Positions 1 through 64,000 of a stretch of 64,000 nt of DNA are shown one piece after another; the first letter of the stretch is position 1, and each line of letters starts with the position of its first letter. The stretch is from Clostridia bacterium (GTDB lineage: Bacteria > Bacillota > Clostridia > UMGS1883 > UMGS1540), in NCBI GenBank assembly GCA_045590195.1, contig JAZNQN010000044.1:19186-83185 (forward strand), in the 5' to 3' direction. A program made the position numbers and the translations under genes. Below the pieces are notes generated by a model, which ran no database searches, was not told where the DNA came from, and was given only the letters and a program-made list of their open reading frames with translations.

Positions 1-495
1 GATGAAGAACAAAACAAGCTCTACATCAGAACAAACATATACAGAGATAACGGAGAATTAAAAGAAGGTAAACCTAAAACGGACGAGGGCGAAAGATGCA
101 TCATACTGCCAAAGGCAACTGCGGATATGTTAAAACAGCGAAGGCGGATATCAAAATGGATATTCCCGAACCTGACAACTCCTGGATTACCCATAGCACC
201 GGAGGCAGCCTACAGAAAAGCAAAACTGATTCTAAAAAGTCTGAATCTGCCGAACATATCCTTCCATGACCTACGACACACCTTCGCAACACATGCCATA
301 GCAAGCGGTGTAGATGCAAAAACACTATCAACGATACTTGGACATACAAACCCAAGCTTCACCCTCGACACATACACACATGTAACAACAGATATGCAAC
401 AAAAAGCATCAAATATAATAGAAATCTTTATGGAAGATATACTCGGAAAGGAGATGAAACCATGGCAAGACGAAAAAGCGGACAAGGAACAGTAA
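1..495 (+). CDS. Tyrosine recombinase/integrase, C-terminal portion (gene starts left of the window)
   Basis: Frame 1 is open from nt 1 to the TAA at 493-495. Catalytic-domain motifs HDLRHTFATHAIASGVDAKTLSTILGHTNPSFTLDTYTHV match the HxxR box and C-terminal Tyr region of the phage-integrase family. Confidence 0.85.
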   Translation, partial: DEEQNKLYIRTNIYRDNGELKEGKPKTDEGERCIILPKATADMLKQRRRISKWIFPNLTTPGLPIAPEAAYRKAKLILKSLNLPNISFHDLRHTFATHAIASGVDAKTLSTILGHTNPSFTLDTYTHVTTDMQQKASNIIEIFMEDILGKEMKPWQDEKADKEQ

Positions 496-1889
496 GACTC
501 AGAAAAGATGGTCGATGGGAAGGCAGAATTGTAATCGGTTACGATGAAAATGGTCTTCCTAAGACAAAAAATGTAACAGCCAAGACAAAAACGGAATGTA
601 TTGAGAAGCTGGAAAAGCTCAAAGATGAAACAGGTTTTATCCGCAGAGAAAAAGTGCATAGCAGAATGACCTTCGGTGAATGGATGGACTTCTGGTATCA
701 GAATTACTGCAAAATGCGAATAAAGGAATCAACTCAAGAGGGCTATGAAACAAGAATATATAATCATATAATCCCCAAGATAGGAAAAATTCCCCTAAAT
801 GAATTGACTCAAAATGACCTGCAGAAATTCTACAACAGCCTTAAACAAGACGGCAGACTGAGATATCGGGATACGCTCGGCGAAGGACTGTCCGACAGGT
901 TCGTGCGAAGCTGCCATGCAAACTGCAGAACTGCACTTCAAAAGGCAACGGATGACAGACTTATAAAAAAGAATCCTGCAATAGGCTGCAAGATACCACC
1001 TAAAAAGTCAAGAGAGATGCAGGTGCTGACGCCGGATGAAATTAAAAGGTTTCTTATACAAGCAAAATATGACGGATTCTTCGAAATCTTCTTAGTAGCC
1101 TTATCTACAGGCTTACGGCGAGGAGAAGATATGGCACTAAAATGGGAAGACTTAAACCTCGATACAGGAGAACTAAAGGTGCGAAGACAAGTCAAACGGA
1201 CAAAAGGCAGATTGGTCATAACAGAGCCAAAGACAGAAGAATCGGTAAGAACGATAATACTACCCAAAAGCCTTGTAAACATCCTGAAGGAATATAAGGA
1301 AACAATAGACTCAGAGTGGATGTTCCCATCACCAAAAGTTGAAGGGATGCCAAGAGATCCCTCAGCAGTATATGGAATGATGCAGGTAATATTAGAAAGA
1401 GCAGAATGTAAAAAGCTTCGATTCCACGATCTCCGCCACACCTTCGCAACCACATCGGTAGCAAACGGAATGGACATCAAAACCTTATCCACCATCCTCG
1501 GACATGTATCAAGCAAAACAACACTTGATATATACCTGCACAGCACCGAGGAAATGAAGAAAGAAGCGGCTGAAAAGATTAACGCCCGATTCAACAAGGA
1601 TACAAACGGTAGCGAAGAAACAATCACAGAAGAACAAGAGAAGCCTCCGCAAGCCAAATTTGAGCCTAAAAAGGGCAAGATGAGAAAGCCCGGCACAGGA
1701 TGCATCAGTAAGATAAACGACCACCTATACGAAGGAAGATACTCGCCAAAGGATGACTACGGCAAACGAATGGCAAGAAACATATATGCACCGACAAGAG
1801 AAGAATGTGAAGAAAAGCTCGGCATACTGATAAAGGAAATGAAAGCCGAAATCGCAGAACAAAAAGCAAAGCTCAAAAATGCAAAATAA
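462..1889 (+). CDS. Tyrosine recombinase/integrase, 475 aa, with arm-type DNA-binding motif at both termini
   Basis: RBS AAGGAG lies 7 nt upstream of the ATG, and the gene overlaps the upstream integrase by 34 nt. Catalytic motifs are LSTGLRRGE and HDLRHTFATTSVANG...LGHVSSKTTLDIYLHS. The N-terminal motif GTVRLRKDGRWEGRI...TKTECIEKLEKLK is repeated near the C-terminus as GCISKINDHLYEGRY...TREECEEKLGILIK. Confidence 0.85.
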   Translation: MARRKSGQGTVRLRKDGRWEGRIVIGYDENGLPKTKNVTAKTKTECIEKLEKLKDETGFIRREKVHSRMTFGEWMDFWYQNYCKMRIKESTQEGYETRIYNHIIPKIGKIPLNELTQNDLQKFYNSLKQDGRLRYRDTLGEGLSDRFVRSCHANCRTALQKATDDRLIKKNPAIGCKIPPKKSREMQVLTPDEIKRFLIQAKYDGFFEIFLVALSTGLRRGEDMALKWEDLNLDTGELKVRRQVKRTKGRLVITEPKTEESVRTIILPKSLVNILKEYKETIDSEWMFPSPKVEGMPRDPSAVYGMMQVILERAECKKLRFHDLRHTFATTSVANGMDIKTLSTILGHVSSKTTLDIYLHSTEEMKKEAAEKINARFNKDTNGSEETITEEQEKPPQAKFEPKKGKMRKPGTGCISKINDHLYEGRYSPKDDYGKRMARNIYAPTREECEEKLGILIKEMKAEIAEQKAKLKNAK

Positions 1890-1894
1890 CACAA

Positions 1895-1932
1895 ATGGCA
1901 CGGACATAAAAAAATCCGTGCCATAGCTTTTG
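1895..1932 (+). terminator. Rho-independent terminator after the integrase
   Basis: 10-bp perfect stem ATGGCACGGA (1895-1904) / TCCGTGCCAT (1915-1924), followed by AGCTTTTGG. Confidence 0.7.
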
Positions 1933-1998
1933 GTGTATTAAATTTTGATACGCCTTAAACAAAGAAAAAGACTTTGTCCCACAGTTGAAGATGAAAAA

Positions 1999-2035
1999 AT
2001 GTGGTCAAACTCGTTTTTTTGACATTTTTTTAGAC
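1999..2035. repeat. Repeat module A (ATGTGGTCAAA...TTGAC...TTTTTTTAG), degenerate copy of module B
   Basis: The exact 11-mer ATGTGGTCAAA (1999-2009) recurs at 2203-2213. Both copies are followed by TTGAC, a T7 run and AG. Confidence 0.7.
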
Positions 2036-2042
2036 AAATCAA

Positions 2043-2074
2043 AAACCTCAGAAACCGCTTGGTTACTGAGGTTT
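2043..2074 (-). terminator. Terminator hairpin immediately 3' of tRNA-Pro
   Basis: AAACCTCAG (2043-2051) pairs with CTGAGGTTT (2066-2074). On the minus strand the stem is followed by a U-run (complement of A-run 2041-2045). Confidence 0.6.
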
Positions 2075-2078
2075 AAGG

Positions 2079-2155
<77 letters not shown>

Positions 2156-2200
2156 ATATAAAATATTTGGTTTTTTCTATATTCCCGTATCTGTGGGATA

Positions 2201-2248
2201 ACATGTGGTCAAAACTTATTTGACCACATGTATTTTGTTTTTTTAGTC
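2201..2248. repeat. Repeat module B with 12-bp perfect inverted repeat and T-run (terminator-like on the plus strand)
   Basis: ACATGTGGTCAA (2201-2212) / TTGACCACATGT (2220-2231), followed by ATTTTGTTTTTTTAG. It is homologous to module A. Confidence 0.75.
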
Positions 2249-2317
2249 ACCGTAAAGTGGCATTGTTAAAAGGTTTGCGGGAGTTCGGCTGATTACTAAT
2301 GAATTGAATAGTACCGT

Positions 2318-2357
2318 GTCCCGAACGATGCGCGCTACCAAACTGCGCTACACCCCG
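2318..2357 (-). pseudogene. Orphan 5' half of a second tRNA-Pro allele (acceptor 5' strand through anticodon loop)
   Basis: 38 of 40 nt are identical to 2116-2155 of the intact tRNA. The differences are A/T at the anticodon stem and T/C at the acceptor stem. Homology ends at the anticodon loop and no 3' half follows. Confidence 0.8.
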
Positions 2358-2371
2358 TAACAACCTAAATT

Positions 2372-2400
2372 ATTATAGCACAGAGAATACATAAAGTCAA
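2372..2400 (-). promoter_or_regulatory. Near-consensus sigma-A promoter reading into the orphan tRNA half
   Basis: On the minus strand, TTGACT (2400-2395), a 17-nt spacer and TATAAT (2377-2372). The -10 ends about 14 nt upstream of the orphan tRNA 5' end at 2357. Confidence 0.65.
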
Positions 2401-2410
2401 ATATTTTTTT

Positions 2411-2437
2411 AAAGGTGCAACAATTTGTTGCACCTTT
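2411..2437 (-). terminator. Hairpin 7 nt downstream of the serpin stop (weak U-tract)
   Basis: AAAGGTGCAAC (2411-2421) / GTTGCACCTTT (2427-2437). Only 3 U follow on either strand. Confidence 0.45.
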
Positions 2438-2443
2438 AATCAG

Positions 2444-4204
2444 TTATTCCGCAATCATATATTCGCCAATAAACAATATTTCTTCGTTTGTATTATCACG
2501 AATTACAAAAGTAAATGGTTTATCAAATTTTACTTCGATTGGCTCTGTTGGCGCAGAGGCAGCACCTGCCATCATTATTGCAGTTACAGCTGCAGCTTCA
2601 GTTCCTTTTTCGTCAACATTTATATACGTTTTATGAAGTATTTTATCTATGTACATATTAAACTCGTCTTTTTTATCAAACATCTTTTCAAATTCAGCCT
2701 CAAAGGCATCAAAGGCCTTAATTATACCGGCATTTTTCAAAATATCGTTAAGCTCTATTGATGTTTCGATTTTGAATTTCGGCACATAAAGATGAATTCT
2801 TTGACCTTTCATTCTGCCAAGACCAATAATATTTTCCAGTTCAGCTACCCTATTCTCATAATCTGTCATCATTATATACATACTTATATTTACATTATCA
2901 CGATGAAAATCGGCCACAGAGCCATCATCATTTAAAGTGTGAGTAGTACTCTCATAAGGTAACTCTATTACAGTTGTTTTATCATCAGCAAAATACATAA
3001 AATTAGCTGTGTTTTGCATAAATTCAGCTTTTGAAACTGTTCCGTCGAAATTATAAAAATTATCTTTAGAGGTTAATTCTTCTTCAAATTCATTATTCCA
3101 GTTTCCGCTGAAATATACCGCATTTATAAGTGCGGCCCAAAAATCAGCGCTATTTATAATTTCAGGAATTTTTTCGTTTGTTTTATCCGAAACCCAGTTA
3201 TTTATTGTTTTAACAGCATTTTTTCTGTCAACCTCTTTTGCCTCAGCACCATAATAGGAATACACTGTGTCTTTATATGTTCTTGAAAAATTTTTGGTGC
3301 TTTCATCCTTATTAAGCCAAATAGAATTTGCAATACTAAGCTTAACAGCTTTTGCCTCTAAATAGCTTTCAATTAAAGACTTTGCAGTTTCATTATACTG
3401 AGCTATATCATAAATTTCGGCAACTTCGCTTATTTCTTTATAAGTTTCGCCCTCTGCCCCGTTTGCTGCAAGCGCAAGAGCCATTTTAATTGAAAGCGGC
3501 GAAAACATATAGTTACTATTTTTCGGCATACCGCTATTTAAATCATCTGCAAAATAACTTTTGGCAGGTGTACCGCCAAATAGTATTCCTTCAAAATCAT
3601 TTTGTGTGTAAAGTCCCTTATCAATTAGCTTTTTATAAAGCATTTGTCCGTCAGCACATTTTGATGTAAGAGCGCTGCGGCAAAGCCTTGTTACATCACT
3701 TCTTAAAAGACTGTAATTTCCTTCAACAACGCTTTTGGTAAAATTATTGTTTATTACATCTGCAGCTTTTCCAATTTTAAGAGCGTTTTCAATTGTAACT
3801 TCAGAATATCCCATAACAGTCAATAAAATTTTTAAAAACTCTTTTCCCGTAACAGTTCTTTGCGGCTGAAAAGTAGTAGCTGATGTACCGTCAATATAGC
3901 CTGCTATGTAAAATTTTTCTATAACATCGGCCGCCCAGTGGCCTTTTACATCTTCAAACGGGAAATCGGCCATAGCTATGTCACTAAATGCTACTCCTGT
4001 TGTGCGCCAGATGAAAGTTAGCGCTTCTGCACGAGTTACCTCTCTCTCCAGTTCATAACCAATATCTGTACCCTTTAAAATGCCAAGTATTGCCATACCT
4101 TCTGCACCGGTATCAATAGGTATTTCTTCCCTTGGTAAGATTGCTGCCGAAGCAGATACGAAAAGCATTAAGGCAGCTAACAATAAAGCAAATATTTTTT
4201 TCAT
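2444..4204 (-). CDS. Secreted, SLH-domain (cell-wall anchored) serpin-family protease inhibitor, 586 aa
   Basis: Signal peptide MKKIFALLLAALMLFVSASA. SLH-type repeat FEDVKGHWAADVIEKFYIAGYIDGTSATTFQPQRTVTGKEF. Serpin core motifs MFSPLSIKMALALAANGAEGETY and NAVYFSGNWNNEF. Reactive-centre hinge EKGTEAAAVTAIMMAGAASAP...VKFDKPFTFVIRD. RBS AAGGAGG upstream of the ATG. Confidence 0.85.
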   Translation of the reverse strand: MKKIFALLLAALMLFVSASAAILPREEIPIDTGAEGMAILGILKGTDIGYELEREVTRAEALTFIWRTTGVAFSDIAMADFPFEDVKGHWAADVIEKFYIAGYIDGTSATTFQPQRTVTGKEFLKILLTVMGYSEVTIENALKIGKAADVINNNFTKSVVEGNYSLLRSDVTRLCRSALTSKCADGQMLYKKLIDKGLYTQNDFEGILFGGTPAKSYFADDLNSGMPKNSNYMFSPLSIKMALALAANGAEGETYKEISEVAEIYDIAQYNETAKSLIESYLEAKAVKLSIANSIWLNKDESTKNFSRTYKDTVYSYYGAEAKEVDRKNAVKTINNWVSDKTNEKIPEIINSADFWAALINAVYFSGNWNNEFEEELTSKDNFYNFDGTVSKAEFMQNTANFMYFADDKTTVIELPYESTTHTLNDDGSVADFHRDNVNISMYIMMTDYENRVAELENIIGLGRMKGQRIHLYVPKFKIETSIELNDILKNAGIIKAFDAFEAEFEKMFDKKDEFNMYIDKILHKTYINVDEKGTEAAAVTAIMMAGAASAPTEPIEVKFDKPFTFVIRDNTNEEILFIGEYMIAE

Positions 4205-4257
4205 ATTATACCTCCTTTTTCCTTTTTAGACGAGCAGTTTTAAAAAAAGTTCCAAAA

Positions 4258-4293
4258 AACCCAAAAAATCCGCCAAGGCGGATTTTTTGGGTT
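4258..4293. terminator. Long hairpin between htrA and the serpin gene
   Basis: AACCCAAAAAATCCGCC / GGCGGATTTTTTGGGTT forms a near-perfect ~16-bp stem with T-runs on both sides. Confidence 0.75.
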
Positions 4294-4318
4294 TAGGGAT
4301 ATATCTATGAAAACGTGG

Positions 4319-5677
4319 TTATTGCGCTTTTGTAGTATCTTCGCCAAGAACAACCGAAACATCCATTGCAGAGCCGTTTCTGTTGATTTTAAGAGTTATA
4401 GTGTCGCCTGCTTTGTGTGAATCGCGTATTTCATTAAGGCCTTCGGAGCTTGTAACTTCCTGTCCGTTACAGGAAATAATTATATCACCCTTCATAATTC
4501 CGGCTTTTGCAGCACCTGTTCCCTCTGTAACTTCTACAACAAAAAGTCCTTTTGCAGGGAGATTGTAATAATAAGCTTCCTGCTCGGAAACATATCTTAC
4601 TGAAAGCCCAATAAGCGGACGGCCTTTTACATAGCCAAAGTTAATAAGGTCTTCAATAATAGGTTTTGCATCACTTATTGGAATTGCAAACCCAAGGCCT
4701 TCAACCCCGCTTGAAGAAACCTTAACCGAGTTAATGCCGATAACTTCGCCAAATTCGTTAACAAGCGCTCCACCGCTGTTACCAGGATTAATTGCAGCAT
4801 CTGTCTGAATCATTTTATAGGTTCTTCTGTCAACAGTAACAGTTCTGTTAACGGCACTTATAATACCCTGAGTAAGCGAGCCTGCAAACTCAAGCCCTAG
4901 TGGATTACCGATTGCAACAACTTTTTCGCCTGCTTCAAGATTTGTGCTTTCACCAAAAACAGCCGCAGGAAGATTTGTTTCCTCTATTTTAATTACCGCA
5001 AGGTCGGTTTTTTCGTCGCCACCAATAAGTTTTGCCTCATATTCTTTTCCTGTATTTAAAACAACTTTAACCGAGGTTGCACCTGCGATTACATGGTAGT
5101 TTGTAACAATGTATCCGTTCTCTGTAAAAATAATACCTGAGCCACTACCTGATGAAACATCTGAGAAAAAGCCCTGATACTGAACTGTGCTGACAATTCC
5201 AACTACTGATGGGCCAACAAGTTTTCCAATATCAACTGTTGACAACACTTTTCTGTCGTCTTTATTATAAGTTACGGGCTGTGCATTTGTTTTGTTTTCT
5301 TCGATTTGTGAAGTTCCAAATGAAAACTGCTGCATATTTCCGTTTTGCATAAGGCCGCTGATTACAGGCGATACAAGCGAAAAAATGAGAGCTCCCATTA
5401 TTGCGCTGACCGTTGCAACAAGCCAGGTTTTGGGCTTTTTATGCTTTTTCTCTCTTTTTATATTCTGCTTATAAGAAGAAACAACCACAGGATAAACATC
5501 ACCTTTTTTAAATCTGTAAGAAGTATCTTCATCTATTGTAAAGAAAGATTGTTGATTTTCATTTTCCAATGTTTCTGCATCAAAAGCCATATTTGCTTCT
5601 TCTTCAGAAAAATTGTTGTTTTCAAAATTTTCTTGCATAGTTTCTCTCCTTTGTTTTATTTGATTTAATTTTAACAC
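4319..5677 (-). CDS. htrA: HtrA/DegP-family serine protease with N-terminal TM helix and C-terminal PDZ domain
   Basis: Catalytic triad contexts NYHVI, DLAVIK and GNSGGALVN. PDZ-like segment GLFVVEVTEGTGAAKAGIMKGDIII. Confidence 0.9.
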   Translation of the reverse strand: MLKLNQIKQRRETMQENFENNNFSEEEANMAFDAETLENENQQSFFTIDEDTSYRFKKGDVYPVVVSSYKQNIKREKKHKKPKTWLVATVSAIMGALIFSLVSPVISGLMQNGNMQQFSFGTSQIEENKTNAQPVTYNKDDRKVLSTVDIGKLVGPSVVGIVSTVQYQGFFSDVSSGSGSGIIFTENGYIVTNYHVIAGATSVKVVLNTGKEYEAKLIGGDEKTDLAVIKIEETNLPAAVFGESTNLEAGEKVVAIGNPLGLEFAGSLTQGIISAVNRTVTVDRRTYKMIQTDAAINPGNSGGALVNEFGEVIGINSVKVSSSGVEGLGFAIPISDAKPIIEDLINFGYVKGRPLIGLSVRYVSEQEAYYYNLPAKGLFVVEVTEGTGAAKAGIMKGDIIISCNGQEVTSSEGLNEIRDSHKAGDTITLKINRNGSAMDVSVVLGEDTTKAQ

Positions 5678-5723
5678 TTAATTATTATCAATCTATGAAC
5701 AAACTTAAAAAAAAATTTAAAAC

Positions 5724-7139
5724 CTAGGCTTTTTTTAGTTTAAACTTAAATCTTGCCCACCTGTCTTTTTCGCTTTCAACTAAAATTTTTTCGCCGTGAT
5801 TTGCCAAAATGCTGTGAACCATAAAAAGCCCTAATCCCATACCATTTTTATCATAGCTACGAGATTTATCTGACTTATAAAATCTTTCAAACACATGGCT
5901 TATTTCCTCAGGGGTAATACCAATGCCAGAATTTTCAACAGAAATATCAACCTTTCCTCCCGAAGCTCGCAATACTTTAATTTTTATATATCCGCCTTCA
6001 AAATTAAATTTAATTGCGTTATCGATAAGGTTAGTCATAACCTGTGAAATTGCATCTTTATCGGCGAAAACAAATTCGTTTTCATTTTCAAATTCAATAT
6101 CAACATCAATTTTTTTCTCGTTAATCTGATTTTCAAATCTTAATATAGTTATTCTTACAAGCTCGTTAATATCAAAGCTTCTTGGCGAAAGCTTCATAGT
6201 GCCCGATTCAATTCTGGAAAGGTCTAAAAGTTTTCCAACAAGCCTTGCAAGACGTTTTGTTTCATCAAGAACAATTTTCAGGTATTTATCCTTATCTTCT
6301 TCTGAAATAGTTCCATCAAGAATCCCCTCAACAAAACCTGAAATTGTAGTCATAGGCGTTCTAAGTTCGTGAGAAACGTTTGAAATAAAATCAGAACGCA
6401 TATCTTCAAGGTTTTTTAAAGAATCGGTCATTTTATTAAAGTTTTCAGCAAGTTCCGCAATATCAGTATTCCCTTCTGCCCGAACTTTCAAATCAAAATT
6501 CCCTTTTGCTATTTCTTTGGAAATTTTATTCATTTCCATTATCGGCCTTGATATTCTTTTAGAGTAAAAATAAAGCATAACAACAACGCCGAAAAAAACG
6601 ATAGTTATTGTTGTAAGAAAGGTTTTAACAAAATAATACTTTTGCTGATTAACAACCGGAGATGGAACAGACAAAAAAGTTGCCCCTACAATAGAGTTAT
6701 TCCCTTTAAGAGGAATTCCAACCGTTAAATATGTCCCCTTAAAAAGGCCGTTCATATTACCAATCTGCAAAAAATCGTTACCATCTAAAACCTTTTTGGC
6801 AATTTTATCTTCAGGAACTCTGTCTCCAAAATGCTTCGATGCATTGTTGCTGGTTAACAGATTTCCATACCTGTCCATAATATACACAACGCCGTTTACT
6901 TTGCTTGCAGAATCGTTTAAGCTTTTTTTATAAAGCTTTTCAACAGTAGGCGTTCTGTTTGACAGATAAAATATCGTAAGGTCATTTATTCTTTCTGCTT
7001 CATCTCTTAAAATGTCGCCTTTTTCATTTATAAAAAAGTCGCCTAAAAAGCCAAATAAAACAGTTCCCGTAACAATTAAAAGAACAAGCGTTATAATTAC
7101 ACTTACAAATATAATTCTCGAGTAAATTGTTTTAAGCAT
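5724..7139 (-). CDS. Sensor histidine kinase (2 TM, HAMP, HisKA, HATPase)
   Basis: H-box SNVSHELRTPMT, N-box LIDNAIKF and G-box GMGLGLFMV. The ATG directly abuts the response-regulator stop. Confidence 0.9.
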   Translation of the reverse strand: MLKTIYSRIIFVSVIITLVLLIVTGTVLFGFLGDFFINEKGDILRDEAERINDLTIFYLSNRTPTVEKLYKKSLNDSASKVNGVVYIMDRYGNLLTSNNASKHFGDRVPEDKIAKKVLDGNDFLQIGNMNGLFKGTYLTVGIPLKGNNSIVGATFLSVPSPVVNQQKYYFVKTFLTTITIVFFGVVVMLYFYSKRISRPIMEMNKISKEIAKGNFDLKVRAEGNTDIAELAENFNKMTDSLKNLEDMRSDFISNVSHELRTPMTTISGFVEGILDGTISEEDKDKYLKIVLDETKRLARLVGKLLDLSRIESGTMKLSPRSFDINELVRITILRFENQINEKKIDVDIEFENENEFVFADKDAISQVMTNLIDNAIKFNFEGGYIKIKVLRASGGKVDISVENSGIGITPEEISHVFERFYKSDKSRSYDKNGMGLGLFMVHSILANHGEKILVESEKDRWARFKFKLKKA

Positions 7140-7838
7140 TTACTTCACCTCAAACTTATATCCTACTCCCCACACAGTTTTAAGCGACCAGCCTTCATCA
7201 ACGCCTTCAAGCTTTTCACGAAGCCTTTTTACATGAACATCAACCGTTCTTGAATCGCCAAAATAATCAAAATCCCAAACTTCACCCAGCAGCTGTTCTC
7301 TAGTAAAAACGCGGTTTGGATGAGATGCAAGAAAATATAAAAGCTCGAGTTCCTTTGGCGGAACATCAATTTCTTCTTCCTGAACGCGAAGCTCGTAATT
7401 GTTAAGGCTTATGTAAAGCCCGGGAAGGGAAACCTCGCCATTATCGGCTTTGTCAGCTTTATTTTCAAATCTTCTTAAAACTGCCTTTATTCTTGCAGAA
7501 AGCTCTTTTGCCTCAAAAGGCTTAACAATGTAGTCATCCGCTCCCATTTCGAGCCCTAAAACTTTGTCAAATGTTTCGCCTTTGGCAGTAAGCATAATTA
7601 TCGGAACATTACTCTCTGCCCTGATTTCTCTGCAAACTCTTATTCCATCGATTTTAGGAAGCATAATATCAAGCACTATAAGGTCAGGCGATGCTGATTT
7701 AAACTTTTCTATTGCCTCTTCGCCATCGTATGCAAACAAGGTTTCATAACCTTCTTTTTTAAGATACAAACCTATAAGGTCGCAAATATTTTTATCATCG
7801 TCAACAACCAAAATTTTCGTTTCGTTCATTAAATTCAC
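7140..7838 (-). CDS. OmpR/PhoB-family response regulator
   Basis: Receiver motifs VVDDDKNICDLI and DLIVLDIMLPKIDG. Winged-helix motifs RTVDVHVKRLREKL and GVGYKFE. Confidence 0.9.
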   Translation of the reverse strand: MNLMNETKILVVDDDKNICDLIGLYLKKEGYETLFAYDGEEAIEKFKSASPDLIVLDIMLPKIDGIRVCREIRAESNVPIIMLTAKGETFDKVLGLEMGADDYIVKPFEAKELSARIKAVLRRFENKADKADNGEVSLPGLYISLNNYELRVQEEEIDVPPKELELLYFLASHPNRVFTREQLLGEVWDFDYFGDSRTVDVHVKRLREKLEGVDEGWSLKTVWGVGYKFEVK

Positions 7839-8017
7839 TCCTTTTATTTTATTCTAACATAATTTGTTAATAAAATGTAGGTGTATTTTTTAAGTAAAAG
7901 TAAATTTTTTGTAAACTACTCTATTATTATATATAAATATGCAATAAAAATCAACACATTGACAAAATTTATAAGATGTTGTAAAATTGTCGTATAATAA
8001 AAACAAAGGGGTTTTTT

Positions 8018-9112
8018 ATGAATACTATAACTTCTGAACCTAAAATAGAAAAAAAGCGTATGCTTTTTATTGATATTCTTAAAACTATCGCAATTTTCGG
8101 CGTTTTAATAATTCATTTCACACCGAGAGCTTATACTGAATATTCTCCTTATTCATTTCAGTATATATTTACTGTTTTTATAAACTGCCTGGTACGCTTT
8201 AGTGTACCTGTTTTTGTAATGTGCAGCGGTACACTTTTTCTTGATGATAACAAATCAGTTTCAGTAAGGAGTATTTATAAAAAATACATACCACGTATAG
8301 TTATAGCCCTTTTCATTTTTGCGGTAATTTACGAAGGGTTTTCAATTTGTTGTTCTTTTCTTAATACGGGCGTTTGGGATACTGCTTTTTTTGTCACTGC
8401 CTTGAAAAACCTTTTAACCTTTAACACCCATTTTCACTTGTATTATCTTTACATAATTATAATTCTTTATGCTCTTACGCCAACAATTAAATTGTTTTTA
8501 AAATCTGCCAGGAAAAGAGATATTGAATATATAATTTTGTTTATTTTTATAACAAGCATTTTTCTGCCGTTTCTCAGAAACTTTTATCCTCTCGACCGCT
8601 ATTTCGGAGGTATGACTTTTCAGTACTCTTTAAATCTTGTATACAGCCTGATTGTTTACTACATACTTGGATACTATTTAAACAAATTCCCTCCAGAAGG
8701 CAAGAAATTTATTCTTACAATTGCACTTGGTATACTTAGTGTTTTTATAACATTTTTCGGCACAACAAACCGCCTTATTGAAAGCGGCTCTCTTTCCGAA
8801 ATTTATCTGCAGGGAACTTCGCCAACTGTATTTTTTATGTCGACAGCGCTGTTCTCTTCAGCAAAAAAACTAAGCAAAAATATCAGTGAACATTCTTTTG
8901 CATCAAGAATTTTTAAATTTATTTCAAAAGTAAGCTTTACAATTTATCTTGTACACGAGTGTTTTAATATTTTGTTTGAAAAACTTGGATTTACTATTTT
9001 TTGTATGAATCCTCTTATTTCTCTCCCTCTTTTGCTCATTTCAAACACAATACTTTCATCACTTGCATATCTGATTTTAAGAAAAATTCCAGGCATTAAA
9101 AGTATTTTGTAA
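8018..9112 (+). CDS. Acyltransferase-3 family integral membrane protein (O-acyltransferase type)
   Basis: About 10 hydrophobic helices. N-terminal FIDILKTIAIFGVLIIHF is typical of the family. This is a family-level call from memory. Confidence 0.55.
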   Translation: MNTITSEPKIEKKRMLFIDILKTIAIFGVLIIHFTPRAYTEYSPYSFQYIFTVFINCLVRFSVPVFVMCSGTLFLDDNKSVSVRSIYKKYIPRIVIALFIFAVIYEGFSICCSFLNTGVWDTAFFVTALKNLLTFNTHFHLYYLYIIIILYALTPTIKLFLKSARKRDIEYIILFIFITSIFLPFLRNFYPLDRYFGGMTFQYSLNLVYSLIVYYILGYYLNKFPPEGKKFILTIALGILSVFITFFGTTNRLIESGSLSEIYLQGTSPTVFFMSTALFSSAKKLSKNISEHSFASRIFKFISKVSFTIYLVHECFNILFEKLGFTIFCMNPLISLPLLLISNTILSSLAYLILRKIPGIKSIL

Positions 9113-9126
9113 TAAAAGCAAATCTA

Positions 9127-9155
9127 TTGACAAAATATGATATTTTTTATATAAT
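9127..9155 (+). promoter_or_regulatory. Perfect consensus sigma-A promoter
   Basis: TTGACA (9127-9132), a 17-nt spacer and TATAAT (9150-9155). Confidence 0.7.
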
Positions 9156-9293
9156 TAAGTATATTTTTCGAAATGTGGTGATTTTATTTTTTTACCAAGA
9201 TTTAATGTAACGGTTTCTTCGTCTGTTCATAATAAGACGGCAACCGATTGCTTTTACATAAACGGTTCATGCCCGCCCGGCGGCTCAAAAATT

Positions 9294-10196
9294 ATGACAA
9301 AACCTGTTCTTCGCAGCGTTAACGGGAAAAATCTTGTTTTTGCAGTTTCTGATAGTCTTTGCGTTTCAGAAGATATTCCAACACCTTCTCATACGCTTTG
9401 TACTATGCTAAAAAAATATCACGATAAGCTTGCTGAAGCAAATGTTGAACAGCTTGATGCAGTAATGCGTGATTTTGCAACAGATTTAAACGGAGAAATA
9501 AGCGTTATTGCTTCTGCTTCATCTTATAAAGACTACGCTTCCTCTCTTTCTCTTCTCACTGTAAACGGCGGCGTTGCAACAGTTACAAATGTTGGTAATA
9601 CTTCAGCTTTTTTAATGCGTGATGGTCAGCTTACTGAGCTTGCCTCGCCAAATGTTGCAAAATTGCATAAGGCTATCGTTCCAGGAAACGGAAATATGAT
9701 TGGAAATTTCAGAAGTGGCGAAACTTTAACGCCCGACCTTTCCGATTCATACGAAATTGTAAAAAACGATGTTTTCCTTCTTTGCTCTGATGGGCTTACT
9801 TCAGCACTTAATCAGCAAAGAATTTCATACATACTTTCACTTGATTTATCTGATGAGCGCCTTGCTACAAGGCTTGTAAGCGAAGCCCTCGCCCGCGGTG
9901 CAAACGATGATATAACTGTAATGATTATAAGAAATGGAGCAACACCTTATTCTTCGCCCAAGAAGAGAAAAACTGCTGTATCGCTTTGTTTTGGGGTTAT
10001 TTTACTTGCAGTTTTTGTTGCATTTATAACTTCATCATTCAAATCCTGTTCCAAAAAACCTGAAATTTCAAATGAAGGAGCAACTATCACAGAAACTGCA
10101 TCGCCGAAGCCTGATGAGTTTATGACTTCAGAAAACGATGCTTCTCCCACCCCGGTACCAACAGACGATTTTATTCTGCGAACACCAAAACCATAA
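9294..10196 (+). CDS. PP2C-like domain protein with degenerate metal-binding motifs, C-terminal TM helix and Pro/Thr/Ser-rich tail
   Basis: VTNVGNTSAFLMRDGQLTEL corresponds to canonical NVGDSR..R.G....T. Also FLLCSDGLTSAL, GANDDITVMIIR and the TM helix VSLCFGVILLAVFVAFITSSF. The start codon is uncertain (see findings). Confidence 0.6.
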   Translation: MTKPVLRSVNGKNLVFAVSDSLCVSEDIPTPSHTLCTMLKKYHDKLAEANVEQLDAVMRDFATDLNGEISVIASASSYKDYASSLSLLTVNGGVATVTNVGNTSAFLMRDGQLTELASPNVAKLHKAIVPGNGNMIGNFRSGETLTPDLSDSYEIVKNDVFLLCSDGLTSALNQQRISYILSLDLSDERLATRLVSEALARGANDDITVMIIRNGATPYSSPKKRKTAVSLCFGVILLAVFVAFITSSFKSCSKKPEISNEGATITETASPKPDEFMTSENDASPTPVPTDDFILRTPKP

Positions 10197-10200
10197 ATTT

Positions 10201-10230
10201 AAAGCTGAGCAAAATTTGCTCAGCTTTTTT
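10201..10230. terminator. Bidirectional terminator between the PP2C-like gene and yunB
   Basis: AAAGCTGAGC / GCTCAGCTTT stem flanked by an A-run and a T-run. Confidence 0.8.
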
Positions 10231-10918
10231 AATCGCCATCCGGCAAAAGGTTTAAAACTGCGTCCTGAGGGTCGCTTTGCCCTGTAACATTAGTATATGT
10301 TCCCGGTACTCCTCCAACAATTATTGTTTCCGCAATCGGTATCTGGGTTTTAACAGAAGTACTTTTTGAGCTGATTGGAAGAAGCACTGAGATTGTCATA
10401 CTTATTTCAAGATAAATTTCGTGTTTCGTTTGGTTAATACCGGCAGAAGTAAACTCATTTTTAACATCAATTCCGGCGTAACCAACAGGTACCATTTTTA
10501 TTTTAATTTTAGGCCCAAGGCCTGAAAACATACTTTGATTTAAAAGATTTCCAAGCGGTATTTTCGTAGTCATAAGGTCAATATCGCTTACCTTTTTTTC
10601 AACTTCCATAGCAATAGTTGACTTGAGTCTGTTTATCTCAACAACATTCGAAGTAACCGCAGCAACATTGTTTTCTCCATTTTTCTGAAAAGATACAAGG
10701 TCGCTGTATTTAATATCCGAATTTGCCATTATATCGTTTACAACATTTGCAATAACTCTTACTGCAACGCTTTTTGCCCGAGAAGATGCAACTTCGTTTA
10801 TTATTGGCCTCATTCGTACTTCGAAAATTGTAAATGAAATTATTGTACAAATCAGAAAAATGCAGAAAAATATGTAAAGCCATTTTTTCCTACTGCTTCG
10901 CCGATATTTCTTAGCCAC
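10229..10918 (-). CDS. yunB: Sporulation protein YunB-like
   Basis: N-terminal TM helix plus IPLGNLL...GLGPKIKIKMVPVG...FTSAGINQTKHEIYLEI...AETIIVGGVP, the pattern I recall for the YunB family. Confidence 0.6.
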   Translation of the reverse strand: MAKKYRRSSRKKWLYIFFCIFLICTIISFTIFEVRMRPIINEVASSRAKSVAVRVIANVVNDIMANSDIKYSDLVSFQKNGENNVAAVTSNVVEINRLKSTIAMEVEKKVSDIDLMTTKIPLGNLLNQSMFSGLGPKIKIKMVPVGYAGIDVKNEFTSAGINQTKHEIYLEISMTISVLLPISSKSTSVKTQIPIAETIIVGGVPGTYTNVTGQSDPQDAVLNLLPDGD

Positions 10919-10964
10919 AAAGCATCACCATTTTTATTCTATTCAGCAAATTTTCTTTTCGTTA

Positions 10965-11001
10965 CAAAAAACCGCCTGCAGAACAAACTTTCCGCAAACG
11001 G
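10965..11001 (-). terminator. Terminator after the radical-SAM gene
   Basis: In the minus-strand RNA, CCGUUUGC pairs with GCAGGCGG (with G-U pairs) and is followed by UUUUUUG. Confidence 0.55.
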
Positions 11002-11964
11002 TTATTCTTCGTAAAACTCAAGTTTTACTTTGTATTTATTTTCAATATAATCTGCATTGCATCGCTTTTGTCCCAAATACTGGGAAAGTTTACCCTTGGG
11101 AACCTTCATTGAAATTACTTTTTCGCTAGAATTTTTCACAAATTCTTCAATTTCATCGCGTAAAATTCTCGCCCTGACCATTTCGCCCATAGCGCTATGA
11201 TATCCGCCTGCCAGAATTTCATCGCCAAGAGTATCTGTTTCCTGAAGACCTACCCTTATAACGTTAACGCCGCCGCTTTCTAAAATTTTAACAGCCTTTG
11301 CAGAAATTTCAACTGCTTCAGTAATGCTAAGTGGCTTATATTCGCTATATTTATACATTTCGCCAAGCTTTGTGTGTTTCAATACACAAGTTGGATATAC
11401 CCTCGCCTCGTCAGCACCAAGCCTCACAATTTCATTTGCTGTGAAAATAGTTTTTTCTTCTGTATCTCCGGGAAGACCGGGCATCATCTGAAGACCAAGA
11501 ATAAAGCCGTGTTTTTTAATAAGCTTTGCCGCATTTTCGGCATCTTTTGCACTATGGCCTCTGTTTGATAATTTAAGTACATCATCACACATCGACTGGA
11601 CACCAAGTTCAATATTTGTAACACCGTAATTTTTCAGCATTATCAGTATGTCTTCAGTTATATAATCAGGCCTTGTAGAAAGCCTTATGCCATCAACAAT
11701 TCCTCTGTCAACATATTCTTTTGCAACAGAAAGATATTCTTTTTGTTTTTCGGTTTCTATTCCCGTAAAACTTCCACCGAAAAAAGCAATAAGTGCTTTT
11801 CTGTTTTTCAAAAAACTCAGAAATGTATCAATAGTCGATTTAACATTTTCGGCAGTAGGCTCGCTTTTTTCTCCTGTGATTGAGTGCTGATTGCAAAAAA
11901 CGCAGTCATTTTTACAACCAAAATGCGGAATAAAAACCGGAATATTCGAATACTTTTCACTCAT
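11002..11964 (-). CDS. Radical SAM protein (ELP3-like / COG1243-type)
   Basis: FIPHFGCKNDCVFCNQ carries the CxxxCxxC motif close to the N-terminus. The gene is directly coupled to rnc (1-nt overlap). Confidence 0.6.
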   Translation of the reverse strand: MSEKYSNIPVFIPHFGCKNDCVFCNQHSITGEKSEPTAENVKSTIDTFLSFLKNRKALIAFFGGSFTGIETEKQKEYLSVAKEYVDRGIVDGIRLSTRPDYITEDILIMLKNYGVTNIELGVQSMCDDVLKLSNRGHSAKDAENAAKLIKKHGFILGLQMMPGLPGDTEEKTIFTANEIVRLGADEARVYPTCVLKHTKLGEMYKYSEYKPLSITEAVEISAKAVKILESGGVNVIRVGLQETDTLGDEILAGGYHSAMGEMVRARILRDEIEEFVKNSSEKVISMKVPKGKLSQYLGQKRCNADYIENKYKVKLEFYEE

Positions 11965-12653
11965 CAGTTTATAACCCCAAACTCGGAAAGTGCCTTTTTT
12001 GCGGCAAGCTGTTCAGAATCTTTTTTAGTTCTGCCAACTCCGCGCTTAAACTCCTTGTTGTCAATTAAAAGAGAAGTTGTAAAAACCTTATTGTGGTCAG
12101 GCCCTTCTTCCAAAATGAGCTTATATGTTATTTTGCCGCCGTTTCTGCCCTGAATATATTCCTGAAGCGCAGTTTTATAATCAGAAATGTGCTTTCCGCC
12201 AAGAGCCTCTGCAATCTGCGGCTTTAATCTTTCAAGAACAAACTCCTCGGCACACTCAAATCCGCCATCAAGATACAAAGCGGCAATCAAAGCCTCCAGA
12301 GCGTCGGCCAAAATTGAAGGACGTTCTCTTCCGCCTGTCATTTCTTCGCCTTTGCCAAGATATATATATTCGCCAAGGTTTATTTCCTGAGCACATTCAG
12401 CAAGTGAGCGCTCGCAAACAATATTTGCTCTTGTTTTCGACATTTCGCCCTCTGCCAGAGTATTCAGAGAAAAAAGATATTTACTTATAACAAGGCTTAA
12501 AACCGAGTCGCCAAGAAATTCCATTCTCTCGTTATAAGGCGATTTTCCATGCATTTCATTTGCATACGAAGAATGAGTGAGCGCAGTTTTAAGAAGCGAC
12601 ATATTTTTAAATTCGTGATTTGTAATTTGCAAAAATATTTTCTTTAAATCCAC
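11964..12653 (-). CDS. rnc: Ribonuclease III
   Basis: Signature ERMEFLGDSVL, ALTHSSYANE and a C-terminal dsRNA-binding domain. Confidence 0.95.
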   Translation of the reverse strand: MDLKKIFLQITNHEFKNMSLLKTALTHSSYANEMHGKSPYNERMEFLGDSVLSLVISKYLFSLNTLAEGEMSKTRANIVCERSLAECAQEINLGEYIYLGKGEEMTGGRERPSILADALEALIAALYLDGGFECAEEFVLERLKPQIAEALGGKHISDYKTALQEYIQGRNGGKITYKLILEEGPDHNKVFTTSLLIDNKEFKRGVGRTKKDSEQLAAKKALSEFGVIN

Positions 12654-12674
12654 ATTGCAAACCTTCCTTCTGAA

Positions 12675-12711
12675 AAATCAAAAATAAATCCACACCTTGC
12701 AGTGTGGATTT
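12675..12711 (-). terminator. Terminator after acpP
   Basis: AAATCCACAC / GTGTGGATTT stem. On the minus strand it is followed by AUUUUUGAUUUUU. Confidence 0.75.
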
Positions 12712-12715
12712 AAAA

Positions 12716-12946
12716 TTATTCGGCAATTGAACCGATATAGTCTACAACATCTGCTACTGTTGAAATTTTTTCAGCAGCGTCATCGGGAATTTCAATTGAG
12801 AATTCTTCTTCAAAAGCCATAACAAGCTCTACAATATCAAGTGAATCCGCACCGAGTGTATCTACGAATGAAGCATCCATAGTAACTTTGTCTTCGGAAA
12901 CTCCAAGCTGGTCAACGATAATTGCTTTAACTTTATCAAATACCAC
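12716..12946 (-). CDS. acpP: Acyl carrier protein
   Basis: Phosphopantetheine site [19 protein letters not shown]. The start is placed at the second in-frame GTG (12946), 6 nt after GGAGGTG. The ORF-track start at 12955 lies inside the RBS. Confidence 0.9.
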
Positions 12947-13970
12947 TATCTGCACCTCCTTCTTCTACAGCCGAGTATTTTGCCATTTCTTCCTGAAGCT
13001 TTAATATAAAGTCGCTTTTTGCAAAAGCATCTGCCTGCTTTATTGTATGCATTATAGTTTTTGCATCACTTGTTCCGTGAGCTTTAATAACGCATTTTGT
13101 AACTCCAAGGAAAGGCGCACCGCCATATTCTTTGTAATCCATTTTTTTCTTAAGTTTATAAATACCTTTTTTAAGCATCAAAGCTGCAAGTTTTGAAACA
13201 ATACCGCTTAAAAAAAGTTCTTTAACATTTTTGAAAAGCACAAGACCAGTGCCTTCAGTTGCCTTGAGAAGAATGTTTCCTGAAAAACCATCGCACACAA
13301 CTACATCGCACGCGCCCATCACAGGATCTCTTCCCTCAACATTGCCAACAAAATTAAGGCCGCTGTTTTGTAAAAGTTCATAAGCTTCTTTAACAAGCTC
13401 GTTACCCTTACCGGCTTCAGCACCAATATTTAAAAGGCCGATTTCAGGGTTTTCTTTTCCTAAAACCCTTTGTGCATAAATTGAGCCCATAATTGCAAAT
13501 TCAAGCAGGTTTTTGGGTTTACAGTTTGTGTTTGCACCTGTATCAACAATAATAAAATTATCTTTATCGCTTGGAAGAGTTGGCACAAGAGCAGGCCTTG
13601 AAACGCCCTCAATTCTTTTAAGAAAGTGAATAGCACCGGTTAAAAGAGCACCTGTGCTTCCGGCAGAAACTAAAGCATCTGCCTTCCCCTCTGCAAGCAG
13701 ATTAAAAGCACGAACCATGGAAGAATCTTTTTTAGTTCTGATGGCCGAGGTGGGTTTATCATCGTTTGTAATTACCTCGGTTGCATTTATAATTTCAATT
13801 TTTTCTTTGTCATATTTTTCGTTTGCAAGGATATCGGAAATAGTTTTTTCTTCGCCTACAACTAAAATTTTACCGTCAATAACCAAAGAAGCCATAGCAG
13901 CTCCACGAACTATTTCCTTTGGGGCATTGTCGCCGCCCATTGCGTCAATCGCAATAACCATAACAATCAC
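12936..13970 (-). CDS. plsX: Phosphate acyltransferase PlsX
   Basis: N-terminal [11 protein letters not shown] and full-length colinearity with the PlsX pattern (GSTGA, HGTS). Confidence 0.9.
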
Positions 13971-14138
13971 CTCACTACATACTATTTAGGTATTATACCT
14001 TAAATACGCCAATTTTGCAAGAGAATTTTACAAAAAAATTAAAATCCGGTAACAAAAAAAGTTTTTTACCTATTTATATAACGATTTTTGTTGATTAAAT
14101 TTTCTTTTTCTGTTATACTGTATTATGAGGTGTTTTTT

Positions 14139-17100
14139 GTGTATTTAAAAAAACTAGAAATGCAGGGGTTTAAATCTTTTGTTGATAAAATCTCGCTTGA
14201 TTTCGGTAACGGAATAACCGCCATTGTTGGCCCGAACGGCAGCGGAAAAAGTAATATTTCCGATGCTATACGCTGGGTTTTAGGCGAGCAGAGCATTAAA
14301 ACTTTGCGCGGAAGCAAAATGGAAGATGTTATTTTTGCCGGAACCGAAAAAAGAAAGCCTACCGGCTTTGCCGAGGTTTCGTTAACACTTGATAACTCTG
14401 AAAGAATTTTTGATATTGACTATAATGAAATAACTGTTACACGAAGAGTTTACAGAAGCGGTGAAAGCGAATACTTTATAAACCGTGCAATTTGTCGCCT
14501 TCGTGATATTGCCGAACTTTTTATGGATACAGGCCTTGGTAAAGACGGGTATTCCATAATAGGCCAGGGTAAAATTGATGCGATAGTATCAGGAAAGCCT
14601 GAAGAACGCCGCAAAATTTTTGAAGAAGCGGCAGGTGTTTCAAAATTTAAATACAAAAAAATTCAGGCTGAGCATAAACTCGCCCAGACAGAGGACAACC
14701 TTGAAAGAGTACTTGATATTGCAGGCGAGCTTGAAAGCAGGCTCTCCCCTCTTAAAAAACAATCAGAAAAAGCTACGCGGTATCTTGAACTTCGTGACAA
14801 ACTTACTCAGCTTGACATAAATCTTTATGTTGAAAAAATTACACACCTCACAAAATCACTTGAACAGCAGAGAGAAAAACTTTCTTTCCACATAAAAGAA
14901 CTTGAAACTGAAAATGCGCTTTATGAGCAGTTTCAGGAAAAAGAGGCACAGTTTTATTCAGAAACCGCTGAAGTTGAGCTTAACTTATCAAACCTTCGCG
15001 AAGCGTTACATAAAACCCAGATTTCTCAAACAGAGCTTGCAGGCGAAATATCTCTTATTAAAAATAATATTAGTGATTTTGGCCGCAGAATTTCTGAAAC
15101 TGAAACTGAAATCAATATGATACTTGGCGACTTTTCCGGCGAAGATGCCAAAAAGGCAGAAATTGCCGCAGATATTGAAAAATATACTGCCGAAAAAAAT
15201 CGTCTGTTATCGGAGATTGACGGCATAAGCGAAAAAATTTCTGACATTTCTGCTGAAGTTGACCAGGTTAATTCTTCTCTTCAGCTTAAAATGCAGGAGG
15301 AAAACAACAAACAGCGTGAAATCGACTTGCTTCAGGGCAAAATTGCAACAATTGATGCACTTGATCAGAATTTCGATGAAAGGCTTGAAAAACTTACTCA
15401 GGCTGCAAACGATGCAAAGGCAAGCCATAATAGCGCAAAAGAAAAATATGATGAGTACGAAAAAGAAATAAATGATAAAAAAGCTCATCAGGCTAAGCTT
15501 TTGGAAACATCGAAAAAACTTGAAAGCGATGCCGAAGCCAAAAAAACTGAAATTTCACAGCTTAAAAATGAGTATAACGACTTAAATGACGAATATAATA
15601 AAAAGATGTCACGCCTGAATATTCTTACAGATATGGAAAAAAATCTTGACGGATTTGCACACGGCGTAAAAGCACTTTTAAAAAGTGATGTTTCAAAGGA
15701 ATATAATATTCACGGCATCTATTCAAAGCTTATTAAAACCGACGAAAAATATTTTACCGCAGTTGAAGTTGCCCTTGGAAATGCAATGCAAAACATAGTT
15801 GTTTCAACTGACAGCGATGCAAAAGCGGCAATAAGATACTTAAAAGGCGGAAATCATGGCCGTGTAACATTTTTGCCGGTATCATCTGTTAAAGGCAAAC
15901 GCGGAACATTTGAAGGCGAAATAAAATCGTGCCCGGGTTACCTTGGCCTTGTTTGCGACAAAATTGAATGTAGCGAGCAGTATCGCGAAATTACAGAGAG
16001 CTTATTAGGCCAAACTGCGCTTTTTGACAATATAGACAACGCCTTAAAAGCCGCAAAGCAATTTAACTATAAAATAAAAATTGTTACACTTGGCGGCGAG
16101 GCACTTCATCCCGGCGGTTCAATTTCCGGCGGAAGTGCACCAAAAAATTCAGGGCTTTTGGGCAGAGAAAGCGAAATTGCAAAGCTTACTGAAGTTTGCC
16201 GCAACCTCGAAAAGAAAATGGATAAAGCAGATGACAAAATTGCCGATTTCACCGATGAAATCCGCTCACTTTTAAAAGAACACGAGGTTTGCAGCGAAAA
16301 TCTTCGCAAAACAGGCGAAGAGATATTAAAGCTTATTGGTACACGCGAAATTCAATCGCACATTTTATCAAGAGAAGAATCGGAAATGGAAAAACTTTCC
16401 TCCGAACTTTCCCTTATTAAAAGAGCTGGCGAAAACAGCGCATCTGAAAAGAAACAGCTTCAATTACAAATTGATGCTGAAAACTTAAACAGGGAAAGAA
16501 TTAAAGCCGACGCAGAGCTTTTGCGTCAGCAAATAAGCGACCTTATCAAAAAACGTGAGAGCCTTAACTCAAAAACAGTTGAAATTCGTGTTAAAATTTC
16601 AACTCAGAATTCGCAAATCGAAATGTGTAATATGAAATCCGAAAACATTTCTGCCGAGCATCAGCGCCAGGAACAGCGAATTAAGCTTTTAAAATTCAGC
16701 ATTGAAGAAATGGAAAAGCGAATTTCCCAGCTTCAGGCTGAAATTAAAGTTAAAGAGCAAAATGTTGAAGAAAACAAGGCTTTAGCCGATAAATACGAAG
16801 GCGAAATTACAAGCATTATTTCTTCCAAGGCTGACAGTGACAAGGAAATTTCTGCTTTAAAGGAAAACATTCGGGTTCAGAACGAGAAATTAAACAATCT
16901 TAAAATTGCTTATGCAAGAATGGAAGATGGCATTTCTCACTCTGAGCAAAGCCTTGATGATGCAATTGGAAAGCTTTGGAGCGAATACGACATCAGCTTT
17001 TCTGAAGCGCAAAACCGTGCTACTGAAATTGACAATATTGAAGAAGCCAGGAAAACTGCAGGCACATTAAAAGCACAAATCCGTGCACTTGGTAATATAA

Positions 17101-17699
17101 ATGTTGAGGCAATTGAAGAGTACAAAGAAGTTTCAGAAAGATACGAGTTTTTGTCGAAACAAATTGAAGATTTAACAACTTCAAAAAATGAGCTCACTTC
17201 TCTTATCAGTGATACCGTTAAGAGTATGAACACAAGATTTATTACTGAATTTGAAAACATAAATCAGCATTTTGCAAATATTTTCCGAGAGCTTTTTGGT
17301 GGCGGTACTGCTGCACTCAGCCTTACCGACCCTACTAATATTGCCGAAACAGGAATTGAAATCAGCGTAAGGCCTCCGGGCAAAAAGCTTCAACGCCTAA
17401 GCCTTTTATCAGGCGGAGAAATGGCGCTTACTGCCATAGCAATTTTATTTGCAATTTTGAAAGTGCGCCCTACCCCATTTTGTATTCTTGACGAAATCGA
17501 GGCAGCACTTGACGACAACAACATTCAAAGATTTTGTAACTACATTAAAAACTTTTCAAACACTACTCAGTTTATCGTTGTAACTCATCGACGCGGAACA
17601 ATGGAAGCGGCTGATATTTTATATGGTGTTACAATGCAGGAGAAAGGCATTTCAAAACTTCTTTCGATGCGTCCCGATGAAGTAGAGGTTGAAAACTAA
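14139..17699 (+). CDS. smc: Chromosome partition protein Smc
   Basis: Walker A GPNGSGKSN, long coiled coils, a hinge, signature LSGGE and Walker B FCILDEIEAALD. The start is moved to the in-frame GTG at 14139 preceded by GAGGTG, giving VYLKKLEMQGFKSF. Confidence 0.95.
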   Translation: MYLKKLEMQGFKSFVDKISLDFGNGITAIVGPNGSGKSNISDAIRWVLGEQSIKTLRGSKMEDVIFAGTEKRKPTGFAEVSLTLDNSERIFDIDYNEITVTRRVYRSGESEYFINRAICRLRDIAELFMDTGLGKDGYSIIGQGKIDAIVSGKPEERRKIFEEAAGVSKFKYKKIQAEHKLAQTEDNLERVLDIAGELESRLSPLKKQSEKATRYLELRDKLTQLDINLYVEKITHLTKSLEQQREKLSFHIKELETENALYEQFQEKEAQFYSETAEVELNLSNLREALHKTQISQTELAGEISLIKNNISDFGRRISETETEINMILGDFSGEDAKKAEIAADIEKYTAEKNRLLSEIDGISEKISDISAEVDQVNSSLQLKMQEENNKQREIDLLQGKIATIDALDQNFDERLEKLTQAANDAKASHNSAKEKYDEYEKEINDKKAHQAKLLETSKKLESDAEAKKTEISQLKNEYNDLNDEYNKKMSRLNILTDMEKNLDGFAHGVKALLKSDVSKEYNIHGIYSKLIKTDEKYFTAVEVALGNAMQNIVVSTDSDAKAAIRYLKGGNHGRVTFLPVSSVKGKRGTFEGEIKSCPGYLGLVCDKIECSEQYREITESLLGQTALFDNIDNALKAAKQFNYKIKIVTLGGEALHPGGSISGGSAPKNSGLLGRESEIAKLTEVCRNLEKKMDKADDKIADFTDEIRSLLKEHEVCSENLRKTGEEILKLIGTREIQSHILSREESEMEKLSSELSLIKRAGENSASEKKQLQLQIDAENLNRERIKADAELLRQQISDLIKKRESLNSKTVEIRVKISTQNSQIEMCNMKSENISAEHQRQEQRIKLLKFSIEEMEKRISQLQAEIKVKEQNVEENKALADKYEGEITSIISSKADSDKEISALKENIRVQNEKLNNLKIAYARMEDGISHSEQSLDDAIGKLWSEYDISFSEAQNRATEIDNIEEARKTAGTLKAQIRALGNINVEAIEEYKEVSERYEFLSKQIEDLTTSKNELTSLISDTVKSMNTRFITEFENINQHFANIFRELFGGGTAALSLTDPTNIAETGIEISVRPPGKKLQRLSLLSGGEMALTAIAILFAILKVRPTPFCILDEIEAALDDNNIQRFCNYIKNFSNTTQFIVVTHRRGTMEAADILYGVTMQEKGISKLLSMRPDEVEVEN

Positions 17700-17716
17700 G
17701 CCGAAAGGAAAAAATT

Positions 17717-18637
17717 ATGGAAGAAAAAAAGGGATTATTTCAACGCCTTAAAGCCGGGCTTACTAAAACCCGTGAAGCAATTTCAGAAAGCGTTGAAAAT
17801 GTATTTAAAGCTTTTGTAAAAGTTGATGAAGATTTATTTGAAGAGCTTTTGGAGGCACTTATAGAAGCCGACCTTGGCGCAACACTGGCTATGGACATTA
17901 CCGACGAACTTCGTGACAAAGTTAAATCCGAACGAATTACTGACGGCAATGAGGTGAGAAATGCGCTTTACGAAATTATTGCAGAAAAACTTGCAACCGA
18001 TACACCTTCGCTTGATTTATCGGGAAAGCCTGCAGTTATTTTTGTTATTGGCGTTAATGGCGTTGGTAAAACCACTACAATCGGTAAAATAGCATCAAAA
18101 CTTAAAGCTGAAGGCAAAACAGTTTTATTGGCTGCGGCCGATACATTTCGTGCAGCCGCTATAAATCAGCTTGATATTTGGGCACAACGTGCAGGTGTTG
18201 ATATTATTAAAGGTGCAGAAGGGGCCGACCCTTCCTCTGTTATATTTGATGCATGCACAGCTGCAAAAAAACGCGGTGCAGATGTTCTCATATGTGACAC
18301 TGCCGGAAGGCTTCACAACAAGAAAAACCTTATGGATGAGCTTTCAAAAATGTATCGTGTAATTGGCAGAGAACTTCCCGAAAGCTCAAAAGAAACTTTG
18401 CTTGTACTTGATGCCTCTACCGGACAAAATGCTTTGGTTCAGGCTCAGATGTTTGCAGAAACCTCTGAAATTACAGGAATTATTCTTACAAAACTTGATG
18501 GAACTGCCAAAGGCGGTATCGTGATTTCAATAGTTTCAAGCCTTGATATTCCCGTGAAATTCATTGGTGTTGGCGAAGAAGCTGACGACCTTCAACCGTT
18601 TAATCCAAGCGATTTTGCAAAGGCACTTTTCGAATAG
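17717..18637 (+). CDS. ftsY: Signal recognition particle receptor FtsY
   Basis: SRP-GTPase motifs GVNGVGKTTTIGK, DTAGR and TKLDGTAKGG. Confidence 0.95.
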   Translation: MEEKKGLFQRLKAGLTKTREAISESVENVFKAFVKVDEDLFEELLEALIEADLGATLAMDITDELRDKVKSERITDGNEVRNALYEIIAEKLATDTPSLDLSGKPAVIFVIGVNGVGKTTTIGKIASKLKAEGKTVLLAAADTFRAAAINQLDIWAQRAGVDIIKGAEGADPSSVIFDACTAAKKRGADVLICDTAGRLHNKKNLMDELSKMYRVIGRELPESSKETLLVLDASTGQNALVQAQMFAETSEITGIILTKLDGTAKGGIVISIVSSLDIPVKFIGVGEEADDLQPFNPSDFAKALFE

Positions 18638-18640
18638 GAG

Positions 18641-21337
18641 TTGATTGAAATTTTAAAAGGAAAAACTGTAAACCGCTTATTCTATGCTGCCATTTGGCTT
18701 GCAGCTTTCATACTGCTTTCATTTGTTCTGATTAAATTTGCAGCAAATGTTTTAGAAATAAGCGAAATCGGATACGAAGATGTTTATTTTAAAAATCTGT
18801 CTACAATTGTAGTAACAGGTTTAATTTCCTTTGGTATTTTATTTGTTGTTTTTGCCGCAAATCTTTTAATCTTGCGCAAAAATCTTGTGCGTATTTGGGG
18901 AACACCCAGCATAATGAAATCTGTTACATCTTCTTTTGTGTTCTCGGCAGTTTTTTCTTTGATTATATCAATTTTTGTAACATTAAGACTTTACCCACTT
19001 TACCTTCAGTTTTTCAGCAGTATTCCCTTTGGAACGGTTGACCCTATAATTGGGCAGGACATTGGTTACTATGTATTTCAGCGACCATTTTTGCTTGAAG
19101 CCTCAAATATGATTCAGTTTGTGCTTTTCTTTCAGATTATTTATTCTTTTGCAATTTATTCAATAAGCTATCTTAAAACAGATTTTCTTATGTATAAAGA
19201 GCTTTTTAAAGAAAAAAGAATTATGAATCATCTGTTAACATCTGTTGTAATTTACTTTATAAGTATTGCAATTTCTTATAAGTTTACTGCTGAAAATATT
19301 CTTTTCGGCGAATTTGGCAATCATCTTTCAGGGGCAGGTTTTACCGATGTTTTTATCTGGCAGAACCACTATAAAATTGCACCATTTGTTTTAATAGCAG
19401 TAATTGTGTTAACATTTATTTTTCTTAAGAAGAGCAAAATTAAATTTGCCGCTATCACCTTACTTATCGTTCCTCTTTTCTGGGTTGGAACTTTTATAAC
19501 CTCGGCTGTTTCCGAACTTTGGTTTGTAAAACCTTACGAGGTTTCCATGCAAAGAGCATATATAAATCATAATCTCGATGCAACCAAAAAGGCTTTTGGC
19601 CTTGATAACATAACTTTTAAAGAATTTCCTGCTGATGACAGCATTACTCTGCAAGATGTTTACGAAAATAAGAATACTGTTGATAATATTCGAATTACCG
19701 ACATAAATCAAACTCTTGCAGCTACTAATTCGCTTCAAAGCCTAAGAAGTTTTTATTCTTTTAACGACAGCGACATTATTCCGTATAATTTAAATGGTGT
19801 TAAAACTCCGCTTATGGTTTCTGTTCGTGAAACCGATCAGGATAAACTTCAGAAATCGGCCCAAAGCTATATAAATAAAAAACTTCGTTACACACACGGA
19901 TATGGCATTGTTGCAAATCCAACAAATTCTGTTACAGAAGAAGGTCAGCCAAACTATATTATTAAAGATATTCCTTCTTCTTCGCTTTCGGGTGCACCCC
20001 AAATTACTCAGCCCCGCATTTACTACGGAGAAAAAACCGACGATTATGTAATCGTTGGTACAAGATACAACGAGCTTGACTATATGGAAGGCGATAAAAC
20101 TGTTGAGTATTCTTATACCGGAAACAGTGGAATTAAATTAAATTTTTTAAACAGAATTATTTTCTCTGTTGATAAGCTTGACCCAATGCTTCTTATGTCA
20201 AGCTATATTTCGGGCGAAAGCAGGCTTTTAACTAATCGTGATATTTTAGACAGGGTTAATATTGCGGCTCCATTTTTAACCTACGATAACGACCCGTATA
20301 TTGTTATAGACTCAGATGGTACTTTAAAATGGGTTGTTGACATTTATACTACAACTAACCTTTACCCCTACGCTCAAAACTACAATGGAATAAATTATAT
20401 AAGAAACAGCGCCAAAGCGGTTGTAGATGCATACAGCGGCGAAGTTACTTTTTATATTACTGATATGACAGATCCTATTATAAGGGTTTTCAGCCGAATG
20501 TATCCAACTCTGTTTTGCTTTGATCCTATTCCTGAATGTGTTATAAATCAGGCGCGTTATCCTGAGTATATATTCAAACTCCAGTCGGAAGTTTATAAAA
20601 TGTATCATGTTACCGAGCCCGAGGCACTTTACAGTAATTCAGATATATGGGTAACTGCAAAAGAAAAATACTCACAGGATGAAACTGTTGATGTTGCACC
20701 CTATTATAACTTAATGAACTTAGGAAACGGCGATGACCTCGTTTTAATGCAGCCATATACCCCTCAGGGAAAAGAAACACTGGTAGCATGGATTGCCGCA
20801 AGCAGCCTTTACGACAGCTACGGCAAATTAACTGTTTACACCTTCCCTAAGGGAAAAACTGTTTATGGTACACTTCACGTAGAAAACAAAATCGATAACG
20901 ACCCTAACATTTCAAAAGAAATTTCACTTTGGGATCAGGGCGGCTCGAAGGTAATCAAAGGAAATCTTCTGGTAATACCTATTAAAAATTCTCTGCTTTA
21001 CGTTGAGCCAATATATATCACTGCAAAAAATTCGGCAGCTCTGCCTGAAGTTAAAAGAGTTGTTGTATGCTTTGGCGACAAAGTTGCCATGGAACCCACC
21101 CTTTGGGGAGCAATAGATGTTTTATTCGGCGGAAAACAGCCCACTGTTCCTGCCGACAGCACTCAGCAGTTAACTGTTGATGACCTTATGAAGGACGCAG
21201 TTAAAAAATACGAAGAGGCAAAAGAAAACAGCGCTTCGGGAAATTTTGAAACATTTGGCAAAGCCCTTGACCAGCTTGGCGATATTTTAAATCAGATGAA
21301 TGAAAAAATATCTGAAAACAAAGCTGAAACGGATTAA
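18641..21337 (+). CDS. Large membrane protein, UPF0182 (COG1615)-like
   Basis: About 7 N-terminal TM helices followed by a ~650-aa soluble region. The family assignment is from memory of the architecture only. Confidence 0.5.
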   Translation: MIEILKGKTVNRLFYAAIWLAAFILLSFVLIKFAANVLEISEIGYEDVYFKNLSTIVVTGLISFGILFVVFAANLLILRKNLVRIWGTPSIMKSVTSSFVFSAVFSLIISIFVTLRLYPLYLQFFSSIPFGTVDPIIGQDIGYYVFQRPFLLEASNMIQFVLFFQIIYSFAIYSISYLKTDFLMYKELFKEKRIMNHLLTSVVIYFISIAISYKFTAENILFGEFGNHLSGAGFTDVFIWQNHYKIAPFVLIAVIVLTFIFLKKSKIKFAAITLLIVPLFWVGTFITSAVSELWFVKPYEVSMQRAYINHNLDATKKAFGLDNITFKEFPADDSITLQDVYENKNTVDNIRITDINQTLAATNSLQSLRSFYSFNDSDIIPYNLNGVKTPLMVSVRETDQDKLQKSAQSYINKKLRYTHGYGIVANPTNSVTEEGQPNYIIKDIPSSSLSGAPQITQPRIYYGEKTDDYVIVGTRYNELDYMEGDKTVEYSYTGNSGIKLNFLNRIIFSVDKLDPMLLMSSYISGESRLLTNRDILDRVNIAAPFLTYDNDPYIVIDSDGTLKWVVDIYTTTNLYPYAQNYNGINYIRNSAKAVVDAYSGEVTFYITDMTDPIIRVFSRMYPTLFCFDPIPECVINQARYPEYIFKLQSEVYKMYHVTEPEALYSNSDIWVTAKEKYSQDETVDVAPYYNLMNLGNGDDLVLMQPYTPQGKETLVAWIAASSLYDSYGKLTVYTFPKGKTVYGTLHVENKIDNDPNISKEISLWDQGGSKVIKGNLLVIPIKNSLLYVEPIYITAKNSAALPEVKRVVVCFGDKVAMEPTLWGAIDVLFGGKQPTVPADSTQQLTVDDLMKDAVKKYEEAKENSASGNFETFGKALDQLGDILNQMNEKISENKAETD

Positions 21338-21351
21338 TATTTAAAATAGTC

Positions 21352-21380
21352 TTGATTAGTTTAGAAATATACTGTATAAT
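21352..21380 (+). promoter_or_regulatory. Sigma-A promoter upstream of ruvX
   Basis: TTGATT, a 17-nt spacer and TATAAT. Confidence 0.6.
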
Positions 21381-21409
21381 ATAGTTATACTTAAATTAGG
21401 AGAATTTTT

Positions 21410-21817
21410 GTGCGAATTATAGGATTTGACTATGGTGACAGCAGAATAGGCGTTGCAGTTAGCGACCTTTTAGGGCTTACAGCCCAGAGCGTTGGCCTTA
21501 TAGCCGAAAAAAACTTTGAAAAACAAGTTATAAAGGTTTTAGAGTATTGCGATGAATACAAAGCAGAAAAAATTGTTTTAGGTATGCCTAAAAATATGAA
21601 CGGAACAATTGGCGAACGCGGCGAAAAAACTCAGCTTTTTGCCGATGCACTCAGGGAAAAAACCTCTGTTCCCATAATTTTTTGGGATGAACGCCTTACA
21701 ACTTCTGCCGCACACAGAACACTTTCCGAAAGTAACGTAAGTGGAAAAAAACGAAAAGGTATTCTTGATAAAATAGCTGCAGTTTTTATTTTGCAGGGTT
21801 ATCTTGACAGCCTTTAA
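21410..21817 (+). CDS. ruvX: Holliday-junction resolvase-like nuclease RuvX/YqgF
   Basis: MRIIGFDYGDSRIGVAVSD with a GTG start. The length of 135 aa fits the family. Confidence 0.9.
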   Translation: MRIIGFDYGDSRIGVAVSDLLGLTAQSVGLIAEKNFEKQVIKVLEYCDEYKAEKIVLGMPKNMNGTIGERGEKTQLFADALREKTSVPIIFWDERLTTSAAHRTLSESNVSGKKRKGILDKIAAVFILQGYLDSL

Positions 21818-21842
21818 TATATTTTAAGAGAGGTAGTATAAA

Positions 21843-22130
21843 ATGAGCGAAGAAAGAGATAATATTGTTGTACTTGTTGATGATGAAGGCCAGGAGCTTA
21901 AGTTTGAAGTTCTTGATATAATCGAGTATGAAGGAAGCGAATATGCCGCAGGCCTTGATGCTGACAAGGCTGATTCTGATGATGAAGAAGATACTGTTAT
22001 TATTATGAAAATTGTTCACGCAAACGAAGAAGAAGATATTTTAGAGCCTGTTGCAGACGAGGCTACTCTTCAGGCAGTTTTCGAAATTTTCAAAGAACAT
22101 ATGGCAGACGAATTCGAATTTGAAGAATAA
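21843..22130 (+). CDS. DUF1292 (YrzB-like) small acidic protein
   Basis: IVVLVDDEGQELKFEVLDIIEYEGSEYA. The position directly downstream of ruvX is typical in Firmicutes. Confidence 0.75.
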   Translation: MSEERDNIVVLVDDEGQELKFEVLDIIEYEGSEYAAGLDADKADSDDEEDTVIIMKIVHANEEEDILEPVADEATLQAVFEIFKEHMADEFEFEE

Positions 22131-22133
22131 TAA

Positions 22134-22326
22134 GTTCCCTGCTGTGTGTCGGGAGACGGAGCAATAATTTTTTCCGATGCTATTTTAAACGGGAGATTAA
22201 ATAAATACAATTGGTGTGTAAGGCCCCCCGCTTTGCGGTTTGAGGGTAACCCGTAGATTGTAATGATAATCACCCACCTGACTTTTCAGGTTAAAATTTA
22301 TCCGTTTATCGCCACTTGCGGGGCTA
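22134..22326 (+). ncRNA. Candidate structured ncRNA, 6S RNA-like (about 190 nt)
   Basis: This is a gene-free interval between convergent genes. The 5' segment 22137-22159 pairs with the 3' segment 22302-22324 (17 of 23 pairs, including 6 G-U pairs that only work on the plus strand). Internal hairpins are CCGC-TTT-GCGG and ACCTGA-CTTT-TCAGGT. A terminator follows at 22337-22363. Confidence 0.4.
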
Positions 22327-22336
22327 AATAAAAAAT

Positions 22337-22363
22337 AAGAGCTATGACAGCGTCATAGCTCTT
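22337..22363. terminator. Bidirectional terminator (ncRNA candidate / tyrS)
   Basis: 12-bp stem AAGAGCTATGAC / GTCATAGCTCTT with T-rich flanks on both strands. Confidence 0.8.
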
Positions 22364-22372
22364 TTAGTTTTC

Positions 22373-23599
22373 TTATTTTAATGTAATTTTAAGGTATGCT
22401 TTCTTACCTCTTTTTGCAACAAGGCCATCATCGCCAAAATCTTCAACTGTAACCTTCTCATCAAAAGCAGCTACTTTTTTATCGTTAATTGTAAGGCCAC
22501 CCTGTTGAACAAGACGTTTAGCTTCAGATTTTGAAGGAAGGAAACCTGCGGCTACAACTAAATCTATTGCTGTCATACCTGCTTCAACATCAGCTTTTGA
22601 AACCTCTGCAGTAGGCATATCAGCCGAAACACCGCCACCTGCAAAAATTGCTCTTGCAGCATCCTGTGCTTTTTTAGCTTCTTCTTCGCCATGAACAAGT
22701 TTTGTAACCTCAAAAGCAAGGCGTTCTTTAACTTCATTAAGCTGCTGTCCTTCAAGTTTTTCATATTCTCTTATTTCTTCCATAGGTACAAATGTAACAA
22801 GCTTCATAAAGCGGCAAACATCGGCATCCTGAACATTTCTCCAGTACTGATAAAATTCAAACGGAGAAACTTTTTCGGGGTCAAGCCAAAGAGCACCTTT
22901 AGCAGTTTTACCCATTTTCTGGCCTTCGCTGTTTGTAAGAAGGGTAAATGTCATACCATAAACCTGTTTGTTTTCTTTTCTTCTTACAAGGTCGATACCG
23001 CCCAAAATATTGCTCCACTGGTCATCGCCACCGAGCTCAATTTTACAATCGTACTCTTTTGAAAGACAAAGGAAATCGTAGCTCTGCATAAGCATATAGT
23101 TAAATTCAAGGAACGAAAGACCTTTTTCAAGTCTTGTCTGGAAGCATTTTGCACGAAGCATTTCATTAACTGAGAAGCACGAGCCGATATCTCTTAAAAA
23201 TTCAATGTAATTTAAGTTTCTGAGCCAATCGGCATTATTTACCATAATAGCCTTGTCATCAGAAAAATCAACTATACATGAAAGCTGTTTTTTAAATCTT
23301 TCACAGTTATAGTTAATTGTGTCAACAGTCATCATCTGGCGCATATCTGTTCTGCCCGATGGGTCGCCAACCATAGCGGTTCCACCACCAACAAGGGCAA
23401 TTGGGCGATGGCCTGCGTTTTGCATATGGCGCATTACAACCATCTGCAAGAAGTGGCCGATATGGAGAGAATCTGCAGTTGGGTCAAAGCCAATATAAAA
23501 AGTTACTTTTTCTTTTCCTAAAAGTTCACGAATTTCTTCTTCGTGAGTTGTTTGCGCAATAAGACCGCGCTCTTTTAAAATATCAAAAACGTTAGTCAT
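22373..23599 (-). CDS. tyrS: Tyrosyl-tRNA synthetase
   Basis: [17 protein letters not shown] (HIGH motif), KMGKT (KMSKS-type motif) and a C-terminal S4-like domain. Confidence 0.95.
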
Positions 23600-23663
23600 A
23601 AATTTATCCTCTCTTTAGCATAATATAGTATTTTATCACATAAAAGTAAAACTTTCAAGTGTT

Positions 23664-24590
23664 TTATACATATAATCCCAAAATTCCAAACATAATTGGT
23701 ATAGTAATTATACTTAAAATGTTCGACATAAATGTAGCTTTCGCCCCTGTAAGCGAATCGCCGCCGTATGCCTCGGGAAAAACAACGCTATTAAGCCCAA
23801 GTGGCATTGCTAGTGTAACAATAGCAACAGTTACAAATATTGTATCAACTTTTAAAAGCATCATTACTGCAAAAAAAGCTATCGGAATTATAATACCACG
23901 TAAAAATGCAGTAACAAACAGCCTGATGTCTTTAAAAATTGGCTTAATTGGCGTTGCACCAAGAACAAACCCTGTAAGAATCATTGCTGAAGGCGACATA
24001 CAGCTTTCTGCCGAGGTAAGCGCTTTCATAAGAAAAGTAGGAAGTTTTATTTCTGCAATTCCAAAAATCATTCCTAAAATCAAAGCAATAATTATTGGAT
24101 TTAAAAGTTTTTTTGCGGTAAAGCTTCTGTTTGGGTTTAGTATGTACATTCCGTAAGTATAAATTGTAAACTGATACGGAATTGCAAACATCATCATAAA
24201 AAAAAGCATCTGCTCGCCAAAAACAGCCTCCATAAGCGGGTAACCCATATAACCAAGGTTAGGAATTAAAAGACTGTACATATAAACATCTTTCTGCAAA
24301 TTATTCTTCGCGAGAAGTTTTGAAAAAATTTTCGCAGGAACAAAGCTTATTGCCAAAACTAAAATACCAAAAAGAAGTAAATACATATTCTCCGAAAGAT
24401 TTTTCAAATTAAAATTTTCAAGAAAATTCAGAAAAAACATGGCCGGAAGAAAAAGATTTACAAGCAAGCTTGATAAAACTTTGCTAACATCATCCCCGCC
24501 TATTTTCTTTTTCCTCATAATAAAGCCTATTATCATAAAAAGGAACATATTCCCAAGCTGATTTAATGTTAAATTTAATGTTTCAAACAA
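23664..24590 (-). CDS. AEC (auxin-efflux-carrier) family permease
   Basis: About 10 TM helices in 308 aa. The N-terminal pattern LFMIIGFIMRKKKI...LVNLFLPAMFF resembles AEC-family transporters. Confidence 0.55.
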   Translation of the reverse strand: MFETLNLTLNQLGNMFLFMIIGFIMRKKKIGGDDVSKVLSSLLVNLFLPAMFFLNFLENFNLKNLSENMYLLLFGILVLAISFVPAKIFSKLLAKNNLQKDVYMYSLLIPNLGYMGYPLMEAVFGEQMLFFMMMFAIPYQFTIYTYGMYILNPNRSFTAKKLLNPIIIALILGMIFGIAEIKLPTFLMKALTSAESCMSPSAMILTGFVLGATPIKPIFKDIRLFVTAFLRGIIIPIAFFAVMMLLKVDTIFVTVAIVTLAMPLGLNSVVFPEAYGGDSLTGAKATFMSNILSIITIPIMFGILGLYV

Positions 24591-24592
24591 TT

Positions 24593-25432
24593 TTATGCCT
24601 CCAAATTATAAAGCTTTTTCAAAAGTGCAATTTCTCTGGCATAACCTTCAATTTCGTTTGGAGTTTCGAGATAAAATGGCAAATTACAAACCCTTTTATT
24701 ATTTATAATTTTTACCATAGCATCAATGCCAATATTGCCGTCGCCTATTTTTTCGTGACGGTCTTTGTGAGCACCTTGTGGATTCATACTGTCATTTATA
24801 TGAATTGCACGAAGGCGTGAAAGACCAATAACACGGTCAAATTCGTCTAAAACGCCATCGAAATTTTCTACAACATCATATCCGCCATCGTGTACGTGAC
24901 ATGTGTCAAGACAAACTCCTAATTTTTCAGAAAGTTCAACTTTGTCTATAATTTCTTTTATTTCCTCAAAGTTTCTGCCAATTTCACTGCCTTTTCCAGC
25001 CATTGTTTCAAGTAAAACAGTTGTTGTTTGCTCAGGTTTTAAAATTTCGTTTAAGGCATCGCTTATAAACTTAATTCCAACCTCTACTCCCTGCCCCGTG
25101 TGACTGCCCGGATGAAAATTATACAAATTGTTTGGGGTATATTCCATTCTCATAAGGTCGTCGGCCATAGTATTTTTTGCAAATTCTCTTATACCTTTAT
25201 CAGCTGAGCAAAGATTTAATGTATAAGGAGCGTGGGCTAAAATAACGTCTATTCCGTTTTCTTTAGAGAACTCCAAAAAAGCGGCAACATCTTTTTCGTC
25301 AATATCCTTAGCTTTTCCGCCACGTGGATTTCTTGTAAAAAACTGAAAAGTATTAGCACCTATACTAATTGCTTCTTTTCCCATTGCAAGATAACCTTTT
25401 GAAGCGGAAAGGTGACATCCTATTTTAAACAT
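24593..25432 (-). CDS. nfo: Endonuclease IV (AP endonuclease)
   Basis: [32 protein letters not shown] and AIHINDS. The start is placed at the internal ATG (25432), 1 nt after the upstream stop. Confidence 0.9.
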
Positions 25433-25433
25433 C

Positions 25434-25847
25434 TTAATTCCTCTCTTTGTCAAATTTATCAACGTTTTCAAGTAGTGAATTCACGCTTTTGAACCATTCA
25501 ATAATCATATGGCGCATCATTCCAACATCTTCCGATTTTGCCAATAGACCAAAAATCGGTTTTCCCATTCCGTACGCCATACCTATTTCTGCCCATGCAT
25601 CGCATCCTGATGGGCCAACATAAATTATAAGGTCGGCACTTTTAACGGAGGTTACGCAAAAATTGAATACACCCTGTCCAACTTCACTATATATAAACGC
25701 ATCAAGGTCTTTTTTAGAAAGAAAAGCCTCTTCAGGTCTACCCTCACGAAGCCACGACAAAATCGTGTGTCCTCTCTCTTCTAAAAGATTTGTAAGCATT
25801 TCAACCGCGTGCTGATGCTTCCAGGAAGCCGCTATATATATTTTCAT
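25434..25847 (-). CDS. Nucleoside 2-deoxyribosyltransferase-fold (NDT/DNPH1-like) small protein
   Basis: MKIYIAASW... and [19 protein letters not shown] match the D..T..E.G.A...GKP nucleophile-Glu motif of the NDT superfamily. Confidence 0.5.
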
Positions 25848-25973
25848 AATTATCCCTCCAAATTCCAGTTTATTTTACCACATTTTTTTATTTATGTACA
25901 CCCTTTTATTTAAAAAATATTGAAAACTTTAAAGTATTGTGTTAAAATTTAAGAAAAAACTTTGGAGTATCTA

Positions 25974-27095
25974 ATGAGTGATTTTGAAGTGATTTCACAA
26001 AAAGCAATTAAATACTTAAAGTCTTCGGGATTTGAGGCTTATGTTGTTGGTGGATTTGTAAGAAACACTTTAATGGGACTTCCTGTTTCTGATATTGATA
26101 TATGTACAAACGCTCTGCCCGAAGAAATAGGCAGGGTTTTTACCGAATTTAATGTTTATGAAACAGGAATTAAACACGGAACCGTAACGGTTATAATTGA
26201 TAAAACCCCCGTAGAAATCACAACTTACAGAATTGATGGCGAATATAAAAATCACAGGAAACCTGATGAAGTTTTGTTTACAACTTCAATTTACGAAGAT
26301 TTAAGCAGGCGTGATTTTACCATAAACGCAATGGCTTTTGACGAAAATCAAAACATTTTGGATTTGTTTGACGGCAGAGAAGATTTGATAAACAATATTG
26401 TTCGCTGCGTTGGAAATGCAGAAAAACGATTTGAAGAAGATGCTCTGCGAATTTTAAGAGCCCTTCGTTTTTCTTCGGTTCTGGGTTTTGATGTTGAAGA
26501 TACAACAAAAAAAGCTATTTTTTCAAAATTTAAGCTTTTATCATTTGTTTCAAAAGAAAGAATTACCGAAGAGATATTAAAACTTTTAGGCGGAAAACAC
26601 GCCAAAATTATTTTAAAAGAGTTTTCTGAAATTTTTGAATACTTATCGGGAGGCAAAATATCTGAAAAACTTTATCTTGAAAAAAACGATCCTCTCATTT
26701 TGCTTTCCTTTTTTGAAAAAACTGATTTTTTAAGGCTCTCGGCAAGCGACAGCAAAATCATTAAATTCATAAAAGAAAACTGCCACAAAACTATTATTTC
26801 TGACTACGATATTTTAAGCCTTTTAAATTGCGGTGGAGTTGATGCTACTGAAAAGATTATGCTTCTTTCAAAAAACTGCCACCTTCTTAAAACTTTTTAT
26901 AAATTGGCAGAAAACGGATGCTACTTTGAAAAACATCTCGCTGTTTCCGGCAATGATATTATAAAGCTTGGCTACAATGGAAAAGATGTTGGGAAAATTT
27001 TGAATAGCATTTTAAACCTCGTAATGCAAGGCGAAATTTCAAACAAATATGAGGTTTTAATGGACTTTATTAAAAAAAATAAATTTTTTGCATAA
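25974..27095 (+). CDS. cca: CCA-adding tRNA nucleotidyltransferase
   Basis: YVVGGFVRNTLMGLPVSDIDICT and RRDFTINAMA. The start is at ATG 25974, 8 nt after GGAG. Confidence 0.85.
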   Translation: MSDFEVISQKAIKYLKSSGFEAYVVGGFVRNTLMGLPVSDIDICTNALPEEIGRVFTEFNVYETGIKHGTVTVIIDKTPVEITTYRIDGEYKNHRKPDEVLFTTSIYEDLSRRDFTINAMAFDENQNILDLFDGREDLINNIVRCVGNAEKRFEEDALRILRALRFSSVLGFDVEDTTKKAIFSKFKLLSFVSKERITEEILKLLGGKHAKIILKEFSEIFEYLSGGKISEKLYLEKNDPLILLSFFEKTDFLRLSASDSKIIKFIKENCHKTIISDYDILSLLNCGGVDATEKIMLLSKNCHLLKTFYKLAENGCYFEKHLAVSGNDIIKLGYNGKDVGKILNSILNLVMQGEISNKYEVLMDFIKKNKFFA

Positions 27096-27101
27096 ATTTG
27101 C

Positions 27102-27130
27102 TTGCATTATTAAAAATTATGTGTTATAAT
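27102..27130 (+). promoter_or_regulatory. Sigma-A promoter of rpmE with extended -10
   Basis: TTGCAT, a 17-nt spacer ending in TGTGT, and TATAAT. Confidence 0.65.
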
Positions 27131-27171
27131 AACTGAGTTATTAGATGTATTCTATGAAAGAGGTGAAACAA

Positions 27172-27375
27172 ATGAGAGAAGGAATTCATCCCGAATACCA
27201 GCCCACAACAATTAAGTGCGCTTGTGGAAATGTTATAGAAACCGGTTCGACAAAGGAAAATCTTTCTGTTGAAATTTGCTCCGAGTGTCATCCTTTCTTT
27301 ACAGGTAAACAGAAATTGGTTGATACAGGCGGACGTGTTGAGAAATTCAAAAAGAGATTTAACTTGGAAAAATAA
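27172..27375 (+). CDS. rpmE: 50S ribosomal protein L31
   Basis: [20 protein letters not shown]...[24 protein letters not shown] is upstream of ATG 27172. Confidence 0.95.
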
Positions 27376-27390
27376 GACCACAATAGTAAG

Positions 27391-27420
27391 AAGCGCAAAA
27401 ATTTGCGCTTTTTATTTTTA
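27391..27420 (+). terminator. Terminator after rpmE
   Basis: AAGCGCAAA / TTTGCGCTT stem followed by TTTATTTTT. Confidence 0.8.
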
Positions 27421-27443
27421 CACTTTATTCTTGAGGTGATTAC

Positions 27444-28523
27444 TTGGTTAAAATAATTCACAGCGGCGACTTTCACTTCGATTCGCCATATATTGGCTTT
27501 CCTGATGAGGTTGCAAAAATCAGAAGTGAAGAACAGCTTGCCACACTTAAAAAAATAATTGAATATACCAAAAATGAAAAGGCGGATATTCTTCTTCTGG
27601 CAGGAGATATTTTTGAAAACGAATATGTTTCATATAAAACAGTTGAGTTTTTAAAGCATTGTTTTGCCGAAATTCCTGATACTTATGTTTTTATTTCTCC
27701 CGGAAATCACGATTGTATTTCAGGAAACGAAATATATTCTAACATAGATTTAGGCGAAAATGTTGTTGTTTTTTCTCCTGAAATAGATTTTGTAGAAATT
27801 TCTGCCCTTAACACCCGTGTTTACGGATACGGCCTTTTTACAAGAACAGATCAGGTAAACCTTCAGGAAAATATGCCAACACTTGACAAAAGCTTTATAA
27901 ATATTTTTCTTGTTCACGCCGCTCTTCCGCCATATACAGATACTTCTCCTATCACTAAAGAAGAAATAGCTGAAAGCGGGTTCGACTTTATAGCTTCCGG
28001 ACACATACATATTTTTGAAGGAATTAAAAAGTACGGCGACACCTATGCAGTTTTTCCCGGAATGCCTGAAGGCAGACATTTTAAAGTTGCCGAATGTGGC
28101 GAGAAAGGTTTTTTAAAAATTCTAATTGACAAAAATAAATTCGAAACAGAATTTATTAAAAGCAGCACAAGAACTTTATCAAAATACGAAATCGATGTTA
28201 CCGGTTGCCTTTTAAATTCTGACATTCTGGCAAAGCTTGGAGAATTAGATAAAAAGAATTTATATAACTTTGTTCTCACAGGCACTGTTTCAGAAAATGT
28301 TTACTTTAACATACCTTCACTTGAAAAGCTGCTCTGTGAAAACTTTTTCTACGCCAAGGTAACTGACAACACAGAAAAAAGCAAAAAAACATCACTCTCT
28401 CCTATTGAGCAGATGTTTTACGATACCCTTAAAAAAAGCGGCAAAAGCGACGAGATTATTGAAAGAGCTTTTAATATAGGCCTTTCAGCCATCAGAGGGG
28501 AGGAAATCAAAAGTGAAAATTAA
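27444..28523 (+). CDS. Metallophosphoesterase DNA-repair exonuclease (SbcD/YhaO-like)
   Basis: HSGDFHFD, AGDIFE, PGNHD and SGHIH motifs. TTG start after GAGGTGA. Confidence 0.8.
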   Translation: MVKIIHSGDFHFDSPYIGFPDEVAKIRSEEQLATLKKIIEYTKNEKADILLLAGDIFENEYVSYKTVEFLKHCFAEIPDTYVFISPGNHDCISGNEIYSNIDLGENVVVFSPEIDFVEISALNTRVYGYGLFTRTDQVNLQENMPTLDKSFINIFLVHAALPPYTDTSPITKEEIAESGFDFIASGHIHIFEGIKKYGDTYAVFPGMPEGRHFKVAECGEKGFLKILIDKNKFETEFIKSSTRTLSKYEIDVTGCLLNSDILAKLGELDKKNLYNFVLTGTVSENVYFNIPSLEKLLCENFFYAKVTDNTEKSKKTSLSPIEQMFYDTLKKSGKSDEIIERAFNIGLSAIRGEEIKSEN

Positions 28524-30492
28524 AAATTTAAACCTGATTTCCTACGGCAAGTTTGAAAACCGCGAAATTACTCTTTCTAATGGTTTTAATATTATTAAAG
28601 GCTCAAACGAGGCCGGAAAATCAACCGTTTTATCTTTCATTAAAGCAATGCTTTATGGTTTCAGCGGAAGAGGAAACATTTTAGCAAACGACAGAAAGCA
28701 TTATCTCCCCTGGGGTAAACAAACCCTTTCCGGCACAATGGAGCTTTCTCTTGACAGCGGAAAAACAGTTAAAATTTCGCGCACGTCGGGCAAAAGTCAG
28801 GGATACGATAAACTTGAATGTTTCGACGTTGCAAATGGCGATGATTTTAACTTTATACCTGAAAATGAGGTTACATGCAACGAAGATGCTTTTTTGAAAA
28901 CTCTGTGTATAAAGCAGCTTCAAACTGCTATAAGCGGTGAGGATGATGAAATTTCCAGAAAGCTTATTAACCTTATCGGTAGCGGAAACGAAGATATAAG
29001 CGCACAAAAAAGCGAAGCAATTATAACCGATTACATTAAAAAATTTAAAGCTTTGCGCGGCGAAAAAGGTTTGATTTTTGACCTGCAAAACCAGATTGCA
29101 GATATAAATTTAAAAATTTCAGAATCTGAACAACAAAGGCTTTTATCCTTTGAAAAAATTAAAGAAAAGAAAAGCCTTGCTGACAAGATTAAACAATGCA
29201 AGGATAAACTTTTAGTTATTAAAAAATATCAGCAAAGCGCAAAAAACCAGGAAATTTTTGAAAGACTTGATAACCTTATGAATAGCAAAAAAGGTTTGGA
29301 GGGCGAAATATCTTCTCTTAAAACTGAAATTTCACAACTTGAAGATGTTGCAACTTCTCTGACAGCCTACAAAAACGAGCCTCCTGAAGCTATTTTTACT
29401 CCACTTTGTGAAACTGCTTCACTTGAAGGCGAAATTTTAAATTGCAAAAGCAAAATTAAATCTGCAAATATGTTTTCTTTGCTTTCTTTGGTTCTGGCAG
29501 CGATTTTTGGCGTTTTATCAGTTTTTTACCTGCCATTGGTTTTTACTGAAATATTGTTTGTTACTGCCTTAGTTTTATTTTTGGTAAAAAGCAGTTCACA
29601 GCGCAAAAAACTTGTAAAAGCTGAAAACGATTTACACGAAACCGAAACACAAAACAATAATATTAAATCTGCACTTAATATTTATGGTGCGGCTGATATT
29701 AAAGAATTTGCCGAGAAAAAGGCTAAATACACCTCACTTATAAGCGAACTTGAAATTCTTGTTTCTACTCTCGAAACAGCCGAGAAAAAACTTAATGATA
29801 TTAACTCGGAAATTGATTTATATGAAAAGAAAACTGAAGGTATAGAGAGAGTTTCATCGCCATATACTGCCGATGAACTTGCAGAAGAAGAAAGAGATCT
29901 GAACATTATTTTTGAAGATGCAATTTCACGCAGCAGTCATATTGATGGTTTTTTAAGTGCGGCAGAAAACGAAGAAGAAACTCCTGATGTTCTTGTTAAT
30001 AAACGAACTGTGTTAATTGAAAAGCTTGACAGAGCTACAGCTGAGCACGATGCGGCAACATTGGCACTTGATGCAATAAACGATGTTTTCTCGCAAATGA
30101 GAAGCGACTTTACTCCGCTTGTAAATGGAAAAGCATCGGAATATTTAAGCCTTTTAACAGGCGGTAGTATTGATAAAATTTATATCGACAAAAAGTTTTC
30201 TGTTACAGCAGAAAAAGATGGTGTTTATGACCTTTCTTATTTCTCACTTGGTACATCTGACCAGACATATCTTGCAATAAGGCTTGCGGTTATAGATTTG
30301 CTCTTTGGAAAAGACAAGCCAATTTTTATCGACGATGCATTTTTACAATATGATGAAGAAAGAGAAAAAACTGCATTTAAGCTCCTTTCAGAAAGAGCAA
30401 AGGAAGGACAGCAGATTATATTTTTCACCTGCCGCCCTATTCCCGAGTTTGAAGGAAATGCAAATATAATTGACCTTGACAATTTAAACTAA
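28513..30492 (+). CDS. AAA/SMC-like ATPase (SbcC/YhaN-like) with central TM hairpin
   Basis: Walker A GSNEAGKST, coiled-coil regions, two hydrophobic helices (about residues 320-360) and Walker B PIFIDDAF. It overlaps the upstream nuclease gene by 11 nt. Confidence 0.75.
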   Translation: MKIKNLNLISYGKFENREITLSNGFNIIKGSNEAGKSTVLSFIKAMLYGFSGRGNILANDRKHYLPWGKQTLSGTMELSLDSGKTVKISRTSGKSQGYDKLECFDVANGDDFNFIPENEVTCNEDAFLKTLCIKQLQTAISGEDDEISRKLINLIGSGNEDISAQKSEAIITDYIKKFKALRGEKGLIFDLQNQIADINLKISESEQQRLLSFEKIKEKKSLADKIKQCKDKLLVIKKYQQSAKNQEIFERLDNLMNSKKGLEGEISSLKTEISQLEDVATSLTAYKNEPPEAIFTPLCETASLEGEILNCKSKIKSANMFSLLSLVLAAIFGVLSVFYLPLVFTEILFVTALVLFLVKSSSQRKKLVKAENDLHETETQNNNIKSALNIYGAADIKEFAEKKAKYTSLISELEILVSTLETAEKKLNDINSEIDLYEKKTEGIERVSSPYTADELAEEERDLNIIFEDAISRSSHIDGFLSAAENEEETPDVLVNKRTVLIEKLDRATAEHDAATLALDAINDVFSQMRSDFTPLVNGKASEYLSLLTGGSIDKIYIDKKFSVTAEKDGVYDLSYFSLGTSDQTYLAIRLAVIDLLFGKDKPIFIDDAFLQYDEEREKTAFKLLSERAKEGQQIIFFTCRPIPEFEGNANIIDLDNLN

Positions 30493-30539
30493 AAAGTATA
30501 GACTATTATAAAAAGCACTTTGCAGAAAGAGGTATAAAA

Positions 30540-31376
30540 ATGAAACTTGATATTCGTTATCCATCTCATCAGGACGATGCAAAACTTTACACAACAGAAG
30601 AACTCAGAGAGAAATTTTTAATTGAAAAAGTTTTCTCTGCTGATGAAATTTTATTTACATACAGCCATTTTGACAGAATTGTTGCCGGTGGCGTTATGCC
30701 GGTTAAAAAAGTGTTAAAGCTTGAAAGCGGCAAAGAATTCGGCACAGATTATTTTCTTGAAAGACGCGAAATGGGCGTTATTAACGTTGGTGGAAAAGGT
30801 AGAATTACACTCGACGGTAAAGAATACATTTTAAACCCACGCGATGGTATTTATATTGGTATGGGCACAAAAGATGTTATCTTTGAAAGCGAAGATGCAT
30901 CTGCACCTGCAAAATTTTATGTAAACTCCTGCCCTGCTCACGCGAAATATGACACAGTTCATATTGACATTACCAAAGCTAAAAAAGTACCTTGTGGAAG
31001 CGAAGCTGAGGCTAACAAAAGGGTTATAAATCAGTACATTCATCCTGAAGTAATAAAGTCATGTCAGCTTTCAATGGGCCTTACCGAACTTCAGGAGGGA
31101 AGCGTTTGGAACACAATGCCATGCCACACTCACGAGAGAAGAATGGAAGTTTACTTCTATTTTGATATGGAAGAAGATCAGGCTGTTTTCCATATGATGG
31201 GCGAACCTCAGGAAACCAGACATATTGTTATGACAAACGAACAGGCTGTAATTTCTCCTTCCTGGTCAATTCACAGCGGTTGCGGAACTAAAAATTATAC
31301 ATTTATCTGGGGTATGTGCGGCGAAAATCTTACATTTACCGATATGGACCACGTAAAAACAAACGAGCTTAAATAA
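30540..31376 (+). CDS. kduI: 5-dehydro-4-deoxy-D-glucuronate isomerase
   Basis: 278 aa with MKLDIRYPSHQDDAKLYTTEELREKFL and the cupin His cluster CHTHERRMEVYFY. Confidence 0.85.
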   Translation: MKLDIRYPSHQDDAKLYTTEELREKFLIEKVFSADEILFTYSHFDRIVAGGVMPVKKVLKLESGKEFGTDYFLERREMGVINVGGKGRITLDGKEYILNPRDGIYIGMGTKDVIFESEDASAPAKFYVNSCPAHAKYDTVHIDITKAKKVPCGSEAEANKRVINQYIHPEVIKSCQLSMGLTELQEGSVWNTMPCHTHERRMEVYFYFDMEEDQAVFHMMGEPQETRHIVMTNEQAVISPSWSIHSGCGTKNYTFIWGMCGENLTFTDMDHVKTNELK

Positions 31377-31387
31377 AGGAGAGCATT

Positions 31388-32179
31388 ATGATATACTTAA
31401 AAATTGTTGACAAAGACGGTAACATTAAATTCAAAGAAGCAGGAAACAATATTAAAGCTACATACAACGCAAAATACGAAGAAGGCGACAAAATTTTAGT
31501 TGAACTTGCTGATATTGACAAAGTTGCAATTCAGCTTGACAGCACAATGAAAGAAAGCTTTGTATATTTAAGTGAAAAGAAATACGAGTTCCCTATTCCT
31601 TTTGGCGTTGCGGCAAAAAGCTATCATCCGGATGCCTGGAACAAAGATGTAAACGTTATTTCTGTTCGTACTGTTTCCGATGAAGAATATTATGCTTACA
31701 GAAATGTTGCTCTTAATACTGCGTGTGTAAGACATTATGAAAACTGCTTCCCATATGCTAAAGCAAATGTTGTAACACGTGATGAGCCATGGTTTGAAGA
31801 GAGAAACTCAATCGACGGTGTACTTGACAACTGCTCACATGGTGCATATCCTTATCAGTCATATGCAGGCGGCGCAAGAGAAGATATTGACTATACCCTC
31901 TATTTTGGCGGCGAAGTTGAGTTTGACAAAATCACAATTTACCTTCGTGCAGATTTTGCTGATGACCACGATACTTACTGGAAATCTATGACTGCAGAGC
32001 TTTCCGACGGAACTCGCCTCCCTCTTACTTTTGTAAAAACAGGCGAAGGCCAGTCGTTCACATTTGGAAAAAGCTTTAAAACTGACAGAATTCATCTTAC
32101 AGATTTTAAACAGGCAGCATATCCCCTTTCATGGGCAGCTCTTACACAAATTGAAGTTTATGGAAAATACGTAAAGTAG
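31388..32179 (+). CDS. Hypothetical cytoplasmic protein with discoidin/galactose-binding-like C-terminal half
   Basis: No signal peptide. NSIDGVLDN...WKSM...LSWAALTQIEVYGKY resembles F5/8-type-C-like domains. This is weak, motif-level evidence only. Confidence 0.3.
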   Translation: MIYLKIVDKDGNIKFKEAGNNIKATYNAKYEEGDKILVELADIDKVAIQLDSTMKESFVYLSEKKYEFPIPFGVAAKSYHPDAWNKDVNVISVRTVSDEEYYAYRNVALNTACVRHYENCFPYAKANVVTRDEPWFEERNSIDGVLDNCSHGAYPYQSYAGGAREDIDYTLYFGGEVEFDKITIYLRADFADDHDTYWKSMTAELSDGTRLPLTFVKTGEGQSFTFGKSFKTDRIHLTDFKQAAYPLSWAALTQIEVYGKYVK

Positions 32180-32187
32180 GTGCTGAT

Positions 32188-32634
32188 ATGATTAAATTTG
32201 ATATTAACATTAAAAAGCTTGATGCGCGAGCACAAATTCCTACATATGGTTCGCCTTTCGCAGCCGGAGCTGATCTTTATGCCCTTTGCGACAGTGAGGT
32301 TGAAATTGCTCCCCACACAACTATTTTAATTCACACAGGCATTTCAATGGAAATTCCTGAAGGTTATGGCGGATTTATTTTTGCAAGAAGCGGCCTTGCT
32401 TCAAAAAGAAATCTTGCGCCGGCAAATAAAGTTGGTGTTGTAGATTCAGATTACAGAGGCGAAGTAATGGTTGCACTTCATAACCACGGCGAAATTCCAC
32501 AAGTGATTTCAAACGGCGAGAGAATTGCACAGCTTTGCATTATGCCTTATGCGGCTGCAAACTTTGTAGAATGCGAAACACTTTCTGATACAGTTCGTGG
32601 CGCAGGTGGCTTTGGCACAACAGGAACAAAATAA
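32188..32634 (+). CDS. dut: dUTP diphosphatase
   Basis: AAGADLYA, ARSGLASK, GVVDSDYRGEV and RGAGGFGTTG. Confidence 0.95.
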   Translation: MIKFDINIKKLDARAQIPTYGSPFAAGADLYALCDSEVEIAPHTTILIHTGISMEIPEGYGGFIFARSGLASKRNLAPANKVGVVDSDYRGEVMVALHNHGEIPQVISNGERIAQLCIMPYAAANFVECETLSDTVRGAGGFGTTGTK

Positions 32635-32657
32635 AAAAGATGGCTAAGCCATCTTTT
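32635..32657. terminator. Bidirectional terminator between dut and eno
   Basis: AAAAGATGGC-TAA-GCCATCTTTT. Confidence 0.8.
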
Positions 32658-33899
32658 TTATTTTTCGTGAAAATTACTTTCTATTTCCAGAAGTTTGTTA
32701 TATTTTGAATTTCTCTCACTTCGGCAAGGAGCCCCTGTTTTAATCTGTCCTGCATTTGTGCCAACTGCAAGGTCGGCAATAAAACTGTCTTCCGTTTCCC
32801 CGCTTCTGTGTGAAATAACTGTACCATAACCATTTTCCTTTGCAAGATGTATTGCCTGCAAGGTTTCGGTAACTGTTCCTATCTGATTTGGCTTTATAAG
32901 AATTGAATTTGCAATTTTTTTATCAATTCCCTTTTGAAGTCTTTTTGTGTTAGTAACAAACAAATCATCGCCAACAAGTTGTATTTTCTTCGAAAGTTTT
33001 TTTGTTAAATGGTCCCACGTTTCCATATCATCTTCTGCCGCTCCATCTTCAATTGACAAAATCGGGTAACATTCAATAAGATGCTCGTAATATGTGCAAA
33101 GCTCTTCCCCTGTCATGACAGTTCCTTTTTTCGGCATTTTGTACATTCCGTTTTCATACCACTCACTACTTGCAACGTCAAGGGCAATTTTTATATCATC
33201 ATAAAGCTTATATCCTGCTTTTTCGGTTGCTCGCATTATAAGTTCAATTGCCTCTTCCTCGCTATCTAAATCAGGTGCAAATCCGCCTTCATCTCCAACG
33301 CCCGTAGAATACCCCTGAGAGGATAAAAGCTTTTTAAGAGTATGATAAATCTCGCTACACATTTTAATTCCTACAGCAAAGGATTTGGCACTTACAGGCA
33401 TAATCATAAACTCCTGAATGTCTATATTATTATCTGCGTGTGCTCCGCCATTTAAAATATTCATCATAGGCAGCGGCATCATATAAGCATTTATTCCACC
33501 AATGTATTTGTGAAAAGGCACGCCAACGCACTTTGCCGCAAGGCGTGCATTGGCAATTGATACTGCCAAAATTGCATTAGCACCAAGATTTGATTTGTTT
33601 TCAGTTCCGTCTGCTTCAAGCATTATCCTGTCGATTTTTTCCTGTTCAAGGCAGCACTTTCCTAAGAGTGCATCTTTTATTGTGTTTTCAACATTACAAA
33701 CCGCCTTTAAAACGCCTTTACCATTAAAGCGACTGCTATCATCGTCACGAAGTTCAACCGCTTCGTGCACTCCTGTTGATGCACCTGATGGCACAGAAGC
33801 TTTTGCACTTTTGCCGCAAGAAGAAAAAATTTCTGCTTCAATTGTTGGGTTTCCTCTTGAGTCGAGTATTTCATAAGCTTTTATGTTTTTAATAATCAT
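32658..33899 (-). CDS. eno: Enolase (short, somewhat divergent 413-aa form)
   Basis: [44 protein letters not shown] and SHRSGETED. Confidence 0.9.
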
Positions 33900-33960
33900 A
33901 AAGTTCTCCTTTTTGCAAATTTTTTCTTTATTGTTTGCCTAAAAGGAAAATTTATGCATA

Positions 33961-33984
33961 AAAAAACCGCTTTCGCGGTTTTTT
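33961..33984. terminator. Terminator closing the mdh-to-transporter operon
   Basis: AAAAAACCGC-TTTC-GCGGTTTTTT, 3 nt after the transporter stop. Confidence 0.85.
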
Positions 33985-33987
33985 TGA

Positions 33988-35214
33988 TTAGAACAATATT
34001 ATCAAAAACTGTGACACAAGCACAACTGCAATAAGTGCAATAGGATAAGTTGCCGCATAAGCTGATGCAACATCTTCAGTTCCTGAAACATTTATAAGTG
34101 TTCCAAGGGCCGGAGTTGATGTCATACCACCGCAAATTGAGCCAAGAGCATTGAGAAGATTAAGCTTTAGTACATATCTTGCAAAAAGATATCCAAGTAT
34201 CATTGGCAAAATTGTCATAACAGCGCCATATACAAAGTAAACCGGCTGGAAATTCTCAACAAATTTTGCTCCGCCTGCAACACCTGCACCGATTAAGAAA
34301 AGCATAAGGCCAAGCTCGCGGAAAACTTTAAGAGTTGGCTGTGGAGGCATAATGCTTACCATACCAACCTTTCCGAAGTGACCAAAAACAAGTGCCGCAA
34401 GAAGGCATCCGCCCGTTGTTGTAAGCGAAAAAGTTGTTCCCGAAAGGCCACTTGAAGAAAGCGGAATTTTAACCATTCCAATAATAATACCAATAACTGC
34501 CGCAATTGCGAAAGCGCATATACCAAATGAATCAAGCTCTAAAAGATTTTTGGAAACCTCTTTTTTCTCAGCTTTTTCAGCGGCAACAAGCTTTTCTCTT
34601 TCCTTTGCCATATCAGCGTTAACAATCTTTGGAACAAGCTGAACAAAAAGCACAACGCCGATTACACCAAAAATATATGCAATACCATTACCAACAGCAA
34701 CTATATCTTCATACATTTCTCCAACAGTTGCTTTTGCGGCTGAAAATGCCGGTGTTGAAGTAAGTGCGCCTGAGAGAAGCCCTGCAACCATAGCAGTAAA
34801 CTTTTCTGTGTTGGTTTCTCCAAGTGCTCTGCCAATGAGAATACAAATTACAGCCGAAATTCCCCCTGCAATTATAATTATAAGGCCAAGCATAACATAA
34901 GATTTAAAATTCTTTTTCATATTGCTGAAAAATTTTGGTCCGGCAATAAATCCAACGGATGTTACAAAAAGAATAAGGCCTATATTTTCAACAATTTTAA
35001 GTGCATCTTTTGTAAAATCGCCAAGCTGTGCCTGCAGAGTTTTATAAAAAAGGCAACCAAAAACCAATGCAGCAATAAATACGCCTGCAGTACCCAGCGA
35101 TACACCTTTTATTGTTATACGGCCGAGAAGGTAGCCTGCTGCTGAAATAATAAGTACTGAAAAAACTAGAAATGTAATTCCTGTTATGGGGATAACTCCA
35201 CCAAATAAACTCAT
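33988..35214 (-). CDS. YidE/YbjL/AAE-type (aspartate:alanine-exchanger family) permease lacking the central TrkA-C domains; candidate dicarboxylate (succinate) exporter
   Basis: Two homologous 5-6-TM halves joined by a short charged linker. N-terminal GYLLGRITIKGVSLGTAGVFIAALVFG is typical of the family. The start is at ATG 35214 (RBS AGAGG), not the ORF-track ATG 35277. Confidence 0.55.
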   Translation of the reverse strand: MSLFGGVIPITGITFLVFSVLIISAAGYLLGRITIKGVSLGTAGVFIAALVFGCLFYKTLQAQLGDFTKDALKIVENIGLILFVTSVGFIAGPKFFSNMKKNFKSYVMLGLIIIIAGGISAVICILIGRALGETNTEKFTAMVAGLLSGALTSTPAFSAAKATVGEMYEDIVAVGNGIAYIFGVIGVVLFVQLVPKIVNADMAKEREKLVAAEKAEKKEVSKNLLELDSFGICAFAIAAVIGIIIGMVKIPLSSSGLSGTTFSLTTTGGCLLAALVFGHFGKVGMVSIMPPQPTLKVFRELGLMLFLIGAGVAGGAKFVENFQPVYFVYGAVMTILPMILGYLFARYVLKLNLLNALGSICGGMTSTPALGTLINVSGTEDVASAYAATYPIALIAVVLVSQFLIILF

Positions 35215-35252
35215 TTTTAAAGACCTCTTTTCAAGTAAAATACACACAAATG

Positions 35253-35282
35253 CTATAATGAATCTGTACCGATTCATTATAG
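35253..35282 (-). promoter_or_regulatory. 12-bp perfect hairpin in the frdA-transporter spacer (possible attenuator or processing site)
   Basis: CTATAATGAATC (35253-35264) / GATTCATTATAG (35271-35282). On the minus-strand RNA it is followed by CAUUUGUGUGUAUUUU. Confidence 0.35.
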
Positions 35283-35307
35283 CATAACTTCAATTATTTT
35301 ACAAGTA

Positions 35308-36915
35308 TCAAATACCACTTTTCTGACCTGTGTAGTTTGGAAGAAGTTTAGGAGAAACCATATCGCCTGCAATGCCCGCCGCTTCTCTTTCAGCTTCAAA
35401 CGCAGCAATATGCTGGAGTGTAAGCTTGCCAACTTTAACATTTTTGCATTTAGCCGCCGCATTTTGACCTGCGTTTCTGCCAAATACAATAATATCTAAA
35501 AGTGAGTTACCCATAAGGCGGTTTCTGCCGTGAATTCCGCCAACAGCTTCGCCTGCAACATAAAGGTTTTCTACATTTGTTGTAGAACCATCAACATTTA
35601 TGTCAAGACCACCATTCTGATAGTGAAGTGTTGGGTAAACCAAAATTGGCTCCTTGCGGATATCAATTCCGTACTGACCAAACATTCTCATCATAGCAGG
35701 AATTCTTTTTTCAATTGTTCCCTCTCCACCTATTTTTTCAATCATAGGAGTATCAAGCCAAACACCAAGGCCGTTTCCTGTTTCAACGCCGTTGCCTCTG
35801 TCATTACATTCTCTGATAATAGAAGCCGCCGCAACGTCACGTGTTTCGAGAGGATGCATAAACACTTCGCCTTTTGAGTTTATAAGTTTGGCACCAAGTG
35901 AACGAACTTTTTCAGTAACAAGTGCACCGAAAATCTGCTGAGGATATGCAGCACCGGTTGGGTGATACTGCAAAGTTTCAGCATAAAGAAGCTTAGCCCC
36001 TACTCTGTAACCTAAAACAAGACCATCGGCAGTTGCGCCATAGTGATTCGATGTTGGGAAACCCTGATAATGCATTCTTCCTGCACCACCTGTTGCAATT
36101 ATGACAGTTTTAGCACGTGCAACCATAAGTTTTTCAGTTTCCATATTAAGGAGCACCGCACCTGCCGCGTTTCCGTTTTCATCAAGAATAATTTCGATTG
36201 CAGCTGTAAAATCAACAACAGGAATCTGTCTGTTTAAAACTTCATCTCGGAGTGTACGCATAATTTCAGCACCTGAATAGTCACGTGCAGCATGCATTCT
36301 CTTTCTTGATGTACCACCACCGTGAGTTGTAATCATTGTGCCATCTTCAGCTTTATCAAACTCAACGCCAAGGTTTGAAAGCCACCAAATAGCCTCAGGT
36401 GCATCGCAAACAAGTTTTGATAAAAGCTCGCGTTTAGCTGCAAAATGTCCGCCGCCAAAAGCATCAACAAAGTGAATTGCAGGGGAATCGTTTGGTTTGT
36501 CAGCCGCCTGAATACCACCTTCTGCCATCATTGTGTTGGCATCGCCAATACGAAGCTTTGTTACAATCATAACATCAGCCCCTGCCTCGTGAGCTTCGAT
36601 TGCGGCAGAAGAACCCGCTCCACCACCGCCAATTACAAGAACATCTACATCGTAGTCGGGTGCATCAAGGTTTACGTCTTCTGCTTTAATACGGCTTTTT
36701 GCCTCTAAAATTTCACAAAGCTCTTTTGGAACACACTGGCCTTTGTTAGGACCTATTTTAAGCTCAGAAAATTCGTCTTTTTTATAATCGGGATGATATG
36801 CCGCAAGCAAATCTTCTTTCTGTTTTGCAGTCATTCTGTCGGGCTCGTATGCAATATTTTTATCTCTCGCCGCCTCAACAGCTTTTATTGATTTTGTTAA
36901 TTCTTCTGAATACAT
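35308..36915 (-). CDS. Fumarate reductase/succinate dehydrogenase flavoprotein-like FAD protein (soluble, non-covalent-FAD type), 535 aa
   Basis: Dinucleotide fold VLVIGGGGAGSSAAIEA. LQYHPTG, TLHYQNGGL and LYVAGEAVGGIHGRNRLMGNSLLDIIVFGRNAG are FrdA/SdhA/NadB family motifs. GDANTMMAEGG replaces the usual SHT..A.GG histidyl-FAD site. Confidence 0.75.
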   Translation of the reverse strand: MYSEELTKSIKAVEAARDKNIAYEPDRMTAKQKEDLLAAYHPDYKKDEFSELKIGPNKGQCVPKELCEILEAKSRIKAEDVNLDAPDYDVDVLVIGGGGAGSSAAIEAHEAGADVMIVTKLRIGDANTMMAEGGIQAADKPNDSPAIHFVDAFGGGHFAAKRELLSKLVCDAPEAIWWLSNLGVEFDKAEDGTMITTHGGGTSRKRMHAARDYSGAEIMRTLRDEVLNRQIPVVDFTAAIEIILDENGNAAGAVLLNMETEKLMVARAKTVIIATGGAGRMHYQGFPTSNHYGATADGLVLGYRVGAKLLYAETLQYHPTGAAYPQQIFGALVTEKVRSLGAKLINSKGEVFMHPLETRDVAAASIIRECNDRGNGVETGNGLGVWLDTPMIEKIGGEGTIEKRIPAMMRMFGQYGIDIRKEPILVYPTLHYQNGGLDINVDGSTTNVENLYVAGEAVGGIHGRNRLMGNSLLDIIVFGRNAGQNAAAKCKNVKVGKLTLQHIAAFEAEREAAGIAGDMVSPKLLPNYTGQKSGI

Positions 36916-36927
36916 ATTGCGCCCTCC

Positions 36928-37602
36928 TTACTTTTCAATATCACGGTTATTATAAAGTTCTTTAATCTCATCAATTGGCTTTTGCATTAGAGCTTCAATA
37001 AGGTCATTGAAAGTACCATCTTTAATTTCTTTAACCCTTTCATCAAGATGGCCACAACCAGGAGCTAAATATTTACCGTTAAGTCTTCTTGCAAGCATTG
37101 CAACCTGTGGATGAGAAATACCTGCAGGACATCTTGAAGAACAAACGCCGCACATTACGCAGTCAAAAGATTCTTCAGCACATTTTTCATACTCAGCACG
37201 CTGTGCATAAGCAATATACTGCATTACATTAAGCTTCTGAGTACAAGCTTTTGTACAAGCATTACAGCCGATGCAGGAATAAATTTCAGGATAAAGCTGC
37301 ATCATAATCTGCTCAGTAGGTTTTACTTTTTCAATATCATAAATTTCTTTAACAAGCGGGAAGAATGGCAATGTAGCAATGTACATCTTATCTTCAACCT
37401 TTGTCTGACATGCAAGACAAGCTTTAAGTTCTCTGTCGCCCTCTATTCTGTAAATTGTGGCACATGCACCGCAAAAACCATTTCGGCATCCGCAACCACG
37501 TTTAAGCTGATAGCCTGCATATTCCATAGCACGCATAATTGTCATGCTGGCAGGTACTTCATATTTTTTACCGAACAAAAATATATTTACCATTTTTTCC
37601 AT
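36928..37602 (-). CDS. FrdB/SdhB-like iron-sulfur subunit (2Fe-2S plus two Cys4 ferredoxin motifs)
   Basis: CGCRNGFCGAC...C, CIGCNACTKAC and CVMCGVCSSRCP. The start is at ATG 37602, preceded by AAAGGAGA. The ORF-track start 37722 overlaps the upstream gene. Confidence 0.75.
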   Translation of the reverse strand: MEKMVNIFLFGKKYEVPASMTIMRAMEYAGYQLKRGCGCRNGFCGACATIYRIEGDRELKACLACQTKVEDKMYIATLPFFPLVKEIYDIEKVKPTEQIMMQLYPEIYSCIGCNACTKACTQKLNVMQYIAYAQRAEYEKCAEESFDCVMCGVCSSRCPAGISHPQVAMLARRLNGKYLAPGCGHLDERVKEIKDGTFNDLIEALMQKPIDEIKELYNNRDIEK

Positions 37603-37621
37603 CAGTAGTATCTCCTTTTTC

Positions 37622-38452
37622 TTAGTATTCGTCAGGCAGCTCGTCAAGCTGGTCACACCTGAAAACCGGGCCGTCTTTACATACATATTTAGAACCAATG
37701 TTGCATCTGCCGCATTTACCAACGCCGCACTTCATTTTAAGTTCCATAGTAGTATAAATCTGAGTTTTTTCAAAGCCAAGTTCCTGAAGGCCCTGAAGGG
37801 TAAATTTAATCATAATAGGCGGACCACAGATTATTGCTGTTTTATTCGTGTCAAACCCGAGTTCCTTTACATAGTTTGGAACAAAGCCAACATGGCCATC
37901 CCATCCATCCTGAGGGTTATCAATTGTAAGATGAACATTTATTCCTTCATCCTTACACCATTCGTCGATAATTTCTTTATAATCAACAAGGTCGTCCATA
38001 CTTCTTGAGCCGTAAACTATATCAATTTTACCATAGCGGTCACGATAGTGACGGCAGTAGTTGATAACTGAACGAAGCGGTGCAAGGCCGATACCGCCGG
38101 CAATAAAGAGCATATCTTTGCCTGCAAATTCGGTGTCAACAGGGAAAGGATTTCCGTAAGGGCCACGAATTGTAATTTGCTGGCCTACTTCTGCCTGATG
38201 AAGCCACTCGGTAACGCAGCCGCACTTTTTAATGGAAAACTCCATATATTCAGTATTTGTTGGAGAAGAAGTAATTGAAAACATAGCCTCTCCCACTCCG
38301 GGAATTGAAAGCATTGCGCATTGACCCGGTTTATGGTCGAATGCTTTTTTGCCGTCGGGTGTTAAAACGCGGAAGGTTTTAACATCGGGGGTATCAATTC
38401 TTACATCACAAATTGTACCAATTTTTGGAATCAATGGATCTTGATTATTCAT
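37622..38452 (-). CDS. FNR-fold FAD/NAD(P)H-binding protein with C-terminal 2Fe-2S (FlxA / AsrB / sulfhydrogenase-gamma-like)
   Basis: FIAGGIGLAPLRS and C-terminal KCGVGKCGRCNIGSKYVC. ATG 38452 lies 8 nt after GGAGG and gives an 8-nt overlap (ATGAATAA) with the upstream gene. Confidence 0.75.
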   Translation of the reverse strand: MNNQDPLIPKIGTICDVRIDTPDVKTFRVLTPDGKKAFDHKPGQCAMLSIPGVGEAMFSITSSPTNTEYMEFSIKKCGCVTEWLHQAEVGQQITIRGPYGNPFPVDTEFAGKDMLFIAGGIGLAPLRSVINYCRHYRDRYGKIDIVYGSRSMDDLVDYKEIIDEWCKDEGINVHLTIDNPQDGWDGHVGFVPNYVKELGFDTNKTAIICGPPIMIKFTLQGLQELGFEKTQIYTTMELKMKCGVGKCGRCNIGSKYVCKDGPVFRCDQLDELPDEY

Positions 38453-39452
38453 TGTCTGCACCTCCAAGTTCTTTCATAACCTTTACAATATTCATTGAAA
38501 TAGGACACTTTGAAAGGCATCTGCCACAACCAACACATCCGAATATTCCATCGTTATTTTCAGGGAAGTATACAAGTTTGTGCATAAATCTCTGACGGAA
38601 ACGTTCTTTCTGAGAATTACGGGAGTTGCCGTGAGCCATTTTAGTAAAATCGGAATACATACACGAATCCCAGCAACGAAAACGTTGAACACCATTTCCT
38701 GTGTTAAAATCTTTAATGTCATAGCACTGACAGGTTGGGCATACAAAAGTACAGGTTCCACAGCCAAGGCAGCTTTCAGAAAGTTCTTCCCATTTTGGGC
38801 TTTCAAAATACTTTTCTGTTTTACCTCCACCAAAAGCATCAGTTTTTAAATTTTTAAGTGGAAGTTTTTCAATGTAAGTGCGAATTTTTGCTTTTTCTTC
38901 ATCTGCGGCTACAGTATCGCACTCCTGGCCAATCCCTTCAAGAAGAGCAGTTCCTTTTTCAGTTTTTGCGTCGATATAAACCACATCATCAACAATTGTG
39001 CATTCAACATCTCCACCGGGTGCAGAAGCATCAATACCAAAAGCAGCACAAAAACAAGTTTCTTCAGGGCGCGAGCAAGCAACAGTTATTATAGTTGCTC
39101 CCTCTCTTCTTTTCTGATAGAATGTGTCAACAGGTTCTGAGAGAAAAACTCTGTCAAGAATTTCAAAGCTTTTAAGATCGCAGGCGCGAACACCAAAAAT
39201 CGCAAAATTACCAATATCTTCACGAATATCGATAACTTCTATATTTTTGCCTTCTGTTTTAAAGTGCATCATATTTTCAACCTGAGGAAAGAAAAAGTCT
39301 TTCGCGCTCCTGGTTGTGTTAAGTTTTTTGGAATATTCTATTCCTTCTTCCCATTTTTTAAATGAAGCACCTTCTTTTCCGTCAGCCGGGAGATAAAGTG
39401 GCATTTTATCGGCAACGGCCTTGAAAAAATCGCAAATGTTAATTTTACGCAT
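38445..39452 (-). CDS. Poly-FeS protein (FlxB / AsrA / sulfhydrogenase-beta-like)
   Basis: CLGCGTCTFVCPTCQCYD, CVGCGRCLSKCP and ETCFCAAFG. The start is ATG 39452 (9 nt after GGAG) or ATG 39461. Confidence 0.7.
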   Translation of the reverse strand: MRKINICDFFKAVADKMPLYLPADGKEGASFKKWEEGIEYSKKLNTTRSAKDFFFPQVENMMHFKTEGKNIEVIDIREDIGNFAIFGVRACDLKSFEILDRVFLSEPVDTFYQKRREGATIITVACSRPEETCFCAAFGIDASAPGGDVECTIVDDVVYIDAKTEKGTALLEGIGQECDTVAADEEKAKIRTYIEKLPLKNLKTDAFGGGKTEKYFESPKWEELSESCLGCGTCTFVCPTCQCYDIKDFNTGNGVQRFRCWDSCMYSDFTKMAHGNSRNSQKERFRQRFMHKLVYFPENNDGIFGCVGCGRCLSKCPISMNIVKVMKELGGADNE

Positions 39453-40437
39453 TTTCGCCATCTCCTTTCTCCACAGCCTCGGAAGGCTCTAAATCTTCTG
39501 TAGTGTAGTTTACAAGCGGAGCACGAAGGCCTACTTCTTCCCCTGCCTGATACTCACCATAGAAAGAGTTTATATCTTTTATAAACTTACGGTTTAAAAG
39601 ATGAAGTGGAATGTTTTGCGGACAAACTCTTGAACATTCGCCGCAATCTGTACATCTTCCGGCAACGTGAAAAGCTCTTATAATGTGAAACATTTTTTCT
39701 TCAAAGCTATCTGCTGCGGCTTTGTTTTCCACGCCTGATTTAGGATTGCCAAATACGCACTGTTCACAAGTACAAGCGGGACAGACATCGCGGCAGGCAT
39801 TACATCTTATACATCTTGAAAGCTCGCCCTGCCAGAAAGCAAATCTTTCATCGGCAGACATTTTTTCAAGGCGCTTAACTTCATCAAAGCGGTTAGAATC
39901 AATAATTTCGCCTTCGTCGCCAATAAGTTCATCGTATGCAACATGCTTGCGGCTTTTGCAAGAGATGCATCTTTCAGCTAAAACATCAGCTTTATTAAAT
40001 ACTTTTTCATCGCCATAAATTGATTTTACCAAAATTTCATCGCCGTTTTCCAAAATTTCAGAAACAGCAGAAATTTCAGCTTTAATTTTTGAAACATCAG
40101 TCATTCCATCGCAGGGAATTCCAACGGCATAAACTTTTTCGCGGTCTATGCGGTGTTCAGTTAAAAGCTGATTAAAACTGTATGTGTCACATGGTTTCAA
40201 GAAAACCAGCACTTTTCCATCTTTCTGGCATTCTTTTACTAGATATTTTGAAAAGTTTGCACCACAAAAAGCATTGTAAACAAAATCTTTTTTAAGAGAT
40301 TCGGCATCTTTAAACACACCGGGGGTTACATCGTATGAAAACTCGCCCTCTTTCCAGCCTAAAACTCTGTCAACCTTTCCGCTTTCAAGGAGGTTTAATG
40401 CTTTATCTATAAGAATATCACGATTTATTGTTTGCAT
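39445..40437 (-). CDS. FeS protein, FrhB-like N-terminus plus 2x[4Fe-4S] (FlxC-like)
   Basis: CIRCNACRDVCPACTC and CTDCGECSRVCP. It overlaps mvhD by 13 nt. Confidence 0.65.
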   Translation of the reverse strand: MQTINRDILIDKALNLLESGKVDRVLGWKEGEFSYDVTPGVFKDAESLKKDFVYNAFCGANFSKYLVKECQKDGKVLVFLKPCDTYSFNQLLTEHRIDREKVYAVGIPCDGMTDVSKIKAEISAVSEILENGDEILVKSIYGDEKVFNKADVLAERCISCKSRKHVAYDELIGDEGEIIDSNRFDEVKRLEKMSADERFAFWQGELSRCIRCNACRDVCPACTCEQCVFGNPKSGVENKAAADSFEEKMFHIIRAFHVAGRCTDCGECSRVCPQNIPLHLLNRKFIKDINSFYGEYQAGEEVGLRAPLVNYTTEDLEPSEAVEKGDGENA

Positions 40438-40859
40438 CTTAAATCCTCCAATCTTTTGTTTTCGCCAAGAGCAGCAACTGCTTCGGCAAATTCATTCATT
40501 GTTTGCGCAAATTTTGCGCCTTCAGCCGCAGAAACCCATTCAACACGGGTTCTTTCTTTTTCAATACCGAGAAAATCGAGCATTGAGAAAAGAAGCGACA
40601 TTCTTCTTCTTGTATAGTAGTTACCAGAAGTATAATGGCAGTCGCCAGGGTGGCAACCACAGATTATAACCCCGTCTGCTCCACGCTGAAATGCTCTTAA
40701 AATAAACATTGGGTTTACCCTACAAGAGCATGGAACACGAATTATTTTAACTTCGGCAGGGTAACTGAGTCGGTTATTACCTGCAAGGTCGGCACCGGCA
40801 TAAGAACACCAGTTACAGCAAAATGCCACTATTAAAGGTTTTTTCTCTTCTATTTGCAT
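40425..40859 (-). CDS. mvhD: MvhD/FlxD-like methyl-viologen-reducing-hydrogenase delta-subunit family protein
   Basis: IVAFCCNWCSYAGADLAG, RVPCSCRV and ICGCHPGDCHY. Confidence 0.85.
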   Translation of the reverse strand: MQIEEKKPLIVAFCCNWCSYAGADLAGNNRLSYPAEVKIIRVPCSCRVNPMFILRAFQRGADGVIICGCHPGDCHYTSGNYYTRRRMSLLFSMLDFLGIEKERTRVEWVSAAEGAKFAQTMNEFAEAVAALGENKRLEDLRCKQ

Positions 40860-42844
40860 ATTGCATCCACCTCCGCTAAAATTTGTGCATTTTTAAAGCC
40901 TTTTAAATCCATTGCACCTGATGGACAGGCAACTGTACAAGCACCGCAGCCCTGACAAACAGCTTCATTAACCTGAGCTACGCGGCGCATTTTTGTTGTT
41001 CTGTTTGGCATACGGAACTCTTTAACTACATAAGTTATTGCACCATATGGGCAAACTCTTTCGCAACTACTGCATCCGTTACACATCATTTCGTCTGATG
41101 CGGCAATACAAGGATTACCAAGAAGTTTATCTTTGCATAAAAGGCCGATAACCTTTGAAGCCGCCGCTCCCGCCTGGGAAACAGTTTCAGGAATATCTTT
41201 CGGGCCTTGACAAGCACCTGACAAAAATACGCCTGCGGTTGGGCTTTCAACCGGACGAAGCTTTGGATGAGCCTCGGTAAAGAAATCGTTTGTATCCATA
41301 CTTGCAGTGAGCATTGTTGCAAGAGGACGAGCTGATTTATCAGGCTCGATTGCGGCTGCTAAAACAACCAAATCTGCATCAATGTTAATCTGTTTATTTG
41401 AAATTAAATCGCTTGCACGCACTTTAAGCTTATCGCCTTCAGGCATAATTTTGCCAACCATACCTTTAATGTAGTGAACACCAAATTCCTCGGTTGCTCT
41501 TCTGTAAAATTCGTCAAAGTTTTTACCGGGAGTTCTGACATCGATGTAGAATACTGTTACGTCAGTATCCGGATATTTATCACGAGTGAGCATTGCGTGT
41601 TTCGCTGTGTACATACAACAAATTTTAGAACAGTATTCCTTACCTTTTTCATTGCATGCATCGCATCTTGAACCTACGCACTGAACGAAAACGATTTTTT
41701 CAGGATGTTTTCCGTCTGAAGGGCGTAAGAGTTTACCTGCTGTTGGGCCTGCCGCATTGGTAAGACGCTCAAATTCGAGAGAAGTTATAACATCTTTCGA
41801 CTGGTTATAAGCATACTCATCAAATTTTTCCATACTGATAGGATTAAAGCCTGTTGCAACAACAATTGCACCATATTTTTCTTCTATAATTTCATCCTGT
41901 TGCTTATAATTGATAGCTCCTGCTGCACAAACCTTTTCACAAAGGCCGCACTTGCCATTTTTAAGCATATTACAGTAATCAGCATCAATTGTTGCAACCT
42001 TTGGAACTGCCTGAGCAAAAGGAATATAAACCGCTCTTCTCATATCCATTCCAAGGTTAAATTCATTAGGAACTTTCTTTTGAGGACATTTTTCTGTACA
42101 AAGGCCGCAACCTGTACATTTAGTTTCGTCAACAAATCTTGCTTTTTTCTTAATTTTTACATCAAAATTTCCTACAAAACCGGAAACTGCTTCAACTTCG
42201 CTATAGGAAAAAATTCTTATTTTATCGTTCTGTGCAACATCAACCATTTTTGGAGTTAAAATACAAGCCGCACAGTCAAGTGTTGGGAAGGTTTTATCAA
42301 TCTGCGCCATCTTGCCGCCGATTGTAGGATTTTTTTCAACTATATCTACCGGGAAACCTGCATCGGCAATATCAAGAGCTGTTTGAATACCTGCAATACC
42401 GCCACCGATAACCAAAGCACGCTTTGTAACAGGGCTTTCGCCAGGTGTAAGCGGAGCGTTAAGGTTAACCTTTGCAACAGCCGCTTTGCCCAAAATAATT
42501 GCTTTTTCAGTTCCTGTAGGGATATCTTTATGAACCCATGAGCACTGCTCACGAATGTTTGCAATTTCAACCATATAAGGGTTAATCCCTGCACTTTCAG
42601 CGGTTTTTCTGAAAGTATTCTCGTGCATACGGGGTGAACAGGAACAAATAACTATACCGGTAAGATTATGCTCTTTAATAGCATCTTTAATCATTTCCTG
42701 TCCCGCTTGGGAACACATATACTGATAGTTAGTGGAGAAAACAACACCAGGCTCTTTTTTCAAGGCTTCGCTAACTGCTTCAACATCAACAGTTGCCGCA
42801 ATATTGCTTCCGCACCAACATACGAATACACCAATTCTTTGCAT
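40850..42844 (-). CDS. hdrA: HdrA-like FAD/FeS heterodisulfide-reductase subunit A (full-length, bifurcation-type architecture)
   Basis: N-terminal Cys-rich domain (VCWCGSN, ICSCSPR). FAD fold ALVIGGGIAGIQTALD. Inserted ferredoxin CTGCGLCTEKCP/CGLCEKVC. VQCVGSR. C-terminal CNGCSSCERVCP and CQGCGACTVACP. Confidence 0.85.
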   Translation of the reverse strand: MQRIGVFVCWCGSNIAATVDVEAVSEALKKEPGVVFSTNYQYMCSQAGQEMIKDAIKEHNLTGIVICSCSPRMHENTFRKTAESAGINPYMVEIANIREQCSWVHKDIPTGTEKAIILGKAAVAKVNLNAPLTPGESPVTKRALVIGGGIAGIQTALDIADAGFPVDIVEKNPTIGGKMAQIDKTFPTLDCAACILTPKMVDVAQNDKIRIFSYSEVEAVSGFVGNFDVKIKKKARFVDETKCTGCGLCTEKCPQKKVPNEFNLGMDMRRAVYIPFAQAVPKVATIDADYCNMLKNGKCGLCEKVCAAGAINYKQQDEIIEEKYGAIVVATGFNPISMEKFDEYAYNQSKDVITSLEFERLTNAAGPTAGKLLRPSDGKHPEKIVFVQCVGSRCDACNEKGKEYCSKICCMYTAKHAMLTRDKYPDTDVTVFYIDVRTPGKNFDEFYRRATEEFGVHYIKGMVGKIMPEGDKLKVRASDLISNKQINIDADLVVLAAAIEPDKSARPLATMLTASMDTNDFFTEAHPKLRPVESPTAGVFLSGACQGPKDIPETVSQAGAAASKVIGLLCKDKLLGNPCIAASDEMMCNGCSSCERVCPYGAITYVVKEFRMPNRTTKMRRVAQVNEAVCQGCGACTVACPSGAMDLKGFKNAQILAEVDAICK

Positions 42845-42858
42845 TTGCTTTCTCCTTT

Positions 42859-43245
42859 CTATTTACTATATTTTCTCATTGCACTTACAATTGCCTGTTG
42901 TGGCAACTGTTCATCTAAAAGTGAAGGTATTGCATCAGCTTTAAGATGATTTTCGCCCTGCTGACGTACTTTTAAAAGCCTTACTGCTTCAATAAGTTTT
43001 GCCGGCTCTACGCCTCTGGGACAACGCTCAACACAGGCAAAACAAGAAAGACATTTGAAAATTGAAGGCGACTCCATAAGTTTATCAACATCACCGTTTT
43101 CAACCATATAAACAAACTGATGAGGATGATATTCCATTTCATCATAAGAAGGACATGTACCTGTGCATTTGCCGCATTTCATACATTTTTTAGGATTAAC
43201 ACCGCTGATGCGCAAAATTTCGTTTGAAAGCTCTGTTTTATTCAT
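42859..43245 (-). CDS. hdrC: HdrC-like 2x[4Fe-4S] subunit
   Basis: CMKCGKCTGTCP and CLSCFACVERCP. ATG 43245 lies 9 nt after AAGGAGG and gives an 8-nt ATGAATAA overlap with hdrB. Confidence 0.8.
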   Translation of the reverse strand: MNKTELSNEILRISGVNPKKCMKCGKCTGTCPSYDEMEYHPHQFVYMVENGDVDKLMESPSIFKCLSCFACVERCPRGVEPAKLIEAVRLLKVRQQGENHLKADAIPSLLDEQLPQQAIVSAMRKYSK

Positions 43246-44032
43246 TTGCACAGCCCTCCTTTACGCCAAGCGCCTGTGCTAAAAGCTCGGTAAAATATTT
43301 AATTTCTATACCGTCGGCGTGTTTTTCAAGATTATATTTGCAAAGTGGGCAAGCTGTTACTATCATATCTGCACCCATTTTTTTGGCACTTTCCAAAATA
43401 GCAATACTCTTCTTCTTTGCACTTTCACTATCTTCAAGAGCTATATATCCGCCGCAGCATTCGTTTCTGTATGGCGAAACTATTGCTTCCGCACCCATAG
43501 CTTTTACAAGATTTTCAAGAATCTGCGGATTTTCGCTGTCGTCCATCTGCATAACTTTACCAGGACGAAGCAAAAGACAACCATAATATGGAGCAATTTT
43601 TTTACCCTCAAGAGGATTTGTAACTTTTTTGGCAATTTCTTCAAAGCCAATTTCATCTCTCAAAAGCTCAAGATAATGAATAACCTCTGCATCTCCCTCA
43701 TAAGGCGTATCAAGATTCATATAGTTATTTGCTTTAAAAGCAAAATCGCTATCGTTATTAAACTGATAATTTGTTTGTTTTATTACATTATGGCAGGCAG
43801 CACAAACTGTTACAAGCTTCTGACCTTTTTCTTTTGCCTCTACAAGGGCACGAATTGAGGAAAGCTTTGTTGCAATTTCATCCTTCGAAGTTGTAAAAAC
43901 TCCGCCGCAGCACTGCCAGTTATTTATTTCTTCCAGATTAACCCCTAATGCCGCCGCACTTTCTCTTGCGTATTTATCAAGTTCTTTTGCTTTGGTTTTA
44001 AGAGTACAACCGGGATAATATGAAAAATTCAT
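43238..44032 (-). CDS. hdrB: HdrB-like subunit with two CCG domains
   Basis: YYPGC...NWQCCGG...CAACHN and YYGC...ECCGGY...CPLCKYN. The start is at ATG 44032 (MNFSYYPGC) after AGGGAG. Confidence 0.85.
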   Translation of the reverse strand: MNFSYYPGCTLKTKAKELDKYARESAAALGVNLEEINNWQCCGGVFTTSKDEIATKLSSIRALVEAKEKGQKLVTVCAACHNVIKQTNYQFNNDSDFAFKANNYMNLDTPYEGDAEVIHYLELLRDEIGFEEIAKKVTNPLEGKKIAPYYGCLLLRPGKVMQMDDSENPQILENLVKAMGAEAIVSPYRNECCGGYIALEDSESAKKKSIAILESAKKMGADMIVTACPLCKYNLEKHADGIEIKYFTELLAQALGVKEGCANE

Positions 44033-44054
44033 ACCTAAACTCCCTTCTGCAAAA

Positions 44055-45431
44055 TTATACCATCTGTTCAGGATGGAACACTTCGTCAAATTTTTCTTCG
44101 GTTAAAAAGCCAAGCTCGATACAAGCCTCTTTAAGAGAAATATTGTCTTTATAAGCTTTTTTAGCTGTTTTAGCCGCATTTTCATAACCGATATAAGGGT
44201 TAAGCGCAGTAACAAGCATAAGTGAATTATGAAGATTATGATGCATTTTTTCGCGGTTTGCCTTAATGCCTACTGCACAGTTTTTGTTAAATGAAACAAT
44301 GGCTTCTGCCATAAGACGTGCCGACTGCAAAAAGTTATATATGCATACAGGCATAAATACATTAAGTTCAAAGTTACCCTGTGAAGCTGCCATAGAAACA
44401 GCAACATCATTACCCATTACCTGAACGGCAACCATTGTTACCGCTTCACACTGAGTTGGGTTAACTTTACCCGGCATAATTGATGAGCCCGGTTCATTTT
44501 CAGGGATGAAAATTTCTCCAAGGCCATCACGAGGACCGCTTGCAAGCCAACGGATATCGTTTGCTATTTTCATCATATCGCAGGCAAGGGCTTTAATTGC
44601 ACCATGTGCAAAAACAAGCTCGTCTTTTGAAGTTAATGCGTGAAATTTATTCTCAGCAGTTACAAATGGTTTTCCTGTTATTTTCGAAACCTCTGCCGCA
44701 ACGCCTTCTGAAAAACCTTTTGGAGCATTAAGTCCTGTTCCAACTGCAGTTCCGCCAAGTGCAAGTTCACAAAGCGGCTTTACGCTTTGCTTCAAAAGCT
44801 CTACATCTTTCTGGAGGCTTGATCTCCAGCCGCTGATTTCCTGGCTGAATTTTATTGGAGTTGCATCCTGAAGATGTGTTCTTCCGCTTTTTACTATATC
44901 TTCGTTTTCTTTTTCAAGGCGTGAAAAAGTATCGATAAGAGTTTGGACAGCAGGAATAAGTTTATCTTCTATCATCAAAACTGCGGAAATATGCATAGCT
45001 GTAGGGAAAGTATCGTTTGACGACTGGCTCATATTAACATCATCATTAGGATGAAGAATACTTTTGCCCGCAATCTGATTTCCACGGTTTGCAATTACTT
45101 CGTTTGCATTCATATTCGACTGAGTGCCGGAGCCCGTTTGCCATACAACAAGAGGAAAATGGCTATTAAGCTTGCCGCTTATAACCTCATCGCAAGCACT
45201 GGAAATTGCCGAAAGTTTTTCTTCAGTCATTTTTTCGGGTTTCAAAGCGTGATTTGCGATTGCTGCAGCTTTTTTCAAAATGCCGAATGCATGTGTAATT
45301 TCACGTGGCATTGTTTCAATATTTACACCGATTTCAAAATTTTCGTGACTTCTCTGGGTTTGAGCCGCCCACAACCTGTCGGCAGGAACTTTAACCTCTC
45401 CCATCGAGTCGTGTTCAATACGATAATCCAT
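44055..45431 (-). CDS. fumC: Class II fumarate hydratase
   Basis: [15 protein letters not shown] signature. N-terminal [21 protein letters not shown] is FumC-like rather than AspA-like. Confidence 0.85.
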
Positions 45432-45449
45432 AACTACTCCTCTTTTCTT

Positions 45450-46406
45450 TTATATATCCATTTGTTTTATAAGTGATTTCAAAGTATCTGCGCTATGGTG
45501 AAGTGCGCGAACCTCTTCATCATTAAGAGGCAAAAGCATTTTTCCACAAGCGCCCTTGTTGTCAACAACATTGAGAAGGCTCAAAGAAACATCATCTATT
45601 CCATATTCGCCGTGAAGCATTGTTGAAACAGTCATAGTAGTATTTATACCGCCGAGAATACATTTACAAATGTGGCAAACAGATACTGAAACAGCGTAGA
45701 ATGTTGCACCTTTTCTTTCAATAACTCTTCCGCCTGATTTGCGAACATAATCCTCAACTTCATCAAAGTCTATACTTGGCAGCTTAAAGCCTTTCTGAGA
45801 AAAATCGCCTACTACCGAAGACTGACCTTCCTGAATAGGAATGTTAGATACATTTGCAATTGACCACGGAACAAAAGAAGAATCACCATGTTCACCAAGA
45901 ACATAGGCGTGAACATTTTTCTGGTTGATTGAGTAATACTCCGAAAGCCTTGCACGAAGGCGGGCGGTATCAAGAATAGTTCCCGAACCTATAATCTGAT
46001 TTTCAGGAAGCCCTGAACATTTAAAGAATGTGTAAGTTAAAATGTCAACAGGATTGCTCACTATAAGGTAAACTGCATTTGGTGCATAGCGAACAATTTC
46101 AGGAATAATCTGTTTAGTAATATTAACATTTGTCTGAGCAAGGTCAAGCCTTGACTGACCTGGCTTTCTTGCAATACCTGAAGTTACTATTACTATATTT
46201 GAGCCTACTGCATCCTGATATGAACCTGCGTAAACTGTTGCTGATGAGCAAAACGGTGTTCCCTGGCGAATGTCAAGTGCTTCGCCAAGTGCTTTTTCCT
46301 GATTAATATCAATAAGCACAATTTCAGATGCCAGCCCCATAACAGTTAAAGTATACGCAATTGTTGAGCCAACACTACCTGTTCCTATTATTGTAATTTT
46401 GTTCAT
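45450..46406 (-). CDS. mdh: LDH-like malate dehydrogenase
   Basis: NKITIIGTGSVGST Rossmann motif and catalytic LGEHGDS. The substrate loop GIARKPGQSRLDL has Arg at the LDH Gln102-equivalent position. Confidence 0.7.
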   Translation of the reverse strand: MNKITIIGTGSVGSTIAYTLTVMGLASEIVLIDINQEKALGEALDIRQGTPFCSSATVYAGSYQDAVGSNIVIVTSGIARKPGQSRLDLAQTNVNITKQIIPEIVRYAPNAVYLIVSNPVDILTYTFFKCSGLPENQIIGSGTILDTARLRARLSEYYSINQKNVHAYVLGEHGDSSFVPWSIANVSNIPIQEGQSSVVGDFSQKGFKLPSIDFDEVEDYVRKSGGRVIERKGATFYAVSVSVCHICKCILGGINTTMTVSTMLHGEYGIDDVSLSLLNVVDNKGACGKMLLPLNDEEVRALHHSADTLKSLIKQMDI

Positions 46407-46447
46407 GGTATTCTTCCTTTCGTGTATGAAATATCGTTACAACCTCA

Positions 46448-46487
46448 ATTGTAGCACACATTTAAATTAAAATCAATAGAAATTGAT
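46448..46487 (-). promoter_or_regulatory. Candidate operon promoter with overlapping 6-4-6 palindrome
   Basis: On the minus strand, TTGATT (46476-46471), a 17-nt spacer and TACAAT (46453-46448). The palindrome ATCAAT-AGAA-ATTGAT at 46472-46487 covers the -35. Confidence 0.45.
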
Positions 46488-46504
46488 AATTTTTTAACAA
46501 TCTT

Positions 46505-46540
46505 TTTTAAAAAGCTAACTCTATATTTAAATATAGAGTT
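46505..46540 (-). terminator. Terminator after the 46547-47980 hydrogenase gene
   Basis: AACTCTATATTT/AAATATAGAGTT palindrome, followed on the minus strand by AGCUUUUU. Confidence 0.7.
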
Positions 46541-46546
46541 TTAGCA

Positions 46547-47980
46547 TTATATTATACTGTTTGCATCACTCACGGCGTTATATATAGTTTTGTCTGCGGC
46601 CTTTTTTCCGAAGTTATCTATCATATTTTTATCGCGCGATGTGTGAGTAAGGCACCCTGCCCCACCAATACAACCACCAACACAAGCCATACCTTCTATA
46701 AAGTTTGCATCGAGCATCCCTTTGCTTTTCTTCAGAAGGTTTATTTTACACTCTTCAATTCCGTCGCACGAAATTGCATTAAGTGTAAAGTCGGTTACTC
46801 CTTTTTCTTTAAGCCCCTGTGCAACTGCATCGGCAAGGCCACCACAACGGGCAAAAATTCTTCCGAAATACGATGCGCCGTCAAGTTCGCTTTCTTCAAG
46901 AGAAGTAATATCTATATCGCGGCTGTCAAAAAGCGCCTGAAGCTCTTCAAAAGTTAAAACAGTATCAACATATTTTGAAACTTCTGCTTTCTGTGCCTCA
47001 GCTTTTTTTGCAGTACATGGACCGATAAAAATAACTTTTGCACTTTCATCGTGTTCTTTAATGTATTTTGCAATAGTTGCCATTGGCGAAAGATTATGTG
47101 AAATATTTTCAGAAAGGTTATCAAAATTTTGCTCAATATATTTTACAAACGCAGGGCAACAAGAGCTTGTTAAAAATCTTTTTTCTGCAAGCTCCTCTGC
47201 TTCGGATGCTGCAACCATATCAGCGCCAAGTGCAGCCTCAACAACATTGAAAAATCCGAGTTCTTTAATACCTGTCACAACCTGACCAAGCCTTGCATAG
47301 TTAAACTGACTTGAAATTGTAGGTGCAACAACGGCATAAATATTATACTTTGTATTATTTTCGCTACCTTTTAAAAGGTCGATTGCATCGAGAATAAATG
47401 ATTTATCTGTAATTGCGCCAAATGGGCACTGATATACACAGGCTCCACACGCAATACATTTATCATCAAGAATTTTTGCCGACATATCTACATTCGTTTC
47501 AATTGCATCCACCTTGCAAGCGCTTTGGCACGGACGACGGTAGTTTGCAATTGCGTTGAACGGACAAACTTTTGCGCAGGCACCACAGTTTTTACACTTG
47601 GTTTTATCAATGTGCGCTTTTGGGTTTTCATCAAAAGTTATGGCACCAAATTTGCAAACATCTTCACATCTGTGTGCCAGGCATCCGCGGCATGAATGAG
47701 TTACCTCGTATCCGCCCATAGGACATTCATCGCAGGCAATACTGATAACTTCAATTACATTTTTATTCCTTTTGTTACCACCCATCGCCATTTTAACTCT
47801 TTTTGCAAGAATGGCTCTTTCTTTATAAACGCAGCAACGCATAGTTGCCTCTTTCCCGGGCACAAGTATTTCCGGGATGTCGGATATATTTTCCATAAGA
47901 GTACCTGCCCAGTACAGACGGGCAACTTCTCTTAATACTTTATATTTCAGGTGTTGAACTTTAGTATCAAACTTTCTCAT
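46547..47980 (-). CDS. [FeFe]-hydrogenase-family protein with N-terminal poly-ferredoxin region (HfsD-like)
   Basis: H-cluster motifs LTSSCCPAF, GPCTAKKAE and EGMACVGGCIGGAGC. Upstream FeS motifs CKNCGACAKVCP and CIACGACVYQCP. Start ATG 47980 (after AAGGTGA) is preferred over GTG 47989. Confidence 0.75.
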   Translation of the reverse strand: MRKFDTKVQHLKYKVLREVARLYWAGTLMENISDIPEILVPGKEATMRCCVYKERAILAKRVKMAMGGNKRNKNVIEVISIACDECPMGGYEVTHSCRGCLAHRCEDVCKFGAITFDENPKAHIDKTKCKNCGACAKVCPFNAIANYRRPCQSACKVDAIETNVDMSAKILDDKCIACGACVYQCPFGAITDKSFILDAIDLLKGSENNTKYNIYAVVAPTISSQFNYARLGQVVTGIKELGFFNVVEAALGADMVAASEAEELAEKRFLTSSCCPAFVKYIEQNFDNLSENISHNLSPMATIAKYIKEHDESAKVIFIGPCTAKKAEAQKAEVSKYVDTVLTFEELQALFDSRDIDITSLEESELDGASYFGRIFARCGGLADAVAQGLKEKGVTDFTLNAISCDGIEECKINLLKKSKGMLDANFIEGMACVGGCIGGAGCLTHTSRDKNMIDNFGKKAADKTIYNAVSDANSII

Positions 47981-47990
47981 AATATTCACC

Positions 47991-49163
47991 TTAAAAATAA
48001 CTTACTTTAATTCTTTTACCCATTTTTTCAAGATGTTTGGATAACTCTTCTACCATATTCATTTTGATATTAAAATTTATGGGCAAATCAGGATTTTGAT
48101 GAGCAGGATTTACAGCTCTTCCAACATAAAAGTTAATATCGGTTGCTTCTTCAAACAAAAGTTGAGAAATTAACGACGCAGCATCTTTACCCATTTCCCA
48201 GTCATTATAAAGGCGGTTTTCATTAACAAAGTCCTCGGCATATTTAAGCACATGGCTCATTGTAATTACACCTTCAGTTACCAGGTCAACGCCATCAATT
48301 ATCGCTACTGGCGGAATTCCTTGTTTTTCAAACTTCAAAGTTGGTTTTACTTCCTTGCCAAGGTATTCGGCTGCAATTGAAGATGTTGTACCGCCGCAAA
48401 CAATGTGTTTACCCTCTTTTGCAAAGAAAAGTGCCATCATTTTTCTGCAATCATCTCTGTTTGATGGTGGACCAAAAACAAGGTTTATAGGCGCTCTTTT
48501 TCTTATTCTTACAACGCAGGCACTGGTATCATCGCCCGGTTCTCCGCCATAAAGTTTATTACATTCATCAGTTAAAATGGTTGCCAGGGTTTTTGCGTTA
48601 TATCCGGCACATTCAATAGTTTCCATAAACTCAGTTATCTGCTCAGTTTTCCAACCGAAATTATAAATATTTCCAATTCCTGCATGAGGACAACCATCGC
48701 TCATTGCAAGAAATAAATCGTTTTCGCAAAGCTTTATTCTCGAACGAAGCATCTTTTTATCGCCAATTGAAAATGTTTCCTGGTTATATTCAAAGTTCTT
48801 TCCGTCGCGAAGCAAAATTACAGGCGGATTATCATATTGAATAATTTCTGCAAACTCATTATTAACAATATGAATAATTGTAAATGTTGAATATGCCACT
48901 CCCCTTTGCGAACAAACGGGAAGTGTTGCTGCAATAGTTGAAACGCAGTCTTCAATTGACAGCCCTGCTGCCAGAAGAGTTGAAATTATTTTAGAAGTAA
49001 GTGTTGACAAAATGCCAGCTTTAACACCACTTCCAAGCCCATCGGCAAGAACAATTACAGATGAATTTTCGCCTGAGCTTACAACATCTATATGATCGCC
49101 GCAAAGCTCCTCACCGTGGTGGTTTAATGAGCGATATCCAATATCAGCACACAAATCATTCAT
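47991..49163 (-). CDS. SpoIIE/PP2C-type serine phosphatase with ~170-aa C-terminal domain (HfsC-like)
   Basis: GEELCGDHIDVV, VLADGLGSGVKAGILS and LAMSDGCPHAG. 8-nt ATGAATGA overlap with hydS. Confidence 0.75.
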   Translation of the reverse strand: MNDLCADIGYRSLNHHGEELCGDHIDVVSSGENSSVIVLADGLGSGVKAGILSTLTSKIISTLLAAGLSIEDCVSTIAATLPVCSQRGVAYSTFTIIHIVNNEFAEIIQYDNPPVILLRDGKNFEYNQETFSIGDKKMLRSRIKLCENDLFLAMSDGCPHAGIGNIYNFGWKTEQITEFMETIECAGYNAKTLATILTDECNKLYGGEPGDDTSACVVRIRKRAPINLVFGPPSNRDDCRKMMALFFAKEGKHIVCGGTTSSIAAEYLGKEVKPTLKFEKQGIPPVAIIDGVDLVTEGVITMSHVLKYAEDFVNENRLYNDWEMGKDAASLISQLLFEEATDINFYVGRAVNPAHQNPDLPINFNIKMNMVEELSKHLEKMGKRIKVSYF

Positions 49164-50838
49164 CAGCTATTGTCTCCTTAAGTTTTGTAAGCGCAATTTT
49201 TGTTTCAGCAGCTGTTTCGCCAAGTAACGATGCAATTTCCTGAACAATGCGCATTTGCTTTTCAACAACTTTATCTGCTACTTCGATGGTTTCTGTCCCA
49301 ATTCTCTCTTTACGCTCTTTCTCTCTTTCCTCGGCAGTTACATCACGCAAAATGCAAATTATAATTCTATACTCTTTATCCGGAATAATTGTTTTTTCAA
49401 CATATTTGTCGTATTCTGCAAGATATTTTCTTCTGTTAGAAATCCTTCTTCCGCTTTCCATTGCATTTATAAACGGAGTAGGGTCTAAAATTCTTACAAC
49501 AGGCTCACCCATTACATCGGAAACAGATTTTACGTTCAAAATTTTTCTTGCGGAGTTGTTGATAAGCTGAACTTCAAGTTGTTCGTTTACAACAATAATT
49601 CCGTTAGGTGTGTTGTTAACTATTGTATCTGAGAAAACTTCAGCTTTATCTTTTAAAAACGGCAAACACATTGAAAGGTCGGCCTTTCCGTGGTATATTG
49701 CAATTGCTTTTTCACGGCAGGTATCATATCCACAGGAGCCACAGTTAAGCTCGTCTTCAGGACGAACTTTTCCCATTGTTTTCAGTACTTTGACTATTTC
49801 TTCATCGGCAGGTGGCTGAAGTCGTCTTTCAATAGGCTCAATGCCTTTTTGAAGTTCAGTAAAATCAGGCTGTGAAATTTCAAAGTCTTTTTCGCCTGCA
49901 TAATCAGAAACAGCTTTAAATTCACTCACAGGAGCTGAATTGAATTTTTCCATTATCGGACCGCAAATACAGCTTCCGCTGCAGGCCGACATTTCAATAA
50001 AGCATCCGTGTACTTTTCCGCTTTCAATATCACGAAGCGCTTCAATACAGTTATTAGTGCCATCAATGGCCATATATGTATATTCAGGAAGTCGCTCGTC
50101 CATTGTTTTTAATATACCTCCCGTTGTCGGGAAAAGCCTTGCACGGCTTTTTTCGGTAACATCTAGCTCTTTTTCAATCTCTATATTTTCTTCTTTGAAC
50201 CAGTTTGTAAGTTCATCGAAGGTTAAAACTGCGTCTACAATATCTCCGTAGTAATCACCCTCATCTTTTTTGGAAAGGCAGGGGCCGATAAATACTGTTT
50301 TCGCACCTGGATATTTCTTTTTAATTTCTATGGAATGAGCCTGCATAGGCGACATTGTGTTTGAAAGGTAAGGCAAAACAGAAGGAAAATACTTCTGAAC
50401 AAGCAAATTAACACTGTGGCAACAGGAAGAAATAAGAATATCAGGCTTTTCTTCACGAAGTTTGCGCTGGTATTCGTTTTTTACAATTGTTGCACCAATA
50501 GCAGTTTCTTCAGCATCGAAAAAGCCAAGTTTTAATAAAGCCTTTTTCATTGCCTCTATTCCGACACCATCATAATTTGCAATAAAAGACGGAGCAAGAG
50601 AAGCAACAACCTGTTCACCATTTGCAATCATTACTCTTACTTTTTCGCGCTGGTCTGTAATTTCTTTAGCATTTTGCGGACAAACAACAAAGCATTGACC
50701 GCATAAAATACACTCATTGCCAATAATATGTGCCTGATTACCTGAGAAACGAATGGCTTTTACGGGACAATGTCTAATACATTTATAACAGTTTTTACAG
50801 TTTGATTTTTTAAGTTTAAGCCATTCCACTATGCTCAC
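49156..50838 (-). CDS. hydS: Putative sensory [FeFe]-hydrogenase (HydS/HfsB-like): 2x[4Fe-4S], variant H-domain, extra Cys4 motif, PAS domain
   Basis: CKNCYKCIRHCP and CILCGQCFVVCP. Variant H-cluster motifs ISSCCHSV, GPCLSKKDE and EMSACSGSCICGP. CGSCGYDTC...C. PAS-like SDTIVNNTPNGIIVVNEQLEVQLINNSARKIL. Confidence 0.75.
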   Translation of the reverse strand: MSIVEWLKLKKSNCKNCYKCIRHCPVKAIRFSGNQAHIIGNECILCGQCFVVCPQNAKEITDQREKVRVMIANGEQVVASLAPSFIANYDGVGIEAMKKALLKLGFFDAEETAIGATIVKNEYQRKLREEKPDILISSCCHSVNLLVQKYFPSVLPYLSNTMSPMQAHSIEIKKKYPGAKTVFIGPCLSKKDEGDYYGDIVDAVLTFDELTNWFKEENIEIEKELDVTEKSRARLFPTTGGILKTMDERLPEYTYMAIDGTNNCIEALRDIESGKVHGCFIEMSACSGSCICGPIMEKFNSAPVSEFKAVSDYAGEKDFEISQPDFTELQKGIEPIERRLQPPADEEIVKVLKTMGKVRPEDELNCGSCGYDTCREKAIAIYHGKADLSMCLPFLKDKAEVFSDTIVNNTPNGIIVVNEQLEVQLINNSARKILNVKSVSDVMGEPVVRILDPTPFINAMESGRRISNRRKYLAEYDKYVEKTIIPDKEYRIIICILRDVTAEEREKERKERIGTETIEVADKVVEKQMRIVQEIASLLGETAAETKIALTKLKETIADE

Positions 50839-51095
50839 TCCCCTATATTTAATACTTTAAGTATATGTTCCTTAAAAAAGTCATCGAACTTATGTATTGT
50901 AAGTCCTACAAAAACTTCATCGTTTATCTGAACGGTTACGCCTTCGCGATTGCATTTTCCAATGCAAAAGCTTCCGGCAACAGAAACTTTGTCGCCAATA
51001 TTATAATCACTTACTGCTTTTTCAAAAGCATTTGCTATTTCATATGAACCTTTAATATGACAGGAACTGCCAATACAAACTAATACTTTAAGCAA
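50835..51095 (-). CDS. Thioredoxin-like [2Fe-2S] ferredoxin (86 aa, HfsA-like position)
   Basis: C7-x4-C12...C44-x3-C48 pattern (VCIGSSCH...SFCIGKC). TTG start and a 4-nt GTGA overlap with hydS. Confidence 0.65.
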   Translation of the reverse strand: MLKVLVCIGSSCHIKGSYEIANAFEKAVSDYNIGDKVSVAGSFCIGKCNREGVTVQINDEVFVGLTIHKFDDFFKEHILKVLNIGE

Positions 51096-51120
51096 AAATA
51101 AATCATTCCTTTTTGATTTT

Positions 51121-51152
51121 TTAAAAGGCCGCAGTGCGGTTGCACCGCGGCC
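51121..51152 (-). terminator. GC-rich terminator separating the two small ferredoxin genes
   Basis: GGCCGC-A-GTGC GGTT GCAC-C-GCGGCC, followed on the minus strand by CUUUUAA. Confidence 0.65.
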
Positions 51153-51160
51153 ATATGTTA

Positions 51161-51409
51161 TTATTTTACAAGAGGAAGTATATTATCTTTGAAAAACGCT
51201 CTTGCCTCTTTTTCGGTAATTCGGAATGTTTTGTCATCTACTTTTACAGAAACGCCAACATTTGTACAATTTTTCATACAAAATGACGCCGCAAGTTCAA
51301 TTTTATCATGAAGATTATTATCTTCAATCATATGCTGAAATGATGACACAACATTATGTGCTCCGTTTAAATGACACGCGCTTCCAATGCATACACTAAT
51401 TTTTATCAT
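51161..51409 (-). CDS. Thioredoxin-like [2Fe-2S] ferredoxin (82 aa), last gene of the nfn-hyd operon
   Basis: VCIGSACH...SFCMKNC. It is a paralog of the 86-aa protein and starts 2 nt after the hydA stop. Confidence 0.7.
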   Translation of the reverse strand: MIKISVCIGSACHLNGAHNVVSSFQHMIEDNNLHDKIELAASFCMKNCTNVGVSVKVDDKTFRITEKEARAFFKDNILPLVK

Positions 51410-51411
51410 TA

Positions 51412-53109
51412 TTATTCCTCCGATTTTTTCGCATAGTTCACATGTAAAAGTTTATGAACTTTACCTTTAATAATATTGTTATAAAGTGACGAAACAATTG
51501 GGTTTTCTTCTGAACGACGTATGCTTAAGAGTCTGTCAGATTTATAAAGTCCGCTCTTTCTGGCAGCAATCTCGTGCTGCATTGCAAATGGCTGACCGCC
51601 ACCATTTATACATCCGCCAGGGCAAGCCATAACTTCAATAAAGTCAATCTGTTCGCCGTCTTTTACGCGCTGAAGAACTTTTTCAGCATTTGCAAGACCG
51701 CTTACAACTACAATATGAAGTTCTCTTTCTCCATACATAAGTTTAAATTCTTTAATGCCATCAAGGCCACGCTGACCGCAATCTGCAATAGAAAGAAGTC
51801 CGCTTCTTGATTTATTTGCAGCAACACGGCGAAGTACAGCTTCTGTAACACCACCTGTTACACCAAATATTACACCTGCACCTGAAATAGTACCAAATGG
51901 CATATCGACAGCTTCAGGCTCTAAGGTATCAAACATAATACCTGCTTCTTTAACCATTGAAACAAGTTCCTGAGTTGTAATAACTGCATCAACATTAGGC
52001 TGACCGTCCATTTTGAACTCATCTCTTGCAGCTTCAAACTTTTTAGCTGTACAAGGCATTACTGCAACATGGAACATTTTTCTTGAAGCTTCTTTTGCCT
52101 GGTCTTTCAAAATTGAAGCCATCATCTGCATTGGGCTGCGGCAAGTTGATACATTAGGAAGAAATTCAGGGAATTTCTTTTCGCAGAACTGAATCCAGCC
52201 AGGGCAGCATGAAGTAATAAGTGGAAGATTTTCGCCTTTTTCAAGTTTAGTAAGAAATTCTTCACTTTCTTCCAAAACAGTTAAATCTGCTCCGAGAGAA
52301 GTATCATAAATTTCATCAAATCCCATACGATGAAGAGCGGCAACAATTTTACCCATTACATCTTCCCCGTCGCGAACACCAAGTTCTTTACCAAGTGCAA
52401 CTCTTACCGCAGGAGCAACCTGAACAGTTGTTTTAACTTCAGGGTCGCTTATTGCTTTCCAAACGGGAGCAATATTATTTTTAACAACAAGAGCACCTGT
52501 TGGACATACTGCAACACACTGACCACAGCCAACACATGGGCTTTCTGAAAGTGGTTTATTAAACGCAGTGCTGATTGTCATATTAGAGCCACGGTATGCA
52601 AAGTCGATAGCGCCAACATTCTGAACCTCGTTACACATTCTCACACAGTCGCCGCAAAGAATACATTTGCCTGTATCTCTTGTAATGCATACGGAAGACG
52701 TATCTTCATCTTTTGTTGAAACTGCAGTATTAGGGAAACGAACGCCTTCAATATTAAAGCGCATTGCCAAATCCTGCAATTTACATTTTGCGTTGTTCTC
52801 ACAGGTTGTACAGTCGCGGCAATGGTTAGCAAGAAGAAGTTCGAGAATATTTTTTCTGTATCTTCTAAGGCGCTCTGTATTTGTTTTTATGTTCATACCT
52901 GCACGAGGAGGTGTTGAACAAGCGGCATCAAGTCCGCCTCTTTCGTTTTCTACCATACACATACGGCATGCACCGTAAACCGAAAGCTCGGAATGATAGC
53001 AGAATGTAGGCATTTTTACGCCTGTTTTATTTATAAGTTCAAGAAGATTTTTCTCTCCGTTAATTTCAACGGGGATACCGTCGATTGTCAAATACTGTTT
53101 CTCAGTCAT
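51412..53109 (-). CDS. hydA: [FeFe]-hydrogenase catalytic subunit HydA (bifurcating-type, set 1)
   Basis: N-terminal 2Fe-2S (FCYHSELSVYGACRMCMVE). FeS motifs CILCGDCVRMC and CVGCGQCVAVCP. Canonical H-cluster motifs TSCCPGW, MPCTAKKFEA and EVMACPGGCINGGGQP. Confidence 0.9.
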   Translation of the reverse strand: MTEKQYLTIDGIPVEINGEKNLLELINKTGVKMPTFCYHSELSVYGACRMCMVENERGGLDAACSTPPRAGMNIKTNTERLRRYRKNILELLLANHCRDCTTCENNAKCKLQDLAMRFNIEGVRFPNTAVSTKDEDTSSVCITRDTGKCILCGDCVRMCNEVQNVGAIDFAYRGSNMTISTAFNKPLSESPCVGCGQCVAVCPTGALVVKNNIAPVWKAISDPEVKTTVQVAPAVRVALGKELGVRDGEDVMGKIVAALHRMGFDEIYDTSLGADLTVLEESEEFLTKLEKGENLPLITSCCPGWIQFCEKKFPEFLPNVSTCRSPMQMMASILKDQAKEASRKMFHVAVMPCTAKKFEAARDEFKMDGQPNVDAVITTQELVSMVKEAGIMFDTLEPEAVDMPFGTISGAGVIFGVTGGVTEAVLRRVAANKSRSGLLSIADCGQRGLDGIKEFKLMYGERELHIVVVSGLANAEKVLQRVKDGEQIDFIEVMACPGGCINGGGQPFAMQHEIAARKSGLYKSDRLLSIRRSEENPIVSSLYNNIIKGKVHKLLHVNYAKKSEE

Positions 53110-53113
53110 TTTC

Positions 53114-54988
53114 TCAAACCTCCTTTATAGCCTTGAATGCACAAGCATCAATACAGCTACCGCAACGAATACATTTTGAAAGGTTAATTGTAAATGGTTC
53201 CTTAATTTTTCCTTCGATAGCTTCAACAGGACACTGACGGGCACATTTTGAGCAACCTTTACAAAGCTCAGGGTCAATAACAATTGTTTTAAGTTTCTGA
53301 CATTCACCCGCTGGACAACGCTTGTCGTAAATATGAGCTTCATATTCATCACGGAAGTTTTTAATTGTACTTACTACCGGAGAAGGAGCACTTTTGCCAA
53401 GTCCGCAAAGAGCTGTAGCCGAAATTGTATCAGCAAGCTCGAGAAGGAGTTCAATATCTCCATCCTGACCTTCGCCTGCGACAATTCTTTCAAGAATCTG
53501 AAGCATTCTCTTTGTACCTTCACGGCAAGGAACGCATTTACCACAGCTTTCGTTCTGTGTAAAGTTCATAAAGAATCTTGCAACCTCTACCATACAGGTA
53601 TTTGAGTCCATAACAACAAGTCCGCCGGAGCCTATCATAGCTCCAACCTTTTTAAGTGTATCAAAGTCAAGAGGAAGGTCTAAATGTTCTTTTGTAAGAC
53701 AAGCACCTGAAGGGCCGCCTATCTGTACGGCTTTAAATTCGCCGTCGCCTTTCATACCGCCACCGATATCAAAAATAATCTCGCGGAGAGTTGTTCCCAT
53801 AGGAACTTCGATAAGGCCTGTATTTGCAATGTTACCTGTAAGAGCAAAAGCTTTTGTGCCTGCACTTCCCTCTGTTCCGATACCGAGATACCAGTCTGCG
53901 CCACGGTTTATAATTTCAGCAACGTTTGCATATGTTTCAACATTATTAAGTACTGTTGGTTTATCAAAAAGACCATGTTCAACAGTTCTTGGAGGTTTAA
54001 CTCTCGGGAAACCACGTTTACCTTCGATTGAAGCAGTAAGCGCACTACCTTCGCCACAAACAAACGCACCTGCACCACGGCTGATGTGCATTTTAAACGA
54101 AAAGCCTGTTCCGAGAATATTTTCGCCAAGAAGGCCTAGTTCTTCTGCCTGAGTTATTGCATTTTTAAGTCTGTCAACAGCGAGAGGATATTCAGCACGA
54201 ACATATATGTAACCTTCACATGCGCCACAGGCAACACCTGCAATCATCATACCCTCAAGCATTCTGTGAGGGTCACCTTCCATAATACTTCTGTCCATAA
54301 ATGCACCGGGGTCACCCTCGTCACCATTACAAACAACATATTTAATAGGCTCTTTCTGGCGTTTAACCTGTTCCCATTTTCTTCCGGCAGGAAATCCGCC
54401 GCCCCCACGTCCGCGAAGGTTTGATTTACTGATTTCAGATACAATGTCATCAGCAGTCATATCAAAAAGTGCTTTTTCAAAAGCGGAATAACCACCAATG
54501 GCAATATATTCACGAATTGATTCGGCATCAATTTTACCGCAGTGTTCCAAAACGATACGGGTTTGCTGTTTATAAAAAGGAATTTCATCCTGTTTTTTGT
54601 ATGAAACGCCATCTTTTTTGCAGGCAAGGCGGTCAATGGGTTCTCCTTTAAGAACTGTTTTTTCAATAATTTCTTCACAGTCTTCAACTTTTACTTTTGT
54701 GTAAAGCCAACCCTGTGGGTCGATTCTGAGAAGTGGGCCCATTTCACAAAAACCATGGCAACCGCTCTTTTTAAGGCCTATGCTTTCATCGTGGGGATCA
54801 ACTTCAAGCTCCACTGCAACTTTAATGCCTCTTTCATCACAAAGTTCTTTAAGTCTGTCATAAATTTTAAGTGAGCCACCGGCAACGCAACCTGTTCCGG
54901 CACAAACAATGATTTTTTCGGTTTGTAGTTCATAAGACTTTTTCACTTCTTCACGAAGCTTCATAAAATCTTCTCTGTTTTTAAGCAT
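53114..54988 (-). CDS. hydB: HydB, NuoF-like FMN/NAD(P)H subunit (set 1)
   Basis: GRGGGGFPAGRKWE, CNGDEGDPGAFMDR, ESCGKCVPCREG, an N-terminal thioredoxin-like 2Fe-2S domain and a C-terminal 2x[4Fe-4S]. Confidence 0.9.
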   Translation of the reverse strand: MLKNREDFMKLREEVKKSYELQTEKIIVCAGTGCVAGGSLKIYDRLKELCDERGIKVAVELEVDPHDESIGLKKSGCHGFCEMGPLLRIDPQGWLYTKVKVEDCEEIIEKTVLKGEPIDRLACKKDGVSYKKQDEIPFYKQQTRIVLEHCGKIDAESIREYIAIGGYSAFEKALFDMTADDIVSEISKSNLRGRGGGGFPAGRKWEQVKRQKEPIKYVVCNGDEGDPGAFMDRSIMEGDPHRMLEGMMIAGVACGACEGYIYVRAEYPLAVDRLKNAITQAEELGLLGENILGTGFSFKMHISRGAGAFVCGEGSALTASIEGKRGFPRVKPPRTVEHGLFDKPTVLNNVETYANVAEIINRGADWYLGIGTEGSAGTKAFALTGNIANTGLIEVPMGTTLREIIFDIGGGMKGDGEFKAVQIGGPSGACLTKEHLDLPLDFDTLKKVGAMIGSGGLVVMDSNTCMVEVARFFMNFTQNESCGKCVPCREGTKRMLQILERIVAGEGQDGDIELLLELADTISATALCGLGKSAPSPVVSTIKNFRDEYEAHIYDKRCPAGECQKLKTIVIDPELCKGCSKCARQCPVEAIEGKIKEPFTINLSKCIRCGSCIDACAFKAIKEV

Positions 54989-55466
54989 TGTTTATCTCCT
55001 CTCTGAGTTTTTTCAAAAGCTCTGATGCTTTATCCGGTGTCATTGCAGAATATACAACATCGTTTACTGTAAGTACCGGAGCAAGACCACAAGCGCCGAG
55101 ACATGATACTGTTTCAAGTGTAAAGTTTAAGTCGTCGGTAGTTTTTTTGCTTTCGCTAAGTCCAAGTTCACTGCGAAGACGCTCCAAAATCGGAATGGAA
55201 CGGCGAACATGACAAGCTGTTCCGTCGCATATTTTTATTACATATTTTCCCTTTGGTTCAAGAGAAAAGTTTTCGTAAAATGTTGCTACGCTGAAAATCC
55301 TAACTTCAGGAATGTTAAGCTGTTTTGCAAGATGTGGAAAAATATCTTTTGGCAAGTAATGATATTCTTCCTGAATTTCCTGCAAAATTGCGATAATTGC
55401 CTGTGGATTTTTGTCGTATTTATCGACTATTTTATCTACGATTGCAAAATCAAACTGTTCACTCAT
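54981..55466 (-). CDS. hydC: HydC, NuoE-like 2Fe-2S subunit (set 1)
   Basis: CDGTACHVRR...CLGACGLAP. 8-nt overlap with hydB. Confidence 0.9.
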   Translation of the reverse strand: MSEQFDFAIVDKIVDKYDKNPQAIIAILQEIQEEYHYLPKDIFPHLAKQLNIPEVRIFSVATFYENFSLEPKGKYVIKICDGTACHVRRSIPILERLRSELGLSESKKTTDDLNFTLETVSCLGACGLAPVLTVNDVVYSAMTPDKASELLKKLREEINNA

Positions 55467-55488
55467 AGTTTTACTCCTTTGTTTTTAA

Positions 55489-56898
55489 TTATTTATTCTT
55501 AAGGTATTCATCGATTGCCTTGGCAGCAGTTTTACCTGCGCCCATAGCAGATATAACCGTTGCAGCACCTGTTACTGCATCGCCGCCTGCATAAACTGCA
55601 TCGCGTGATGTAAGGCCATCTTCATTTACAATAATTCCGCCTCTGTTATTAACTTCAAGGCCCTTTGTAGTATCTTTTATAAGCGGGTTAGGCGAAGTAC
55701 CAATAGACATTACAACTGCATCAACCTCTAACTCATATTCTGAACCCGGAATTTCTACAGGACGTCTTCTTCCTTTTTCATCAGGTTCGCCAAGTTCCAT
55801 TTTCATAAGGCGAATACCTGTTACAAAACCGTTTTTAGGATCTCTTGGATCCTCAGGATTGTTATAACCCAGAATTTCAACCGGGTTTCTGAGAAGCTGA
55901 AAATCGATTCCCTCTTCTTCAGCATGTTCAACTTCTTCCCTTCTTGCAGGAAGTTCTTCCATTGAACGACGGTAAATAATATAAACCTTCTCAGCTCCAA
56001 GTCTTAAAGCAGTTCTTGCAGCATCCATAGCAACATTACCGCCGCCTACAACTGCAACACGGCCACCTTTCATAATAGGTGTGCTGCCATCTTCACGATA
56101 AGCTTTCATGAGATTGCTTCTTGTTAAGAATTCGTTTGCAGAATAAACGCCTTTAAGAGATTCGCCGGGAATTCCCATGAAATTTGGAAGGCCTGCACCG
56201 CTGCCTACAAAAACAGCTTCATAGCCCATATCAAAAAGCTCGTCGATTGTAAGGGTTTTACCGATTACAACATTAGGCTCAACATTTACGCCAAGTTCTT
56301 TTAAAGTTTCAACTTCTTTAGCAACTATTGCCTTTGGAAGACGAAATTCAGGAATACCATAAACAAGTACACCGCCTGCTGTGTGAAGTGCTTCATAAAC
56401 TGTTACGTCGTAACCTTTTTTAGCAAGGTCACCTGCACAGGTAAGGCCTGAAGGGCCGCTACCAACAACGGCAACTTTGTGGCCGTTAGACAATGGTTTT
56501 TCAGCCTTTTCCTTGGCGTTTTCATTATGCCAGTCAGCAACAAAACGCTCAAGTCGGCCAATGCCTACAGGCTCAAACTTAATTCCAAGAGTACATTTAC
56601 TCTCACACTGTGTTTCCTGTGGGCAAACTCTTCCGCAAACCGCAGGAAGTGAAGATGATTTTGAAATAGACTGATATGCACCTTCAAAATCGCCATTTTT
56701 AATATGAGTAATAAAATCAGGAATATCAATATTTACAGGACAGCCTGCAACGCAAGGCTGGTTTTTACAATTTAAGCATCTTTCAGCTTCTCCTACAGCC
56801 ATTTCCTGAGTATAACCAAGAGCAACTTCATTGAAGTTATGGCCCCTCACATCAGCAGGCTGTGTTGGCATTTCATGCTTTTTAGGATTTATTGCCAT
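55489..56898 (-). CDS. nfnB: NfnB / GltD-like (SudA-like) NADPH-dependent FAD/FeS oxidoreductase subunit
   Basis: CLNCKNQPCVAGCPVNIDIP, VAVVGSGPSGLTCAG and VAVVGGGNVAMDAAR. Confidence 0.8.
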   Translation of the reverse strand: MAINPKKHEMPTQPADVRGHNFNEVALGYTQEMAVGEAERCLNCKNQPCVAGCPVNIDIPDFITHIKNGDFEGAYQSISKSSSLPAVCGRVCPQETQCESKCTLGIKFEPVGIGRLERFVADWHNENAKEKAEKPLSNGHKVAVVGSGPSGLTCAGDLAKKGYDVTVYEALHTAGGVLVYGIPEFRLPKAIVAKEVETLKELGVNVEPNVVIGKTLTIDELFDMGYEAVFVGSGAGLPNFMGIPGESLKGVYSANEFLTRSNLMKAYREDGSTPIMKGGRVAVVGGGNVAMDAARTALRLGAEKVYIIYRRSMEELPARREEVEHAEEEGIDFQLLRNPVEILGYNNPEDPRDPKNGFVTGIRLMKMELGEPDEKGRRRPVEIPGSEYELEVDAVVMSIGTSPNPLIKDTTKGLEVNNRGGIIVNEDGLTSRDAVYAGGDAVTGAATVISAMGAGKTAAKAIDEYLKNK

Positions 56899-56923
56899 TT
56901 TAAATTCCTCCTTCTAAATCAGT

Positions 56924-57772
56924 TCAGGCATTTTTGAAAAGATTGCAAGCTTCTTCATATGCGTGACGCTCAAAATCTGCATACATTCTGCCTCTTGACA
57001 TTGCCTCGTCAAAATCGATTTCGTAGGCATTAAATTCAGGCCCGTCAACACATGCAAACTTTGTAACCTTTTTGCCATCCTGGTTCAAAGTAAGTCGGCA
57101 ACCGCCGCACATACCAGTTCCGTCGATCATAATAGGATTCATTGAAGCTGTTACAGGAACACCAAAAGGTTTGGCAGTTAGAGTAACAAACTTCATCATA
57201 ATAAGCGGACCAATTGTGATGATAATGTCAAATTTTTCTCCGCCTTCAAGCATTTCTTTAAGCGGAACAGTTACGTTACCGTGACGACCATAAGAACCGT
57301 CATCAGTCATTAAAATAAGGTTGTCCGAGCATTCTCTGAACTCATCTTCCAAAATTACAAGATTTTTATCTCTGAAACCGATAATGCTTGTAACTTCAGC
57401 CCCAAGGCGATGAAATTCCTGCGCAACAGGCATAGCAATAGCACAGCCAACGCCTCCGCCTACGATACAAACTTTTTTAATACCTTCAGTATGAGTTGCT
57501 CTTCCAAGAGGACCAACAAAATCTTCAATGAACTCACCTTCGTTTTTCTGACCGAGTTTTGCAGTTGTTCCTCCAACTATTTGAAAAATTATTTTAACTG
57601 TGCCATCTTCCTTGTTGCAACCTGCAACTGTAAGCGGTATTCTTTCGCCTTCGCTGTCGACACGTAAAATAATAAACTGACCTGGTTTTGCCTTTGCTGC
57701 AACTAACGGAGCTTCAATTTCCATCTGGGTTACAGTTGGGTTTAACACTCTTTTACGCACAATTTTGTACAT
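56924..57772 (-). CDS. nfnA: NfnA / SudB / PyrK-like FAD 2Fe-2S subunit
   Basis: PGQFIILRV, IVGGGVGCAIAMP and C-terminal GTGMCGGCRL...FACVDGPEF. Confidence 0.8.
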   Translation of the reverse strand: MYKIVRKRVLNPTVTQMEIEAPLVAAKAKPGQFIILRVDSEGERIPLTVAGCNKEDGTVKIIFQIVGGTTAKLGQKNEGEFIEDFVGPLGRATHTEGIKKVCIVGGGVGCAIAMPVAQEFHRLGAEVTSIIGFRDKNLVILEDEFRECSDNLILMTDDGSYGRHGNVTVPLKEMLEGGEKFDIIITIGPLIMMKFVTLTAKPFGVPVTASMNPIMIDGTGMCGGCRLTLNQDGKKVTKFACVDGPEFNAYEIDFDEAMSRGRMYADFERHAYEEACNLFKNA

Positions 57773-57927
57773 AAAAATTCACCTCTCTATATTTTAAATA
57801 ATTGTTATATTACATACATAACTTTACATAATATATAATAACACAATTACACTTTTTTGCATATTATAAAATTTGCATATCCGTTATATACTTATAGGCA
57901 TATGGTTATTTCGTTTTTACATAACAA

Positions 57928-57958
57928 CAGCGCGATACATTTATTATGTACCGCGCTG
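57928..57958 (-). terminator. Terminator after hydA (set 2)
   Basis: CAGCGCG-x-TACAT TTATT ATGTA-x-CGCGCTG, followed on the minus strand by a U-rich tract. Confidence 0.6.
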
Positions 57959-57974
57959 CTTAAAATTATTTAAA

Positions 57975-59711
57975 TCAGTATTTCTTTCTTTCTACATAGT
58001 GAGTATGTAAAAGGTCGTGAGCTTTGTGTGAACCGGGTTCGCCAAAGTACTCTTTATAGAGTTTGTCAACATCAGGATTCTTATGACTCTGTCTTACAGT
58101 AGATGCTTTGTCTTCAGCATAAAGGGCTTTTGCCCTTTCAGCCTTAACATCCATATCCATACGAAGCTTAGCCGGAACAATCGGCTGACCGCCACCTGTT
58201 ACGCAACCACCGGGACAAGCCATAATTTCGATAAAGTGATAATCTGCTTTGCCCTCTTTAATACTGTCGAGAAGTGCACGTGCATTTCCAAGGCCATGAG
58301 CAATAGCAACTTTAACTTCTTTACCCCCGAGAGTAAGAGCAGCTTCTTTAATGCCCTCAACACCTCTTACTGCCTCAAAATCAAGGCTTGCAGGCTCTTT
58401 ACCGTCAAGAATTTCGGCAACTGTACGAAGTGCTGCTTCCATAACACCACCTGTTGCACCAAAGATAACACCTGCGCCTGTATCCATACCAAATGGGTCA
58501 TCGAATTTTGCATCTTCAAGAGAAGCAAAATCTATACCCTGTTCTTTAATCATTTTAGCAAGTTCTCTTGTTGTAAGAACGATATCAACATCTTGAAATT
58601 CGTTGCCAAGTTCTTCTCTGCCAGCTTCGAACTTTTTAGCTACGCAAGGCATAACGGAAACTACAACCATTTTTTCAGGGTCGATATTATTCTTTTCTGC
58701 ATAGTAAGATTTAAGAACAGCACCAAACATTTCGTGAGGAGATTTACAGCTTGAAAGGTTTGGAATAAATTCAGGATAGTAATGTTCACAGAACTTAACC
58801 CAACCAGGGCTGCAAGAAGTTATAAGTGGCAACTTACCACCATCTTTAATTCTGTTTATAAGCTCTGTTCCTTCTTCCATAATTGTAAGGTCGGCAGCTG
58901 TATTTGTATCAAAAACTTTGTCAAATCCGAGCATCTTGAGTGCATTTGCCATTTTACCTGTAACAGGTGTGCCAATTTCAAATCCGAATTCTTCGCCAAG
59001 TGCCGCTCTTACAGCAGGAGCTGTCTGAACGATAACATATTTTTCAGGATCGGCAATTGCTTCCCAAGTCTGTGCAATACTGTCTTTTTCATAAAGTGCA
59101 CCAACAGGACAAGCAGCAATACACTGACCACAGTTAACACAGGCAACATCGCCAAGTGATTGTTCAAACGCACAAGCAATTGAAGTGTTGAAACCACGGT
59201 TAACAGCGTCAATAACAGATACAGTTTGAATATTTTTACAAGCACTTACACAGCGACGGCAGAGAATACATTTGTTGTTATCACGAACAATTGATGCTGA
59301 TGAATCATCAATTTCCTGGACATTTCTCTCGCCTTCAAAAGCAATATCACGAACACCGAGTTCTTCAGCCAAAGTCTGAAGTTCACAATTTCTGTTTCTT
59401 TCGCAAGTAAGACATCTTTTGTCATGAGCGGAAAGAATAAGCTCAAGTGTGATTTTTCTTGCTTTTCTGACTTTTTCGCTGTTTGTTACAACCTCAAGGC
59501 CTTCTGAAACAGGATAAACACAAGCCGCCTGAAGTGTTCTTGCAGTTGAAACTTCAACTACGCACATACGGCATGAACCTGTTTTGCTTACATCCTTTAA
59601 ATAACAAAGAGTAGGGATGTGAATATTTGCACTGCGTGCAGCTTCAAGAACGGTATAATTTGCAGGAACGCTAAGGCTCTTGCCGTTAATTTTAATATTT
59701 ACATTTTCCAT
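57975..59711 (-). CDS. hydA: [FeFe]-hydrogenase catalytic subunit HydA (set 2) with atypical TSCSPGW L1 motif
   Basis: The domain order matches set 1. MPCVAKKFEA and EIMACPGGCVTGGGQP are canonical, but L1 reads LITSCSPGW (codons TGC AGC CCT, with Ser at 58809-58811). Confidence 0.85.
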   Translation of the reverse strand: MENVNIKINGKSLSVPANYTVLEAARSANIHIPTLCYLKDVSKTGSCRMCVVEVSTARTLQAACVYPVSEGLEVVTNSEKVRKARKITLELILSAHDKRCLTCERNRNCELQTLAEELGVRDIAFEGERNVQEIDDSSASIVRDNNKCILCRRCVSACKNIQTVSVIDAVNRGFNTSIACAFEQSLGDVACVNCGQCIAACPVGALYEKDSIAQTWEAIADPEKYVIVQTAPAVRAALGEEFGFEIGTPVTGKMANALKMLGFDKVFDTNTAADLTIMEEGTELINRIKDGGKLPLITSCSPGWVKFCEHYYPEFIPNLSSCKSPHEMFGAVLKSYYAEKNNIDPEKMVVVSVMPCVAKKFEAGREELGNEFQDVDIVLTTRELAKMIKEQGIDFASLEDAKFDDPFGMDTGAGVIFGATGGVMEAALRTVAEILDGKEPASLDFEAVRGVEGIKEAALTLGGKEVKVAIAHGLGNARALLDSIKEGKADYHFIEIMACPGGCVTGGGQPIVPAKLRMDMDVKAERAKALYAEDKASTVRQSHKNPDVDKLYKEYFGEPGSHKAHDLLHTHYVERKKY

Positions 59712-59730
59712 AATTATCTGCTCCCCTCTC

Positions 59731-61605
59731 TTAGTGTTTTTCTATTGCGCCAAATTTACAGCTATCCATACACACGCCACATTTGATACATTTGTCTGTA
59801 TCAATTGTAAATGGCGATTTGATTTCGCCTGAAATTGCGCCAACAGGACATTTTCTTGCACAGAGTGAACACCCTTTACATTTATCTGCAACAATCTCGT
59901 ATTTAAGAAGTTTTTTACATACGCCTGCAGGACATTTTTTATCACGAACGTGAGCAATGTATTCATCCCTGAAATAACGAAGTGTGCTGAGTACAGGGTT
60001 AGGAGCTGTCTGGCCAAGGCCACAAAGTGAAGAAGTTTTAATAGCTTCACAAAGCTCTTCAAGCTTATCAATATCTTCCATTGTTCCCTTACCTTCTGTA
60101 ATTTTTGTAAGAATTTCAAGAAGGCGTTTTGTACCGATACGGCATGGCGAACATTTACCACAGCTCTCATCAACTGTAAATTCAAGGAAGAATTTAGCAA
60201 TATCAACCATACAGTTATCTTCATCCATTACAATAAGACCACCGCTGCCCATCATAGAGCCAATGCTCATAAGCGAATCGTAATCAATAGCTGTATCAAT
60301 CAAAGATGCAGGAATACATCCTCCCGAAGGGCCACCTGTCTGAGCGGCTTTAAATTTCTTACCGTTTGGAATTCCGCCGCCAATTTCTTCGATGATTTCA
60401 CGAAGAGTTGTTCCCATAGGAACTTCAACAAGACCTGTGTTATTGATTTTACCACCAAGAGCAAATACTTTTGTACCTGCGCTCTTTTCGGTACCAATAC
60501 CTTTAAACCAAGCGGCACCATTATTTATAATCATAGGAATATTTGCATAAGTTTCAACATTATTCAGAAGAGTTGGTTTCTGCCACAAACCTTTAACAGC
60601 CGGGAACGGAGGACGTGGACGTGGTTCGCCACGGTGACCTTCAATAGAAGTCATAAGAGCTGTTTCCTCGCCGCAAACAAATGCACCGGCACCAAGACGA
60701 AGCTCAAGGTTAAATTCGAAATCAGTTCCAAAAATATTTTTACCAAGAATTCCATATTCCCTTGCCTGTTCAATAGCAATATTAAGGCGGTCAACCGCGA
60801 TAGGATATTCGGCACGAATATAGATATAACCCTGCTTAGCGCCTACTGCATAAGCTGCAATTGACATAGCCTCTATAATAGTGTGAGGATCACCCTCAAG
60901 AACACTACGGTCCATAAACGCACCAGGGTCGCCTTCATCGGCATTACATGCAACATATTTTTCTTCGCCGGGAGCATTTGCAGTAAACAACCATTTCATA
61001 CCTGTTGAGAAGCCGGCACCGCCACGGCCACGAAGACTTGAGTTTTTAACTTCATCAATTACTTCAGCAGGTGTCATACTTGTAAGAACTTTTTCAAGGG
61101 CTTTATAACCATCGAAAGCTATGTATTCATCAATATTTTCAGGATTAACAACACCACAGTTACGAAGAGCAAGACGCTGTTGTTTTCTGTAGAAATTAAC
61201 ATCGTTAAGACCTTTGATATTTTCACCATCAATTGTTTCCTGATAAACAAGGCGTTTTACAACGTTTCCACCCTTAAGGTGTTCACTGACAATTTCCTTA
61301 ACATCTTCAATTTTTACGCAGCTGTAAAAACATCCTTCAGGATATACTATCATAATCGGGCCAAGTGCACAAAGGCCAAAGCAACCGGTCTGAACAACCT
61401 GAATTTCGTCTGCAATACCAAAATCTGCAAGCTGTTTTTTAAGTTCTGTAATAATTTTGGGCGAACCCGATGAAGTACAACCTGTACCGCCACATACGAG
61501 CACATGGTGGCGAATTTTATCGGGAACCACATTTTTATCTTTACGAAGTGAAATTCTTTTAAAAGTTTCACTACGTATAGCATTTATTTCATTTAAGCTT
61601 TTCAT
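59731..61605 (-). CDS. hydB: HydB, NuoF-like subunit (set 2)
   Basis: GRGGAGFSTGMKW, CNADEGDPGAFMDR and ESCGKCSPCRIG. ATG 61605 lies 7 nt after GGAGG. Confidence 0.9.
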   Translation of the reverse strand: MKSLNEINAIRSETFKRISLRKDKNVVPDKIRHHVLVCGGTGCTSSGSPKIITELKKQLADFGIADEIQVVQTGCFGLCALGPIMIVYPEGCFYSCVKIEDVKEIVSEHLKGGNVVKRLVYQETIDGENIKGLNDVNFYRKQQRLALRNCGVVNPENIDEYIAFDGYKALEKVLTSMTPAEVIDEVKNSSLRGRGGAGFSTGMKWLFTANAPGEEKYVACNADEGDPGAFMDRSVLEGDPHTIIEAMSIAAYAVGAKQGYIYIRAEYPIAVDRLNIAIEQAREYGILGKNIFGTDFEFNLELRLGAGAFVCGEETALMTSIEGHRGEPRPRPPFPAVKGLWQKPTLLNNVETYANIPMIINNGAAWFKGIGTEKSAGTKVFALGGKINNTGLVEVPMGTTLREIIEEIGGGIPNGKKFKAAQTGGPSGGCIPASLIDTAIDYDSLMSIGSMMGSGGLIVMDEDNCMVDIAKFFLEFTVDESCGKCSPCRIGTKRLLEILTKITEGKGTMEDIDKLEELCEAIKTSSLCGLGQTAPNPVLSTLRYFRDEYIAHVRDKKCPAGVCKKLLKYEIVADKCKGCSLCARKCPVGAISGEIKSPFTIDTDKCIKCGVCMDSCKFGAIEKH

Positions 61606-61632
61606 AATCAAACCTCCAAGTTCAAATCTGGT

Positions 61633-62121
61633 TTATTCCATATACTTTTTCAAGATGCCTTCAACTTCGTCAACGGTAAGTTTTCCGTAAACGTCTTCGC
61701 CAACTGTCATAACAGGAGCAAGACCGCAGGCACCGATACATCTTGTAGCATCGATAGAGAAAAGACCGTCGGGAGTACATTCTCCAACTTCTATTCCCAA
61801 AATTTCCTTAACCTTCTCCAGAATAAGATTTGAACCTTTTACATAACATGCAGTACCAAGACAAACACCTATCTGATATTTGCCCTTTGGATTAAGTGAA
61901 AACTGAGCATAAAAAGTTACAACTCCATAAATTTCAGCCAAAGGAATATTAAGTCCTTCTGCAATCATTGTCTGCACTTCGATTGGCAGATATCCATAAA
62001 TTTTCTGCGCTTCGTGCAAAACAGGAATAACTGCGCCGGGCTGATCTTTGTGCATTTCAATAACTTCGTTAAGCTTTGCAGCCTGTTCACTTGTTCCTGC
62101 AAATGGTATTGTTTGTGCCAT
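61633..62121 (-). CDS. hydC: HydC, NuoE-like subunit (set 2)
   Basis: CLGTACYVKG...CIGACGLAP. Confidence 0.9.
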   Translation of the reverse strand: MAQTIPFAGTSEQAAKLNEVIEMHKDQPGAVIPVLHEAQKIYGYLPIEVQTMIAEGLNIPLAEIYGVVTFYAQFSLNPKGKYQIGVCLGTACYVKGSNLILEKVKEILGIEVGECTPDGLFSIDATRCIGACGLAPVMTVGEDVYGKLTVDEVEGILKKYME

Positions 62122-62399
62122 TAAAAACTCCTCCTATGTTTTATATTAATGCATAATAACACATCATTGTTAATATTATATCAATTATATCACTTTTACA
62201 CAAGTACCTAAATTATTTTTGGTTACATTGTACAAAACTTACCGCGTATTTTCCGTTTTTACCTATGCTTTTTTTGCATAATGACTATATAAAAAATGTT
62301 GGATAACAAAATTACACAAATATAGCTAAAAAAACTTTGACTTTTTTCCTATAATATGTTATCATTATTTAATAATGCATTTTACGAGGAGTGAATCAA

Positions 62400-63962
62400 G
62401 TGGCAGAAAACATTAAAAGTACCACAGAAGAACAGGTACAGGATTTAAACGAAATTTTACAGGTAAGAAGAGATAAGCTTGCCGAACTTCAGCAAAGCGG
62501 CAACGATCCTTTTCAGATAACAAAATTTGACCGTACACATTCTTCAAAAGATATTTGCGAAGGATACACAACCGAAGAACGCACAGTAACTGTTCGCGGA
62601 GAGGAAACACAGGTAACTGCTAAAATCTCCCCTCTCGACGGGAAAATTGTTACTGTTGCCGGCAGAATTATGTCAAAACGTGGTATGGGTAAAGTTGGCT
62701 TTGCTCACATTGCTGATATTGACGGTCAGCTTCAGCTTTTTGTTAAAAAAGATATTCTTGGCGAAGATGACTATAATACATTTAAAAAATATGATATTGG
62801 CGACATTGTTGGCGCTGAAGGCGAAGTTTTCACAACACAGACAGGCGAAATTTCAGTTCGTGTAAATAAACTTACACTTCTTTCAAAATCACTTCAGCCT
62901 CTCCCTGAGAAGTTCCATGGTATGACAAATACCGACCTTCGTTACAGACAGCGCTATGTCGACCTTATTATGAACGCCGATGTTAAAGATACATTTATCA
63001 AGCGTTCAAAGATTATCAGCGCAATCCGCACATATCTTGCAAAAGAAAACTTTCTCGAAGTTGAAACACCAATGCTTGTTTCAAACGCAGGCGGCGCTGC
63101 TGCCCGTCCTTTCGAAACACATTTTAATGCTCTTGATGAAGATTTCAAACTTCGTATTTCTCTTGAACTTTACTTAAAACGTCTTATCGTTGGTGGTCTT
63201 GAAAGAGTATATGAAATTGGAAGAGTTTTCAGAAACGAAGGCCTTGACACCCGTCATAATCCTGAGTTTACTCTTATGGAGCTTTATCAGGCATATACAG
63301 ATTACCACGGTATGATGGATTTAACTGAAAACCTCTACCGCTATGTTGCAAACGAAGTTTTAGGCACAACTAAAATTGTTTATAACGGTATTGAAATGGA
63401 TTTAGGCAAGCCTTTTGAAAGAATTACAATGCTTGATGCAGTTAAAAAGTATTCCGGTGTTGACTTTAATGAAATTAAAACTACCGAAGAAGCTCACGCA
63501 GTTGCAAAAGAACACAATATCGAATTTGAGAAACATCATAAAAAAGGCGATATCTTAAACCTTTTCTTTGAAGAATATGTTGAACATCACTTAATTCAGC
63601 CTACATTTGTTATGGATCATCCGGTTGAAATTTCTCCTCTTACCAAGAAGAAACCGGAAAATCCTGATTATGTTGAACGTTTTGAATTCTTTATGAACGG
63701 CTGGGAAATGGCAAATGCTTATTCAGAACTTAACGACCCAATTGACCAGAGAGAACGTTTTAAGGCTCAGGAAGAACTTCTTGCTATGGGCGATGAAGAA
63801 GCTAACACAACTGATGAAGACTTTATGCGTGCACTTGAAATTGGTATGCCTCCAACAGGCGGTATCGGATTTGGTATTGACAGAATGTGTATGCTCCTTA
63901 CCGACTCTGCTGCAATCCGCGATGTACTTCTCTTCCCGACAATGAAACCGCTTGATAAGTAA
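62400..63962 (+). CDS. lysS: Lysyl-tRNA synthetase (class II)
   Basis: [17 protein letters not shown] (motif 2), [14 protein letters not shown] (motif 3) and an OB-fold N-domain. GTG 62400 lies 8 nt after GAGGAG; the ORF-track GTG 62391 sits too close to the RBS. Confidence 0.9.
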
Positions 63963-64000
63963 AAACAAAAAACTCTTGCAAACGGCGGTGCTTCTTAGGG

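Follow-up and report, generated by a model that had tools for sequence, protein, structure and literature searches.

Results

Gene Organization of the Locus

Open reading frames and profile matches agree on four intact minus-strand genes at 46547–51095 of the window (the whole 64-kb stretch of DNA that was analysed), with the domains and motifs described for them in a first-pass annotation. These genes, here termed hfsA to hfsD, are listed below from 5′ to 3′ together with the small gene that precedes them and the hairpins on either side.

51161–51409, minus strand: gene for an 82-aa thioredoxin-like [2Fe-2S] protein (weak PF01257 match)
51123–51152, minus strand: GC-rich hairpin of 11 bp with loop AACC, then UUUU (hairpin proper 51127–51152), between the 82-aa gene and hfsA
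50835–51095, minus strand: hfsA, 86-aa thioredoxin-like [2Fe-2S] ferredoxin, TTG start (PF01257, 28.7 bits, cut-off 24.8)
49156–50829, minus strand: hfsB (HydS), 557 aa, putative group C [FeFe]-hydrogenase of the sensory type (mechanical open reading frame 49156–50838, 560 aa)
50668–50811, minus strand: hfsB N-terminal 2×[4Fe-4S] ferredoxin domain, CxxCxxCxxxCP twice (Fer4 family matches, residues 10–57)
49957–50613, minus strand: hfsB H-cluster domain (Fe_hyd_lg_C, 1e-48; PF02906, 7.7e-48)
49660–49749, minus strand: hfsB C-terminal four-Cys motif (CGSCGYDTC...C), accessory [4Fe-4S] site beside the PAS domain (PF04060, 2.5e-10)
49333–49629, minus strand: hfsB PAS domain (PF00989 and PF13426, residues 404–502)
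49159–49308, minus strand: hfsB C-terminal ~50 residues, with ...IVQEIASLLGETAAETKIALTKLKETI.DE at the end (from conservation)
47991–49163, minus strand: hfsC, 390 aa, SpoIIE/PP2C over residues 34–220
48498–49163, minus strand: hfsC PP2C/SpoIIE phosphatase domain, residues 1–222 (PF07228, 6.9e-14)
47994–48497, minus strand: hfsC C-terminal domain, residues 223–390, conserved Rossmann-like alpha/beta
46547–47980, minus strand: hfsD (HydA2), group B [FeFe]-hydrogenase, predicted to be ferredoxin-dependent, 477 aa, ATG at 47980 (mechanical open reading frame 46547–47989)
46509–46545, minus strand: AU-rich hairpin and UUUUU directly 3′ of the hfsD stop (hairpin proper 46514–46545; from folding)

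The most likely hfsB start is the GTG at 50829, because the NCBI record of the 206,844-bp contig, on which the 86-aa HfsA product is also found, gives a protein of 557 aa, and the GTG has a ribosome-binding site, GGGGAG, 8 nt ahead of it. Among the 4-nt and 8-nt overlaps first proposed for the gene junctions, the 8-nt start-stop overlap of hfsB and hfsC (ATGAATGA) was found as described and is conserved in 68 of 77 related loci; the others fall away, given that hfsA and hfsB are separated by a 5-nt gap with the start at 50829, and that the hfsD start at 47980 lies, without overlap, 10 nt past the hfsC stop.

Folding supports the presence of hairpins on both sides of the cluster. The upstream one (70-nt stretch 51096–51165) folds with −26.8 kcal/mol (z = −5.4, none of 200 shuffles as good), and at the same site in the relatives L083 and L084 the structure is kept with a different sequence; it is likely a terminator or attenuator. 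The downstream one (61-nt stretch 46490–46550; −12.6 kcal/mol, z = −3.5, 1 of 200 shuffles as good) is likely an intrinsic terminator. The accompanying claim of a separate transcription unit is not demonstrated, since the ~25 nt between the upstream hairpin and the hfsA ribosome-binding site are too short for a promoter.

HfsA (Cys pattern C7, C12, C44, C48) has its best match in Fdx2 of Ruminococcus albus (41%), and the 82-aa protein in Fdx1 (43%). Judged by homology, the 82-aa gene is orthologous to the first member of the small ferredoxin gene pair with which the module normally begins, HfsB being always preceded by one or two dedicated small [2Fe-2S] proteins in the loci compared. In most of 80 loci a homologue of the 82-aa gene immediately precedes that of hfsA, and hydABC is absent nearby; in the window it follows hydA after a 2-nt gap, a coupling also seen in L083 and L084. 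In the window's clade the hydCBA operon has captured the first small ferredoxin gene, and the evolutionary unit is one of five genes, or six counting the kinase described below.

The Putative Sensor HfsB and the Phosphatase HfsC

HfsB is 64% identical to R. albus HydS, and sequence and profile matches both confirm the motifs (SSCCH, GPC, EMSACSGSCICGP), the extra CGSCGYDTC and the PAS domain initially assigned to it. All eight Cys of the ferredoxin domain are invariant among 22 homologues, as are C366, C369, C374 and C391 of the accessory site; the role of the accessory C-terminal cluster in group C/D sensors is discussed in PMC13104023. When the H-cluster domain is aligned to group A enzymes (CpI numbering), the four cluster Cys are all retained, L1 reads SSCCH with the C299 equivalent in place, as is that of S319, L2 reads GPC (M353 replaced by G) and L3 EMSACSGSC (M497 replaced by S), and the same motifs predominate among 81 homologues. 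The meaning of positions C299, M353 and M497 in sensory enzymes is given in PMC10055695, according to which M497S and M353G, together with a PAS domain, are hallmarks of low-activity sensors. In contrast to the Thermotoga maritima sensor TmHydS, HfsB retains S319 and the proton-relay Cys equivalent to C299, and could therefore have a higher turnover than a protein that serves purely as a sensor. The C-terminal ~50 residues had no Pfam match in the profile search; 28 of the last 33 (Q528 to E560) are invariant among 22 sequences with 69–87% overall identity, and the tail is a candidate contact surface for the phosphatase.

HfsC is 70% identical to the R. albus SpoIIE phosphatase, and its sequence matches in the PDB are SpoIIE-type serine phosphatases. 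The metal-binding motifs GD23, D41G, SD156G and GD211D212 are all retained, their Asp residues being invariant among 32 homologues. The C-terminal domain, marked by the motifs FGPP, VCGGTT, GVDLVTEGV and NPAHQNP, has no Pfam or NCBIfam family; its fold is nucleotide-binding-like, as far as generic fold matches go.

The Hydrogenase HfsD

HfsD is 69% identical to R. albus HydA2 and matches TIGR04105, 'monomeric [FeFe] hydrogenase B1', with 555 bits against a cut-off of 450. Its motifs (TSSCCP, GPC, MACVGGCIGGAGC) are kept in 50–53 of 55 orthologues, and the CpI residues C299, E279, E282, S319 and M497 are retained, with R286 replaced by K and M353 by G. A reading of HfsD as a degenerate hydrogenase was rejected on account of these typical motifs and of the proton-pathway residues C299, E279, E282 and S319; HfsD is predicted to be a standard group B catalytic enzyme and the H2-evolving member of the module. 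The 'variant' H-cluster motifs of both HfsB and HfsD are family signatures, not oddities. In HydDB, [FeFe] group C3 comprises 'phosphatase-linked (putative)' sensors and group B is a separate class.

Conservation and Genomic Neighbourhood

The core module was present in all 80 sampled genomes, drawn from at least 579 species-level matches. HfsD lies 3′ of HfsC in 53 of 57 loci, and four loci have HfsB-HfsC without HfsD. Of 61 related loci, 51 have a gene for a 249-aa APH-like kinase directly ahead of the module, in many cases accompanied by adhE, Rex and LysR; Rex and NAD(H)-linked enzymes occur frequently nearby, and adhE lies beside or inside the operon in 33 loci. No partner-type kinase, Rex, LysR or AdhE was found in the 64-kb window, and the kinase, Rex, LysR and AdhE are likewise absent beside the module in L083, L084 and L086; at the M. 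pectinilyticus locus no kinase is adjacent. The first-pass statement that the window has no kinase or transcription factor is right as to the partner kinase, Rex and LysR, and wrong as to an unrelated histidine kinase/response regulator pair at 5724–7838, ~40 kb off:

5724–7139: HisKA/HATPase kinase
7140–7838: OmpR-type regulator

All module genes are under purifying selection, with dN/dS of 0.06–0.18 against an 86%-identical relative (hfsB 0.057, hfsC 0.078), ratios that are approximate because dS is near saturation.

In the window's clade nfnAB-hydCBA lies upstream of the module, and mdh-fumC with an Hdr-like fumarate reductase cluster downstream, where two further features were recorded:

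46483–46500, no strand assigned: palindrome TTGTTAAAAAATTATCAA, differing at one position from the Rex-box consensus of clostridia
45450–46406, minus strand: LDH/MDH-family dehydrogenase, first gene of the mdh-fumC-Hdr/Tfr cluster

The dehydrogenase has Arg at the Q102/R102 specificity position (GIARKPGQSRLDL) and is thus probably a malate dehydrogenase. The mdh-fumC-Hdr/Tfr genes lie 3′ of hfsD in the window, L083, L086/L087 and L022, and four other loci carry an mdh-type gene within the operon; counted together, mdh is beside or inside the operon in 5 of 80 GTDB loci, plus L083, L086/L087 and the window. The mdh-fumC-Hdr/Tfr cluster travels with hfs in the window's lineage. A terminator-like hairpin and a promoter-like site of its own (TTGATT-17-TACAAT, 46476–46448) part mdh from hfsD. 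The palindrome abuts this site and, with such Rex-box-like palindromes no commoner than chance across the whole window, is a candidate Rex box as a lead only. The recurring mdh neighbours give comparative support to a possible switch between H2 and fumarate, against which the hairpin and the promoter-like site between hfsD and mdh count; the suggested link is one of synteny.

Discussion

The cluster is an intact copy of the known R. albus/Thermoanaerobacterium type, consisting of a putative sensory hydrogenase, a protein phosphatase and an H2-producing hydrogenase. Its early naming as an hfs-like, HydS-type module agrees with the orthology of HfsB, HfsC and HfsD to the R. albus 7 cluster, in the same order; on sequence grounds, the locus is the orthologue of the R. 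albus HydS/PP2C phosphatase/HydA2 cluster, whose counterpart by published description is Thermoanaerobacterium hfsABCD. Two points only are unusual, namely that no kinase is encoded in the neighbourhood and that fumarate-reduction genes, not an alcohol dehydrogenase, lie alongside.

Gene content, orthology, motif conservation, synteny and purifying selection come from the analysis itself, and beside them we propose, with a probability of about 0.6, a working model in which HfsB senses H2 and acts through the HfsC phosphatase on the choice between H2 and an organic sink. HfsD would be the ferredoxin-dependent, H2-evolving group B hydrogenase, and HfsB a low-turnover, hydrogenase-like sensor with whose H-cluster H2 reacts. 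The redox change would pass from the H-cluster to the accessory C-terminal [4Fe-4S] cluster and the PAS domain, and the signal would reach the co-translated HfsC probably by contact with the near-invariant C-terminal helix. HfsC would then dephosphorylate what is presumably a Ser/Thr phosphoprotein, phosphorylated in most relatives by the 249-aa APH-like kinase encoded just upstream. The output would be the split of ferredoxin-derived reductant between H2, via HfsD, and an organic electron sink, which would be AdhE (ethanol) in R. albus-type loci; in the window's clade the adjacent sink would be the malate–fumarate–succinate branch, whose genes may come under the same control. The literature on the link between sensory hydrogenase and phosphatase also terms its role 'putative'. 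Two features of the locus speak against the model, namely the lack of kinase, Rex, LysR and AdhE in the window and the C299 and S319 equivalents retained by HfsB.

The published physiology bears on these steps. When R. albus grows with a partner that consumes H2, its hydA2 transcript drops 90-fold. Hydrogenase activity, adhE expression and ethanol yield all rise on deletion of hfsA or hfsB, the hfsA deletion being polar on hfsB. The high-ethanol phenotype of these deletions is lost on further removal of hfsC or hfsD, wild-type hfsC/D being required for high-yield ethanol, and is reproduced by hfsD alone; as overexpressed hfsD is active without hfsC, the phosphatase is dispensable for HfsD activity as such.

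It is unlikely, though worth entertaining, that HfsB senses the intracellular redox state and not H2, with reduced ferredoxin or NAD(P)H read through the small ferredoxins and the HfsB FeS chain, and a metabolite input added by the Rossmann-like domain of HfsC. The dedicated small [2Fe-2S] proteins always ahead of HfsB, its N-terminal 2×[4Fe-4S] wire and the frequent Rex and NAD(H)-linked neighbours would all suit such a sensor, which would however have no need of the full H-cluster ligand set that is conserved, and hydA2 expression tracks the removal of external H2. The phenotype common to hfsA and hfsB deletions loses force through the polarity of the former, and the nucleotide-binding-like HfsC domain through the generic nature of its fold matches.

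A single multisubunit 'Hfs hydrogenase' made up of HfsA, HfsB and HfsD, in which HfsB would take part in catalysis and which HfsC would merely tune through subunit dephosphorylation, appears rather improbable. In its favour, the first description of hfs took it for the main hydrogenase evolving H2, according to a 2026 paper HfsABC might still work as a hydrogenase when HfsD is missing, the genes stand in a tight, conserved order, and HfsB retains the equivalents of C299 and S319; but HfsB also bears the sensor hallmarks M497S, M353G and PAS (PMC10055695), its deletion raises hydrogenase activity and does not lower it, the phenotype is obtained with hfsD alone, the literature handles R. albus HydA2 as a ferredoxin-dependent enzyme that works on its own, and four loci have HfsB-HfsC without HfsD. 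A regulatory relic in the window's clade, in which the loss of the kinase gene would have silenced HfsB and HfsC and left HfsD as the one protein of importance, would fit the absence of kinase, Rex, LysR and AdhE from the 64 kb and from beside the module in L083, L084 and L086, but is highly improbable with hfsB and hfsC intact and under strong purifying selection (see above), all catalytic and cluster residues retained, no kinase adjacent in M. pectinilyticus either, and the Thermoanaerobacterium module functional although hfsABCD of T. saccharolyticum is a four-gene operon.

Comparison with Known Systems

On pRUMAL01 of R. albus 7 (RUMAL_RS17345–17385) the order is LysR-Rex-AdhE-phosphotransferase-Fdx-Fdx-HydS-SpoIIE phosphatase-HydA2. 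From the two small [2Fe-2S] genes through HydA2, order and orientation are those of the window (43%, 41%, 64%, 70% and 69% identity), and in both the start of the phosphatase gene overlaps the hydS stop. The window differs in lacking the phosphotransferase (kinase), AdhE, Rex and LysR, in the absorption of the first small ferredoxin gene by the upstream nfnAB-hydCBA, in the conserved hairpin that parts this gene from hfsA, and in the mdh-fumC-Hdr/Tfr genes downstream.

The hfsABCD operon of T. saccharolyticum and T. thermosaccharolyticum, likened here by published description and not by sequence, likewise encodes a small protein, a PAS-hydrogenase, a Ser phosphatase and a ferredoxin-linked hydrogenase like HydA2, has no kinase, as in the window, and genetically shows HfsB as regulatory and HfsD as catalytic. 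Its HfsA is said to align poorly with known proteins, whereas that of the window is clearly a thioredoxin-like [2Fe-2S] protein; Thermoanaerobacterium is moreover a thermophile, and its linked sink is ethanol (adhE/adhA), not fumarate.

Among group C sensory [FeFe]-hydrogenases, TmHydS is the one with biochemical characterisation; no group C structure was found in the PDB. It resembles HfsB in its N-terminal FeS clusters, H-domain, extra C-terminal [4Fe-4S] cluster and PAS domain, and in having Gly and Ser at the M353 and M497 positions (PMC10055695), but has Ala at the C299 position, where HfsB has Cys, as in only ~17% of sensory sequences (PMC10055695). The phosphatase linkage of HfsB is the HydDB descriptor of subgroup C3.

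Among group B enzymes (Clostridium pasteurianum CpIII and the Bacteroides 'colonic-type'), HfsD finds its place by its score above the TIGR04105 cut-off and, by homology to HydA2, as a predicted ferredoxin-linked H2 producer; it shares Gly at the M353 position with CpIII, which has TSCCCP with an extra Cys in place of TSSCCP, and differs from both in being embedded in a sensor-phosphatase operon.

The HoxBC-HoxJ-HoxA system of Ralstonia eutropha belongs to an unrelated [NiFe] family (group 2b) and signals by a histidine kinase with its response regulator instead of a PP2C phosphatase paired with an APH-like kinase, and its mechanism is solved whereas that of hfs is proposed; the likeness lies in the use of a low-activity hydrogenase as H2 receptor, which controls a phosphorylation-dependent output governing hydrogenase expression.

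Gene organisation and junctions

ORF calls, Pfam and NCBIfam confirmed the positions and domains of the four minus-strand open reading frames (ORFs), designated hfsA to hfsD, and every motif quoted in the first-pass annotation was found in the protein sequences. The genes are:

hfsA (gene A), 50835-51095, minus strand: 86 aa, thioredoxin-like [2Fe-2S] protein (PF01257)
hfsB (gene B), 49156-50838 as ORF, minus strand: two [4Fe-4S] motifs, H-domain, PF04060 four-Cys motif and PAS domain (Pfam)
hfsC (gene C), 47991-49163, minus strand: 390 aa, SpoIIE/PP2C domain (PF07228) in the first ~220 residues
hfsD (gene D), 46547-47989 as ORF, minus strand: TIGR04105 match (555.2 bits)

The gene junctions had been read as overlaps, which holds for B/C, the sole overlapping junction (8 nt, ATGAATGA; kept in 68/77 related loci), and not for the other two. 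The GTG at 50829 of hfsB has a GGGGAG ribosome-binding site 8 nt ahead and the hfsB product in the NCBI gene record is 557 aa in length, thus placing the hfsB start at 50829 and leaving a 5-nt gap at the A/B junction. hfsD starts from the ATG at 47980 (477 aa), 10 nt past the hfsC stop. The conservation of the hfsB/hfsC overlap suggests a putative stoichiometric HfsB-HfsC complex.

HfsB, a putative sensory group C hydrogenase

HfsB comprises an N-terminal 2x[4Fe-4S] region, PF02906, PF04060 and a PAS domain, with Cys residues invariant among homologues (Pfam, alignment). Residues were mapped on CpI, the reference for numbering, by HMMER alignment to PDB 1c4a and by a four-way alignment. The four H-cluster Cys and the C299 and S319 equivalents are retained, with Gly at the M353 position and Ser at that of M497. 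The second-sphere substitutions GPC and EMSAC, the same in 73-81 of 81 homologues, match the sensor-type pattern (comparison with PMC10055695), and the retained C299 equivalent is a minority state among sensors, at which the Thermotoga maritima sensory hydrogenase TmHydS differs from HfsB (PMC10055695).

Among the HfsB homologues of 80 related loci (n = 81), L1 reads SSCCH or TSCCH in 75/81, L2 is GPC in every listed variant, L3 is dominated by EMSAC.GSC..GP and the accessory motif CGSCGY(N/D)(T/S)C is found in 76. The last 33 residues (528-560) are likewise conserved, 28/33 positions being invariant. Judged from such alignments, the "variant" H-cluster motifs of HfsB and HfsD are family signatures. 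HydDB defines [FeFe] group C3 as "phosphatase-linked (putative)" sensors, with group B as a separate class; the putative assignment of HfsB to group C3 rests on phosphatase linkage and on orthology to HydS of Ruminococcus albus. No solved structure of a group B or group C [FeFe]-hydrogenase was found in the PDB.

HfsC, a phosphatase with a dedicated C-terminal domain

HfsC homologues are uniform (390 aa, 73-88% identity over the full length) and their four PP2C metal-binding motifs (D23, D41, D156, D211/D212) are invariant, so that HfsC is predicted to be an enzyme that should be catalytically active. Residues 223-390, which gave no Pfam or NCBIfam match, are conserved to the same degree as the catalytic domain and carry the motifs FGPP, VCGGTT, GVDLVTEGV and NPAHQNP. 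AlphaFold gave confident models (pLDDT 78.4 for the full-length protein; pLDDT 86.3 and pTM 0.84 for the domain alone), in which the C-terminal part adopts a Rossmann-like alpha/beta fold.

An exhaustive HMMER search retrieved 1017 representatives of this domain at E<=1e-3. Short matches were mostly fragments (e.g. named "phosphatase, partial") and two "stand-alone" copies on long contigs were split genes, still lying between HydS-PP2C and HfsD in hfs operons; an independent stand-alone form was therefore rejected, and no independent functional clue came from it. Since no Pfam or NCBIfam family covers the domain and the copies that looked free-standing turned out to be fragments or split genes, we consider it a dedicated, unannotated part of the phosphatase family, which may plausibly bind a ligand or serve in docking.

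In the related locus L088, a metagenomic contig, two adjacent genes with 16 nt between them (5334-6498) encode the PP2C (216 aa) and the Rossmann-like domain (165 aa), inside an hfs operon followed by a hydC-hydB-hydA operon; either the gene is naturally split or the assembly contains a frameshift. The window encodes another PP2C-like protein (300 aa) with a weak match (PF13672, E = 4.6e-06) at 9294-10196 on the plus strand, at a position unrelated to the hfs module.

HfsD as group B hydrogenase

HfsD matched TIGR04105, "monomeric [FeFe] hydrogenase B1", over residues 7-449 with 555.2 bits (cut-off 450). In CpI numbering, C299, E279, E282, S319 and M497 are retained, R286 is replaced by Lys and M353 by Gly, the latter being also the state of CpIII, a studied group B enzyme (PMC10055695, PMC12138974). 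Its orthologues show TSSCCP (53/55), FIGPCTAKK (50/55) and ...GGCIGGAGC. CpIII is described as having a TSCCCP L1 with an extra Cys (PMC12138974); HfsD lacks this Cys and has TSSCCP instead. The family-typical motifs and the intact proton pathway rule out that HfsD is a degenerate protein.

Neighbourhood across relatives

ORFs of 80 related loci were called, clustered and matched to the window proteins. In most of them HfsB is preceded by a tandem pair of small ferredoxin genes. Where the flank was long enough, 51 of 61 loci encode, immediately upstream and in the same orientation, a 249-aa protein with an APH/RIO-type kinase fold (PF01636, 3.4e-15) and the catalytic motif HGDxxxxN. Further upstream, AdhE (33), Rex (25) and a LysR regulator (38) recur among the 80 loci. 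HfsD follows HfsC in 53/57 loci. The sensor-phosphatase pair can also exist without a neighbouring group B hydrogenase: four loci (L001, L002, L060 and L073), two of them among the closest GTDB relatives (75-76% identity), lack HfsD within 3-10 kb downstream of HfsB-HfsC.

The first-pass annotation had stated that the window encodes no kinase or transcription factor. As regards the partner kinase, Rex and LysR this stands, because the R. albus kinase and three kinases of related loci, used as tblastn queries, gave a best match of only E = 0.2 in the window, and no AdhE, Rex or LysR homologue was found within it. As a general statement it does not, owing to a HisKA/HATPase kinase and an OmpR-type regulator at 5724-7838, by an HtrA-like protease, which are of a different type and lie ~40 kb off.

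The same protease and histidine kinase/OmpR regulator pair adjoin a 586-aa protein with an SLH and a serpin domain (PF00079, 1.2e-83), all within 2444-7838; cell-wall-anchored bacterial serpins are uncommon. A phage-type integrase (462-1889) beside a tRNA gene (2082-2155) is possibly the edge of an integrated element, and a 6S RNA gene (55.8 bits) was found at 22133-22328.

In one contig scan, from whose returned loci the window's species was absent, the closest GTDB relatives had at most 76% identity; protein look-ups retrieved closer ones, L083 (GCA_045656005.1, 86% HfsB identity) and L084 (80%). The window, L083 and L084 have a common layout, namely nfnAB, hydC, hydB, hydA, a gene for an 82-aa ferredoxin and hfsA-D, which on the longer L083 contig is followed by mdh, fumC and genes for a CCG protein, Fer4, HdrA-like and FlpD-like proteins. 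The 82-aa ferredoxin gene begins 2 nt past the hydA stop, closing the bifurcating-hydrogenase operon. This shared layout indicates that the bifurcating-hydrogenase operon takes the place of the kinase in the window's clade. In the window, two complete hydC-hydB-hydA operons (NuoE/NuoF/HydA-type, bifurcating) lie in tandem on the minus strand (51412-62121), separated by an nfnA/nfnB-like pair (55489-57772); their HydA copies are only 45% identical.

Flanking hairpins and transcription

The module had been described as a separate transcription unit between two terminators. Both hairpins were borne out by folding, the upstream one (70-nt stretch, 51096-51165) at -26.8 kcal/mol with z = -5.4 and the downstream one (61-nt stretch, 46490-46550) at -12.6 kcal/mol with z = -3.5. 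A hairpin between the 82-aa ferredoxin gene and hfsA is present in the window, L083 and L084 (3/3) with unrelated stem sequences, which argues for a conserved terminator or attenuator. The U-run of the upstream hairpin is only ~25 nt from the hfsA ribosome-binding site, and the sole promoter-like match upstream of hfsA falls within the 82-aa gene. For both reasons hfsABCD is probably transcribed by read-through of the hairpin, and the separate unit is not demonstrated. No Rfam family was found in 46300-51500 at E<=1, so that neither a riboswitch nor a known leader is supported for the upstream hairpin. Between hfsD and the following mdh-type gene the window has a terminator-like hairpin and a promoter-like site.

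Electron sinks and the fumarate cluster

Relatives at 75-76% identity occur in two layouts: L085 has that of R. albus (LysR, AdhE, kinase, Fdx, Fdx, HydS, PP, HydA2), and the kinase-less L086 and L087 have mdh 24 nt after hfsD, then fumC and Hdr-like genes. The order hfsD-mdh-fumC is found in L022. Four other species carry an mdh-type gene within the hfs operon: in L021 (12849-13796), L035 (3080-4024) and L068 (12847-13794) it separates hfsC from hfsD, and in L029 (4896-5888) it precedes hfsB; L068 has both adhE and mdh, with Rex-AdhE-kinase upstream. These mdh-type LDH-family proteins, including that of the window (45450-46406), have Arg at the Q102/R102 position (GxxR(K/Q)PG), by the classical Q102R rule the malate dehydrogenase state. 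NCBIfam puts the 45450-46406 protein slightly above L-LDH cut-offs, despite this Arg. That the module travels with genes for alternative sinks lends comparative support, at the level of gene content, to the first-pass idea of a switch between H2 and fumarate.

Downstream of hfsD, a long co-oriented cluster on the minus strand (33988-46406) starts with the mdh-type gene and fumC. It further encodes a CCG protein (HdrB/TfrB/SdhE-like), a small Fer4 protein, an FlpD/MvhD-like protein, FeS proteins, an HdrA-like flavoprotein (NF040770, 789 bits, under cut-off), an NAD(P)H module like AsrA/AsrB or sulfhydrogenase beta/gamma, a TfrA-like fumarate reductase flavoprotein (35308-36915) and an AspT/YidE-type transporter. 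With its Hdr/Tfr-like genes at 35308-44089, such a cluster resembles, and could be, a soluble Hdr-type fumarate reductase, potentially electron-bifurcating; a limited literature search found no description of a bacterial complex of this kind.

Two sites come closest to the clostridial Rex-box consensus (TTGTTAAnnnnTTAACAA), 46483-46500 (1 mismatch) and 62167-62184 (2 mismatches); they fall within the mdh-fumC and second hydCBA (hydC) promoter regions. Their number in the window is at chance level (2 observed vs 1.36 expected), and these candidate sites are treated only as a lead. No rex gene is found in the window.

Discussion

In Clostridia of gut and rumen, "sensory" [FeFe]-hydrogenases of group C are widespread and are thought to set the exit of fermentation electrons, as H2 or as reduced organic products; we know of no signalling step demonstrated for them. 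In the scheme that we consider best supported, HfsD would form H2 from reduced ferredoxin, HfsB would report H2 (or redox state) via its H-cluster, accessory cluster and PAS domain, HfsC would turn this signal into altered phosphorylation of some protein, and the output would be an adjustment of HfsD and of the alternative-sink genes. In R. albus the hydA2 transcript is 90-fold lower with an H2 consumer present. When hfsA or hfsB is deleted in Thermoanaerobacterium, more ethanol is obtained and both adhE expression and hydrogenase activity go up; high-yield ethanol formation needs wild-type hfsC and hfsD, and hfsD alone brings the phenotype back.

As a rival reading, HfsB may sense redox state instead of H2; the dedicated small ferredoxins and the frequent presence of Rex nearby speak for it. 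The idea of a multisubunit catalytic "Hfs hydrogenase" is contradicted by the phenotype of the hfsB deletion. That the module is a decayed regulator is contradicted by its intact motifs and by strong purifying selection on all five genes (dN/dS 0.06-0.18 vs L083, with dS near saturation), which argues against a relic. Partner-switching of the RsbU/SpoIIE type (PP2C, STAS and GHKL proteins) was rejected as well, since hfsC has no STAS or GHKL gene as a neighbour, be it in the window or among the 80 loci, the kinase that recurs is of the APH/RIO and not of the GHKL type, and the C-terminal domain of HfsC is Rossmann-like and not STAS.

A bolder reading is that of a sensor/phosphatase pair which, in this gut Clostridia clade, has been detached from its usual kinase-AdhE-Rex context and rewired to balance the bifurcating hydrogenase hydCBA against a soluble Hdr-like, possibly bifurcating fumarate reductase pathway, with hydCBA now sharing the first small ferredoxin and the Rossmann-like domain of HfsC acting as a metabolite input that replaces or supplements the kinase. 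We give this reading a probability of roughly 15%.

The conserved unit consists of a kinase, two small ferredoxins, HydS, a PP2C with a Rossmann-like domain and a group B hydrogenase; it accompanies the organism's own alternative electron sink, be it adhE, mdh or mdh-fumC-frd, and natural variants without the kinase exist, still under strong selection. Together these features narrow the search for the HfsC substrate. Judging from gene context, H2 may in some gut bacteria control the formation of succinate, besides that of ethanol.

Comparison with known systems

The top match of the module in the plasmid collection (tblastn) was pRUMAL01 of R. albus 7, where the gene order is LysR, Rex, AdhE, phosphotransferase, two (2Fe-2S) ferredoxins, HydS, SpoIIE phosphatase and HydA2, with HydS annotated as [Fe-Fe] hydrogenase and HydA2 as a 478-aa "4Fe-4S dicluster" protein. 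HydS, the phosphatase and HydA2 are 64%, 70% and 69% identical to the window's B, C and D, respectively. HfsA has its best match in the second small ferredoxin of R. albus, and the 82-aa protein at 51161-51409 in the first. In the literature HydS corresponds to HfsB and HydA2 to HfsD, and the products of hfsABCD are given as a small protein, a hydrogenase with a PAS domain, a Ser phosphatase and a hydrogenase linked to ferredoxin. The hfs-like identity proposed at first pass is thus upheld by R. albus orthology and this correspondence, which make the module a member of a named and widespread family, with at least 8000 database matches each for HfsB and HfsC and relatives encoded in at least 579 species-level genomes. 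It is a known module, correctly recognised, and adds no new principle. The R. albus form has an adjoining APH-like Ser/Thr kinase, which the window and the four-gene hfs form lack; the window's clade is a mildly interesting, kinase-less context variant of the family, tied to hydCBA and to the fumarate pathway.

Follow-up and report, generated by a model that had tools for sequence, protein, structure and literature searches.

A serine in the L1 motif of a bifurcating-type hydrogenase

The second cysteine of the L1 motif of [FeFe]-hydrogenases normally serves as a ligand of the [4Fe-4S] part of the H-cluster. The window analysed here (the complete stretch of 64,000 nucleotides from a Clostridia bacterium, GCA_045590195.1 JAZNQN010000044.1:19186-83185) carries two HydABC gene sets, and the catalytic subunit of the second, HydA2, has a serine at this place. 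This raises the question of whether the serine is real, and if so, what role it has in the active site. A sequence-only reading of the window had reported the motif LITSCSPGW with an AGC codon at 58809-58811 for set 2 and LITSCCPGW for set 1, and inspection of the sequence confirmed both. The hydA2 reading frame encodes 578 amino acids and its motif reads LPLITSCSPGWV; on the minus strand, 58797..58823 is ATA ACT TCT TGC AGC CCT GGT TGG GTT, which translates to ITSCSPGWV. The coordinates of all features are given in Table 1.

Residue numbers were rebuilt from alignments. The two L1 positions are Cys300/Ser301 in Acetobacterium woodii, Cys298/Cys299 in T. kivui (Thermoanaerobacter kivui) and Cys299/Cys300 in Clostridium pasteurianum CpI. 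Ser301 of HydA2 aligns without gaps to all three enzymes, in agreement with the CpI numbering used in the sequence-only reading (C299 for the first cysteine, C300 for the position of the serine). According to Pfam, HydA2 has an M3-type architecture consisting of an N-terminal 2Fe-2S domain, a NuoG-like domain with a His-ligated 4Fe-4S cluster, a 2x[4Fe-4S] domain, the H-domain (PF02906) and the small-subunit domain (PF02256), and the cysteines of its F-domain are conserved in the alignment. It scores 932.7 bits against NCBIfam model NF040763 ("NADH-dependent [FeFe] hydrogenase, group A6"; cut-off 765) and 560.4 against the group A model TIGR02512 (cut-off 405.95).

Tested against strict motif definitions, HydA2 fails the L1 consensus TSCCPxW, solely at the second cysteine, while the consensus sequences for L2 (MPCxxKxxE) and L3 (ExMxCxxGCxxGGGQP) are both satisfied by MPCVAKKFE and EIMACPGGCVTGGGQP, respectively. 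The sequence-only reading had called L2 and L3 canonical in both sets, which holds; the strings it quoted as common to both are those of set 2 only, the set-1 counterparts being MPCTAKKFEA and EVMACPGGCINGGGQP. The best match of HydA2 among all PDB sequences is A. woodii HydA1 (7Q4V/7Q4W/8A5E; E = 1e-239; 61.6% identity). This protein reads ITSCSPGWIK in the HMMER alignment and thus shares with HydA2 the TSCSPGW motif, the identical residue number Ser301 and the domain architecture. Since a bona fide hydrogenase deviates from TSCCPxW in the same way, this consensus is too narrow, and HydA2 is no outsider. From its sequence, hydA2 very probably encodes the catalytic subunit of an A. woodii-type bifurcating/confurcating HydABC complex with a natural, stable serine at the second L1 cysteine.

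Table 1. Hydrogenase features of the window, with positions counted from its first nucleotide
Feature	Position	Strand	Assignment	Basis
Ser301 of HydA2 (codon AGC)	58809..58811	-	Position of CpI Cys300 / T. kivui Cys299 / A. woodii Ser301; [4Fe-4S]H ligand position	Sequence, ungapped alignment, published A. woodii assignment
L1/P1 motif TSCSPGW (canonical TSCCPxW)	58800..58820	-	Cys300 = proton-relay Cys, equivalent of CpI C299	
L2 motif MPCVAKKFE	58626..58652	-	Cys356 = CpI C355 ligand; M354; K359	
L3 motif EIMACPGGCVTGGGQP	58182..58229	-	Cys499 = ligand; Cys503 = bridging ligand; M497	
hydA2	57975..59711	-	Group A [FeFe]-hydrogenase catalytic subunit	Pfam, NCBIfam NF040763, best PDB match A. 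woodii HydA1 7Q4V
hydB2	59731..61611	-	NuoF-like FMN/NAD(H) subunit	Pfam; best PDB match A. woodii HydB 7Q4V_B, E = 5.9e-302
hydC2	61633..62121	-	NuoE-like thioredoxin-like 2Fe-2S subunit	Pfam; best PDB match A. woodii HydC 7Q4V_C, E = 3.2e-59
Set-1 HydA L1 motif TSCCPGW (LITSCCPGW)	52195..52215 (gene 51412..53109)	-	All-Cys paralogue	Comparison site
480-aa ferredoxin-domain hydrogenase	46547..47989	-	Group-B-like	Read from motifs
HydS-type PAS sensor, L1 SSCCHS	49156..50838	-	Adjoins SpoIIE/PP2C phosphatase	

The serine is conserved in a large clade

AGC and TGC are only one base apart, and a sequencing or assembly error at this codon was among the explanations first proposed for the motif. 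Two sets of close relatives were compared. TSCSPGW is present in all of the 120 closest database homologues (72-100% identity, 90% clusters), and TSCSP[G/A]W in 80 of 80 independent genome loci (one genome per species, 60-73% identity). The loci stem mostly from metagenome-assembled genomes (MAGs) of gut, rumen and other host-associated Clostridia and include three isolates, namely Clostridium leptum DSM 753, Faecalicatena contorta and Mobilisporobacter senegalensis. Among the relatives that have a name, Ructibacterium gallinarum (73%) and C. leptum (63%) stand closest, and a protein 100% identical to HydA2 is present independently in the database. Ala, Gly or Thr never occurs at the site in these 200 close relatives; the residue is always Ser.

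All six serine codons are in use at the site. Among the 80 loci we counted 67 TCN codons (TCA 35, TCT 16, TCC 9, TCG 7) and 13 AGY codons (AGC 11, AGT 2), and AGY is common to the nearest relatives of the window (loci L001-L003, L005, L008, L009 and L011-L014). A change between AGY and TCN takes two substitutions and leads through a codon that does not encode serine. On a neighbour-joining (NJ) tree of 81 close sequences, parsimony requires five switches between the two codon families, yet serine is found in 81 of 81 extant sequences, a pattern that marks long-term selection for this residue. The serine at the CpI C300 position is thus real and conserved under selection in this lineage. It is not a sequencing error, an explanation to which we assign practically no probability, given the uniformity of the homologues and loci, the AGY codons of the nearest relatives and the independent identical protein.

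The remainder of the active site is intact

Apart from C300, all H-cluster ligands and all proton-path residues of CpI (monomeric group A1; e.g. 4XDC) match in the ungapped alignment with HydA2, which has the same M3-type fold. CpI differs from HydA2 in that its C300 is a cysteine and that it is a monomeric, ferredoxin-dependent enzyme without HydB and HydC; the two proteins are 43.5% identical. The proton pathway of HydA2 comprises the relay C300 as well as E280, E283, R287 and S320 (CpI C299, E279, E282, R286 and S319), and the three other [4Fe-4S]H ligands C356, C499 and C503 are kept, as are the second-sphere residues M354, K359, F417 and M497 (CpI M353, K358, F417 and M497).

If another cysteine had taken over the role of the missing ligand, it should be recognizable by its association with the serine. 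No alignment column shows an enrichment of cysteine in the Ser-type sequences. Cys308 and Cys322 of HydA2 were considered as substitute ligands and rejected, because neither is specific to the Ser group. In a search for a co-varying second site, the next-best mutual information was 0.28 versus 0.68 at the site itself, and no candidate was located inside the H-cluster pocket. The lack of both an enriched cysteine and strong co-variation speaks against another cysteine as substitute ligand, and likewise against a remodelled pocket.

Known hydrogenases with and without the serine

The serine variant is already known: it was published in 2023 for A. woodii, and was noted in 2013 in Melainabacteria hydrogenases. 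In full-text literature searches, the latter paper was the only one found for the TSCSP motif, and Katsyv 2023 the only relevant one found for a serine ligand in hydrogenases. In the A. woodii structure, Ser301Aw takes the place of Cys299Tk, the Cys ligand of the [4Fe-4S]H subcluster, an exchange to which the vibrational (infrared) signature of the H-cluster is apparently insensitive (Katsyv et al., JACS 2023, PMC10021017). The enzyme is active and bifurcates at 4.1 U/mg; bifurcating activity, in which H2 reduces ferredoxin only in the presence of NAD(P)+, has been demonstrated for it. Its H-cluster states as recorded by ATR-FTIR are typical, including HoxH and Hhyd (PMC10021017). TSCSP is hence a common variant that occurs in a well-characterised active enzyme, which is one of the two outcomes that the sequence-only reading had named as speaking against its interpretation. 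The altered catalytic bias or redox properties which the sequence-only reading had predicted for the second hydrogenase are not supported by these data, and the finding of no effect in A. woodii is a statement on infrared spectra and activity only.

By homology to A. woodii, the hydC2-hydB2-hydA2 operon would give rise to an electron-bifurcating/confurcating [FeFe]-hydrogenase of the same type. Ser301 would fill the fourth ligand position of the [4Fe-4S]H cluster next to Cys356, Cys499 and Cys503, and Cys300 would stay the proton relay to the adt amine. HydA2 is expected to assemble a normal H-cluster and to couple H2 with NAD(H) and ferredoxin via HydB and HydC. The suggestion of the earlier reading that the serine acts as an unusual cluster ligand is therefore the published one for A. 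woodii HydA1, and homology supports it for HydA2.

In its second suggestion, the remaining cysteine (Cys300) moves to become a cluster ligand and the proton relay is altered, in that it would be lost or rerouted. This is a formal possibility, as one cysteine remains in the motif, and we regard it as very improbable: the motif region is ungapped and nearly identical to that of A. woodii and CpI, the entire proton pathway including the relay is conserved, the A. woodii enzyme is reported active and shows H-cluster states of the typical kind, and the published model places Ser301 and not Cys300 at the ligand position.

Even less probable is a degenerate, non-catalytic or sensory paralogue. This might be assumed from an L1 motif that departs from the consensus of many motif filters, and from the presence of an all-Cys HydABC and a HydS sensor in the same window. 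HydA2, however, has intact L2 and L3 motifs, relay, proton pathway and second-sphere residues, passes the NCBIfam hydrogenase cut-off, and has an orthologue in A. woodii that was purified and found active and bifurcating. A sensory HydS (group C/D) identity was rejected, since Pfam finds no PAS or other signalling domain in HydA2 and the relay Cys and its pathway are in place. The putative trimeric confurcating hydrogenases of Melainabacteria ACD20 share the L1 motif TSCSPGW with HydA2 and carry Ile for one of the L3 cysteines (Di Rienzi et al., eLife 2013, PMC3787301), both of which HydA2 retains.

The main rival to a serine ligand is a cluster held by three cysteines, with water, hydroxide or nothing at the fourth site and Ser301 hydrogen-bonding nearby. 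The reduced-state map of the A. woodii enzyme has a resolution of 3.4 A (PMC10021017); it shows the serine at the ligand position and cannot prove an Fe-O bond at that resolution. The published model nevertheless treats the serine as a ligand, and the fact that 200 of 200 relatives strictly retain it, with codons from both families, speaks for a specific role.

Mutants of Chlamydomonas reinhardtii HydA1 (CrHydA1) bear on the same question, C170 of this enzyme being the residue that we take to correspond to CpI C300. This cysteine is part of a flexible loop (Kertess et al., Chem Sci 2017, PMC5855289). The C170A variant retains about 60% [4Fe-4S] occupancy, does not accept the [2Fe] subcluster and is not active, and the authors raised the possibility of solvent coordination (PMC5855289), which would be compatible with a non-ligand serine. 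In contrast, C170S and C170D do accept the [2Fe] subcluster, so that an O-donor side chain appears to matter. C170S has wild-type-like [4Fe-4S] occupancy and incorporates the [2Fe] subcluster slowly; it remains active, at between a few per cent and about 30% of the wild-type level, and tends toward H2 evolution (PMC5855289). The retention of cluster and activity indicates that the ligand position tolerates serine, while the impairment indicates that serine is not neutral in every scaffold, so that a subtle effect on function is conceivable for the natural serine as well. C170S was engineered into a scaffold that evolved for cysteine, whereas the natural A. woodii enzyme is reported to be spectroscopically typical. 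Taken together, we consider the solvent-coordinated or open fourth site improbable, and ligation by Ser301 the preferred reading.

Distribution of the variant and its possible meaning

To extend the comparison to more distant sequences, 1.84 billion cluster representatives were searched exhaustively with HMMER, which provided 149 diverse relatives with 35-59% identity. Of these, 22 have TSCSP, one SSCSP and two TSCS[IA], amounting to approximately 17% with Cys-Ser; 104 have [TS][ST]CCP, and the remainder are degenerate or partial. In 56 of 60 NJ bootstraps, HydA2 grouped as the sister of A. woodii HydA1. With 102 representatives, parsimony on NJ trees called for 10-17 Cys/Ser changes at depth, with Ser-type and Cys-type sequences interleaving; at 35-55% identity such trees are poorly resolved and their deep nodes unreliable, and we thus claim no number of independent origins. 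The orthologue alignment proposed in the sequence-only reading as a check for a TSCSP clade accordingly has a two-part outcome: the motif is uniform in the clade at identities of at least 60%, and appears recurrent or scattered beyond.

Strict TSCCPxW filters would wrongly discard or flag this large clade of putatively real bifurcating enzymes, which in our sample belong mostly to MAGs of gut, rumen and host-associated Clostridia. Examples of such filters are the 2013 Melainabacteria annotation (PMC3787301) and a further TSCCPxW motif screen. What our census adds to the known variant is its strict conservation in a large clade, the use of both serine codon families and its presence in about one sixth of diverse HydA representatives.

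It is puzzling that the serine is so strictly kept, though the A. woodii enzyme is spectroscopically unaffected and the engineered algal C170S is impaired. One explanation would be that serine at the [4Fe-4S]H position is an adaptive tuning of potential, proton-coupled reduction, maturation kinetics or O2 behaviour, in what is possibly a principal type of bifurcating hydrogenase in the Clostridia of gut and rumen. Its retention in 200 of 200 close relatives despite five codon-family switches would fit such a role, as would its apparently repeated gain or loss across HydA diversity. We put this forward tentatively and think it may well not apply.

Subunits, paralogues and genomic context

The three set-2 genes are adjacent on the minus strand with gaps of 21 bp (hydC2-hydB2) and 19 bp (hydB2-hydA2), and each of the three encoded subunits finds its best PDB match in A. 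woodii HydABC. In the 80 loci of the relatives, the order hydC..hydB-hydA is kept wherever the upstream flank is present, but in most of them hydC is set apart from hydB, lying upstream of it at a distance of about 1 kb or more. A further difference from A. woodii is the host, which is a Clostridia bacterium with a GC content of 38% and not an Acetobacterium acetogen. In HydB2, a thioredoxin-like 2Fe-2S domain is found at the N-terminus and a Fer4 dicluster region (Pfam Fer4 x2, Fer4_7) at the C-terminus. The listed hydB2 reading frame begins at TTG, with an ATG two codons downstream. The GGPSG motif in the SLBB region, which Losey et al. (2020, PMC7311640) encountered in every putative bifurcating beta subunit, is located at residue 426 of HydB2 and residue 424 of HydB1. 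From this subunit architecture we infer a bifurcating stoichiometry for HydA2B2C2.

T. kivui HydABC (8A6T, 8BEW) and set 1 resemble set 2 in their three-subunit bifurcating architecture, L2, L3 and proton pathway. Unlike HydA2, both have an all-Cys L1 motif (TSCCPSW in T. kivui, TSCCPGW in set 1). HydA2 is 52.4% identical to T. kivui HydA and 44.5% identical to the set-1 HydA of the window, whose own best PDB match is the all-Cys T. kivui protein (8A6T) and whose NF040763 score of 681 lies below the cut-off of 765.

A single match to the Rex operator with one mismatch near the operons (46483..46500) is no more than expected by chance, and in a promoter and terminator scan of 55300..62500 nothing exceeded the expectation from shuffled sequence. 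An NfnAB-like gene pair is located between sets 1 and 2, directly downstream of set 2; this adjacency is not conserved in the 80 loci of the relatives. Set 1 is linked to the HydS/PP2C sensory module, and the minus strand of the window carries four consecutive H-domain genes, namely those of the 480-aa hydrogenase, HydS, set 1 and set 2. The Ser-type and the all-Cys HydABC thus lie 5 kb apart in one genome, which makes them a convenient natural matched pair for a comparison of the two types of complex.

Gene neighbourhood of the two hydrogenase sets

The all-Cys set-1 hydCBA is followed immediately downstream by a HydS/phosphatase pair, which we regard as a putative H2-sensing regulatory module. 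The H-cluster-binding motif L1 of the HydS-type protein is degenerate (SSCCHS). Two small ORFs separate its gene from hydA1, and the 82-aa product gave no Pfam match. The fourth hydrogenase-family gene encodes an H-domain and several ferredoxin-type 4Fe-4S domains and is devoid of a small-subunit domain. Judging by its motifs alone (L1 TSSCCPAF, L2 GPCTAKKAE, L3 GMACVGGC), we interpret it as monomeric and group-B-like.

The redox gene run comprises an HdrA-like FAD/Fe-S protein (664 aa), a CCG-domain protein (283 aa), a class-II fumarase/aspartase-family lyase (458 aa) and an Ldh/Mdh-family dehydrogenase (318 aa). A Rex-operator-like palindrome separates the Ldh/Mdh gene from that of the 480-aa hydrogenase; a single match of this kind is not above chance expectation, as at least one was found in 71 of 100 shuffles.

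The NfnAB-like pair is spaced just 22 bp from hydC1 and 202 bp from hydA2, the catalytic-subunit gene of the Ser-type set 2. One subunit (469 aa) combines a GltD/DPD-type 4Fe-4S domain with FAD/NAD(P) domains, and the second (282 aa) carries an Fe-S domain of the DHODB type. Adjacency of such a pair to hydA is not kept across the 80 related loci, which are species-representative genome loci with HydA2 relatives.

Features in the vicinity of the hydrogenase genes and RNA genes of the window
Feature	Position	Strand	Remarks
tRNA gene (one)	2082..2155	-	
6S/SsrS RNA	22133..22328	+	Rfam RF00013, 55.8 bits (gathering score 46.4)
Redox and central-metabolism gene run	40850..46406	-	downstream of hydrogenase island
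Rex-operator-like palindrome TTGATAATTTTTTAACAA	46483..46500	+	1 mismatch to TTGTNAANNNNTTNACAA
Fourth [FeFe]-hydrogenase-family gene, 480 aa	46547..47989	-	group-B-like by motifs
SpoIIE/PP2C-type phosphatase gene	47991..49163	-	8-bp overlap with HydS-type gene
HydS-type sensory hydrogenase, 560 aa	within 47991..50838	-	H-domain, putative Fe-S domain, PAS
86-aa ORF	50835..51095	-	thioredoxin-like 2Fe-2S domain; between hydA1 and hydS
82-aa ORF	51161..51409	-	between hydA1 and hydS
NfnAB-like pair	55489..57772	-	between both hydCBA sets

Spacing of hydC and hydB in related loci

In the window, a gap of only 21 bp separates hydC2 from hydB2. In most of the 80 related loci hydC precedes hydB by about 1 kb or more, a distance that leaves space for at least one additional gene. 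Many of the 80 loci also show a weak HydS-like match (27-29% identity) a few kb upstream.
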